A stretch of DNA of 64,000 nucleotides, taken from NCBI RefSeq assembly GCF_000143415.4, contig NW_003314270.1, positions 3,085,478 through 3,149,477 on the forward strand, in the 5' to 3' direction. Below are positions 1 to 64,000 of the stretch, one piece after another (within the stretch, counting starts at the first letter, position 1; each line of letters begins with the position of its first letter). This stretch comes from Selaginella moellendorffii (lineage: Eukaryota; Plantae; Lycopodiophyta). The notes below the pieces were generated by a model, which made no database searches, was not told where the DNA came from, and saw only the letters and a program-made list of their open reading frames with translations. The position numbers were made by a program, and so were the translations under genes.

Positions 1-23
1 GAAAAAGAGAGAGAATCTCCCCA

Positions 24-2641
24 CCTTCAACAAATCAAACACTTTCTCTGCGATGTACTTCTGCTGGATCGTCGCTCCTTTCTGCTGCACCTTATCAGGA
101 TGCACGCACAGAGTAGCTCTTCTATACACTTTCTTCACGGCCGCTCCAGTAAGTAAATCCGTGAGGGAAACGGGTTGCCACCCACATTCCGGCCACAATA
201 CCTGCGAATTCATGGACCAAAGAATTGAGTTGAATCGATCGATGCGTTTTCTACTTACATATTGCAGGGTCGAAAGCAAGGCACGAAGATTTCCTTCCTT
301 CCCTGCAGCCCATCTCTTTATCTCCGAGTCTAATGTCTCGCTAGCTCTCTGCAAAAGTATGCAACCGGATTAAGCTTCTACGCATCTTAATGTTTGAAAA
401 ACGTTTTACGTGTTTCTCCGCTTGCTCTCTCTGGGTCGCCAAATCTCTCCGATGCTTTTCATCCAGAGCTTGTCTCTATTAAACAGCACGTAAGTGCAAG
501 CGTAAAGTGTGAAACTTGGAAACACTCACTGCTCGTGCTTGTGTACGCTGATCCCGTTCCAGCCGAGCCTTCCTTCTATCAGGTGTTTCACCATCTATCT
601 CTCTGAAAGGAGAAGATGGATTGTCTAAGAGAAAGCATAGAGCCCGTTAGCCGACCATTGCACTAAAGACGCCTTCTGCTTACCAAATAAATTCGTTAAC
701 TCATCAATGCCAGAGACTGATGAGACTTTCTTCACTGGCGCGCCCGAGGAGCCTCTTTTATCACTCGAAGGAAACGGCTTCGAGAAATCCTGTAGGAAAA
801 ATACGAGGGGCTCGTCAACCAAAAATATAACAAAGGCGCCGTTTTTACCGAAGTTGGAGGTCGTTGCTTGGGAGCACTTGTTGCGCGGCCGAAGATACCC
901 CCTTCGAAGTCGTCAGACGATGATCTTTGCTCTTTCGCTTTGTTTTGCGCAGCAGCAGCTTTACGTGCTTCTTCAGCGGCTCTTTCGCGAACTTGAGCAT
1001 TGATCTTTCCCACGGCAGCTCGTTCCCCCGCCTTCTTTTCTGCTGCTATTCGTGCTTCTTCTGCTGCTCTCTCGCGCACTTGAGCATTGATTCTGTCCAC
1101 TGCTGCTCGTTCCCTTGCTCGAGTCTCGGCCGCTGCTTTTTCGGAAGCCGCTTTCTCGGCTGCTGCTCTCTCAGCAGCCCTCTGCCTAGCGTCAGCAGCT
1201 GCTCTTTCACGAGCCTCAGCCGTCGCCTTCTCCACAGCAATTCGCTCGACTCTCTCACGAGCCTGTTTCGCTGCTCTCTGCCTCGCTTCCTGAGTAGCTC
1301 TTTCAACAGCCTCCCGTTCTCTCCTCAACCTCTCCTTTTCCTCCCGTTCTCTCTGTATGCGTTCCTCTTCTTCTCTTTCCGCTTTTCTCTGCAACTCTCT
1401 TTCCTTCTCAAGCTTGTATCTTGCTTCTGCCTCGTCCTCATCGTCACTTAGTCCCCCTTGAAAGTCGTGACGACCATTCACATACGGACTCTCGTGGTAG
1501 CCAAGGCCAGGAGGTGGTCGGGAAGGAGGCGGCGCTACTGTAGGGTCGGTCAAGAGCCGCACACTGTGAACGGTCACCCAAGGTTCCTTAAACTCACGAG
1601 AAGTTCCCTCCTCCGTGAAGTCCCCTGATCCATAACTATCTGCTGGAATGTACTCTTCATTCGGGACGTAGTCCTTCGCCGGAACATACTCTTCCTGCAC
1701 CGCTTCCTCTTTTCCTTCTGGTAAAGAATCATCACTATCGTTGTCCACGTCGGCTTTCCTGGAAGAACCAAAGCTTTGTCTAACTGACTTTGGATAGCCG
1801 GTGAAGGGATCCAAAGGATCTGAAACAGAAGGTACGCCAGAGAATGGATCGGGTTCAATACCGGCGAAAGGGTCTACCTCCGTCGAAGCAGGGGCCGGTT
1901 CGTCGACAGAGATGAAAGAGCTCGGCTCTGGCTGCTTGGAAGAAGAGTACCTGGAAACAGCATTTTTAAGTTTCCAGACTTATAGGACGAAACTACAAAG
2001 AACACGTACCCGGATCCCATGCCTGGTATCAAGTCATCATCGTAAGGTGTGGAGCCAGTGTCGAACTGTGGCGGAGGAGGTTTGGTCTTTGGTCCCGATC
2101 TATATCCCCCAAGCAGATCATCCGTCGGGCTTTCACTGGAGCTAGCTCCTCCTCCACCACCACCAAAGACATTGTCGTAAGAAACGCCCGAGGAGGAGCG
2201 AGTCCCTCGCACACCCACGAAGATATCATCCTCGTAAGGAGCGTCGAAAACCGGGAGAGAGTGATCTCTGGAAGAGGACGACGATGGCGGAGGCGGCGGC
2301 TGCGATCTAAAGATGTCCTCGTAGACAGGCACCGATGGGGCGGAGGACGATGTGTGCTTGGGAGGAGCAAATTTGGGCGGACCACCGAAAACATCGTCGT
2401 AGGATCCACCCAGCGGCTCCGAGGAGGAAGAGGCATTGCGCGGCTTGGAACCAAAGAAGAGATCGTCGTCTCCGAAGGAAGCTCTGGCCGATCTAGCATT
2501 GCTGCCGCCGCTGCTGCTCTTACCCTTGATCGCCGGCTCACCCCCGGCGGATGCCGTGGCCTTGGCAGCTGACATGGGAGCCATCTTGCCCTGGGGCTTG
2601 ATGCCATAATCCCTGTGGAGCAAGTTCGCGAAATCCTCCAT
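24..2641 (-). CDS. Auxilin-like (DnaJ/J-domain) clathrin-uncoating cofactor, multi-exon; 3' end runs off the window start
   Basis: N-terminus [23 protein letters not shown], an E/R/A-rich coiled coil (732-1814), and 3' exons reading [14 protein letters not shown] / [42 protein letters not shown] (auxilin-type J-domain with HPD); GT-AG intron at about 1951-2009. Confidence 0.9.
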
Positions 2642-2881
2642 CTCCCAGATCTAGAATCTAGATCCGGCGCGCAATTAGATCGGCGACCTCGCGCTGCCGC
2701 TAAGTCGTACCTCGATTCATTCACTCACAGCATTGGCGTCTCCATCTCCGCCCTCCACACTGGGCGTGGGCGATGGGCGCCCTAATCCACAAACGCTACT
2801 AAAGCTACTGTGTAGAAGATAGCGATTACGCTAAGCAAGATACCCTAAAATGTGCCCACGCCAAGAACCCTAAAATTTCTC
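2642..2881. promoter_or_regulatory. Compact bidirectional promoter between the auxilin-like gene and rps11, with telo-box-like and site-II-like motifs
   Basis: About 240 bp between divergent ATGs; ACCCTAAAA/AACCCTAAAA near 2842 and 2866; three TGGGCG at 2761-2780. Confidence 0.5.
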
Positions 2882-3373
2882 ATGGCGCTGGCTGCGCGTA
2901 GGGCTTTGCGATCGCTGGCGGAATCGGGCGCTCTCTTCTGCCAGCGTCTCTGCGGCGTGAAGACGGCGGCATCGCCCAGCGGCGGCGCGGCAGCAGCGGG
3001 AGGATCGGGATCGGCGCCGCCGCGCAAGACCGGAATCGCGCACTCGCGCTTCACGCACGGCAATGTGTTTGTCACGATCACGGATTTCGAGGGCAACGCG
3101 AGGGCGCAGGCGTCGGCGGGGATGTGTGGATTCAAGGGCTCGCATCGCGACTCCAAGTTTGCGGCGAATGCGGTGGCGGAGCAGGCGGCGCGAGGGGCCG
3201 CGCAGCTGGGGATGAAAGCGGTGGAGGTGAGGCTCAAAGGAGGATTTGGGGTGGGCAAGAGGAAGTACTTGCTGCGAGGATTCAAGCAGGGCGGGCTCAC
3301 AGTGCTCAAGATCAGGGACGTGACCGCCATTCCTTTCAATGGATGCCGCCCTCCAAAGAAGCGCAGGGTCTAG
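2882..3373 (+). CDS. rps11: Nuclear-encoded organellar (probably mitochondrial) ribosomal protein S11, intronless
   Basis: uS11 motifs NVFVTITD, ASAGMCGFKG and IRDVTAIPFNGCRPPKKRRV; Arg/Ala/Ser-rich N-terminal extension resembling a presequence; ATG at 2882. Confidence 0.9.
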   Translation: MALAARRALRSLAESGALFCQRLCGVKTAASPSGGAAAAGGSGSAPPRKTGIAHSRFTHGNVFVTITDFEGNARAQASAGMCGFKGSHRDSKFAANAVAEQAARGAAQLGMKAVEVRLKGGFGVGKRKYLLRGFKQGGLTVLKIRDVTAIPFNGCRPPKKRRV

Positions 3374-4790
3374 AATTCCATTCTTTGTTGGGCGATCGTT
3401 CATGGTTTTGGAAATGGCCTTGCGAGATCGTTCGCAAGTCCCGGCTGGTATGTGTCCCCTCGATCATTGTGGAAGGAAAAAGGTAGTCGATCTTGTGATA
3501 TCGCCTTCTTTCTTCTCGAACAGATCATTGTTGGAAGGCGTGAGATTGATTCCAGGAAGAAACTTGCTGGTGGGCAACACTGTTCTTCTCGAGGCAAGGA
3601 AAGCTCTACTTTTAACTTTCTCGATTGCTTCTTCTTGGCATCATCTCCGCAGTGGAATTCTTGTTCACCATCTCTTTTGCAGATCTTGCTTAGTGACAAC
3701 AGTGAAGTTTTTTTTTTACACCTCTCGCTCCCCTTTGTTCTTGAAAAGACCCCAACTAAAATGGTGGGCTTTGGCTTGATTACAATTCGATCCTTTCTCT
3801 CTCTCTCTCTCTCTGCTGCCTGCATCATCGAATCGAAGTCGGCTGGATGATGATGCTGATGTATCATCATCACACTGCATTGTGCTGATTCGATCCATCT
3901 GTTGACTGTTTCGCATGGAGTCCAAGGTTCGCCCCAAAGCTGGACAGAACTTTTCAAGAAGACACACTCACAACAAAGAGAGCATGTAAAAAGAAAAAAA
4001 AAAGGAAAAATTCGCCCATACCCATGATTTTGCAAGAGAGAATCCACCCTTTCATCAGAAAGTCTAACAAAATTTTCACCCAAAGTCAATCGTGCTCTTA
4101 TGTGCGTCCGACAACTTTTCTTATAAAAAGCGAGAAAAAATATCCCACCAAGTGGATAAAAAAGATAAGAAAAACAGTTAAAAAGGAAAAATTCTAGAAA
4201 CCATAACGAAGAAGACCTTTCAATAAATTTTAGGGCAAAGGGTTTGTTGCTCCACGCCACTCCAAGTCGCATTGGAGGCGAAAAAGAAATGAAAACAAAT
4301 CCGGTGGTACGCCTGTATGGAAGATTTGCTGTGGCCCGCATATCATATGTCTATGGTTTGGATGGACATGCCAACCGGTCGGTCCCAAAATCAAATCCTG
4401 TACGGCGCGCGTACGGCCGCGCGGGTTGTGGCCACGGCTTTGGGCCATGTGTGAGCTCTCTCTCGAGCACACACACACACACACAGCGAAAGCAATAGTC
4501 CCTCTTCTCGCCCAGGCCGCCAGGAGGAGAGAGGATGGGCTAAATCGATTGATCGCGCGAGGTGAGAGAGAGAGGAGAGATTTTGGGAGAGAGATGAGCA
4601 CGCATTCTACCAGGGGAGTGATAGATGGGTCGGCGGAGGTTCTCCGAGGGAGCGATGGAGCGAGTTTTGGTACTGGGTCGTGGAATGTGGCCTCTGGGCG
4701 ACGGGTTTTAGGATCGTCCATGGAGTGGCAGTGTGGAGCTTAGCAAGAGAGGGAAAGAGTGAAGAAGAAAAAATCCCAAGAAATCGATCG

Positions 4791-7700
4791 ATGTGTCAAG
4801 TTCCTCCACCGCGGGACGATGTGAGCTTCTTAGCGGCAGCGGCGGCTGCTGTGAGGATCAAGCTCCCGAGGAAGAGCAGAGAGGCAATGCCGGAGGAGAA
4901 GCTCTCCACCACGGAGGAGCTCAAGGCGCGAGCTAGGAATTCTTCGTGGAAGCACCAAGTTAACAGCAACTTGGTGATGATCACGTCCTCCTCGTCTTCT
5001 TCCAGGGGGCGATTGCTGGGACCATCGAGCGCCACCACCACGCAGACGATCCAGCAGACAACCACGCAAACCACGACTCAAACCACGACCACGATGAGTA
5101 GTAGCAGCAGTGGCAGCAGTGGAAGCGCTAGCATGAGCAAGCAGCGCCACGTAAAATACTTTGGGGAGAAGTATCACGGCAAGCTGCTGGTTCTTTGGTT
5201 GATCCTCGGGCTTGGAGCCGCGGTCTACATCAATCACTCGCTCACGGACTCCTACATTGAGCGCCGGAGGGAGACGCTCGCGAATATGTGCAAGGAGCGA
5301 GCGTGGATGCTCCAGGACCAGTTTAATTCCAGCATGAACCACGTCCGATCCTTGACGGCCCTCGTCACCACTTTCCATCTCGCGAAGCAGCCATCCGCGC
5401 TCGATCAGGCAAGGCAGTTTTTCTGGTTTTTGCTCGAAAGTTGGCCTTGTTCTTGAGAGCTTTTCTCTCAAGAACAAGGCCAGCTTTCGAGCTTTTGGAG
5501 TTGGAACTTTAGCTCAGCTTTGGTGGTTTGTTGCTTTGCAGGAGACTTTTGCGGCCTACACTGCGAGGACGTCCTTCGAGAGGCCGCTCATGTCCGGGGT
5601 GGCGTATGCTCACAAGGTGGAGCACTGGCAACGGCGAGCTTTCGAGGAGGAGATGGGATGGAGCATCAAAGAGATGCGAAGCAATGCTCCGCGAGCTCAG
5701 AACCTGGACGAGTACGCTCCTACGGTTCTCTCGCAGAACACTCTCGCTCATCTAGCGTCCGTGGACATGATGTCTGGCGAGGTTTGCTATAAGTTTTCGA
5801 ATTTTTTTCCAAAGTTTTCCTCCATCAACTTAAGCGCTTCTTTTGTGGCTTTTGTAGGAGGATCGAGAGAACATCTTACGCTCCCGAGCAAGCGGCAAGG
5901 GAGCTCTCACGAGTCCGTTCCGGCTTCTCGAGTCGGATCACTTGGGAGTTGTTCTTACGTTCACAGTCTACAAGACGGATCTTCCAGACGACGCAACGCC
6001 TGCTCAACGCATCCAAGCGACCGCTGGGTCTGTAACTCTGCTCACACTACTCTAGATCTTCTCAATACCACTGTTTGCTCTACCACCAACATCACTCAGT
6101 AGCACATACCGCACAGACAGAAAAAGAGAGATGAAGAAGATCATGGAAGGTTTCTCTATTTTTCTGATGGGAAGGGCCATGGCTGTGCTGCAGCTATGTA
6201 GGTGGAGCATTTGACTTCGAGTCGCTTGTGGAGAACCTTTTGCGGCAGCTGTCCGAAAGCCAGACCATCATTGTCAATGTCAACGATGTCACGAACAAGT
6301 CCAATCCGCTTGTCATGTACGGCCCAAACATTCCCGACGGGAACGAGATCGAAGTATGTCAGCTCGAGTTTGGGGATCCCTTCCGGAAGCACGAGATGCG
6401 ATGCAGGTGAAAGCAATCTCCATTCTCGTATCAAAGTTTCGAAAGAAAGTCTCGAGAGTTTGTCTATAATTCTCTCAGGAGCTTACTCTTAGATTTGTTC
6501 TCTCCCAGGTTTAACAAGGAAGCGTCTGTTGTGTGGACGGCGATCACCACCACCTTTGGAATCGTTGTCATTGTTTTGCTGGTGGCTCAAATCTTCTACG
6601 CGGCTGGCAACCGCATCGCCAAAGTCGAGGAGGATTATCGCAAGATGGAAGATCTTAAAGTTCGAGCCGAGTCGGCCGATGTTGCGAAGTCTCAGGTACG
6701 ATTAGATCACCTCTACTGTGGACTCACGAGATTTTTCTAACTATGTAGTTCCTGGCTACTGTATCACACGAGATCCGGACTCCCATGAATGGCGTGCTTG
6801 GTGCGTAAGACCTGGTTGAAAGATTCCTTCTTGCGATTTTAACTGTTTTTTTCTTCTGCGCAGGCATGTTGCAAATGCTCATGGACACGGAGCTCGATTC
6901 GACACAGCGGGATTACGCTCACACGGCCCTCGAAAGTGGGAAGCAACTCATAAAACTTATCAACGAAGTCTTGGACCAGGCCAAGATCGAGTCCGGCAGG
7001 ATGGAGCTCGAGACTGTCCCTTTCAAGCTACGCACGATTCTCGACGATATTCTCACGCTCTTTTCTGCGGAGAACAAGGACAAAGGAATCGAAGTAAGCT
7101 TTTGTTTACTAGTATTTAGATTGCTACATAGCAAAATGATCTCCAATCTTGTATAAGATCTCCAATCCCGTTTCTTACGTGCTTGCAGCTGGCGGCATAC
7201 GTTTCCGAGAGAGTCCCTGACGTTGTCCTTGGGGATCCCGTTCGGCTCCACCAGATCGTGACCAACTTGGTTGGAAACTCAATCAAGGTACGTAGATCTT
7301 CCAAGCTGTTTCCTTGAACACCCTCATGATCCGGATCGATATATCATTTTCAAATGGTCGGTTTCTTTTCTCTCGCAGTTCACGGATCGCGGGCATATCT
7401 TCGTCTCCGTGCACCTGGAAGAGGACGTGAAAGCCGCAATGTCAGCACAATGCGAGGCGTGCTCGAAACAAGTCACGGAGACGCAAGATCACTCGGACAA
7501 ACTTAACACCGTAGACGCTGCGGGATCGTGCAGCACGCTGAGCGGTCTCGAGGCCGCCGATCGAAGGAACAACTGGGAGACTTTCAAGCTCATACTGAAA
7601 CAGGAGAAGTCCCGGCTCACAACTCACAAGCAACCGGTTGACACAGTGAAGCTAGTTTTTAGCGTCGAAGACACAGGAGTGGGGATCCCCGTCCACGCAC

Positions 7701-8975
7701 AGGAGAGAGTTTTCTCGCCATTCATGCAAGCCGATAGCTCTACCTCGCGGAACTATGGTGGGACTGGGATCGGCCTCAGCATCTCCAAGTGTCTGGTGGA
7801 GCTCATGAAAGGAGAGATTGGCTTCGTGAGCAGCCTTGGAGTTGGGACAACGTTTTGGTTCACCGTCAACTTCAAGGTGGGAGATCTAGAAGCGCTCGAG
7901 GCTGCTCACAGCGCCGAGTGCTCCAAGCAGCAGCGAGCAGCACACTCGTCAACGCCGCTCACGACGCAGCTGAGTGGACTCAAAGCTCTCGTCGTGGATG
8001 GACGGCCCGTTCGATCGGAGGTGACGAGATATCACTTGCGGAGGCTCGGGATCCAGGTCGACGTTGCGAGTGATGTCTCCTCAGCTCTAGCTCACCAAAG
8101 ATCCAAGTAAGTCCTTCCATTTTAGAGAAGATCGTGTAGTTTGAGATAGATGGTCATCGGATCTTATTTGTTTTCTCGGTCACAGGAACTTAGATATGAT
8201 TCTGATAGACAAAGATGCGTGGGGTTCTTCCACGGGGCTCTCGTATCCCAGCAAGATCAAGGAGGCGGGACCAACTTTAGCACCGAAGCTCGTGCTCCTC
8301 GCCTTCGACGACGACGAGCACAAGGCCAAGGCCGCTGGCTTTTCGGACAACGTGATAAAGAAGCCGCTCCGAGCAAGCTACATCGCAAATCATCTCGAGA
8401 AAGCGCTGGGGCTGGATCTCAAGAGGAGAACACGAGAATCAAGCACTCCCACCAGCAGTAGCAGCGACACTAGCGCCAGCATCAACAGCGGGAGTGGCAG
8501 CAGCAACAATCTCCACAGTCTCCTCACCGGGAAATGGATCCTGGTGGTGGACGACAACAAAGTTAACCGGAGAGTAGCGGCGGGAGCGCTACAAAAGTAT
8601 GGCGCTCGCGTCGAGTGCGTCGAGAGTGGGAGGCTGGCCATCGAGAAGCTGGAGCCGCCGCACAAGTTCGATGCGTGCTTCATGGACATCCAAATGCCGG
8701 AGATGGACGGGTGAGTGAGCGCGTGATCTTTCCGAAGTTTCCAAGCCAAGATTATCTAGACGATCAACTTACGATCACTCTCTTCCAGGTTTGAGGCGAC
8801 GAGGAGGATACGATGCTTCGAGAAGCGTGGAGGGTCTCACGTCCCCATCCTGGCAATGACGGCGGACGTGATCCAGGCAACTTACGACGAGTGCCGGCGC
8901 TGTGGAATGGACGACTACGTGAGCAAGCCGTTCGAGGAGAAGCAGCTGTATAGAGCCGTGGCCAAATTTTTTTGA
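4791..8975 (+). CDS. CRE1: CHASE-domain hybrid histidine kinase, cytokinin receptor (CRE1/AHK4-like), multi-exon
   Basis: TM helix then ETLANMCKERAWMLQDQF; CHASE exons (TFAAYTARTSFERPLMSGVAYA); H-box FLATVSHEIRTPMNGVLG; G-box EDTGVGIP..GGTGIGLSI; receiver-like and receiver domains (DACFMDIQMPEMDGFEAT); stop at 8973-8975; start codon uncertain (4791 or 4888). Confidence 0.93.
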
Positions 8976-9200
8976 GAAAAAAAAACGAGAAAAAAAGTAA
9001 AGGAAAAACGTATCTAAGCTCTTTCTCGCAAACGTAGCACTTTTGTAGTAAGCGCGATTCCAAAGAACTCTCCTCTCTTATATGAAAGTTGCCACCTTTG
9101 TAGTAACAAAGTTCCAATCACATCTTATAAATCTTGGCGAAAGCATGTAAGTGCTTACCATCCAACACCTCGCGCATTGGTTTTAGGGCTCTGTGAGAAG

Positions 9201-10256
9201 ATGACGTGTGGTGGTAAGCCAAGTGGCATCTCCGCAAGCCAACGGCCGCGCACCCTCTCTAAATGCGAGACTGCGATCGATCCGGTTCTCGCGAGAGAAG
9301 AAGGAAGGATGGAGGCGATCGATCGCGGCGATGGCGGTGGCTGTAAGGAGGAAGAATGGTGGGGATGGCTGTGGATCGTCTTCTCCAAACTGGACGGCCG
9401 GAGCCTGGCATCGTGCTGCTGCGTTTCGCGGGCGTGGCAGCAAGCGGCGGGGCAGGAGGAGCTGTGGCGCGGGCTGTGCGCCGCGGCGTGGCCGGGGCTG
9501 GCGCTGAGCGATTGCGGCGAGAAGGCGGTGAGTGTGGCGGGGGGATACCGCCGCTTCTACGGCATCCGGATGAGTGCCGCCGCGCAGCTCGGTGGCGGCG
9601 GTGGGCGATCCAGCCGCAGCAATCCCCGGCTGCGATTGCGGGAGCTCGTGTTTTTTCTCGACGTCCACTACAGGGACTCGCCGGTTTGCTCCATGGCCAG
9701 GGGCGGCGACACGCTCAAGCGGATGTTTCAAGCGGCAGCGGCGCCGCCGGAGCTCCACGATCATCTCGACAACGATGACGAAGATCAAGGTACATTTCGA
9801 TTCGTGGTGGAGATCCCGACCTCTACGGGCGCCAGCGACGTGGATGCTCATCAACGTTCTACTGATGGCAATGTCGATTGCGCGGTGTGGGTGGGGAACT
9901 CCGGCAGCAATAGGTGGAGCAAGAAGGAGATACGCGACTTTACGATCAGCTGGGCGGTGATGGTGCGTGGCAGCCCAAAGGTTTTCCAGATCCTGCGCTC
10001 GCGGCAGCCGGGGCAAGTGGTCGGCAATACTTGCAACTACTCGGAGAGGCTGCCCATCCATTCGTGCTGCTGCTGCTTGAGCGAGACGAATCACGTAGCG
10101 GAGGTGGATCTCTACTTTTCAGCTGATGGCGGGGGACTGTTTCTTCGCGAGCTGCGGTGTAGCATCCTTAATACGGATTGTTGGAGGTATTTCACTCAAG
10201 TGCAGGCGTTGCAGTACCTCCAACATGCACTCCTCCACGACTGCCAATTTTCATAG
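9201..10256 (+). CDS. Intronless F-box protein
   Basis: F-box-like LWIVFSKLDGRSLASCCCVSRAWQQAAGQEELWRGLC; long GC-rich ORF; start may be at 9309. Confidence 0.8.
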   Translation: MTCGGKPSGISASQRPRTLSKCETAIDPVLAREEGRMEAIDRGDGGGCKEEEWWGWLWIVFSKLDGRSLASCCCVSRAWQQAAGQEELWRGLCAAAWPGLALSDCGEKAVSVAGGYRRFYGIRMSAAAQLGGGGGRSSRSNPRLRLRELVFFLDVHYRDSPVCSMARGGDTLKRMFQAAAAPPELHDHLDNDDEDQGTFRFVVEIPTSTGASDVDAHQRSTDGNVDCAVWVGNSGSNRWSKKEIRDFTISWAVMVRGSPKVFQILRSRQPGQVVGNTCNYSERLPIHSCCCCLSETNHVAEVDLYFSADGGGLFLRELRCSILNTDCWRYFTQVQALQYLQHALLHDCQFS

Positions 10257-13200
10257 TTAGACGATCACAAAACAAAAAAGCACTTAAATCTACGAATGTT
10301 TTTTAGCTTATGTTTATTCTATTAGAATAATTAAATTTAATGTTATACATTAGTTTAATAAGTTAGTACAATTGTGACTTTACTTGTGAAATATTTATAT
10401 TTCACATCCCAATCGTCTGTGCAAAGATCACTTTGGAGGTCATGATAAGTCTTTCAAACAGTATCCTCACCATGTTTGTCAGGGTGTATGTTATTGGCTA
10501 TTTAGTCCACTTTGTATGCTTCAACCTCCACTATGACAATGCATTTGTGTGTTAGAGATTTTGTCACCAATGCCAAAGGTGGCAATTTGTGTTTTCTAAA
10601 ATTAACCACTAGTCTTGTGTAGTTGCAAAACCAAGTAAAGACCTCAAGCTGTTTCTGTAGTATTAAATGGGGTGGAGGCTAGAAGTAGCAAGTCTGTCTG
10701 AATAGAATACTAGGTATAAATATAAGCCAGCTATTTTATCTCTAAGAGGTGGTTACTGATGAATAATGTTTCGATGTATAAGCCAAATAGAGTTGGAGGA
10801 CGTGGGCATCCTTATTTGACTTCTATTGTTGTAGTAATATCTCCCTGATGCAAAATCAGCAAGGATGGCATCGTGTTAAGATTAGACTACTTGAATTATG
10901 TTTGGTGGTGCTCTTATTGCCTTTAAGTGATTTATTAAGCACTGTTGTGGTACTGTGTCAAAAACTTTCTTAAAGGCTACGAAGTAATAGATTGAGTGCT
11001 TGCCATTCATCATTATCCTTTTGTGTATAGTATGAAGTGTGATGGATGGTCAACACAACTGTATTGTGGTTGAAAGTATGGCATGTTATTCGTAAACTGG
11101 TGCTGCTTGAAAAAAGACTGTACTGCGCAATATTGTGTTTGCTAGGTGGCAACATTTGATGGGCCTGCCATAACTATGTTGTTATTATGCACATCCGATA
11201 GGCATCCAATGTGATTCGTTGCTTTTTATGATCATCCATACATGCCTATTATGCGGTGTGGCCCATGGCACATGTCTGGTCATCCTTTGATTAGGGTCAT
11301 TTTTTAGGTGAGGATTGCTTGTTGCTAAGCGGGGCATCATGGTGGAGTCCAGATCCAAGGGTATTAGTATTGAAAAATCCAACAAAATAGCAAAGTGGTT
11401 CATATTTGAAATAGTTGAATGGTCTTATTTTCTTTCTATGATAGGATTTGTAAAGAGGTTTTGACATATAGCATACATAGTTAGGTCTAACAAACATGAG
11501 TAAGTTTCTATTGTTAATTTCAAATATTTTTACTATAGATAACAACAGTTTTTTGCTTGAGATTTTTGTCAGGAGCAAGATGGTATAAGTGGACAGTCTA
11601 TCCCATATGATTCAGACTCTTCTTCAACATTTGAGAGGGATAACAGGAGCAATGCATAAAGATATATAATTTTGTGTTCAAAGTAAAATTTTAAGCATAT
11701 GATTGTAGGAATTGCAACATTTCTTGAATTCTAGAGGTTATAGCAATCCAACTGCTTTTTATTTGTGGATGCACTTGAAGATTTGTAAGACCAAGACAAT
11801 GGATTACTTGGCATCTTATCTATAAATTTCAAAACCAACATTGTACAAATATATGAGGTTTGTTGATGTAAATTGGAGAGGCATATACAATAAGATACCT
11901 CCATTAGAGGTACTTCATTATGTCCTCACTAGTGTTGTTATAAATCATGGTGGTACTACATGGGGGATTATGAATGCTTGCTCAAGCTGTCAAACAGCAA
12001 AATATCTTTTTACCTGACATCAAATTCGCAAAGCTTTAGTTATACACAACCTTACAAGGTTCGCACAAAGTCACTTGTCTAAGATTTGGAGGCAGATATA
12101 TACTAATGAAGTGCCTTATGCACTGTGCCACATAGATTGTGAGTACTTGATTTAGTTTTCAAACTTCTTTATGTTACCATCTCATTGTAAACTAATATTA
12201 TATAGATTTTATGTCCTTGCCATGATTTGTGGTGTTGCACATTACATCGTCACTTGTGAGTTATTGACTACAAAGTAGTCATATGCAATTTTCAACACCT
12301 ATGCACATCTTGTTCACAAATTTAGTCATCCAAAACACACTAGAGGCCAATGATGTGGAGAAAGATATGAATAGAATATGGCTTTTATCCATGGCACTTC
12401 AGCATGAAACTAGGTCCAAAAATATCTACTCAAATCCTTTTAAATTTTGGTTTTCTTCTTCCAGTGCATTGAGCATCTCTAGAGAGAGCTTTATGAGAAA
12501 GTGATATGGTTTTATAAACAATTATTCAAGTCAATGGAAGATATTAACATTTTAGATGTGTCAAATACATGGCATATGCAAAGCTTGAGGTGCATATTTG
12601 CACCTTATATTGCCAAGGACCTTGTGCATTGAGTTGTGACTTGGAACCTTTATGAGGTTTGAGCATTTCAAAATGGTGACTATTTCAGAGCTTCTCATGT
12701 TTTTACTAATTTGTTTCAACCTATGGAGAGCGAGCTTAGGTAAGAACATATATATATATGCTTTTTATATCTTTAATATGTTTATTGTTTTTACAACGTA
12801 GTTAGAGCATTGAGCAGTAAGGATATTGAACTCTTTCCTAGACCATTTCTATGCAATGTTGAAGGCCACAGGTATTTAGTTCTACCTTTTGTGTGGTGTT
12901 TCCTACCCTAAGAAAGGGAAACACCACACAAAAGTGTTTTCCTCCTTGTTTTGAGCAGCACATAGCAACACTCCAAAATCAAGCATTTTCACTTTATCAT
13001 ACTGTGGTAAATTTGGATGAACAATACCTTCTACACTTGAACTTATCAATGCAATGTGCATTAGTAGATGTAGAAGGCATCCTATTCATAGACTATATTG
13101 TAACAACACTACCTATGGCAACTCCAGTCACTAGAAGAGCTCTTAAGAAGTTGCAGATGGCCATTCTCCATCTAGCTTAGTTTTGAATTCTTTAAAATTT

Positions 13201-13340
13201 GTTAATTCTTTCAGGTTTATTCCAATTTTAAGAAGTGGAATTCAAATGTTATCACCAAATATGTATTAGTATTATTGATTCACAAATAAAAATATATCAA
13301 AGCATGATTATATTTTGTAATGCACTCTATCTCTCTCTCT

Positions 13341-13726
13341 TTAAGTCTACTGGAAAATAGGCAATTGCTTAATGAGAGAGCCTTTAATACCTATTTTATC
13401 CCCATTTATCCCCTAAGATTGCAAGGATTCACAATGATAAATCTCATCTCATGATCATATATGCTACACTATATTTTTAGATCGAAAGATGAAATGTGAA
13501 ATTGAATAACATGTTTTGGATCATATGACAAGATATAGAAGGTAATAATTTTATATGAAAAACATATATGCTATAATTTGGTATAAGAGCTAAGTGTAGC
13601 ACATGTGATCATGACATTTAGATATTTTGTTACTGTGGATCTTTAGAATTTTAGGGGATAAATGGGGATAAAATAACCACTAAAGACTGTTTTATTAAGT
13701 ATTTGCCCTTTTTTTAGTTAGCTTAA
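13341..13726. mobile_element. Foldback/MITE-like element with about 130-bp imperfect inverted arms
   Basis: Perfect 25-bp inverted match 13392-13416 vs 13651-13675, extending imperfectly on both sides; boundaries approximate, no TSD identified. Confidence 0.6.
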
Positions 13727-13820
13727 GGGGAAAAAAGATTCACAATCCTAAATATGCTCTTGAATGTTGTTCAAGTCCATGTATGCATCAACACAAAGCT
13801 CTCTAAAAAGGCATGGTATT

Positions 13821-14798
13821 TGTTGTGAATGTGACTGTGGTATTAAAAGTTACTTATTGGCTATTCCTTTTGAATATTCTTTACTTACTGCCACAACAGC
13901 AAGAGGTTAGTATTGCTAGACTTTTTATCAGTTCCTTTTGTTCAAGTGTTAGTAAATTAGCTTAGTATCTATACTTGGCCGAATAAGCATAAGGAAGGAA
14001 TTCTTAAGTGTCTATTTAGCAGAGCATACTTGGCTTAGCTTGTTAATTCTCTTTTGCTCTGTCTTGCACTAACTTGACAAGAACCCTCATGTATTAAGAC
14101 TAGTCCCTCAATATTGTTGGATGATAGCTTACCGTATCTGCCAAACACCCTCGCTATCATGCCCTTTATATCTAGTAAATTTAAAATTTGTTCTAGAGAT
14201 TAATTCTTGGTACCAAGGGAGGCTTGGGGTGGCCTAAAGCATGTGTTCCTCAGGGGGCGGGGGGGGGGGGATAGTGGGTAAGTTGGGCATGGTTAACCAA
14301 CTTGAGGCATAGTTTAGCTCCCACTTGCATGCTTGTCCTTGTTTTGCGTCCGACTTAGGTTTAAGCCCAAGTTCCACACTATGCTAGTTGGTGGAGTACC
14401 TATATCTTCGCATTAGATCATTGGTATGCTGAAATAGTGTTAGACTTTTTTTGGGTTCCATTTTGCATGTTAGTCCTGGCATTGGGATATTAGATGCTCT
14501 AGGACTGTTCTAAATTGCTTTGTGCTCCTATCCCTTTACTCATTAGACTGTATACTCAGGAGTTGCTTTGTGGTTTAGTTCCGTCGCTCCTTGGCTCCAT
14601 GCTTAGGAGTTTGGCTCTGTACCTTCATTCAATGGCCCAAGGCCTTGAAACTTGGGTTGCATGTCACTAACCTTTGGACACGTGGCATATGGCACGTGGT
14701 ATATAACACATGGCACATAGAGGGTCTAGGTTCCGCTTCGTGGTGTTATTCTATGGTAAATCGCCATAGGATAAAGGGTAAAATTCACGTGTGCTACA
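13821..14798 (+). mobile_element. Solo LTR related to the chromovirus LTR at 50794-51705
   Basis: TG...CA ends, 5-bp TSD GTATT (13816-13820 and 14799-14803), collinear with the reverse complement of 50794-51705. Confidence 0.85.
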
Positions 14799-17700
14799 GT
14801 ATTGCATTAGGAGGCCGTGAGGACAAGGTTTGTGTCAAATGTTTGTCATAAATTCACCTTGACAAGTTCTCCTCCATCACCAAACTCACATCCATCTTCC
14901 TTTCTCACGAGGTTTGAGCAAGTGATTAGTGCTATAACAAAGATTTGAGAGTTTAATGCTTCAATAGTGACTGTAGTAAAGCTTTCTAAGCTATATCATG
15001 ACAATTCGCTAAAAGTGACAGCCACTATTGAAGGAACCACCATCCAAGACATTCATCCAAGTTCATAACAAACCTCTTCACCCTCCAAGTATGTTCTAGC
15101 TTTGCTAAGCCAAATGCATACTAGCTTATTGTGGCCAAAAATATTTAAATTAAAGTATGATTTTACTTTATTTCAACTATATAATAACACAATAGTGCCT
15201 AGTTTATAGTTTTTTTGTTTATTATTATAATTAATATTTATGATTTCTTATCTTGTATGTCTTATAATGATAATAAAGTGGGAAATTCTGATTTTATTTT
15301 AATTATAATAATCTCTAGCTCTCTTTTTATTATATTTTGATTAAAAATTATTAATTTTGGTTTAATGTATTTTTAAAATTCTTATTCTACTATCTGAGAA
15401 CTCCTTGACTGTCAGCCATAGAACCTCCATTCAAGTGTAAATTCAACCATAAGTTCAATAGAACTTTTAGGTCGATGATGAGCATGAGGTTATAGATATT
15501 TTCCATTTTAGGGTTAGGGTCGCCCCTATTTAGGGTTTGGTGCAAGGCACAAACAATTAATATCTTTGGACAGTGTGAGATATCAATTTATTAATATTGG
15601 ATTTGAAACTTGGCATGATTACAGTTTTGCCTCAATTTTGTGTTCTCCTGCTATCACGAGCTTCAGAGGCAGCAAACTTCATCATCCATTTCTTCCAGGT
15701 GTTCTAGTGATCGATCAGGCAACACTACAGCATGGTAAAGCTAGAGCGATCTTTGTCCCATCTGAGCCATATCTTCATTGTTTCTCTTTTTTTCCAGGTG
15801 AGTGGGCTAAAAATAACAAGAAGAGGGGAAACCTAGAGAAAAGATCCTTTTGGATTCATAGTAGGCACTCAATCTTCTGTGGCTATCTAATGTGAGTAAC
15901 ACTCTATTTGGTTCAGTTCCTATCATGCCTACAGCGCATGAGCATGTGATCTATGTCCCATTCCCATCCTTCTTCTAACAAGATTTTTGCCTTCATGCCC
16001 GTCCAACATGATCAATGCGGGCAACAATATACATAACTTGTTGCAGCTCAAATCCCGCAACTGAGTGTCAACACATGCATTATACTCCTAGACAATCTTA
16101 TTCTTCAAGGCCACACAACACCACCGAGCACACACTAACAAAGTTGGCTTTACATCCAAAGGGATGCATAGGAGTGGTTAGCTTTTTGTTTTTCCTATTT
16201 GCAATACTCACTCTCTGATTGTTTTTCCTAATCACAACTCAATGCATTTGCCACATCGGTGCCTAGACAACGGCCAGCAATTACATTTTCTGGAAGCCCC
16301 AGACACTACACTCTCTCGATAGGGTCCTCAACATCTTGCGATGGCCCTGTTGAGGGAAGGAGGGGCACCTCCCCCAACCCTTGCTCAAACATGAGAAATG
16401 CTTCAATGCTCTCCACAAAATGCCCCTCCTTTGCCCTTGTGGGGCAAGGGTTTTATACAAGGAAGATAGGGAATATTTTGAGGACCAGAATAATCCCTCT
16501 CTCTCTCTCTCTCAATGGCCACGCCCTAACATGTGACCACGGTGGATCGCACTGGCTCCAGACACACAAGAACCCTCCGAAGAGTGTAGAGTGTACCTTT
16601 GCTACTGATGCCAAGTGTTGGTAATTGCATGAGATAGTAGAAACTTTAGAAAACAAAGTGGAAAAGGAAAGAAAAGAAGTAGGTGCAAAGTTTGAAGACA
16701 GGGGAGAAACCTAGTGGGAAACCTTGTAGTCAAACTAGACCTAAAGTTTAAGAAAAGTGCAAAAAAAGTGTGGAAAGGGGAGAAAAATAGATGAAAAAAA
16801 AGTGAATGCCCAAAGAACTTAACCCATATTTGGATTGCAGTTCAAGAAAGTGTAATATGCAAATGCAACCTCGTGATAACTTCAGGTATGCTCCAAGGAT
16901 TAACCAAATTCAAGAAAGAAAAAGAGGTAGAAGAGGGGATGCATTGCCTAAGGGTGGTAAGTGTAGAAATGATGAAAGATGGAGTGATATGGTGGAGTGC
17001 CGAGATGGTGGTGGCACTCTGAGAAGGTGGCCATCTCTGAAAGTGTTAGGCCAATGGTCTGGTATGTCAGACTGAAGAAGATAGCAGTTGAAAAGGATGG
17101 CGTAGTCGTTGGGTTGCTTGTAAAGAGAGGTGGCATGTGCCTACTGAGTGCTGGAGTAGAAAAAAGTGGCTTTGGCTTCTGTGGCCTCATCTAAAGATCC
17201 ACCTAGGTGCCTTGAGTGAACAGGTTCACCTGGTTGCAAGAAAGTCGCTCCAGAAAAGCTAGTGTGTTGTTGGCAAATGGTCGTAATGATACCTCGAAAA
17301 TGGCATGTCCAAATGAGGTGGTGTCTTCTATTGCTGGTGTGTGTATGTGTGTCTGTGGTATGGTGTAAATGTGACTTTGAACGGAGATGTAAATGATGGT
17401 GAAAGAATGAAAGATGCAAGACCGGCATTTAGAGGTAAGTGTGGGCAACGCTACTCGAAGTGATTGGTGATGGAACTGTGAGTGTAGATGATATAGAATG
17501 GGTATGGGGAGTGTGTGGGGTGTAGTAATGGTGAGGGAAGGGCCAAAGAACCTAGAATATAGACTAAGCCAAGTGAGAAACCTTTATACAAACAGCAATG
17601 CAGCCTAAGCATGAAATCCAAGGCACGAGCCACAGTCCAATGGAGAAACACCCTCTAAAAGTAAGAAGAGGAGCCATGAAAGTAAAGTGAAAGAAAGGAA

Positions 17701-17899
17701 GAAAAAGAAAAAGAAGAGAAGAGGAACACTTCACCGAATGAAGCGTTTGAGGTGAGAGTTGTTGTGAGTATGTGGGAACTCATGTTCCTTAGCATCAGCT
17801 AGCACATATGCTCCACCTTTGATGTGTCACTGGACAAATTAGGGGCTGGTCTAGCGAGGGGAGAACTTCGAAGGCGGTATAAACTCCTTAAGTAGAACA

Positions 17900-20800
17900 A
17901 GATCGCCATCCTCGAATGGTTCAGCAGACTGCTGGTGATCAATGATTAACTTGATCTTCTGCTTGCCTCGAAGGAGATGTTAAGTCGTGGATCATCACTG
18001 TTCTTCCAAGGCAAGAACCTCCAAGTCACATGCATGAAGCTTGTCCTCATTGCTAAGTTGCATCGCTGCTGCATATCGAAGTGAAAGTGAGAATGATGGC
18101 ACCTAAATCTCCACTGGAAGCATGGCCTTTGTCCCATATATAAGGGAGAATGGGGTCATAGAGATGGATGTCTTGAAGGACATCCAAAAGGCTTACAATG
18201 CCGTAACCAAGTGCTTGTGCTAACGCCTTGGGTGATCCTCCACAAGCTTTGAGATGACTATCTTTAATATCCTGTTGCTGGACTCGGCTTGGCCATTTCA
18301 CTCAGGATAATAGCTGCTGCTCTTCATGTGCTTGACCTGCAGCTGCTAGAGAAGATGCTGCATCACCTGTCCAAGGAAGCCACTGCCACGATTGGAAATC
18401 AAAATGATAGGAACTCTGAATTGGCAAATAATGTACTCATAGATAAACTTTGCTGTAGACTGTTGATCTGCCTGTCACAGAGGGGTGGCCTCAACCCATT
18501 TTGTGAAATAGTCCATTGCCACGATGATGTATCTTTGTCCTTTTGAGCTCGGTGGGTTGATTGGGATACAAGATCCAGCAAGAAAGTGACGAAATCGCTC
18601 CAAGGTATAAACAATAGCCACCGCTTCTTTTTCCGCATCCACGTACTTCTTCTCAGTCTCTTTGAACAAATCTGAGGCATAATATGTTGTTTGCTAGGCT
18701 GTGAAAATTGGCAAAGGCATACTCCAAAAGCCTCTGTACCTGTCGTGATGTAAATTTTGAAAGGAAGTTGTTGTTTTGGTGGCTGGAGTACCGGGGCCGT
18801 GCAGAGTGACTACTTCAGTGATTCAAAGGCTTGTTGTTGGGACTCACCCCAGACAAATGGAATGTTGTGTTGTAGCAGAGCTATCAAAGGACGTGAACGT
18901 GCAGCATAGTTGTGGAGGAAACAACGAAAGAAACCCATTTACTTGAGGAAGCTATGAAGCTGCTTCACATTGGTTGGTGGGTGCCGATCCATAATCTCCT
19001 GACCCTTGGCTACCTGGGGCTTGATCCCATCTTGTGAGACATCAAAGCCTAGCAACCGGCCTTTAGTCACCCTGAATTTACACTTTGCCGTGTTCAATGA
19101 AAACCTTTGTTGTCGATAGCGAGTGAAGATCTGCTCCAAGTGCGCAAGGTGGTCCTCAAAGGAGTCAGAGGTGGTGCACAAATCATCCATATACACCCTC
19201 AAGGCACCTCCAATCAGGTTGTGAAAGGCGTGGGTCATGAACCGCTGAAAAGTAGCTCCAACGTTACACAAGCCAAATGGTAGGACGTTGAATGCAAAGA
19301 CGCCCCAAGGTGTCCAGAAGGCCATAAGATCTTGATGATCGGGATGAACAAAGATCTGGTTGTACCCTGAAATGCCATCCATGAAAGAGTAGTAATAGTG
19401 TCCAGTCATCTCATCTATGATCGCATCGATAAATGAAGTTAGAAAGTGATCTTTCACGGTTGCCTTGTTCAAGTCTCGAAAGTCAACGCAAAGGCGGATT
19501 TTTCCATTTGCCTTGCATGCACGGACGAGGTTGGCCACCCACTCTGAGCTCTCCAAAGGGTAAATAAAGCCGGTGGCCAAAGTCGCTTGATCTCCAACTT
19601 CATTTCTGAGTGAGCTGCCGGGCTGAAATGCCGCATCTTTTGACGGACTAGTTTGGCTGACTCTAAAAGCACAATACTATGCATGATTGTGTCCATGGGA
19701 ACTCCTAGAAGCTGGCTGTAGTCCCAAGCAAACACGTCCTTGAAACAATGAAGGAGGTCCAAGAGCTTTGCTGCGTTTGTTGAAGCAAGTGATGTGGCAA
19801 TAAAGACCAGGTCCTTATCATCACCTAGGAAAATGGCATGAACCCTGAAGTCTGGAGAAACCTTGGGCTCAGGGGGTTCATCTATCTTAGATTCCTCCTT
19901 AACTTTGGAAACCAAAGAGCAGGCATTGCCTTTTGCCTCTTGCATCATGGTGATTGCTTGATGTGATAACCTGTCCGCCCAAAAGTTTTCTTTATGAGGG
20001 ACACTTTGAAAAGTCACCTGAGAGAACTCATCCTTCATGTTGACCACCCACTGCCATAGCTCTTTTAGGTTCTCTTTGCAGACTTGGTATTCTCCAGTAA
20101 GTTGGCGTATGATGAGTTGCGCATCTCCAATGAAATTGACTTGCCTAAGTTTGAGATCAGTGGTCAACTTCATGGCGCTGATAGCCGCCAAGTACTCCAC
20201 TTCATTAGCTAATGTTGCTGGCAAAGTGATAGAGAGGTTAGCTACTTTGTTCTCCGCAGGATCAATCATCCAAACTCCAATGCTAGCAACCTAGTTTTTG
20301 GGGTAGAAAGCACTGTCAAAATAAGCTGTAATCATAGGGGTGTCCTCTTCTTCAAATAAAAATGTTGGGGACACCATATCCAGCAAGACCATCTTTGGCA
20401 AGTCAGGCAAGAACGTTGCTATTGGATCCAAAGCCTTTGTCTGTTGTTCCCTTTGCTTTTGATGCTCTGAGCACTCAATGTCTAATGCGAGGACTGTAGC
20501 CAAGTACTCTGCAAGGAAGGAAGATCCTCCACTGAAGTCAAGTCCAAGTCTGGTGCTAAAGTTTCAGTGTAATACACTTGCATCTATACCGGGAGCTCCA
20601 CGGTAGGAAATTCTGAACTCAAAGTGTTATATTTTGCATGCAGTATGTCCAATTAGCTTGATTCTTTCTACCAATTGTGTGTCTAGATGTCATCCTTCAT
20701 CTCCAAAAAAAATCATGAAAAAATACACTTAGAGTCGTCAGCTACCATGATTTTAGTAGGAAGATGCTGGCTATATGACACCTCAAATAGTTTCTGAGGA

Positions 20801-22899
20801 GGATTGAGTTTGGCTTTGTCCTGTGAAAGATGGACCTGGTCTAGAGTGACTGTGTCATCAAGCTCCATAAGAGAGAGTTGGTCCCATGCAAGAAATAAAT
20901 CGAGAAGCCCTTTCTCTATGGAGAAACACTCCAAAAATCTGGATACGGGAGCCCATACCCTATAAGCCTTGCCATCAAATAAAGAGGGCATGGCTAGAGG
21001 CTCGGCCTTACTCTCAAATAAAGAGAGTGAGGTTGAGAGATGTCTCAAGCTATTTGACTCACCTCCAACAATGTCAATCGCATTGCATGAGAAAGCATTC
21101 GTCATATAGATGGTCGACTCCACTGCCAACTCAGGAAAAACCTTTGTGAGCTTAGGAGGAAAGTGTGGTGTGGAGGCCATCTTAGCCTGAGCTTGCTGGG
21201 GTTGCTGAGAAAGAGCTTTGCTGTGGTTGTTGAGAAAGGTGGCGCTATAAGTTTCGTCGCTAATTTCCATCTTGTCTTGTGTGTTGTCAATGGTGCAATG
21301 GGCTGTGACTTGCCATGAGCGGCCAAGGATGATAGAGTCATTCAAAGAGGACATTCCAAGATGTTGGTAGTCAACCATGAGGAAATCTACATCAGAAATA
21401 ACACCTTGCTTTGAGACCTTGACACCACAGCAAATGCCCGCTGGAGGAACGATGTGGTTGGCGAAGGTCTTGAGCATGATGGAGGAGCTCTCAGTGATCT
21501 ATAGCTATGTTGAAAGGGCAGCTTCAAGAGAAATAATGTTGCTTCCAGAACCAGAGTCAACCAAAGCCTCCATCTGACAAGAGGAAGTACCAATTTGCAC
21601 TGGGACGAAGAATGGACCAGGATCTCCACCGTATCTTGTCATGTCGACAATGTGCACATCTTGAGGAGTTCTCTTGAGAGTGCTCTCTAGTGTTCCTTAC
21701 TGTGCAAACTCCTCTAAATGCTAGCCGAATCCCGGGACAAGGCACAACATGTCTTGGAGCGAAAAGGTGACAGGAGTGTCAACCAGCTGTTGAAGAACCG
21801 GCTCCAAAACAGAAATAGCTGTTGGTGAGATCTCAGAAGGAGAAGAGAGTAGTGACTTGAAGGGGAGCTTATAAGCCACCCTTTGTGTTACTGGATTTGG
21901 TGCCAACAGAGATTCACTTTCAACTGACGCTGGGGGATCTATGACAGGCTGAGCGGCTGCCTTCTTCTTCGCTTGGGTTCGATTGGCTGTGGTTTGCTAC
22001 TATTGTCTATAGAGTTCCTCAACTACCAAAATTGTGTTGACCGATGAGGCTGGTGCTTGGCTTTTCTTGACGAAGGGGCTGCCTCAATCGCCTGTTGCTC
22101 CAACTGCTCCTGATATGTCTCTGGACCCCGAGACGATGTGGAATTGTCAACAAAAGGATGTTGTTGGACATGTTGAAAAGGTGGAGGCCGAAGCTCTAGG
22201 TGAAGCTTGAAGCAATGCTGTGTGTTGTGTGCATTCGTCTCGTAGTGAGTGCACGAAAGGGACTTAAATTTGTGTTCTTGAGCTGCAACGGCCTCTTTCC
22301 TGGACTCCACCAGCTCCTGGAGCAGCTTGTCATGGTGTGATTGTTGATGAAGAATGATCTCCTTCAGCTGCTACATCTCATTGGCAAAGTTTTCAATAGC
22401 CGGAGGTGTATGCTCAATAGCGATGAGCTTTTGTGTGGATGGGCGAATAGTTGCACAAGGTGACTCTGATGGGGTGACGGCTTGGTCGAAATCAACTCTA
22501 GCAATCCCCAAGTCAACAAGAAGCTCTCTTTCTAGCTTTGTGGCAAACAAAAATGCCTCACGGCAAGACTTGAATGTCTTCTTAAGAAGTTTCCGCTACA
22601 AGTTCCCACGTAGACCCGTTGTGAATGCCGTGATCCCTTGTTGCTCATCTTGGACCACTCTGCAATCCCAACACTACTTCCAGTATGCTCAAAACCAGGC
22701 GATGTAATCAGGAACAGACTCGTGAGCACCCTGCCTGAACAAAAAGAGGTCGATGAGTAGTCGATTTGTGGGTTTTTCTTTAATGAAACATTCTTTGAAA
22801 GAAGCAAGTAGTGTCTGGAAGTCTGTTCGGTTCTCTGGGAGGAGAGGGTCTACCCAAGTTGCTGCTTTGCCTTTGAGAGACTGCAAGAAGTCGTGGCAG
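17900..22899 (-). mobile_element. Degenerate Ty3/Gypsy Tat-type retrotransposon internal region: gag-PROT-aRH-RT-RH-INT; 5' part cut off at 22899
   Basis: gag (LKGKAATW), protease (ALVDSGSGSN), extra RNase H (YFDSA..NEVEY..GDAQLII..ENFWADRLS), RT (LCVDFRDLNKA, YMDD), RH (AEKEAVAIV), INT (YIIVAMDYFTKWVEA); many stops, frameshifts and deletions; 3' boundary approximate. Confidence 0.85.
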
Positions 22900-23510
22900 T
22901 GTAGTAGTAGTTAAAGTGACTAATATGTGATGTTGGGGAGAATGTTCCAACACCTAAGAAGGTCGGGAGATTACTCCCCTTCTGCAAAACATAGAGATGA
23001 GGTCAAGCTAAAGGTGGCTGTGCCATAGCTCTTAGATCTAAGTCACTAAAATTTGCCGAGGATGAAGAGGACTCAACCCAAGAAGGTGCTGTGTTGTACC
23101 TGTGAGACACAAAATCCCTAGGCCCCAAAGTGGAGCCGGAAAGGGTGCCATGTGGTAGTGGCCGAAGCAAAAGCCAAACGAGCGTAACACGTTTGGACTA
23201 AAAGCTCTGACTTCAAAGGTTGAGAGCGGGAGTGGAACTCCCAACAAAGTGCTCAAGGAATGAGCACGAAGCGAGCCATAAGCGAGGCTCTACAAAGGGA
23301 CCCAAAGGGACCAATATATGACACGTGGAAGAGTCCAAGATGGACCCGAGATGGAGTCCGAGATGGAGTCCGAGATGGACCGAGACGGAGTCCGAGTGTA
23401 AGGAACCGACTCCCTAAGATGTCGTAGGCTAAAGGATCCCCAAAAGCTTGACCGAAATGACAAAGAGTGCACCCCCTTTTCCAATTGGTTAAGGGTCTTG
23501 GGATATTTGG

Positions 23511-23566
23511 GGTTAAGCGTCCTTGGGTTTGAATAGTACTGGGCTGGGTGACCTCCCGGGAAGTCC
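23511..23566 (+). promoter_or_regulatory. 5S rRNA-derived internal Pol III promoter (A-box/IE/C-box) inside an LTR
   Basis: GGTTAAGCGTCCTTGGGTTTGAATAGTACTGGGCTGGGTGACCTCCCGGGAAGTCC aligns without gaps to the internal control region of plant 5S rRNA as recalled; the 5S 5' half and 3' end are absent. Confidence 0.85.
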
Positions 23567-23985
23567 AAACTCAGGAGCTTACAATTTGGTATCGAAGCTG
23601 TTCCTTAGTCCAACTCTTATTGGTGGCCAAGTATATCACCACAAGTGTTAGCATCGGAAGGTCCTAGGAGTGGGCCTATCCTTGAGGAGTAGCAAGTCGG
23701 GAAGACATGGCTCTCCACTACAGTTCAAGTGTGAACTTGTAAGTGAGGTGGTGGATAGAAAGGGGTCAATAATAGAACGACTTTGGGATCTTGGGAACAG
23801 TATAAGGGTTTCCTCAAAGAGTTGAGGATGTGATCCAAATGAGTGTTTGACTCAGCAAACGGGCTAATGTAGTTGTGGTAAACAACTATAGTTGGGATCA
23901 CGGGAAAGATGAAAACTCCAAATCAATAAAGGAGTCACAAGATTACCCTCATATAGTTGAGGTTGGTGCTCATGAATGTGAGACC

Positions 23986-24115
23986 AGAAGTAATGACCGT
24001 GGGAGGTCAAATACGGAAGAAGGGCTCAAATCCTTGAAATGGTAGCAGGCAGAAGTAATGACCGTGGGAGGTCAAATACGGAAGAAGGGCTCAAATCCTT
24101 GAAATGGTAGCAGGG
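23986..24115. repeat. Tandem duplication of about 65 bp
   Basis: AGAAGTAATGACCGTGGGAGG...GAAATGGTAGCAGG occurs twice in tandem. Confidence 0.85.
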
Positions 24116-27100
24116 GCTACCTTTAATAAATGCTGGAACAACCCAAAGAGTTGGGGGGTGTACTTAGAGATGAGTTGGTATTCTCATCACATGGATAAGT
24201 AGTCCTAAGGGGCAAAGGTTGCCCCAGAGAACAAAATCAAGTGTCAGAGTAACACTTGTGAAAATAGTCCTTGTGAGTGAGGACATGAATGCAAGAAGTG
24301 TATTCCAGTGAGCTAGTGCCCGACAAATGGGACCTTATGGATCTGTGGATTAACCAAGTCCAAAACTGCTGGATGACTCAAGTAGAGTCAAGGAATGGTC
24401 CTAAAGGACTGATGGAAGCATTTGGACTGAAGTGTGTGGTACCCCACAAAGGATGGGGGGGATCATAGGATCCAAGGATGAGAATAGAGGGTATCTCATC
24501 AATGGCAGAATGTGCCATACTAAAGTTGTGGGAAAGATATTCCCAGAAGAAAGCAACTTTGGCTCAGATTTGGGTGCAAACTCTATGGTGTGGTGCTAAC
24601 AGATAGTTAGCATGAGGAACAACTATATTGGTCTTGGCAAAGACTTAGACACAAAGAAGAAGTGTCATAGAGGTAGGCTCGTGGAGCCGATGGTGTGGAG
24701 ACACCAAATGTGCCAAAGTGTGATACCTTGAGGCTATGTTGGTGGGTTCATGAGAACCCCTTGCCAAAGGAATCCCAATGGAAATGGGAATGGCATAGCC
24801 TAAGCTGCAGAGCATGCAGTTGGAGTGTGGTGACCGAGATAATGATGGAGGTGTGGAAGCACCAGCAATGAGTTGTAGGACTTGACAACTATGAGGCAAC
24901 TAAGCAAGAGGTGCAAAATAATTGGTTAAACAGGTAGAAGGTAGCTACCCAAGCCCTCTTAATGGCATAAGGAAGTTGGAAATACCCTTACGGGGGATAA
25001 GTTGCTTATGTTGCGATATAGTAAGTCAATGTCATAAAAGGAAATACTCATTGTCAAGAAAGCCATCATTGGGACACCCGAACACTCTAAAACACCAGGA
25101 GGTGGTGGTTAATGTCGTGAGGGCAATGGATAAGGCCCAAGGGACTAAGTCCCTAGCGAATGATGGATAGAAGGTGCTATCCAAATGTCCAAGGTTGCGG
25201 AGACAGGAGAAGACTATCTACCCGAATTGGACAAATCCAAAAATGGAATTTTGACAAGGCTAGTGATGGGCATGTAAAGGCCCACAAGCAACAATATAAT
25301 CCCAGTGTGTGGGATTATAGTGTGAGCATACCTGGATTGAGGAACCACTCCGTAGGCTATTGGGTAGGTTCATCCCTAAGAATACTTGCTAAGGCATGAT
25401 AGAAAGTGCAAAACTATCCTCCTCGTCTGGAGGAGAATGAAGCCAAAAACAAGAAGTAAGGGGATAGAATCGAACCATAGGAATCGAAGGGCATAACTAA
25501 GGTTGGTTATGCTAGCTGGGAGTGGAGAATCAAGTGGGGGCTCGAGGGTGTTGCCGCTAGCAACCATGATGCCATGGAGAGTCTAAAATATGGAATTGTC
25601 CATGTTAGAATATATGGTAATTGGAAAGCTTGCAAAAGGGGGGCCTTAGCAAGCTAAGGGACAGAGTTCCTTCAAGGTTCCCAAAGATGATTCTAGGTAG
25701 CTTAGTACCTAAAAAGGCCAAGCGTAAATGGTTTAGAGAACGCGCGAAATCAGAGTGGCACAGCAGAAACGTGGTCTTGAAGCTTGCCATGAGGCAAGGC
25801 TATCAAGGTTAGGGAAGTAGTTCCCGAGTGTTCAAAGAGAGGGCTTTGAACGAAAGTCGATGATCAAGGGCTTTCACGCTTGTGCAGGAACCATGTTACA
25901 GTGGTCGGAGGACTTGCCAAAGCGAGATTGGCAAGTCAGGGGAACAAATACCCTAGTTGAAGGTGATAACTTCAAAAAGGGTGGGCCATGGGGCCAAGCA
26001 TGGAGGAGTCCATGCATGATCACAGACTTGTCAAGTGAGAGGACTTGGCAGTGTGGAGGAACTAGGTTCCTAAGCTGTGATCTATAGCGCGCTTTGAGTA
26101 TAGTTGGTGCACCGATGTGGGGAGTCACGCCAGGCATCCTGGGTGATGCCGTCCGTAGATGCATATACGGAGGTTGGGTTCGAGTCCTGACCCTCTAGTG
26201 CTTGGGTTCGAGTCCCAAATCACTAGGGCATGGTGATGGTTTGGAATATGAGGACACTCATATTTCGGTGGTCATGGACTCTCAGTGAGGAGACTGGTTT
26301 GGGCACACCGCCAAGTGACGGATGCCTCGGAGTCGTGATGCACGGTTAGATTGCTTAGTGTGGCTTAGCATGTCTAACTTGACCACCTTGGTGCAAGTGA
26401 CACCAAGGACGTGGTGAATGAGATGGGGACACCCAGTCTCAGTTGCTATGGACCCTTGGCTGAAAGGGCTGGCTTGGGTGCACCGCCAAGTGTGGGGGAT
26501 GCCCCCAGGGTCATAGTCAACAACTTAGTAAGGTCTGGAAGACCTAGTTCCTATTGGTAGACCTATTAAGGGGTCAAGATGAGATCACTAGGTGATCTTA
26601 GGGCTAAACAAGGGCAAGGTCTTTGTTTGGGTTAAGGAATATGATTCCTAATTCAAAGTGTTAATTTGAACTATTGATAAAGGTGTGGTTTGGTCAAGGT
26701 GACTAAGTGGGAAGGACACCTAAGGGAAATGAACTACTACAATACAATGGTATTATGAGTTCAAGAAAATAGTCTCTAGAGACAGGCCCATGGGTGGGTC
26801 ACAAGGTTAGGCTAGGAAGAGAGCCTAGAACAGTTGGGGAGACTTACTAGGGGTGAACACCCTAGTCTGGGCAAAGCAAATCTTTTGTTATGGAACCAAA
26901 AGAATACCTTTAGGAGGGAGGTAATGATCCTATGTTGCTTGGTGCAACAATCCAAGGATAGGAGCAAAAGACGAGTGCCCAAGATAGGGCCGTGGAATCC
27001 ACTGGAAAGGATCCAAGTGGCAAAGTTAGCCAAGGAACACTAATGTGTTTGAAGCTAATGGATTGCGGAAAAAGAAATGGACTTCCACGGATGGATTCCC

Positions 27101-27487
27101 AAGTGCTCCAATTTGGCAAAGGAAAGGCTCCAAGTGAGGGAGCAGCTAAGTAGCCAAAAGATAGGGCCGTGGACAGCCCTAGCACAAATAATGATAAATG
27201 GAACGTAATGCCAATGGTGGCACAAAAATAGAAAAGAGGATGATGGTGCCCTCTAGTAGAGAACTTCCTAGGAGGGGAAGCGGAGTTGCACAAAATGTGC
27301 AAAGCAAGGTGTCGGAGACACCTAGGAAATTGACTTCCAGAAGTCAAAGAGTAAAAGTTCCAAGGTGCAAACGTTCAATCAATGAAAATCGAGACTACTC
27401 GAGAAGGAGTAATGGGATTGACTTAGAGAAGGGTCTCTAAGAGGTTTAGCGAGAACTAAACCAATAAAAGGAGAGAACCATTAATGA

Positions 27488-27628
27488 ATATGGAGAAGGC
27501 ATGGTGAGCCTTCAATGTCAAACCATTGACGAATATGGAGAAGGCATGGTGAGCCTTCAATGTCAAACCATTGACAAATATGGAGAAGGCATGGTGAGCC
27601 TTCAATGTCAAACCATTGACAAATATTG
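27488..27628. repeat. 45-bp tandem repeat, 3 copies
   Basis: AATATGGAGAAGGCATGGTGAGCCTTCAATGTCAAACCATTGAC repeated just upstream of the PPT. Confidence 0.85.
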
Positions 27629-29174
27629 GCTAGGTGCCAAGGATGGGAATAGTAACACATGTGGGTGTTACTTTATAAAATGGTTTACCGTTCGATGAGG
27701 ACATCGAACTTCGTCTATGGGTGGTGGAGTTGTGAGACACAAAATCCTTAGGCCCCAAAGTGGAGCCGGAAAGGGTGCCATGTGGTAGTGGCCGAAGCAA
27801 AAGCCAAATGAGCGTAACACGTTTGGACTAAAAGCTCCGACTTCAAAGGTCGAGAGCGGGAGTGGAACTCCCAACAAAGTGCTCAAGGAATGAGCACGAA
27901 GCGAGCCATAAGCGAGGCTCTACAAAGGGACCCAAAGGGACCAATATATGACACGTGGAAGAGTCCAAGATTAGAGTGAACACGGACCGACAAGTGGGGT
28001 AGCTTGGTGAAGTGTTCAAGAGCCGGCTCTAGTTCCCCCGGGAGATCGACTGGCCGATGCTCCCAGTCCAAGTGTGGGTGGCACTACCTACTTGGATACC
28101 AGGCATGGCTCAACAGAACCTCGCTCTAAGCCCATGGCTAGAGCACCCAAAGGTGGAAGGCGGGGAAAGTACCCAGGTGGCTTGCGTAAGGCCACGGTGT
28201 TCCGAAATGTTGTCCCAAAGGCCCAGACGGTGGAAAGGAAGAGGAGCAGTCCTCTGGGGTAGTGACCAAGGACACAGTCGTGGGGAGAGGAAGTCCTAGA
28301 GGACCGTGGGACTTAGTGGTCGGGCCTGTGGGCCTCGATCCAGTGGCAGTGTTGGCAAACACGGCCAGGGGCAGAAAGGGACTTAGTGGGGACTGACAGA
28401 GGGATATTGGGGAAGGTTGTTCCCCTTATCGATGGGCATCCTAAGGATGCTAAAGAGTGGATCTCAGATGACCACTCACGAATGGTTTGCCTAGTCTTGG
28501 AGAGCCAAGACTGTGATGCAAGTGGTATTGGACTACCAGTGTGGCAAAGGTGATTGAGCATGGCCTTAGCGTAACAGGTTGCTATATCGGTGGTACCTTT
28601 GAGTGTCGGTCATGGGATCGGACACGTGGAGCACTTGGACCAAGTGCAAGGGTTGAGTGGCATGGATGCCATTCTTGGGGCTAGCAAGTCCCAAGTTCTG
28701 AATTGGACTTATGGAGGTCGTGAATGAGACTCCTCCAAGTGGTCGGAGGTGTGGTTAAGTGACTAAAGTAGAATGGAAAATTTAGTCACTTACAGTACCT
28801 AAGCTACCTTTAGATGTTAGAAAGTTTACTCTGTACCTTAGGGCTTTGAGGTATAGTAAAAGGGTGCCAATTTGTCACACATCTAGTTTGTACCGGCATC
28901 AAATACCCTGAACACTGCAAATGCCTGCTCAAGGCAATTGGGTTGACAGGAGCAAGAAGAGTGTAGACTTATGCTCAAGTTGCTCAAAGTTGCCCAAAAT
29001 GCCTGTGAAGAAGAGAAATAAGGGTGAAAATGGAAGGAGATATAGGCCTCAAGCATATATAACCGTTAATCTGTAGAGTAACTGCTGACCTCTTGCAGTA
29101 GCTGGTAACCAGTAACTAGTAACTAGTAACCAGTAATTGGGGATCTATAACCTGTAACCAATAACCCCCTGCTC

Positions 29175-29283
29175 TCGCTCCTACTCCTATGCCTACTCCA
29201 GCACCAACTCCTACCCCTGTGCCTACTCCTACTCCTACGCCAACTCCTGTTCTTACTCCTGTTCCTATGCCTACTCTTGCTCC
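29175..29283. repeat. Degenerate (CCTACT)n hexamer tract within the chromovirus LTR
   Basis: Run of CCTACT/CCTATG/CCTGTT units. Confidence 0.7.
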
Positions 29284-31357
29284 CCAACGATTGCTTAGTT
29301 CCTAAGGAACTCCTAAGAAAGTTTAGCCCAAAAGAGAAAAATGAGTCCTCTGGTCTTGATCTTTCCCCATTTTGACTGTTGGTGGGCTCATTGGAAAGGG
29401 CTCAGCCCTGTCTACCCTCAATATCAAGAGTTGCTCTTTGGGACAAACTTAAAACTTATTAAATATAGAATGTCTCTAGATTGTGAATTTGGACATGAGA
29501 CGAATACCAGTGTGTTTATAACAATCTCTACATTTTATAGATATGCCAAATGAGCAAATTTAGACACTTTCCATAATTAACATTTGGAATCAATATGAAA
29601 TTAACACAAAGGGCATGATAGCGAGGGTGTTTGGCAGACACAGTAAGCTATCATTTAGTGAATATTGAGGGACCAATCTCAATATCACAAGGGTTTTTTA
29701 TACTAGCAAGTGCAAGCCAATGACACGAGTTTTTCAAACCAAGTGAGTAGCTCAACAACAAACACATAGGGTTCCTACCTTATATTTATCCAATTTAAGT
29801 GCAAGGTCATTGACCAGTTTCTCAACTAGCTCAAGTGGGAACGATAAAAGGAATCAATTTTATCGACCTTCTGTAGTCATGGCAATAAGGAAAGAGTGTT
29901 TGTAAGGATTGGCTGACAAGTATTTTTTGATACCTGAAGTCACATTCGCGACACTCTTCCCCCCTTGGGAAAAATCGACGTCCTCGTCGATGCTTACCCA
30001 AGTCTAGCAAACAGTCAAGGAAACAACTCCGAAAGTTAACGGAAAGCACACTATGTGGAAAACGCATCGACTTAAATGAGTTATGGAATGACCTCTCCTC
30101 TACGTCCAAAAACGTTAAAATTGAGATACCCTCCAATCGTCACCGACAAGAAAATGACTAATGGAGTTAACCACTCTTGCTGCTCCAAGTACCACTCGGT
30201 TTATAAAGGAATGATACATCCAAGCCCGTAGGGACATAGGGAGAAGGCTAGAGGCCCAACTTCCCCTGTGTGAAAAATCAACCCTATCGGGAAGATTTAG
30301 ACAATTATTATAAACTGGTAGAGTAAGTTGTTTACATGACCACGCCCTTATTAAAAAATGAGTCATTGAGAGAGAGGTAGGGACTTGTGATCAATCTATA
30401 ATAGTTATCCCTATGGTGATGGATTGGACCCATGCACCAAAGTGCCAAAGTCAACCTGCCAAAACTAACCCAATTACTAACGAACGAGAGAAATGAAACT
30501 TCGATTTATAGAAATATATTACTTTATTGATTTGCAAGATTTATTACAAAGTTTACAAAAGCTAGTCTTTATTACTATTCTCATACTCTATGACAAGCTC
30601 ACGAGCATGTGTAATATTCTTAAGAGGTTCCCAAGTTGATTCATAAATAGGGTAACCTTTCCACTTAAAAGCTCTATTTCGTTAAAGTGGGATTTATTCA
30701 GTAAAATGGGACTAGGTACAAATTTTCAAGTATTTGAAAATGACGTGAAATTATATGTTTTTTGTCCAGGGGCTAGACATATCTGGGGCATGGTGACTAG
30801 CGCGGTGACTTTGTGTCCAGACTGAGTCCATCTGGTTGTATAATAAATCTCATTGTCAAGGTGAACAAGCCGAATCTGAAGCTAAAGAAGAGCAATGGCA
30901 TGCGCGCACACACTATTTGTTTGTTCATTGAGCGTGTGGTGAGCTTTCCAAGATGAACGTCATTCCTATTAGCCAGACATATAACTTAATGGTGAGAACA
31001 TTTAGATATTATTCAATGTTATCTTTTTCTAACGAATCTAATTGTGAAGGTGTAGCAAGAGGCATTGCTAGTTTGGAGAAGTCATTTAACTCATTTGACC
31101 CTTAGTGTATTTTCATGAAACTAAATAACATTCATATTATTAAGGAATTTCTCTAGTACCTTTTTTTTACGACATAGAGGCTTGCATTTCTTTCAAAGGT
31201 GATTTAGTAAAAGGCCTGAGGGCACATGCCATTCTATTTCTCAGACCGGTATTAAGATATACTAGTGCAAAGGGCCACATGCCATCACGCCTCCTCTGAT
31301 TCAGATTCGGATTGTTCACCTTGAAATAAAATACATTAGAAACTTAGTAAAGGAATA

Positions 31358-34300
31358 TTAAATCTCACCTTGAACCCGGGTTATGAATGCTCTTGCTGCA
31401 TCTCTTGCATGGTCTGGCAAGGTGATGGTGGCACTCTGCTTCTGCATCCAACAATGCACAACATTATCCACCGATATGCTCATGCTGGGATCCCTTGGAT
31501 TCAGCACCCATCTCTTTTCTAGGCAATCCTTCGTATATCCGGAACTTGGCTTGAACCACTCCACAGTTACATTGAAGGAGTTAGTTTCCGCGTCCTCCTC
31601 TGCATCAGTGATGCAGCGCCCCACCCATATCATTTGTTTTTTATTACTGGGTCTGACAAGCACGACCATTCCTTTGCAGACTTGTACTGGATTGAATGCT
31701 GAATCAGGTCCCACAATAGTGATCCTCAACATCGTTATCTGTCACTGCATTTCCAGAGGACATTGTTCCGCTACTATCTGGTGCTTTGGGTTCTGGCCAA
31801 AAGGACTCTTCCAATTCTTCATATACAACCGGCCCATTTTGGATAGCAGATATAATCTTCTCCCAGTATTCGAGCAAAGGCTTGCACCTCTTAAAATAGG
31901 ATTCTCCACCAAACACCAACCCCCTCTTCCAGAAGGCAATATGCTGTCTAATCCCAGCCACTATACTTTCCTGGTCTTTGAGTCCATCCGGGTGCATCGG
32001 CCGTGGGGAACCCTGAGGAATCATAGGTTCCCCAGTTATGGGATCTCTCTTGAAGAGTTCAATGCCGTCCACTGGCAGCCACACTGTGTCCCATTCTCTC
32101 ATCTTGTACCTCATCACTGGAGCACCGTCACGCATGCTGAAATGAAATTGAAGAGGCTTGGAATGGCCAATCAGCGTTTCGGATCCGTCCCTGATGTAGC
32201 CTCTTACAAACCCCTTAAAGTCTGGAACCTCTGTCACAAGTGCAGCTTCAACAGTGCCTTTGATGCAATTTTGGAATTCATCGTAGAGTTGTGGGAGGGT
32301 GAGGACATTGGATCGCCGGAGGGACTCTGCCAGGTGACTGAACATGGCATCGATGTCTTCATGAGTGTGCCCAACCATGAGAAAGCCAAGTGTAACCGTT
32401 TCAAATATGCCTTTGGCAACAAGCATTGCCAAGTACGCGAAGACGTACATGTTTTTGTTCTCACTGCCAGCATTGTCTGTTTGGAGCAGAAGATGGGGTG
32501 GAAGGCCACATCGGCCGCAAGAACTTCCTTGAGATTCTGCTTCATTTGGATGAGGCTGTGCATTCACCGGGCGACCAGCCTCGTCGGAATGGCATGAGGC
32601 CTCACGTGATAACCCTACAATCTGACAGCCAACATATTCACTGGGATGGCATGGGGCCCCACGCGATACTGCAAGCCTTTGCTCCTCCTCCAGCTGAACC
32701 CTGTATGGGGTTCGATCGACAAGGGCCTTATGCAAGGGTTGGCCGTTCAGCTCAGTCTGCGCACTTTGCAGAGACCTTAAGTGTTTTGCTAGGGACGCAA
32801 TCATCATGTTTGCACCCCCGCCACCCCATAGAGGTACAAAGAAGTTCCCATAGTTCTGGGCACCATGCCCATGAGCGATTATGCCAAACAGAGACACAGG
32901 CAGCTGCATGGATGAAGAGATTGCCTTGGGGGCAGGATTGAGTCGAGGTAAGCACGTCTTTTTCTGGTCCATTTTGTCGTGGATGATGCAGAGGTAAGAG
33001 TCAGGTCTCTCCATGGAGAGAATCCTGTTATGATAATATGCAGTTCTGCAGCTTCTCTGCTCGATGTTGTGGTCGAGCCGCCTTCTAACCAACGTCTCTC
33101 GCTCTTGAGCGCTGCAAGAATTCTTCGACAAAGCCATTTTGATAGCAGTGCACTCGTCACACTTTGAAAAGCTGGAGTACTTTCCTATACTCACATCCCT
33201 GAACCTGTTGCTCCACAATCAACTAAATCTAGATTGGCTCAGCTTCCTGTAGCCATTACTCTGGAGTTCCCGATTCACATCTTCCAATATGGCCCCCTTG
33301 GTATACATGGAAGGGAGAACTCGTTGGGTGTCTCGTGTTCCATCTTCCAAGAGGCGGGTTTTATGTGGTTGCTGCTCGCTACATGTCTCGACAAACCTCT
33401 TGAAGATTGCCTCTCCATATACAACATGACCCCTGGTTTTGTGCGTACCGTCGTTCCCATGGACTGCCTGTTGAACCCTTTGTTCCTCGAACTCAGTTTT
33501 GATTCTGTAGAATGTGGTTCGAGGGACTCCATAAATGATTCTCCATGCCTTCATGCAGACCAAACCCCTCTGGAAGACCATGCCCCCCACCTGATGTTCT
33601 GAAGCATCAACAGATGACCGTAATGCCTCATACACAAAATTGCGAGCTGCCTTCCAGGACAATGTCTTGTATCTTGCTCTCTCCTCTTCAATAGCATCCC
33701 AATCAGCATGTTGACAGCACCTCCTCTTGCAACAAGCAACTGTCGAGACCATTCGAACCTCCATTGCCATTTTCTGCCTTTTCGGTTCGTTGCTCAGATC
33801 CCTTTGGCTGCGCTGTAGGAAGGTGTACTTTCTTTTCCCATGAAGAGATGTTCTGTCATCAGTTGTAGTGGTGTTTGATTGTGAGTCCTTCACATTCTCA
33901 AACACTAAATGCCTCAATTTCCACCGCACAATGCTTCCAATAGTCAGACTGTTTTCTTCTGTGTCAACAACCTCTAAAATTGCAACTCCAATATCATCCC
34001 AGCCCAATTCTTGATTAGCAACCGCATCTCTTGGATCGACAACTGTGGCTAAGCCCTCAGCTACCACCTCCCCCTCGGGGTTGTTTAGAAACACCTTTGC
34101 CTGAATCCATGTAGCACGGTTCTTAAGATCCACGGAGGGAACATGCGTCGCACTTGCGCTGTCCCCAACATCTGCTTTCTTCTGCAGATTTTTCAAGGCA
34201 ACAACAACATTTACCCCGACGACCATCTCTCCTCGTTCAATAGCGACCACATTCCCATCGAAGACAGTCTCTACTGATACAGCAGCATTGCCTTCCCCAA

Positions 34301-34409
34301 GCCTTTGACAGTGTATAACAAAGTTCCGATCCATAGACACAAGGGTCCCTTTTGCAACTCTCTTCCCACCATTCAAAATGTAAACCTTTTCCCCAACCCT
34401 GAAGGCCAT
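31358..34409 (-). pseudogene. Sola-like DDD transposase with two N-terminal TnpA-like repeats and a C-terminal BAH/SH3-like domain; one in-frame stop (33219-33221) and one frameshift (near 31715)
   Basis: FSKCDEC Cys motif and catalytic-type motifs IIHDKMDQ, LQTDNAGSENKN and FLMVGHTHEDIDAMFS; ORFs 33219-34409 and 31704-33218 are in the same frame, and copy 2 has AGA where copy 1 has TGA; superfamily call by motif recall. Confidence 0.8.
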
Positions 34410-35419
34410 TCTGAAAGTGCAGAAAAGAAGTTAAGACCATACAAAAAATGATTGAAGAATGGCCTAAATCATAACATACCAAATAGCATGAGGCCACATG
34501 CCATTATTCAAATATGCTATTGACACCCACGTGAAATTTCGCATTCACAAAATTGGCATGAGCCCTCATGCCATTAGTGGTACCACTAATGGCATGAGGC
34601 CTCACGCTATCTTTGGCCCCTGCTAGCCTGTTGCTATATTCCTTTTGCCTTGTGACAACTGTATATATTTTTGTGTGCGTGACTAGTCACCCATACCATG
34701 AGAATATATACTAGTTGCCAGCATGGCATATGGACTATGGCAATAGGCTAGTAGCGGCCAAAGATGGCATGAGGCCTCATGCCATCTTGATATACACACA
34801 GCTGCAGGCAAGTAAAAACATACATGACAATACGCTAGCCATGAAATTGCAAGGGCCCAAGATGGCATGTGGCCTCATGCCATTTCTAAATGTGGTCCTA
34901 AACCATTCCATGGTGAACATACCAGGAAGCACAAGTGCCGAATATCAAGAGGAAGCGGTAGCCACACCAAAGACAGTGCCGCTCGCAACACCGCAACTAC
35001 TCGTAGCGCCGCTCGCAACACCGCAACTGCTCGTAGCGCCGCTCGCACAAACTGCCACTCGCATAAACTGCCGCTCGCAATGGCCCTCGCAATGCCGCAA
35101 CCGCTTGTAGACGCATAAACCACAGCTCACAACGCCGCTTACACAAGCAGCGCTCACTGCGCTCAGCGGAACCAAGAACACGGCGCACAAAAATGATAGA
35201 CCTAGGAATGAGTTCGAGAATTTAAAAATAACACACGCTTGAACGTCACATCAAATCCTCTGACAAACTAGATCTTATGATTCCTCTGACAAATTTCAAA
35301 CTGAGTAGCTTCTAGACTTTGCTGTCGGAGGTTGAACTTTGTCACATCATGTCCTTGCCTCGATCCAGCTGTGCCATGTCAGTGATTCGAACTTTGCCAT
35401 GCCATGTCAGCGATCCGCG

Positions 35420-38147
35420 CCAAGATTATTCGCCGTGTAAAGGAATAATTATGCTGTGTGTGTACGTCCATTTATGGCAATATAAGGCCACATGCCATTC
35501 AAAGAATAATGCTAGTCGAGCATCTTTTGGTGCATTTTTGGGTTCAAAATTGCATGAGCCCACACGCTATAAAGTTTACCTGTACCAAAAATAGAAACAG
35601 CTTTATTTACTTGGGAATTTATATGGTTGAGGCATTTTTAAACTTACAAACACATGCCCTACTTACATTCCTTTGGTTGCTTAAAATTCAAAAATATTAT
35701 AAACCTTTCTTTTTGCATTTTCAATGTTTTCAATTATGGTTTTTGATTTTCGCAGGACCAGCCTAGTAATCTATTTGCATCCCGTCATGTTTATAGCTAG
35801 CTTTCGTTTGTCCCCTTCGCTAGCCTGAGATACATCTGCTCGGCATCTGCCTCTTACAGCATTTGCCCAGAAAGGGCATCTTTCTTCACGCAGCATTTGC
35901 CACATGTTTAGGGTTAGGGTTTAGGGTTTAGGGTTTAGCAATTCAGTAGCTTGATAAACATGCAAATACAGAACTTGATGCAAAATCCTTTGATATGTCA
36001 CAATGCCCCTAGGACCATAAACACATTTCAATAGAGAGGGTCCTTTCATTTCATAACTCCTTACGTAGATCTTGGTGAAACCAGAGTTAGTGAAGTTGGT
36101 TTCTTGTAATCCCGCATCTGATTGTGATGTCCCTTTGCAGTGTCGATGGAAAGGTCAATGCACACCAAACTGTAGAATCTTGGAGCAAAATAACGGTCGG
36201 ATCTATGGCAGATGCCCCTGAAACATTGTAAGGCTCGTGTGGTCTCATGTGGTGTCCGATCGAGATGCTTCTTTGCAGGGTCATCAAGAAGGACATTGTA
36301 TACCATTCTGTAAAATCTGGTTGCGATCTAACGGTTGGATCTCCAGGAAACTCAAAACAATCTCGCGCGTGTCAGAATATTCTAGGAATATACTCCTATG
36401 TGCTCCAAGATTATTCGCCGTGTAAAGGAATAATTATGCTGTGTCATTTATGGCAATATAAGGCCACACGCCATTCAAAGAATAATGCTAGTCGAGCATT
36501 TTTTGGTGCATTTTTGGGTTCAAAATTGCATGAGCCCACACGCTATAAAGTTTACCTGTACCAAAAATAGAAACAGCTTTATTTACTTGGGAATTTAAGT
36601 GGTTGAGGCATTTTTAAACTTACAAACACATGCCCTACTTACATTCCTTTGGTTGCTTACATTCCTTTGGTTGTTAGCTTTCGTTTGTCCCCTTCACTAG
36701 CCTGAGATACATCTGCTCGGCATCTGCCTCTTACAGCATTTCCCCAGAAAGGGCATCTTTCTTCACGCAGCATTTGCCACATGTTTAGGGTTTAGGGTTT
36801 AGGGTTTAGCAATTCAGTAGCTTGATAAACATGCAAATACAGAACTTGATGCAAAATCCTTTGATATGTCACAATGCCCCTAGGACCATAAACACATTTC
36901 AATAGAGAGGGTCCTTTCATTTCATAACTCCTTACGTAGATCTTGGTGAAACCAGAGTTAGTGAAGTTGGTTTCTTGTGATCCCGCATTTGATTGTGATG
37001 TCCCTTTGTAGTGTCGATGGAAAGGTCAATGCACACCAAACTGTAGAATCTTGGAGCAAAATAACGGTCGGATCTATGGCAAATGCCCCTGAAACATTGT
37101 AAGGCTCGTGTGGTCTCATGTGGTGTCCGATCGAGATGCTTCTTTGCAGGGTCATCAAGAAGGACATTGTATACCATTCTGTAAAATCTGGTTGCGATCT
37201 AACGGTTGGATCTCCAGGAAACTCAAAACAATCTCGCGCGTGTCAGAATATTCTAGGAATATACTCCTATGTGCTCCAAGATTATTCGCCGTGTAAAGGA
37301 ATAATTATGCTGTGTCATTTATGGCAATATAAGGCCACACGCCATTCAAAGAATAATGCTAGTCGAGCATTTTTTGGTGCATTTTTGGGTTCAAAATTGC
37401 ATGAGCCCACACGCTATAAAGTTTACCTGTACCAAAAATAGAAACAGCTTTATTTACTTGGGAATTTAAGTGGTTGAGGCATTTTTAAACTTACAAACAC
37501 ATGCCCTACTTACATTCCTTTGGTTGCTTACATTCCTTTGGTTGTTAGCTTTCGTTTGTCCCCTTCACTAGCCTGAGATACATCTGCTCGGCATCTGCCT
37601 CTTACAGCATTTCCCCAGAAAGGGCATCTTTCTTCACGCAGCATTTGCCACATGTTTAGGGTTTAGGGTTTAGGGTTTAGCAATTCAGTAGCTTGATAAA
37701 CATGCAAATACAGAACTTGATGCAAAATCCTTTGATATGTCACAATGCCCCTAGGACCATAAACACATTTCAATAGAGAGGGTCCTTTCATTTCATAACT
37801 CCTTACGTAGATCTTGGTGAAACCAGAGTTAGTGAAGTTGGTTTCTTGTGATCCCGCATTTGATTGTGATGTCCCTTTGTAGTGTCGATGGAAAGGTCAA
37901 TGCACACCAAACTGTAGAATCTTGGAGCAAAATAACAGTCGGATCTATGGCAAATGCCCCTGAAACATTGTAAAGCTCGTGTGGTCTCAGGTGGTGTCTG
38001 ATCGAGATGCTTCTTTGCAGGGTCATCAAGAAGGACATTGTATACCATTCTGTAAAATCTAGTTGCGATCTAACGGTTGGATCTCCAGGAAACTCAAAAC
38101 AATCTCGCACGTGTCAGAATATTCTAGGAATATACTCCTATGTGCTC
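35420..38147. repeat. Internal tandem array, 3 units (one of about 985 bp, two of 871 bp), each with a (TTTAGGG)n tract
   Basis: Equivalent short ORFs recur at 36061/36932/37803 (period 871); telomeric tracts at 35907-35938, 36784-36809 and 37655-37680. Confidence 0.92.
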
Positions 38148-38934
38148 CTGAAAATGGCATGCGGCCCCACGCCATTCAAGAGATAACGCCAGATGACGCC
38201 GAGCATTTTTTGGTGCATTTTTTGGGATCAAAATTGCATGAGCCCACATGCTTGAACGTCACATCAAATCCTCTGACAATTTATTTAGCTGAACATCTGG
38301 CATTTTTGGAAATACAAGATGCTTTGGAATATCCAATCATGCATGGTATAAATATAGCGAGGGTATTAAATGATATCCCAATCATGATCTTTCTTTTGGA
38401 TTTCGCGTGCATGCAGTCCGAGGAATGATGACGTTGTGGATTTCTTTTGGATTTCACGCATGCGCGCGCCGATCCAGAAATTAATGGTGGCGCCCAAGTC
38501 CGAGAAATGATGACGTGGCGGGATTACCAACCGTCGTGACATTTCGCGCGTGTGAGGTTAGGTTTTGCATTTTGCTTCGTACTCGCGCTCGCACACTCGC
38601 GCTCCCACTCGCGCTCGCATCGCGCTCCCACTCGCGCTCCCACTTCTCTACAGGTTTCTCGTGTGCATCGGCGTCCACTCGCGCTTGCATCACACTCGCG
38701 CTCGCATCGCGCTCGTGTGCATCGGCGTCCACTTCAAGACACACCCAGTTTGTAACTTCGCCGCCAACTCCGCCGCCCACTCCGCCACCCACACGCAGCC
38801 CACTTGGCGTCCCGGGAGATTTCAGCGCCACTCTCCAACTTTAAGTGGCAGAGTAGCCTTGCTGCTACAATCCGCTGCACACACAGTGCACATTCGCCAG
38901 CGAGTCCGGTTGTCACGCCTCCATTCGGCTTCAA

Positions 38935-41900
38935 ATGGTAAGTCTTTTAGGCCAAGTAGAAAATGGCATGAGGCCACATGCCATTCAGTAGCAACATTGG
39001 CATGCACCGATTGGGCTCTCAAGTGCAGTCCGGTTACAGATGGCGTGTAGCCTCACGCCATCTTAGGATGCAGCCTCAAGACATCTGATGCAATGGTGAA
39101 TGGCGTGTGGCCTCACGTTATTTCCAGCTACTAGCTTTTCATCTGTCAGCTCTAATTGTTGTGCATTTCTGAACAGGCGAGGAATTGCGTTCTTCTTCCA
39201 GCCACTGTCAATGTGGATGCAGAGAAGGGGGAGGAGCTCACCAGTTGGACTTTCGGGATGGAAGGCGAGGATCTGAGGCTGTACAACACAGATGGTGGGA
39301 GAAAAGAATGCATGGGGATCCTCATCCAAGTGACAAACACTCCATGCAGTTCCATGCAAGAATATAGACTGGCACTTGTGGTAGAGACAGCGTCCGCCTT
39401 CAAGATCCACCTTGCACATCCTAGCGGCTTCTCGGAGGGGGGCAGCGGCTATGAGGAATTCCTAGAGGGAGCTAGGGAGAGGTTGTCCAGGAGGCCCACA
39501 ATTTCAAAGACACTGCGGGTCTATGAAGATCACATGGAATTCACGGACCTCACCTACGGCGATGTTCAAAAACTATATTCCAACATTGAGCCGTTGAGAG
39601 TGACTCCAATTCGCGAAGCAAAGGGGAAGGGGGTCGATCTGGAAACTACCTCAAAGCAGAAAAGGGTGGTCAAGCTCAAGCCGACGTCCGACTCTCCTGC
39701 TCCAAAAAAGAAGCTACTCAGTGATGCCATTGCCTCGGGTTCGAACACTACACCCACCAAAAAGAAGAGCCGCAAAGAGCAGAAAGAGCAAGAAGAGGCA
39801 GCAAAAATCGTCGCAGATAATAGTACTTGTTACTATTCCAACAAAGTATATACAATCGACGTGAGCCGTATCGACATCCAAAGCAAATACAACCACAGGC
39901 TAGTATCTGATGAGTGGGTGGAGAAATTGAAGCAGAAGATGCTGGCAAGTCCAGTAACACCCGACATCACAGACGTGATCCCCTACTACCAAAAAATGAA
40001 GGGCGAGATGAGGTTTCCAGACTTGATCAATAGGAAGGTGTTGGACGATCAGAACATCCGGTTCTATGCCGTCTCCGGGCAGCATTCTAGCTTGGCGATG
40101 CAAGAGATAGTTGTGGAATTTATGGTGGGCGAGGAGGTGAAGAAAGTCTTCAAGACAAGAGTTGTCCGCCTGATAAAAGGCAACTCGCCCCTCCGATCTA
40201 TCATATACATCTCCCACGCGCAGAATGTCAAGCAAGAAACGTGCTACAAATCGGGTCTGCACGAGACATTGGCACGAACACGGAAGCTCTGGGTTCAACT
40301 GAAGAAGCCACAAAAACCAGGACAAGGACGTGCACTAGCAACTAGCGCCTGGCAGGTAAGCCTCGTTGTATGTGGCATAACATGTGGCCTCACGCCATTT
40401 CCATTGCAGGAATTCTCGAGTCTTCTCTCGAAAACACTGGGGGTCAATGACACACTCAGCATCCATAACATTCTACTCGCGACAAAAGTTGTTTTTGACA
40501 AATGGGTAGATGTGCTGAGGAGGTACCATGACGGGGAGTTGCCAAACTCAATGGGTGTGGAGGACAGCCGGAAGCCCAATGATTTGAAGCTCAACGCCTT
40601 GCGTTTCTCGCGGTCTCTAGACGACGACGACCTTCTGACAGTGGCTAATGCTCTTCTACGTGGTGAGGTTGTCTTCAACAAGACCAAAATGACTCCCGGC
40701 CATATTGTGACATACGAGGACTTGTGCACGACTCTGAGAGCTCGTGCGCTATTGAAGGATTGGATCTTCGAGCAAGTGGCCGTGGAGAGGGTGAGCATCG
40801 ACACCACGCAAGAGATGATGGAAGCGCTGGAGTTGTCAAATGAAGACATCGACGAGTACGTGAAGGGGGCCCCCAAGTTCATCGATCTGCTGCGGGATGC
40901 CACGAAAAGTAAAGCTGAGAAGTTGGATCAGTATCCAAATTTCATTAAGATTGATGTCGACTGCCGGCTTCAGAAACAGCTCGACCCTGCAGCAGAGGCC
41001 TATCGAGAACCTTACCGGGTATACTTGAATTCGGATGAGGATCAAAGGTGGAGGAGCATCGTTTCCCGCGGAGATGAGCAGGTCAAGAACATCTTTTGTG
41101 TGATGGACTTCACAAACGAGGAGATCACTCATGCAGACGAAGTCAGCTCCATCATTGACTTAATGGTGGGTCTTGCGGAGGTGGAATCTTCAGTCCACTA
41201 TATGATCTATGACTCCGAATCCTATCACAAGTTCTGGAAGTCCTTGAACGAGGTGAAGGCTCGGTTGAAAGGCAAGGAGATGCAGGAGATCCATGGGATA
41301 ATGGCTAAGAAGAAGATACCGACGAATGTCCGCATCTTCACACTCGCCCTTGTTATTGGTCCTGCAGCAGAGTGGGACTGGAGTGACTTCCCAGCTTCGT
41401 TCGACAAGGCCAATCGAATTGATCTGAGGGAGGTCAATTTACCCGTGCCTGAGGAACTGAAGACGGCTATGGAGCTTTCGAATCCAAAGAAAGCTCCAGG
41501 TGCAGCATGGGAAATGCTCAGCTGGGTCTTCAATGCAATAGCGGGTGGGTCACCTGCTTCCGACTCCAAGGGCAAATGCGTTGTCGAGTACAACTGCGGC
41601 GGACTATTCTTTTGAGCCGCACTACTCAAGGGTGTCCCGTGTGTTGCGGTGACAAACTCCATTGAAGAGGTGACTTCAATGGAGCATATAATTACAGTTG
41701 CTAAAGAAAAACAGTATCTTCTCTGCGAACCTGGTGAGTATGCACTTTAAGTTTAAATGTTATCTCACAAGCTCTGTATGCAGGAGCGTGGCCACCCCCA
41801 GATGCTGAAACGGCGTTAACAGCTACTGTTGAAGATACCCATGTTGGGCTGAGCTCACAACCTGCACAAGGTAAGGTCACGTGAGGCCTCACGCCATTTT

Positions 41901-44602
41901 GATTATAGATCGTTGTGAATATTCAGACACGAGGACTGAAAAGCGCACTGGTGGCGCATCGAAGAAGGACAAACAGAAAAGCAATAGGAAAAAAGGAGGT
42001 ACAAATTATATTTGCAATGGCGTGTGGTCTCATGCCATTCCTTGAGGGAGAAACTTCTTCAAAGGCAAAACAGGCAAGCACCAGCCAAGCTCAAACTGAC
42101 AGTGGTCATAAAAAGCGAAAGCACGTTGGACAGTCGTCGAGATCAGAGGCGTTTAATTCGAAAAGGAAGAAGGGCAACGAAAAGATGATAGGTAATGCCT
42201 CGCGGTTATGGCGTGTGTGCTCATGCCATTCATTGCAGATCAAGGGCTGAGTGAAAGCAGGCAGTCACCACCTCATGACTCAGATTCCTATGGCGGACTC
42301 CCCTTCCCCAATCTCAATGGAGAGGTACAATGGATGAGGGAAGCTCTTCAAGTCAGGGCCACGTTTTTCTCATCTCGTCGTCTTCGAAGGGTGCAAGAAT
42401 GTGCAGAAACCATGTTAAGACAGTCGGGTGAGGATACGGTCCTAGGTCACGCACTAAAACAGGCTATGGATGTCTTCTATTCTGAGATGGAGACTCGGCC
42501 AGATGATTTTCCCAAGATGGTCCTGGAAGAACAAGCCATCCAGCCTGAGCAGCCTATGGAAGAAATGCAGGAGGGGGATGAGGAGCCAGAGAAAGATAAT
42601 GAGCAGGAAGAGCAGAAGGACGAAGAGGAGGACAAAGAAGAGGAGGACGAAGAAGAGGAGGACAAAAAAGAGGAGGACGAAGAAGAGGAGGACGAAGAAG
42701 AGGAGGACGAAGAGGACTTGGATGGTCCTCACAATGGTGACGATCACAATAACAACGACGACGATGATGACGACGATGGCCAGCCTGAGGTGGCCAAAGA
42801 GCGGCGGAGGAAGGTCATACAAGACAAACCATCAGGTAAATAATAATACATCCATTCTTAACCTTTTACCATTTCTAACATTGTCCATGTAGGTCGCAGA
42901 GCAAATGGTAAGTAGAGATTATTCAGTTGAATTTACAAACTCTAGCCTTTAGTGTCGAGGAAGGATAGTGCCAAGCAAGGGTCGAAACGTATGTCCAATC
43001 CTTCAGAATCAGCAGTGCGCTCAAGTGATATCGGTCCTAGTTCCTCAATAGCAGTTGATGGTAAATACAGTATAGTCGATTCAATGTGCTAATGAGTTTG
43101 TTTTTAGTAGCACGGGAGGATACCATCTCAATCGAAGGGAGATATTTGGACATGCATATGGATCCGCCAGTGGACTCTACTTGGCTGCAAGAGTCATCAG
43201 AGCTGGTGGAGGCTACTATCCATATCAACGCCAAGCAAGCTGACCACGCTCCACTTGATGCTGCCCATACCACTGAGTCAATCTTGTCCACGTATCCAAC
43301 TGACGGTGACCAGGCGCCATTGGACCCACATGAGGCCACCCCAGCCGCCGAGCCGGTCGTATCCTCATTTCCAACGGACTCAACGTGTGCCCAATCGTCT
43401 GACTACGCGCCGTTGGAACCTCCCTACACCGCCCCTGCTGCCTGTTCGGTCATGTCCACTTTGCCAACGGAGGCACCAGCTGAAATGGCGTGTGATCACA
43501 CGCCATCGGAACCACCCCATGCCACTGTTGAGCCAGTTGTACCAGAGTCTACAGCTGAAATGGCATGTGCCCACACGCCATCGGATGCGATTGACCCCAC
43601 ATTGCAGAGGAGAGTATTTCCGCCCTTCACGTTTCCTCGACCAAAACCCTCTCAACGACCATCGGGAGCAACATTCGCTAATATTGTAGATGGTAAAATT
43701 GACTTGTACCATTTTTTATGCTGACGCATTTAATTTCAGAGTCACGGCGAAGGTACTATATCGTTTTTGATCTGAACGGTGTCCTTTTCTCCCATGAGCA
43801 TGGCTCGTCCTCGAATGTCATTGCACCCTCCAAAGCCTGCGGTCGCAAGTTGGTCAAAAGAGACAGATTCACATTAATCACACGGGAGAAACTGCGGGAT
43901 CTAATAATGACCATGCGACACTTAAAACAGAGGGCCGGGTTCAATTTGCAATTGGGAGTTTGGACATCCATGATGCACCACAATGCATTAACGTTGCTAC
44001 AGATGATGCACGATCAGACGCGAGTAATATTACCATTTGACTTTCTCCTAACGCAGGAGGATTGCTTGACTATGGTCCATGTGAGGGGTAGCAAGCCCAT
44101 CTTCGTCAAGCCAGAGGCTGTAGTGATGAACCGGACTGCTAGCTCAAGTGAAATCCTCATCATCGATGACTCGCCGATTAAAACTGCAGCGAACACGCAC
44201 ACATATGCAGTGCACCCCATCTCTTGCAGTATGGAAACTAGGGAGAAGAAACCGTATGTTCTGGGGGACCTTGCAAAACGGCTTGGAGCGATGGTGATAG
44301 AGAACCGGCCAGTCCAGGAGGTGGCTGCAGAAATCAACCAAATGGCAGATGGAACGGTATATCAGAAGCCATTTGATCGGACAGACACTAGTCATCATTT
44401 ATGGCATGTATATTGTCTAGCCAAGCACTATCCGCATCTCCATAATCTACTCAACCGGATGGGTTCTTCGACCACTGAACATGAGCGTGGACGTATTAGA
44501 GAAGAGATGGCATTACTATTGGGTTTAAATCCTGATAGTGTGGAGAGTGATGAAATTCCAAGATTATTGTATAGGCGTTGGAGGCAAAAAATAACAGTCT
44601 GA
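38935..44602 (+). pseudogene. Transposon cargo gene, predicted 11 exons, about 1,650 aa: ParB-like, degenerate MTase-like, acidic tract, FCP1/NIF HAD phosphatase-like; one premature stop (41613-41615)
   Basis: ATG at 38935 followed by GT-AG introns starting at about 38938, 40356, 41734, 41871, 41999, 42192, 42836, 42908, 43061 and 43693 that join the long ORFs in frame; NIF motifs VFDLNGVL, GVWTS, KPIFVK, IIDDSPIK; copy 2 has CGA at the stop. Confidence 0.7.
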
Positions 44603-45044
44603 GATGGCATGTATTTATTTAAAAATGTAACTTATTATGGCATGGGGTTCCATGCCATTGTATTAATATTAAAAGACAATTCTTTGAGAGGATTTGCATT
44701 ATACTAGAAGTGTTACAGCATGTTATTGGAAGTCTACGAAGTTGTTTTATTAATAATGGGAAAGTAAAGATTGAATGGGGACTTGGGCTCCACCTAGACT
44801 CGGAGCAACTGAGCCAATATTAAAAGGATGGAAAGAAATTGGACGACGATGACAAGGAGAAGAGAGAGGTGAAGCAGTGGCAGGGGGAGGAGAAGTGATT
44901 GAGTAGACATTTCCTTGTTTAAAATAAAATGGCATGTGCCTCAATGCAGTTGAATTTTGTTATATTTATATACTATATAAAGGTTTGGAAACATTATTTT
45001 ACAAGTGGGATAATGACAATTCCCACTTTAACGAAATAGAGCTT

Positions 45045-48000
45045 TTAACTAGATATTCCTTGGAATGACCACCACAAGCTTTGCGGGACAAGAGAATCAT
45101 CTTGAACTCATACTCCATGTCAACATTCACAACTTCTGGAGGGGGACGAATGTCCAAAGAGCGATCCACATCAACATGATATGGTGCTAGTAAACTGACA
45201 TGAAACACATTATAAACATGGGACAACTCATCCGGAAGATCCAACTTATAGGATACATCACCAACTCGCGCCAATACCCAATAGGGTCTGACATATCTCG
45301 GTAATAGTTTCTGAGATAAAGCTCCCTTAATATTCAAGTTCTAGGAAAATAGCCATACCTGATCTCCCACTTGATAGGATACATCCTGACGATACTAATC
45401 TTTATCACGTTGATACCTATCCTAAGCTTTGTCCATCGCCTTAGTAGCTCTAGACCAACCTTGGTGTAGCTACTCCATATAAGTCTCACCACTTGCAATC
45501 TTCGACAACCGATCCATAACCACCATCAAAGTATCATAACCTTCAAACTTTGGCAAGCAAGTGACAAAATGAAGTGTCACACTTTGAAATGGCTATGCCG
45601 GTGCTAGACTACATTGCAACTTTCCAGCCTACTTCTTAGTTCTGTGTTTACATTGCTGGCATATAGGGCAGGAACGGACATAGTTCACTACATCACCTTC
45701 CATACCAGATCAGAAAAATCCCTTTTTCAACGAATCCAAAGTCTTTCAGTTTCCACCATGTCCAGTTGTTGGAACATTATGGTGTTCCCGCAAAAACAAC
45801 TACTGCAGATCCTTAGAGGGAAGATACAATCTTTCTTGCTTATAAAATATAAGCCTATCCCAAACTGAGAAGTGAAGCTTCATATTAGTGTGACTAGCAA
45901 CTTTTGTTGCTTTGCTACCAGGGTTTTGCTTTGACAACTCCACATGGTGTAAGATTGCTTTCACCAACAGATCACTTCCATATGAAGCCCGAACATCCTC
46001 CAACCAATCTGAATTAATTATCGATATTTCCCAGAACTAAGCTTGATGACTCAATGCATCCGGAACAATATTGTCTTTACCATGTTTATATATAATTTCA
46101 ATATTATATCTAGCAAGCTTCTTTTGCCAACGAGCCTACTTTAGCATAGGTTTAGACTTCATAGCAAAGTAGCTTAGTGTGTTACTATTTGTATGAACCT
46201 TGGTGTGTCCACCCAAGTAGTGTCTCCAGTGTTCCAATGCCGACACTATAGCAAACATTTCTTTCTTGTGCGTTGGCCATTTTTGTTGGGTTTCATCCAA
46301 TTTCTTGGAATAGAACGCAATAGGACAACCATGTTGCTTTAGCATAACATCAACCACTTTATCACAATCTTGCCGCAACACAGCACCAATAGCATAGCCA
46401 GATGCATCACAATGCACTTCGAAGGGTTTATCAAGATCCGGAATCTTGAGAACAGGAACTGTAGTCAAAATCTCCTTCAACTGTACAGAAGCACACTAAC
46501 AAGCTGGTGTCAAATGAAATGACTACTCTTTTTATCAAGATCTAGGATCCTAAGAATAGGAATTGTAGTCATGATCTTCTTTAATTGTACAAAAGCACAC
46601 TAACAAACTGGTGTCTAATGAAATGGTATACTACTCTTCGTTAACTCAGTGAATAGAAGACCGATTTTTGCAAAATTGTGGACAAACTTGCGATAATATT
46701 ATGCCAAACTGAGAAAGGAACGAACATCTGATACAGTGGTCAAAACTTCCCAGAACTTCACCACTTCTGTCTTATTTGGATCCACCTCAATTACGCTACC
46801 ACCAACTATATGTCCAAGAAAGTTCACGCACAATTTTCCAAAAGCACATTTAGTTTCTTTAGCATATACTTTGTGTTCACGCAATTTCTGAAACACCATC
46901 TCCAAGTGTTTCAAATGATCTTCCAATGTCTTTCACTAAAAACTAAAATATCATCAATATATAGGACAATAAATATGTCCAAATAATCTCTGAAAATTCT
47001 ATCCATCATAGTGTTTAATGTCGCCGGAGCATTGCATACGGCATGACAAGGAACTCATAAGATCTATACTGAGTTTTAAAGGCTGTCTTCTTTGTTTCAA
47101 ATGATCCTCCAACGTTTTACTGAAAACCAGAATATCGTCGATATATAGGACAACAAATGTGTTTAGATAATCTCGAATATTCTATCCATCATAGTGCTGA
47201 ACATTGCCAGAGTATTGCATAACCCAAATGGCATGACAAGGAACTCATAAGATCCATACTGAGTCTTAAAGGTTGTCTTCTTCACATCTTGATTTGCCAC
47301 CCGTATCTAATGATATCCAGACCGCAAATCAAGTCGCGTAAAATACTCAGCCTTTAAGAGTTGGTCAAATAAGTCATCAATGCGAGGCAAAGGATAACTA
47401 TTTTTTACCGTGATTTTGTTGAGTGCCTGATAGTCAATACACATCCTCATGATTCCATTCTTTTTCATAACAAAAAGGACCGGCACTCCATAAAGTGACT
47501 TGCTATAAGCTCCTTAAATTTAGACTTCCCAGTACTATTCAAACCCAAAGACGCTTAACCCCAAATATCCCAAAACCCTTAACCGATTGGAAAAGGGGGT
47601 GCACTCTTGTTCATGGGCCCTTTCCTTCTATATTTGAACCCCATGAATCGTCTTTTGAGTCATTTTCTTTGGTTGCTTACACTTGTTTGGTCGAATGTGA
47701 CCTTTATCAAAAAGCTTCATGAGTTGCTTCTTGAGTTCAGCCATCTCCTTGATGTTCAATTGATGGATCATCTCTCTAGTCATTCTTTTTGGTTGCTTAC
47801 AATCCACTATGCTTCCCTGCAAGTTCATGCCCTCATAAATGGAAGTTGAGAGGTACAGCTCTCCCAAGAGCCTCGCTCTTTTGACACCCTACCCCTCGGG
47901 TCAAACCCAGTGGGAGCAAACTGAACCAACCAGATGTCAATCAACATGTGGTGTGATTCCCCTAAGCCAACCAACAAAGTCAGACTCGAGACCACTTTGA

Positions 48001-50600
48001 TACCAAATGTAAGCTTCTTGAATTTAGACGTCCCGGGAGGTCACCCAGCCCAGTATTATTCAAACCTAAGGACATTTAATCCCAAATATCCCAAAACCCT
48101 TAACCGATTGGAAAAGAGGGTGCACTCTTGTTCATGGGCCCTTTCCTTCTATATTTGAACCCCATGGATCATCTCTTTAATTGTTCTCTTTAGTTGCTTA
48201 CAATCCACAATGCTTCCCTGCAAGTTCACGCCCTCATAAACGGAAGTTGAGAGCCATAGCTCTCTCTCGAGCCCCGCTCTTTTGAAACCCTACCCCTCGA
48301 GTCTGCCTAGTGGGAGCAAATTGGACCAACTAGATGTCAATTAACATGTGGTGTGATTCCTCTAAGCCAACCAAAAAAGTCAAACCCGAGACTGCTTTGA
48401 TACCAAATGTAAGCTTTTTGAATTTAGACTTCCCGAGAGGTCACCCAGCCCAATATTATTCAAACATAAGGACACTTAACCCCAAATATCCCAAGACCCT
48501 TAACCGATTGGAAAAGGGGGTGCACTCTTGTTCATGGGCCCTTTCCCTCTATATTTGAACCCCATGGATCGTCTCTTGAGTCATTCTCTTTGGTTGCTTA
48601 CACTTGCTTGGTTGAATGTGACCTTTATCAAGAAGCTCCGTGAGTTGCTTTTTGAGTTCAGCCATCTCCTTGATGTTCAATCGATACAGAGCTTTTGTAG
48701 GTGGTTTAGAACCTGGAATAAACTCAATCTGATGATCAACCTCATGGCTAGGAGGTAGCCTTGGTGGCAAATCCTTCGAGAAGATATCCTGATTCCACTC
48801 CAACAACTCCAATATCTTCTTTAGTACAAGATCAACCCTGTCACCAATCTGAACTGAGTCACCCACACCCTCAGCTTCCATCACTTGAACCCAAAAGGTC
48901 TGACATCCCTTCTTAGCTGCTTTTTGAGCAGCTCTCGCAGTCAGGAACTTAGCATCCCAATCCTTTGAAGAGCACTTTTGCAACTGGAAGGACACATCAG
49001 GGACTTCAATGTGATGTGACTTTGTCCAGCACCATAAATCCCTTTTATATATTTGTTAAAGAAATCCATACCAAATACCATTTGAAAATCTAGTATCTTC
49101 AACACTACCAAGTCCACTCTTTCTTTCCACTTGGATATTTTTATTGGAACATCACTCACAAACTTTCTAGCTACTTGCCCACCTTCCACAAACCAGAAGT
49201 GCATAGGCAACATTTTCTTAGCATTCAATCCTAACAACTTAACTAAGTCTTTGGATATCTGCTGTGTGTAGCTCCTGTGTCAATCATCACTCAGATTCAG
49301 TGTCCGCGGACAATGCCTACCAAATACATCAACAGATCAGTGTTTGCATTGACTGTGAGAAAGCTTGAGGAAAGCAACGAAAGTAACTCACCTCCCCTTC
49401 ATCATAGTCTGCATTGACCAACTCGTCAACCCCTTCAACTTCACTACCACCATCTTCCCTCATGACATTAACATGAGACCTTGTCTTATGCTTGTTGGGA
49501 CATTTCGAGAACCTATGTCTTGGGAAGCAATGACCCACACTACCCGTTCCGCTAGGAGCAGGTTTCATAGGTTGTTGTTGCTTGTACCCACCAAGAGGAG
49601 GAACAGAGGGCCTAGGACCAAAAGAAGCTATTGATGGTTTGCAACCACCACCACCACCTTTGTTAACCATTGCTTATGAGCCCCTAGGGGGGAACTTGCT
49701 TTCCACCCTCTGTTTCCGATCACTTTGTTTATTCCCAAAATTCTTATTCTTGTCCGAGGTACCAGCATATGGCTGTTGATATTGTTTCATGAGTGAGTGA
49801 CTAGAGGCAACTTGCTGCGCTGCCTCCTTGCACTCCATATATGTCTTTGGCTTAAACTTTAGAATCTTATTGCGAGAAAGTGAACTTAAACCCTTTAGGA
49901 AATAACTCCAAGCATCTTCATCACTCATATTTGCAATCATAATGCGCTTCTGAGCAAACATATTAATGTAATGCATGAGGTCCCCTCGTTGCTTTAACTA
50001 CCGCAACTCCATGCAAAGTCTCAAACCAAGATCATCCAGCAAGTATTCCTTATGGATACGAGACCGCATTTTGGTCCAACTTCTAGCCTGTCCTTTTTCA
50101 ACACACACCTGGTGCCACCAAGTTTTGGCATAATCGGTGAGAAAGGATTGCATGCACACAACTTTCGTACGATCATCTACATTTGCCGCTATGAAATAAT
50201 TTTCCATATTGTAGACCCAGTCTTCCAAAACTTGATTGTCCCACATGCCTCTAAAATTGAGTGGTTTCGGAGGTTTGAACTTTGAAACTCGTGCAACCAG
50301 GGGTAGTTGTAGAACTTCATTGTCCTAAGAACTTGAAGAGGAGTCTGGTTGCTTAGGCTTATTTGGTTTAGTTGCCTCAGTTTCTTTCTTCCTCTTCTTG
50401 TTCTCCTTCTTCAATTTGCGAATCTCCCTTCGCAAATTCTCGATCTTGACTTCTGAGCCATACGCTGCAATGCCGCAGCATTTGACTCTTCGTCTTATGA
50501 CTCAGCCTTTGCCTCTTCCGCAGCATCTCTAGTAGGAGTTTCCTCTTCTCGATTCACCTGTCTAGAGGTTTCAGCATAATCAGCATGGTTCCATTTCACC
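45045..50600 (-). pseudogene. Chromovirus gag-pol remnants (gag, protease, RT, RNase H, integrase, start of chromodomain)
   Basis: [66 protein letters not shown]; many stops and frameshifts. Confidence 0.9.
47504..48602 (-). mobile_element. Tandem TRIM (Cassandra-like, 5S-bearing 195-bp LTRs) inserted in chromovirus RT
   Basis: TSD GCAAG on the minus strand (47499-47503, 48603-48607); LTRs 48408-48602, 48008-48202, partial 47763-47801 and 47504-47681; PBS TGGTATCAAAG after the LTRs; ~205-bp internal domains; 400-bp period. Confidence 0.88.
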
Positions 50601-53600
50601 ATCCCGATAGCTGCATGCATGCCTCTATCAGTAATTGAACATGTATACAACATTCTTACCGAATGGTGCAATCCAACTAATCTTACACAGGTCGCTTCAG
50701 ATCTACTAGAAAAGTCTTTGCATATGCAACTTAAGTCAGAAAATCCCACAAAAATTAGATAGGAATCGCTGAGATAATTCCTCTAATACCAAATATAGTG
50801 CACTTGAATTTGGAGCTGAACTCCAAGCCCATTGCACTACGAAACGAGGGTCCGGTACAATCCCACGAGCACCAACTCTCTGTATCCAACACTTGCACAC
50901 AAAATGGTGTCAGATGGAGTCTGACACAATTTTGGCATACCGGTGGCCTAACGCAAGGAGGAGGGTACCCCACTGACTAGAGTAGCATGGAGCTTGGGTT
51001 TAGACCCAAGCTGGACGTAGAACAAGGAGCGACATAGCCCAACAGGAGCCAAACTAATCTCTCAGGTGGTCGAACATGCATTCCAACCACTATCCCTACT
51101 ATACATTTGGAACCCCTCATATCCCCCCCTCTGAGGAACACACTTTGGGTTTTCACCCCAAGCCTCCTTTAGTACCAAGAGTTAGTCTCTAGAACAAGCT
51201 TGAAACTTACTAAATATGGAATGTATTTAGATTGTGAATTTGGATACAGGACAAACACCATTGTGTTCAGGCTGATCTCTACATTTTGTAGATATGCCAA
51301 ATGAGTGAATCTAGACACTTTTCATAAATAGCATTTGGGACTGAAATGAGACTAACACAAAGGGCATGATAGCAAGGGTGTTTGGAAAACATGGTAAGCT
51401 ATCATCCAGTAATATTGAGGGACTAGTCTCAATACGCAAGGGTTATTGCTAAGCCAATGCAAAACAGAGCAAAAGAGAAATAAGAGCCAGGCTAAAAATG
51501 CTAAGCTAAAAACACATAGGAGTTCCTACCTTATATTCATTTGGCTAAATATAGATGCTAAGCCCAGTAAACTAACATTTGGACAAGAGGGGCTATTAAA
51601 GGGGACCAGCAATTCGGACCTACTGCCGTTATGGCAGTAAGGAAAGAGTGTCTGTAAAGACTGGCCGACAAGTATCTTTCGATACCTAAAGTCACATTCG
51701 TGACATGAGCTCTCACTGATTTAGACTTGGTCTTGATAGCTTTGCACCCTAGCTGAGGATGGAGATGTCGAACTTAGTTGTTTGAAGTTTAGGTGTTGGT
51801 ACCTATACTATAGCTTTGTCTATGAGGAGGTTGTGTACCAATATGAGTCCATCTCATGATCTTCACTTTAGTTTTGGCTGAGTGTTGGTCATGCATAGCT
51901 AACCTCTTTAAGGCATGCTTAGAGCTATTGGCTAAATGCATTAATGGGCTTATTGAGGTTCAATTAAATTCGAGTGGTCATTTAGTTCATGCTTATCCAT
52001 GTATCTAGGGTGTTACCTTCCGTTAGATAAGCATATGACACGATGACATGAGTTTAGTGTTTAGGTCTTATGATGGCAAATTGAAGAGTGATTATTAATT
52101 GCTTTGTAGCTAGTGATTGCTTGTAAACTTTGTCGAGGATTATTAACACTTGCTTTGCTCGATGAAAATTTAACAATGATAGGCTTGCTTTACTGGATGG
52201 TGTTGTGAAGGACCTTATTGTGGGCTTGCATGGTTTTTCCATGTTGGCATGTTGATTTCATATTTGTTTATATCATTTGGTTGCATTTAATTTGTGGTGT
52301 TGGATTACATTGAGTCTTGGATGTGATGATTCACTCCTTGATGATGTGTTGTCTATAACTAAGTATTATTGACATTTGCTTTTATCTTTGATATTGGTTA
52401 ACTTGGTTGTTAAAGAGCTTTGAATGGTGATTCGCTCTTACTTTCTTCTAACTTTGTTATGGTATTAATAGCATTGAAGTGATGTCTTGTCATTGACATT
52501 GTTGATGTTGATATTTGAGTGAAATGAGATGTCTCTCCATAGGATTGATATTCAACTATCTTAGTCTCGATAAACATAGTGTTGATGATTTGGTTATAGT
52601 TATATGCTATTAGCATTTGTGCATTTCCTAGCTAGCAATTGTGTTAGCACTGAATGACAAATTTGAGTTAGCTATATTCTAGACGAGATTATTTAGTAGG
52701 GGTTGAGCTTTGGCTTTTCCTTAAAACGTGATTTAGTCATGGACTATGTTAGCTTTATAAGAAGAAAAATTAGTGATCAATATTGAAGTGATTAAATCCT
52801 TGTTGGATTTGAGTTAAGGATATATTGATTATTGATGATTTTTTTTGTGTTTGTTATGAAATGAGTTACGCTCTGCTATAGAAGATGGATTCATGGAAGA
52901 TCATTTAGTAACCACTTATTGAGCATAAGTTCGTTATGCTTGGTTTTTGGATTGATGTAGATATGCTCTTCATTAGCTTTAGCATTATAAAATTTGGCTT
53001 ATAAATGTGTTAAAGAGAATATTATGGGTTGTACCATGATTTCTTCTTTGGCATTAAAGTTAGTTCATGCAAGACTCGTGATCATTATTAGGCAAGACTT
53101 GGCTATAGGCTTCTTTAAACTTTTTGTTCTTTAAGTTTTATGCTCATTTGTCCATTTGTTAGGAGTTGTTAAGGAAGGCATTTTAGTTTGTTAGCTTTGA
53201 TGTTAAAGTTAGTATTTGCTTTGGTAATCATTGATAACGATTAACTATCATCTAGAATACTTGATTATCCTTCTCAAAGGTTTTGCTTCATTATTGTTAT
53301 TATAAACTGATTTGCCGTTCTTCGGGATGAAGCTCTATTTCGTTAAAGTGGGAATTGTCATTATCCCACTTGTAAAATAAGGTTTCCAAACCTTTATATA
53401 GTATATAAATATAACAAAATTCAATTGCATTGAGGCACATGCCATTTTATTTTAAACAAGGAAATGTCTACTCAATCACTTCTCCTCCCCCTGCCACTGC
53501 TTCACCTCTCTCTTCTCCTTGTCATCGTCGTCCAATTTCTTTCCATCCTTTTAATATTGGCTCAGTTGCTCCGAGTCTAGGTGGAGCCCAAGTCCCCATT

Positions 53601-53771
53601 CAATCTTTACTTTCCCCTAATTAATAAAACAACTTCATAGACTTCCAATAACATGCTGTAACACTTCTAGTATAATGCAAATCCTCTCAAAGAATTGTCT
53701 TTTAATATTAATACAATGGCATGGAACCCCATGCCATAATAAGTTACATTTTTAAATAAATACATGCCATC

Positions 53772-56700
53772 TCAGACTGTTATTTTTTGCCTCCAACGCC
53801 TATACAATAATCTTGGAATTTCATCACTCTCCACACTATCAGGATTTAAACCCAATAGTAATGCCATCTCTTCTCTAATACGTCCACACTCATGTTCAGT
53901 GGTCGAAGAACCCATCCGGTTGAGCAGATTATAGAGATGCGGATAGTGCTTGGCTAGACAATATACATGCCATAAATGATGACTGGTGTCTGTCCGATCA
54001 AATGGCTTCTAATATACCGTTCCATCTGCCATTTGGTTGATTTCTGCAGCCACCTCCTGGACTGGCCGGTTCTCTATCACCATCGCTCCAAGCCGTTTTG
54101 CAAGGTCCCCCAGAACATACGGTTTCTTCTCCCTAGTTTCCATACTGCAAGAGATGGGGTGCACTGCATATGTGTGCGTGTTCGCTGCAGTTTTAATCGG
54201 CGAGTCATCGATGATGAGGATTTCACTTGAGCTAGCAGTCCGGTTCATCACTACAGCCTCTGGCTTGACGAAGATGGGCTTGCTACCCCTCACATGGACC
54301 ATAGTCAAGCAATCCTCCTGCGTTAGGAGAAAGTCAAATGGTAATATTACTCGCGTCTGATCGTGTATCATCTGTAGCAACGTTAATGCATTGTGGTGCA
54401 TCATGGATGTCCAAACTCCCAATTGCAAATTGAACCCGACCCTCTGTTTTAAGTGTCGCATAGTCATTATTAGATCCCGCAGTTTCTCCCGTGTGATTAA
54501 TGTGAATCTGTCTCTTTTGACCAACTTGCGACCGCAGGCTTTGGAGGGTGCAATGACATTCGAGGACGAGCCACGCTCATGGGAGAAAAGGACACCGTTC
54601 AGATCAAAAACGATATAGTACCTTCGCCGTGACTCTAAAATGAAATGCGTCAGCATAAAAAATGGTACAAGTCAATTTTACCATCTACAATATTAGCGAA
54701 TGTTGCTCCCGATGGTCGTTGAGAGGGTTTTGGTCGAGGAAACGTGAAGGGCGGAAATACTCTCCTCTGCAATGTGGGGTCAATCGCATCCGATGGCGTG
54801 TGGGCACATGCCATTTCAGCTGTAGACTCTGGTACAACTGGCTCAACAGTGGCATGGGGTGGTTCCGATGGCATGTGATCACACGCCATTTCAGCTGGTG
54901 CCTCCGTTGGCAAAGTGGACATGACCGAACAGGCAGCAGAGGCGGTGTAGGGAGGTTCCAACGGCGCGTAGTCAGACGATTGGGCACACGTTGAGTCCGT
55001 TGGAAATGAGGATACGACCGGCTCGGCGGCTGGGGCGGCCTCATGTGGGTCCAATGGCGCCTGGTCACCGTCAGTTGGATACGTGGACAAGATTGACTCA
55101 GTGGTATGGGCAGCATCAAGTGGAGCGTGGTCAGCTTGCTTGGCGTTGATATGGATAGTAGCCTCCACCAGCTCTAATGACTCTTGCAGCCAAGTAGAGT
55201 CCACTAGCGGATCCATATGCACGTCCAAATATCTCCCTTCGATTGAGATGGTATCCTCCCGTGCTACTAAAAACAAACTCATTAGCACATTGAATCGACT
55301 ATACTGTATTTACCATCAACTGCTATTGAGGAACTAGGACTGATATCACTTGGGCACACTGCTGATTCTGAAGGATTGGACATACGTTTCAACCCTTGCT
55401 TGGCACTATCCTTCCTCGACACTAAAGGCTAGAGTTTGTAAATTCAACTGAATAATCTCTACTTACCATTTGCTCTGCGACCTACATGGACAATGTTAGA
55501 AATGGTAAAAGGTTAGGAATGGATGTACTATTATTTACCTGATGGTTTGTCTTGTATGACCTTCCTCCGCTGCTCTTTGGCCACCTCAGGCTGGCCATCG
55601 TCGTCATCATCGTCGTCGTCGTTATTGTGATCGTCACCATTGTGAGGACCATCCAAGTCCTCTTCGTCCTCCTCTTCTTCGTCCTCCTCTTCTTTGTCCT
55701 CCTCTTCGTCCTTCTGCTCTTCCTGCTCATTATCTTTCTCTGGCTCCTCATCCCCCTCCTGCATTTCTTCCATAGGCTGCTCAGGCTGGATGGCTTGTTC
55801 TTCCAGGACCATCTTGGGAAAATCATCTGGCCGAGTCTCCATCTCAAAATACAAGACATCCATAGCCTGTTTTAGTGCGTGACCTAGGACCGTATCCTCA
55901 CCCGACTGTCTTAACATGGTTTCTGCACGTTCTTGCACCCTTCGAAGACGACGAGATGAGAAAAACGTGGCCCTGACTTGAAAAGCTTCCCTCATCCATT
56001 GTACCTCTCCATTGAGATTGGGGAAGGGGAGTCCGCCATAGGAATCTGAGTCATGAGGTGGTGACTGCTTGCTTTCACTCAGCCCTTGATCTGCAATGAA
56101 TGGCATGAGCACACATGCCATAACCGCGAGGCATTACCTATCATCTTTTCGTTGCCCTTCTTCCTTTTTGAATCAAACGCCTCTAATCTCGACGACTGTC
56201 CAACGTGCTTTCGCTTTTTATGACCACTGTCAGTTTGAGCTTGGCTGGTGCTTGCCTGTTTTGCCTTTGAAGAAGTTTCTCCCTCAAGGAATGGCATGAG
56301 ACCACACGCCATTGCAAATATAATTTGTACCTCCTTTTTTCCTATTGCTTGTCTGTTTGTCCTTCTTCGATGCGCCACCAGTGCGCTTTTCAGTCCTCGT
56401 GTCTGAATATTCACAACGATCTATAATCAAAATGGCGTGAGGCCTCACGTGACCTTACCTTGTGCAGGTTGTGAGCTCGGCCCAACATGGGTATCTTCAA
56501 CAGTAGCTGTTAACGCCGTTTCAGCATCTGGGGGTGGCCACGCTCCTGCATACAGAGCTTGTGAGATAACATTTAAATTTAAAGTGTGTACTCACCAGGT
56601 TCGCAGAGAAGATACTGTTTTTCTTTGGCAACTGTAATTATATGCTCCATTGAAGTCACCTCTTCAATGGAGTTTGTCACCGCAACACACGGGACACCCT

Positions 56701-59394
56701 TGAGTAGTGCGGCTCGAAAGAATAGTCCGCCGCAGTTGTACTCGACAACGCATTTGCCCTTGGAGTCGGAAGCAGGTGACCCACCCGCTATTGCGTTGAA
56801 GACCCAGCTGAGCATTTCCCATGCTGCACCTGGAGCTTTCTTTGGATTCGAAAGCTCCATAGCCGTCTTCAGTTCCTCAGGCATGGGTAAATTGACCTCC
56901 CTCAGATCAATTCGATCGGCCTTGTCGAACGAAGCTAGGAAGTCACTCCAGTCCCACTCTGCTGCAGGACCAATAACAAGGGCGAGTGTGAAGATGCGGA
57001 CATTCGTCGGTATCTTCTTCTTAGCCATTATCCCATGGATCTCCCGCATCTCCTTGCCTTTCAACCGAGCCTTCACCTCGTTCAAGGCCTTCCAGAACTT
57101 GTGATAGGATTCGGAGTCGTAGATCATATAGTGGACTGAAGATTCCACCTCCGCAAGTCCCACCATTAAGTCAATGATAGAGCTGACTTCGTCTGCATGA
57201 GTGATCTCCTCGTTTGTGAAGTCCATCACACAAAAGATGTTCTTGACCTGCTCATCTCCGCGGGAAACGATGCTCCTCCACCTTTGATCCTCATCCGAAT
57301 TCAAGTATACCCGGTAAGGTTCTCGATAGGCCTCTACTGCGGGGTCGAGCTGTTTCTGAAGCCGACGGTCGACATCAATCTTAATGAAATTTGGATACTG
57401 ATCCAACTTCTCAGCTTTACTTTTCGTGGCATCCCGCAGCAGATCGATGAACTTGGGGGCCCCCTTCACGTACTCGTCGATGTCTTCATTTGACAACTCC
57501 AGCGCTTCCATCATCTCTTGCGTGGTGTCGATGCTCACCCTCTCCATGGCCACTTGCTCGAAGATCCAATCCTTCAATAGCGCACGAGCTCTCAGAGTCG
57601 TGCACAAGTCCTCGTATGTCACAATATGGCCGGGAGTCATTTTGGTCTTGTTGAAGACTACCTCACCACGTAAAAGAGCATTAGCCACTGTCAGAAGGTC
57701 GTCATCGTCTAGAGACCGCGAGAAACGCAAGGCGTTGAGCTTCAAATCATTGGGCTTCCGGCCGTCCTCCACACCCATTGAGTTTGGCAACTCCCCGTCA
57801 TGGTACCTCCTCAGCACATCTACCCATTTGTCAAAAACAACTTTTGTCGCGAGTAGAATGTTATGGATGCTGAGTGTGTCATTGACCCCCAGTGTTTTCG
57901 AGAGAAGACTCGAGAATTCCTGCAATGGAAATGGCGTGAGGCCACATGCTATGCCACATGCAACAAGGCTTACCTGCCAGGCGCTAGTTGCTAGTGCACG
58001 TCCTTGTCCTGGTTTTTGTGGCTTCTTTAGTTGAACCCAGAGCTTCCGTGTTCGTGCCAATGTCTCGTGCAGACCCGATTTGTAGCACGTTTCTTGCTTG
58101 ACATTCTGCGCGTGGGAGATGTATATGATAGATCGGAGGGGCGAGTTGCCTTTTATCAGGCGGACAACTCTTGTCTTGAAGACTTTCTTCACCTCCTCGC
58201 CCACCATAATATCCACAACTATCTCTTGCATCGCCAAGCTAGAATGCTGCCCGGAGACGGCATAGAACCGGATGTTCTGATCGTCCAACACCTTCCTATT
58301 GATCAAGTCTGGAAACTTCGTCTCGCCCTTCATTGTTCGGTAGTAGGGGATCACGTCTGCGATGTCAGGTGTTACTGGACTTGCCAGCATCTTCTGCTTC
58401 AGTTTCTCCACCCACTCATCAGATACTAGCCTGTGGTTGTATTTGCTTTGGATGTCGATATGGCTCACGTCGATTGTATATACTTTGTTGGAATAGTAAC
58501 AAGTACTACTATCTGCGACGATTTTTGCTGCCTCTTCTTGCTCTTTCTGCTCTTTGCGGCTCTTCTTTTTGGTGGGTGTAGTGTTCGAACCCAAGGCAAT
58601 GGCATCACTGAGTAGCTTCTTTTTTGGAGCAGGAGAGTCGGACGTCGGCTTGAGCTTGACCACCCTTTTCTGCTTCGAGGTAGTTTCCAGATCGACCCCC
58701 TTCCCCTTTGCTTCGCGAACTGGAGTCACTCTCAATGGCTCAATGTTGGAATATAGTTTTTGAACATCGCCGTAGGTGAGGTCCGTGGATTCCATGTGAT
58801 CTTCATAGACCCGGAGCGTCTTTGAAATTGTGGGCCTCCTGGACAACCTCTCCCTAGCTCCCTCTAGGAATTCCTCATAGCCGCTGCCCCCCTCCGGGAA
58901 GCCGCTAGGATGTGCAAGGTGGATCTTGAAGGCAGATGCTGTCTCTACCACAAGTGCCAGTCCATATTCTTGCATGGAACTGCATGGAGTGTCTGTCACT
59001 TGGATGAGGATCCCCATGCATTCTTTTCTCCCACCATCTGTGTTGTACAGCCTCAGATCCTCGCCTTCCATCCCGAAAGTCCAACTGGTGAGCTCCTCCC
59101 CCTTCTCTGCATCCATATTGACAGTGGCTGGAAGAAGAACGCAATTCCTCGCCTGTTCAGAAATGCACAACAATTAGAGCTGACAGATGAAAAACTAGTA
59201 GCTGGAAATAACGTGAGGCCACACGCCATTCACCACTGCATCAGATGTCTTGAGGCTGCATCCTAAGATGGCGTGAGGCTACACGCCATCTGTAACCGGA
59301 CTGCACTCGAGAGCCCAATCGGTGCATGCCAATGTTGCTACTGAATGGCATGTGGCCTCATGCCATTTTCTACTTGGCCTAAAAGACTTACCAT
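53772..59394 (-). pseudogene. Cargo gene copy 2 (ParB-like / MTase-like / acidic / NIF); premature stop in the NIF exon at 54009-54011
   Basis: ORFs 56579-59173, 55531-56121, 54650-55288 and 54009-54656 match copy 1; CAG>TAG lesion; shorter acidic tract. Confidence 0.7.
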
Positions 59395-60636
59395 TTGAAG
59401 CCGAATGGAGGAGTGACAACCGGACTCGCTGGCGAATGTGCACTGTGTGTGCAGCGGATCGTAGCAGCAAGGCTACTCTGCCACTTACAGTTGGAGAGTG
59501 GCACTGAAATCTCCCGGGATGCCAAGTGGGCTGCGTGTGGGTGGCGGAGTGGGCGGCGGAGTTGGCGGCGAAGTTACAAACTGGGTGTGTCTTGAAGTGG
59601 ACGTCGATGCACACGAGCGCGATGCGAGCGCGAGTGTGATGCAAGCGCGAGTGGACGCCGATGCACACGAGAAACCTGTAGAGAAGTGGGAGCGCGAGTG
59701 GGAGCGCGATGCGAGCGCGAGTGTGCGAGCGCGAGTACGAAGGAAAATGCAAAACCTAACCTCACACGCGCGAAATGTCACGACGGTTGGTAATCCCGCC
59801 ACGTCATCATTTCTCGGACTTGGGCGCCACCATTAATTTCTGGATCGGCGCGCGTATGCGTGAAATCCAAAAGAAATCCGCAACGTCATCATTCCTCGGA
59901 CTGCATGCACGCGAAATCCAAAAGAAAGATCATGATTGGGATATCATTTAATACCCTCGCTATATTTATACCATGCATGATTGGATATTCCAAAGCATCT
60001 TGTATTTCCAAAAATGCCAGATGTTCAGCTAAATAAATTGTCAGAGGATTTGATGTGACGTTCAAGCATGTGGGCTCATGCAATTTTGATCCCAAAAAAT
60101 GCACCAAAAAATGCTCGGCGTCATATGGCGTTATCTCTTGAATGGCGTGGGGCCGCATGCCATTTTCAGGAGCACATAGGAGTATATTCCTAGAATATTC
60201 TGACACGCGCGAGATTGGTTTGAGTTTCCTGGAGATCCAACCGTTAGATCGCAACTAGATTTTACAGAATGGTATACAATGTCCTTCTTGATGACCCTGC
60301 AAAGAAGCATCTCGATCGGACACTACATGAGACCACACGAGCCTTACAATGTTTCAGGGGCATTTGCCATAGATCCGACCGTTATTTTGCTCCAAGATTC
60401 TACAGTTTGGTGTGCACTGACCTTTCCATCGACACTGCAAAGGGACATCACAATCAGATGCGGGATCACAAGAAACCAACTTCACTAACTCTGGTTTCAC
60501 CAAGATCTACGTAAGGAGTTATGAAATGAAAGGACCCTCTCTATTGAAATGTGTTTATGGTCCTAGGGGCATTGTGACATATCAAAGGATTTTGCATCAA
60601 GTTCTGTATTTGCATGTTTATCAAGCTACTGAATTG

Positions 60637-60668
60637 CTAAACCCTAAACCCTAAACCCTAACCCTAAA
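60637..60668 (-). repeat. Interstitial plant telomere tract (CCCTAAA)n in the single repeat unit of copy 2
   Basis: CTAAACCCTAAACCCTAAACCCTAACCCTAAA. Confidence 0.9.
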
Positions 60669-61963
60669 CATGTGGCAAATGCTGCGTGAAGAAAGATGCC
60701 CTTTCTGGGCAAATGCTGTAAGAGGCAGATTCCGAGCAGATGTATCTCAGGCCAGCGAAGGGGACAAACGAAAACTAGCTATAAACATGACGGGATGCAA
60801 ATAGATTACTAGGCTGGTCCTGCGAAAATCAAAAACCATAATTGAAAACATTGAAAATGCAAAAAGAAAGGTTTATAATATTTTTGAATTTTAAGCAACC
60901 AAATGAATGTAAGTAGGGCATGTGTTTGTAAGTTTAAAAATGCCTCAACCACTTAAATTCCCAAGTAAATAAAGCTGTTTCTATTTTTGGTACAGGTAAA
61001 CTTTATAGCGTGTGGGCTCATGCAATTTTGAACCCAAAAATGCACCAAAAAATGCTCGACTAGCATTATTCTTTGAATGGCGTGTGGCCTTATATTGCCA
61101 TAAATGGACGTACACACACAGCATAATTATTCCTTTACATGGCGAATAATCTTGGCGCAGATCGCTGACATGGCATGGCAAAGTTCGAATCACTGACATG
61201 GCACAGCTGGATCGAGGCAAGGACATGATGTGACAAAGTTCAACCTCCGACAGCAAAGTCTAGAAGCTACTCAGTTTGAAATTTGTCAGAGGAATCATAA
61301 GATCTGGTTTGTCAGAGGATTTGATGTGACGTTCAAGCGCGTGTTATTTTTGAATTCTCGAACTCATTCCTAGGTCTATCATTTTTGTGCGCCGTGTTCT
61401 TGGTTCCGCTGAGCGCAGTGAGCGCTGCTTGTGTAAGCGGCGTTGTGAGCTGTGGTTTATGCGTCTACAAGCGGTTGCGGCATTGCGAGCGCCATTGCGA
61501 GCGGCAGTTTATGCGAGTGGCAGTTTGTGCAAGCGGCGCTACGAGCAGTTGCGGTGTTGCGAGCGGCGCTACGAGTAGTTGCGGTGTTGCGAGCGGCACT
61601 GTCTTTGGTGTGGCTACCGCTTCCTCTTGATATTCGGCACTTGTGCTTCCTGGTATGTTCACTATGGAATGGTTTAGGACCACATTTAGAAATGGCATGA
61701 GGCCACATGCCATCTTGGGCCCTTGCAATTTCATGGCTAGCGTATTGTCATGTATGTTTTTACTTGCCTGCAGCTGTGTGTATATCAAGATGGCATGAGG
61801 CCTCATGCCAATTTTGTGAATGCGAAATTTCACGTGGGTGTCAATAACATGTTTGAATAATGGCATGTGGCCTCATGCTATTGAGGTTGTTTGGTATGTT
61901 ATGATTTAGGCCATTCTCCAATCATTTTTTGTATGGTCTTAACTTCTTTTCTGCACTTTCAGA

Positions 61964-63987
61964 ATGGCCTTCAGGGTTGGGGAAAAGGTTTACATTTTGA
62001 ATGGTGGGAAGAGAGTTGCAAAAGGGACCCTTGTGTCTATGGATCGGAACTTTGTTATACACTGTCAAAGGCTTGGGGAAGGCAATGCTGCTGTATTAGT
62101 AGAGACTGTCTTCGATGGGAATGTGGTCGCTATTGAACAAGGAGAGATGGTCGTCGGGGTAAATGTTGTTGTTGCCTTGAAAAATCTGCAGAAGAAAGCA
62201 GATGTTGGGGACAGCGCAAGTGCGACGCATGTTCCCTCCATGGATCTTAAGAACCGTGCTACATGGATTCAGGCAAAGGTGTTTCTAAACAACCCCGAGG
62301 GGGAGGTGGTAGCTGAGGGCTTAGCCACAGTTGTCGATCCAAGAGATGCGGTTGCTAATCAAGAATTGGGCTGGGATGATATTGGAGTTGCGATTTTAGA
62401 GGTTGTTGACACAGAAGAAAACAGTCTGACTATTGGAAGCATTGTGCGGTGGAAATTGAGGCATTTAGTGTTTGAGAATGTGAAGGATTCACAATCAAAC
62501 ACCACTACAACTGATGACAGAACATCTCTTCATGGGAAAAGAAAGTACACCTTCCTACAGTGCAGCCAAAGGGATCTGAGCAACGAACCGAAAAGGCAGA
62601 AAATGGCGATGGAGGTTCGAATGGTCTCGACAGTTGCTTGTTGCAAGAGGAGGTGCTGTCAACATGCTGATTGGGATGCTATTGAAGAGGAGAGAGCAAG
62701 ATACAAGACATTGTCCTGGAAGGCAGCTCGCAATTTTGTGTATGAGGCATTACGGTCATCTGTTGATGCTTCAGAACATCAGGTGGGGGGCATGGTCTTC
62801 CAGAGGGGTTTGGTCTGCATGAAGGCATGGAGAATCATTTATGGAGTCCCTCGAAGCATATTCTACAGAATCAAAACTGAGTTCGAGGAACAAAGGGTTC
62901 AATAGGCAGTCCATGGGAACGACGGTACGCACAAAACCAGGGGTCATGTTGTATATGGAGAGGCAATCTTCAAGAGGTTTGTCGAGACATGTAGCGAGCA
63001 GCAACCACATAAAACCCGCCTCTTGGAAGATGGAACACGAGACACCCAATGAGTTCTCCCTTCCATGTATACCAAGGGGGCCATATTGGAAGATGTGAAT
63101 CGGGAACTCCAGAGTAATGGCTACAGGAAGCTGAGCCAATCTAGATTTAGTAGATTGTAGAGCAACAGGTTCAGGGATGTGAGTATAGGAAAGTACTCCA
63201 GCTTTTCAAAGTGTGACGAGTGCACTGCTATCAAAATGGCTTTGTCGAAGAATTCTTGCAGCGCTCAAGAGCGAGAGACGTTGGTTAGAAGGCGGCTCGA
63301 CCACAACATCGAGCAGAGAAGCTGCAGGACTGCATATTATCATAACAGGATTCTCTCCATGGAGAGACCTGACTCTTACCTCTGCATCATCCACGACAAA
63401 ATGGACCAGAAAAAGACGTGTTTACCTCGACTCAATCCTGCCCCCAAGGTAATCTCTTCATCCATGCAGCTGCTTGTGTCTCTGTTTGGCATAATCGCTC
63501 ATGGGCATGGTGCCCAGAACTATGGGAACTTCTTTGTACCTCTATGGGGTGGCGGGGGTGCAAACATGATGATTGCGTCCCTAGCAAAACACTTAAGGTC
63601 TCTGCAAAGTGCGCAGACTGAGCTGAACGGCCAACCCTTGCATAAGGCCCTTGTCGATCGAACCCCATACAGGGTTCAGCTGGAGGAGGAGCAAAGGCTT
63701 GCAGTATCGCGTGGGGCCCCATGCCATCTCAGTGAATATGTTGGCCGTCAGATTGTAGGGTTATCACGTGAGGCCTCTTGCCATTCCGACGAGGCTAGTC
63801 GCCCGGTGAATGCACAGCCTCATCCAAATGAAGCAGAATCTCAAGGAAGTTCTTGCGGCCGATGTGGCCTTCCACCCCATCTTCTGCTCCAAACAGACAA
63901 TGCTGGCAGTGAGAACAAAAACATGTACGTCTTCGCGTACTTGGCGATGCTTGTTGCCAAAGGCATATTTGAACGGTTACACTTGGC
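61964..63987 (+). pseudogene. Transposase copy 2, several premature stops, cut off before the last catalytic motif
   Basis: Stops at about 62903 (CAG>TAG), 63050 (CGA>TGA) and 63158 (TGG>TAG); 1-bp deletion near 63972. Confidence 0.85.
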
Positions 63988-64000
63988 AACGAAACCCCTC

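Follow-up and report, generated by a model that had tools for sequence, protein, structure and literature searches.

What does the long second gene of a DNA transposon in Selaginella moellendorffii do for the element that carries it? The window analysed here is a 64-kb stretch of contig NW_003314270.1 (assembly GCF_000143415.4), in which a first-pass annotation had joined separate open reading frames between an ATG at 38935 and a stop at 44602 into one ParB-like, methyltransferase (MTase)-like, acidic and NIF/FCP1 phosphatase-like protein, and had suggested that it is a transposon effector. The reading that we prefer, at a probability of roughly 0.45, makes this the broken second gene of a DUF7869 transposon that targets TTAA; the encoded protein would attach through its ParB-fold and helical domains to the 22-bp palindromes of the element itself and, as a self-recognising regulator, would keep up the element's expression. 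The features on which the argument rests are collected in Table 1.

Table 1. Features of the two element copies in the window (window coordinates)
Feature	Position	Strand	Remarks
DNA transposon copy 1, whole	30669..45044		14,376 bp; TIRs of 24 bp, flanking TTAA duplication, halves of one chromodomain beyond
Left TTAA and left TIR	30665..30692	+	TTAA 30665-68; TIR 30669-92
Right TIR and TTAA	45021..45048	-	TIR 45021-44; TTAA 45045-48
DUF7869 DDE-type transposase gene	31361..34409	-	PF25273 E 2e-43; premature TAG 33219-33221; 3' end past 31704 approximate
Divergent promoter region	34483..38175		9 palindromes, three within 871-bp tandem repeat
Exon 1	38935..38937	+	ATG only; strong donor 38938; true 5' end uncertain
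Exon 2	39177..40355	+	N-terminal region, basic linker, predicted ParB/Srx-fold domain ~39825-40242; GQHS at 40077
Exon 3	40410..41733	+	predicted helical domain ~40410-40737; beta-class MTase-like fold ~41004-41712; TGA 41613
Exons 4-6	41784..42191	+	41784-41870, 41927-41998, 42051-42191; low-complexity, Lys/Ser-rich, phase 1-1
Exon 7	42239..42835	+	acidic tract
Exons 8-10	42893..43692	+	42893-42907, 42953-43060, 43108-43692; Ser/Pro/Thr-rich; two palindromes in exon 10
Exon 11	43740..44602	+	NIF/FCP1-type HAD domain and helical tail
Phase-0 introns	38938-39176, 40356-40409	+	
Phase-1 introns	41734-41783, 41871-41926, 41999-42050, 42192-42238, 42836-42892, 42908-42952, 43061-43107, 43693-43739	+	
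22 palindromes, copy 1	31211..44658		31211, 32589, 32646, 34483, 34553, 34589, 34764, 34862, 35549, 36525, 37396, 38154, 38963, 39040, 39100, 40377, 41876, 42017, 42208, 43485, 43560, 44637
Copy 2, inverted	53330..64000	-	98% identical to copy 1; extends beyond window edge
Copy 2 second gene	59394 to 53772	-	stop at 54009-54011
Copy 2 transposase stop	62903-05		

The effector suggestion holds in that the gene lies inside a DUF7869 element bounded by terminal inverted repeats (TIRs) and a target-site duplication, both expected of a cut-and-paste DNA transposon; it is weakened in that the copy in question is a pseudogene. The flanks of copy 1 are the two halves of one Ty3/gypsy retrotransposon chromodomain, split by the duplicated TTAA, and the element has the DDE-type transposase (PF25273) and the multiple copies of a TIR transposon, two of them in the window with further variants in read set X3. 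The Asp and Glu residues of the transposase motifs HDKMD, DN and GHTHED are invariant in 8/8 aligned sequences, and relatives of 1,050-1,070 aa read through the position of the premature TAG. PF25273 is linked to the Sola superfamily, and the element may be of Sola type (Sola3), with which it shares the TTAA duplication; its ends read AAG..CTT, those of Sola3 GAG..CTC, and its TTAA duplication with RR..YY ends is a Kolobok-type feature. Only one end of copy 2 is visible, and next to it stands GATG instead of TTAA; the promoter region of copy 2 holds fewer units of the 871-bp repeat than that of copy 1. Both copies are dead, because the second gene carries an in-frame TGA at 41613 in copy 1 and a different stop in copy 2, and their coding differences (22 synonymous, 53 non-synonymous) look neutral. 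Another element seems to share the right end and one palindrome with this one and to have different inner DNA (loose end at 45003).

The proposed series of two phase-0 and eight phase-1 GT-AG introns was reproduced, giving 11 exons and 4,974 nt (1,657 codons plus the stop at 44602). The frame was said to be open throughout, and in copy 1 it is broken at codon 796, within exon 3 (TGA 41613-41615), which makes this second gene a pseudogene; copy 2 has CGA at that place and a TAG at its own codon 1564. By a simple consensus score, the six best donors among the 292 GT sites of 38900-44600 are all donors of the model, and 9/10 model acceptors fall within the top 10% of the 461 AG sites in the same interval. 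The acceptor near 42050, flagged earlier as weak, belongs to an intron (5) that is weak at both ends, and a nearer AG at 42045-46 would shift the frame. The junction at intron 2 corresponds to WQ|EF in Selaginella XP_024528744, and exon 7 differs between the copies by an in-frame 45 nt. In three raw RNA runs, with roughly 12% of each one read, the depth over 39520-44895 was 0 and no splice joints were seen, so that these runs lend none of the ten junctions RNA support. One depth-4 contig, from a run that we guess to be RNA, joins acceptor 39177 to another donor, 39104; the resulting frame does not yield the second-gene protein, and the contig seems to come from another locus. Reads stacked at 38838-38877 were rejected as a sign of expression, as they match for 40 nt only and continue into unrelated sequence.

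Removal of two repeat-rich entries (P0036 and P0041) from 16 matches left 14 homologues of the second-gene protein, from Selaginella and liverworts. Conservation of this family extends from lycophytes to liverworts and includes invariant residues. Pfam has no model for the family, and those members that are annotated go by the name hypothetical; the named proteins of Selaginella (449-451 aa) and Riccia (629 aa) stop short of the NIF part, and no annotated homologue joining ParB/MTase to NIF was found. Two word-based homologue searches with the protein returned none, and none of 21 viral pattern matches was confirmed. Among 61 clusters of metagenome transposase loci, two (L058 and L079) have a helical-domain match followed 3.6-4.3 kb on by a NIF-like match on the same strand, and these are among only 3 NIF-bearing clusters of the 61 (p ~0.002). 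Their NIF pieces were found by a profile seeded with locus L004 and alone have no Pfam match; BLASTP detected no similarity between the window's NIF exon and the L004 NIF ORF, and no recurrent long palindrome was seen in these three decayed loci. ParB-start matches in L058, L079, L040 and L004, with E from 0.007 to >1 on all 80 loci, are too weak to serve as more than leads, and a candidate MTase tail in L079 was discarded as evidence at an HH-suite probability of 0.1%.

The second gene is predicted to splice into a single protein of ~1,657 residues, and we infer that the NIF part is fused in the same transcript. We consider it unlikely that the locus instead holds two genes or a short isoform, with a ParB-MTase-acidic product that ends at the intron 7 TAA (42841-43) and with NIF as a gene of its own, starting at the exon 9 ATG near 42991. 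That arrangement would fit the early ends of the named homologues, the weakness of intron 5 and the lack of a transcript joining the two parts, but only ~150 nt separate the TAA from the ATG, the donors of introns 7 and 8 score 8/9 (top class), and introns 3 to 10 are all phase 1, so that skipping any middle exon keeps the frame. Moreover, in read set X3 a related genomic copy has a 4-nt insertion, which lies in intron 8, and no exon frameshift is listed for the only contig set that spans all 30 bins.

The ParB/Srx-type domain with a divergent GxxR motif had been proposed from motifs, and the quoted ParB-like and DLNGVL motifs are indeed present; a structure search over ~39840-40300 had been set as the check. 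An MSA-based model made with the 14 homologues (pLDDT mostly 70-90) and three structure searches support a ParB/Srx fold at ~39825-40242. The VIA alignment to Caulobacter ParB has a Z of 10.5 and an rmsd of 2.2 Å over 98 residues, the first 13 Foldseek matches listed are all Noc, ParB, KorB or Srx (best E 6e-4), and Atlas groups the ParB-like domain of the Riccia homologue with DUF3723 (0.95, 183 shared features) and ParB_N (TM 0.54). Against Myxococcus ParB, VIA gives Z 10.9 over model residues 19-317, including the DNA-binding region of that ParB, at an rmsd of 10 Å, and the helical domain (model 205-317) lies within stretches aligned to the DNA-binding region of ParB, with rmsd values of 5-11 Å. 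No profile library detects this fold: ParB and MTase profiles (Pfam, NCBIfam, PHROGs, PADLOC) and an HTH profile search had no match in the window protein, a Pfam ParB/MTase scan of 24 search matches and cluster members returned nothing, PDB sequence and profile searches gave chance matches only, and the HH-suite probability to P1 ParB was 0.3%. A single-sequence fold made with no MSA was unusable (pLDDT 33), and the N-terminal 200 residues scored no higher than shuffles against the N-termini of three homologues. The GxxR arginine, aligned by motif and secondary structure, is replaced in 11/11 sequences (Ser in 10, Thr in 1). A classical CTP-gated sliding clamp is therefore doubtful, judging from the sequence, because changing this Arg to Ala is reported to abolish NTP binding in other ParB folds (PMC12704722).

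The region ~41004-41712 resembles, in its predicted fold, a beta-class DNA methyltransferase lacking DPPY; enzymes of that class have a permuted Rossmann fold in which motif IV precedes motif I. Its model matches M.MboIIA, CcrM, PvuII and rotifer N4CMT (Z 7.2-8.7); four beta-class enzymes align at a borderline Z of 8.2-8.7 over 146-173 residues, with NOX/reductase Rossmann domains tying at 8.4-8.5 and pLDDT at 25-60. That the domain is an active N4-cytosine or N6-adenine methylase marking the element's palindromes strikes us as very improbable: the fold and the motif IV Asp (invariant in 6/6) would suit it, and plant 4mC enzymes are reported to exist (10.1101/2021.02.12.428880), but the PPY after that Asp is missing in 6/6, the FxGxG loop is degenerate in all three sequences that reach it, and the low pLDDT and the Rossmann ties also speak against it. 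The last exon had been called a NIF/FCP1-like HAD domain with the second Asp changed to Asn, and exon 11 does match PF03031 above the gathering cut-off (24.2 against 21.8 bits, E 3e-5). DLNGV (43769) replaces the catalytic DxDxT/V in both copies, and motif II Thr/Ser (WTS ~43961), Lys (KP ~44108) and DD (~44165) are present by inspection; DLNG probably also marks a wider plant NIF subgroup. All three enzyme-like domains thus lack a key catalytic residue (the GxxR Arg, DPPY and the second HAD Asp), and because of these replacements the modules would serve mostly as binding scaffolds.

The strongest clue to mechanism, absent from the first-pass annotation, is a 22-bp palindrome with the consensus ATGGCRTG-N6-CAYGCCAT. 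The window has 39 matches to it (at most 4 mismatches), every one of them within the 25 kb that the two copies occupy; the other 39 kb has 0, and 20 shuffles gave 0 matches. A search of Rfam returned sub-threshold hairpin matches only. In copy 1, 18 of the 22 sites are non-coding (nine between the two start codons, seven in introns 1, 2, 4, 5 and 6, and one behind each gene), so that the element has an element-specific motif in non-coding DNA, as VANC systems do; three sites fall within the tandem repeat whose unit number differs between copies, and none is closer than 380 bp to an element end. The palindromes are not better conserved between copies than other DNA (3/242 vs 117/7,200 differences), a weak test at this divergence.

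On the regulator reading, a dimer would dock on each palindrome through the helical domain, as ParB, KorB and Noc do on parS-type sites, and the acidic tract and NIF module may contact chromatin and phosphorylated RNA polymerase II, countering host silencing at the two divergent promoters as VANC does for VANDAL. The VANC-like layout of the palindromes in copy 1 (introns, intergenic DNA, tandem repeats), the predicted ParB fold and the conservation of the gene argue for it; the stops in both genes of both copies and the absence of reads on the gene body in the three RNA runs count against it. More tentatively, a ParB-methyltransferase fusion of phage type might have been taken up by land-plant DUF7869 elements, have lost the function of its active sites and have gained the acidic tract and CTD-phosphatase-like module, yielding a ParB/parS-like self-recognition system in plants. 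Once loaded on the palindrome, its single protein would recruit or trap phosphorylated RNA polymerase II and in this way maintain transcription of the element.

The protein might instead bind the palindromes for the mechanics of transposition, condensing or bridging the 14-kb element to join its short ends, or protecting excised DNA. The ParB-type fold, TIRs of just 24 bp on 14.4 kb, sites along the whole element, and the similar DUF3723, a conserved Starship gene beside the recombinase (PMC9156397), would all be in keeping with this, but the palindromes cluster at promoters and introns rather than at the ends, the GxxR Arg is gone, and the NIF and acidic modules suggest a part in transcription or chromatin; we judge such a role improbable. 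We are equally doubtful that the palindromes are bound by the transposase, or arose as by-products when internal repeats spread, and that the second gene is a cargo with a role elsewhere or none. Binding of internal repeats is common among DNA transposases, the sites show no excess conservation, and the apparent sharing of a right end and palindrome with another element would agree with it, but the conserved family with its invariant residues, the palindromes in 5/10 of the gene's own introns, and the known binding of such sites by ParB folds (PMC12704722; 10.1101/2025.02.11.637652) speak against it.

A ParB-fold protein with a defined 22-bp palindrome is a directly testable protein-site pair and a candidate second VANC-style system in plants. 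It would be a case of a chromosome-segregation fold from bacteria or phages put to new use in a plant nucleus, with its catalytic arginine gone, and, if binding is specific, could become a sequence-specific chromatin-targeting tool. Eukaryotic transposons with ParB-fold accessory genes have been described before, in red algae (10.1101/2025.02.11.637652); a published description of a single-protein land-plant ParB-fold transposon gene was not found in a search of literature other than subscription journals, Repbase Reports and preprint supplements.

Among known systems, the red-algal Plavaka (EnSpm/CACTA) elements are like the present one in being eukaryotic DNA transposons with a ParB-like gene beside inverted repeats and an N6/N4 methylase domain (PF01555), and Petroll et al. 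(10.1101/2025.02.11.637652) describe accessory genes PAG3 and PAG2 and propose that the ParB-like PAG3 binds the element's own DNA. In Plavaka, however, ParB is joined with a 2OG oxygenase, and a separate gene carries the methylase, fused to SET, whereas here one chain is predicted to hold ParB, the MTase-like fold, the acidic tract and NIF, on an element with a DUF7869 transposase, a TTAA target, a land-plant host and dispersed and intronic palindromes. Fungal Starships provide DUF3723, a conserved accessory gene described as of unknown function (PMC9156397) and the nearest Atlas cluster to the Riccia ParB-like domain, but they move by a tyrosine recombinase, and a PF12520 search of the window protein and its homologues gave no match. 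Kolobok elements share TTAA duplication, RR..YY ends and the possession of accessory genes (PMC9587614), and none of the accessory proteins listed there resembles the second-gene protein. Bacterial ParB, Noc and KorB have the same order of ParB/Srx fold and helical region; the window protein differs in reading GQHS/T at GxxR, in lacking DPPY, ParA and any match to a ParB or MTase profile, in its spliced eukaryotic gene and in a 22-bp rather than 16-bp site. ParB fusions to N6_N4 MTases are frequent in phages (PMC12704722) and are the likely source of its core. VANC of the Arabidopsis VANDAL (Mutator-like) elements is likewise encoded by a second gene on a plant DNA transposon and recognises an element-specific motif, with targets in introns, intergenic DNA and variable tandem repeats (PMC5735166); the VANC21 motif is a 9-bp non-palindrome, and anti-silencing is proven for VANC and inferred here; the likeness lies in the layout of the motif.

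The 22-bp palindrome ATGGCRTG-N6-CAYGCCAT has 39 matches at ≤4 mismatches in the whole window, all 39 of them within the two copies of the DNA transposon listed in the table below, and none was found in 20 shuffles; because the consensus was built from these same sites, its columns appear invariant partly through selection. Eighteen of the 22 palindromes in copy 1 are non-coding: 9 lie between the divergent start codons, 7 are spread over five of the second gene's introns, and each gene has 1 behind it. The 871-bp repeat holds three palindromes and its unit number differs in copy 2. Our favored reading, to which we give a probability of about 0.45, is that the protein of the second gene binds the palindromes, where a dimer would dock through a ParB-helical module and the acidic, MTase-like and NIF modules would serve as binding surfaces, with the outcome that the element would stay transcribed despite host silencing. 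It is unlikely that the palindromes are instead the transposase's and the second gene is cargo, and we give the same small weight to a role of the protein in aiding transposition.

Features of the window and of metagenome loci with related DUF7869 transposases
Feature	Coordinates	Observation
Ordinary host genes	4600-10256	F-box gene; AHK4/CRE1-type cytokinin receptor, one of whose introns, at 5409, is GC-AG
DNA transposon copy 1	30669-45044	24-bp inverted repeat ends; TTAA at both sides
Hairpin	34589-34785	197 bp, imperfect, directly upstream of transposase; palindrome in each arm; sub-threshold miRNA-like Rfam match
871-bp tandem units	35798-38252	Each a short TTTAGGG telomere-like run plus palindrome; copy 1 has three units, copy 2 fewer
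40-nt stretch	38838-38877	5' region of second gene; draws reads of very abundant RNA with unrelated flanks
Second gene	38935-44602 (+)	11-exon model
Segment in contigs X2 and X13	38943-39382	Guessed-RNA contigs (two studies) join this part of the element to identical foreign 5' sequence
Right end shared with X3 genomic contig	45003-45044	Inner DNA of contig different; contains palindrome
DNA between copies	45045-53330	8.3 kb decayed Ty3/gypsy (gag, protease, RNase H, SH3); copies tail to tail
Copy 2	53330 to beyond window end	Inverted; ~98% identical to copy 1
NIF-like segments	L004:3488-5367 (minus)	Two, tandem, decayed, ~5-6 kb upstream of DUF7869 fragment; divergent as in window
Ulp1/ElaD-type protease-like ORF	L027:1-648 and L032:7918-8565 (minus)	Pfam E 0.02; upstream of, opposite to DUF7869 fragment

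The flanks of copy 1 are the two halves of a single Ty3/gypsy chromodomain (EYLV ends the right flank and KWKGYP starts the left flank, which matches Pfam Chromo from position 22 with E 1.4e-8), and this fixes the ends of the copy and its TTAA duplication; no TTAA was found flanking the visible end of copy 2. The DUF7869 transposase on the minus strand of copy 1 (E 2e-43 in a profile search) has a premature stop at 33219-21, where relatives of 1,050-1,070 aa read through. The superfamily may be Sola-like. The TTAA and RR..YY ends fit Kolobok as well, being Kolobok traits in the excerpt consulted of PMC9587614. The X3 contig probably represents a related or non-autonomous family, and the hairpin might give rise to small RNAs or represent a MITE-like unit inside the element.

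The first-pass annotation had joined the ORFs of the second gene into one open spliced frame; the model does give 1,657 codons and ten GT-AG introns, the first two of phase 0 and the other eight of phase 1, but the frame is not open, since codon 796 is TGA (41613) in copy 1, and copy 2 has CGA at this position but a stop within the last exon. The six top-scoring donors among 292 GT sites are all model donors. Intron 2 has support from outside the window, as the WQ|EF of Selaginella XP_024528744 equals the model's WQ|EF join and several homologous ORFs end or begin at this point. Two genes instead of one, a question separate from that of mechanism, would be an improbable arrangement. Although intron 5 has weak splice signals, each of exons 4-10 is phase 1-1, and omission of any one preserves the frame. 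The land-plant host has short introns (nine of 53-133 nt, by eye, in the cytokinin-receptor gene). Comparison of the second genes of the two copies shows 22 synonymous and 53 non-synonymous codon differences, a near-neutral pattern. Of the 100 transitions scored between copies, 73 fall in a CG or CHG context, as methylated relics would show.

The splice junctions of that annotation found no counterpart in three raw RNA runs (~12% of each examined), where depth was 0 over 39520-44895 with zero joints. Partial fits made up 189/190, 118/118 and 242/246 placed reads in the three runs, mostly on the 40-nt stretch, which presumably resembles the 3' end of 25S rRNA, by chance or as a captured fragment; Rfam gave no match for it. 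A single low-depth contig, probably from another locus, has a GT..AG junction 39104 -> 39177, so the 39177 acceptor is usable, though with a different donor. The splicing and the NIF fusion are thus inferred. The X2 and X13 contigs suggest a transcribed fragment at another locus.

An exhaustive homologue search gave 16 matches, 14 of them retained; 3 of 10 clusters looked up carry names (Selaginella, Calypogeia, Riccia), all hypothetical or unnamed proteins, and the nearest named homologue is from Selaginella moellendorffii, which points to a seed-free plant as host. NIF, proposed earlier for the last exon, is the sole domain found by profiles and lies above the Pfam cut-off (24.2 versus 21.8 bits). 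The ParB/Srx-type domain proposed with it was recovered by structure search: in a predicted model of 649 residues (25-row alignment, mean pLDDT 62), residues 13-152 (~39825-40242) match ParB, Noc, KorB, PadC and sulfiredoxin folds (best Foldseek E 6e-4; Z 10.5 and rmsd 2.2 Å over 98 residues against Caulobacter ParB), PadC and KorB being the top two rows of an unbiased search. Several alignments continue across the ParB DNA-binding region to residue 317 (rmsd 5-11 Å), and an HTH-like role of this modeled region is plausible. Residues 406-642, a low-confidence part, match beta-class N4/N6 DNA methyltransferases (Z 7.2-8.7), with which reductase Rossmann domains tie.

Every enzyme-like module lacks one key residue: GxxR is replaced by GQHS/T in 11/11 sequences, Asp alone of DPPY is kept in 6/6, and the DxD of the NIF module is DLN. 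An active methylase is very improbable. A CTP-gated clamp is doubtful because the GxxR Arg is absent, and Arg loss in other ParB folds eliminates NTP binding in the part consulted of PMC12704722, which also describes phage ParB + N6_N4 MTase fusions as common; such a fusion is a likely source of the ParB/MTase-like core.

Among 80 metagenome loci of related transposases (61 clusters), NIF-like DNA occurs in three clusters (L004, with Pfam NIF E 5e-6, L058 and L079) and the helical domain in two (L058, E 1.7e-9, and E 9e-7 directly against the window sequence; L079, E 1e-3). In L058 and L079 the NIF-like match, detected by a profile seeded with L004, shares the strand of the helical domain and lies 3.6-4.3 kb downstream of it. 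Such an overlap would arise by chance with a probability of ~0.002, and reversed-sequence controls gave a best E of 0.66 or higher. Both loci are decayed and their orientation relative to the transposase is unlike the window's; they support an old cassette in helical-then-NIF order but do not prove a single gene. The Ulp1/ElaD-like ORF is possibly a different accessory gene in the DUF7869 transposon group.

The literature searched yielded no description of the form predicted here, a single ParB-MTase-acidic-NIF chain encoded by a DUF7869 element of a land plant. ParB-like accessory genes are already known from red-algal Plavaka elements, which carry them beside inverted repeats, with self-binding proposed but untested there (10.1101/2025.02.11.637652, in part), and the Atlas links the ParB-like domain of the Riccia homologue to Starship DUF3723 (PMC9156397, excerpt). 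The motifs of VANC, the second-gene anti-silencing protein of Arabidopsis VANDAL elements, are distributed like the palindromes of this element, as far as the excerpt of PMC5735166 describes them.
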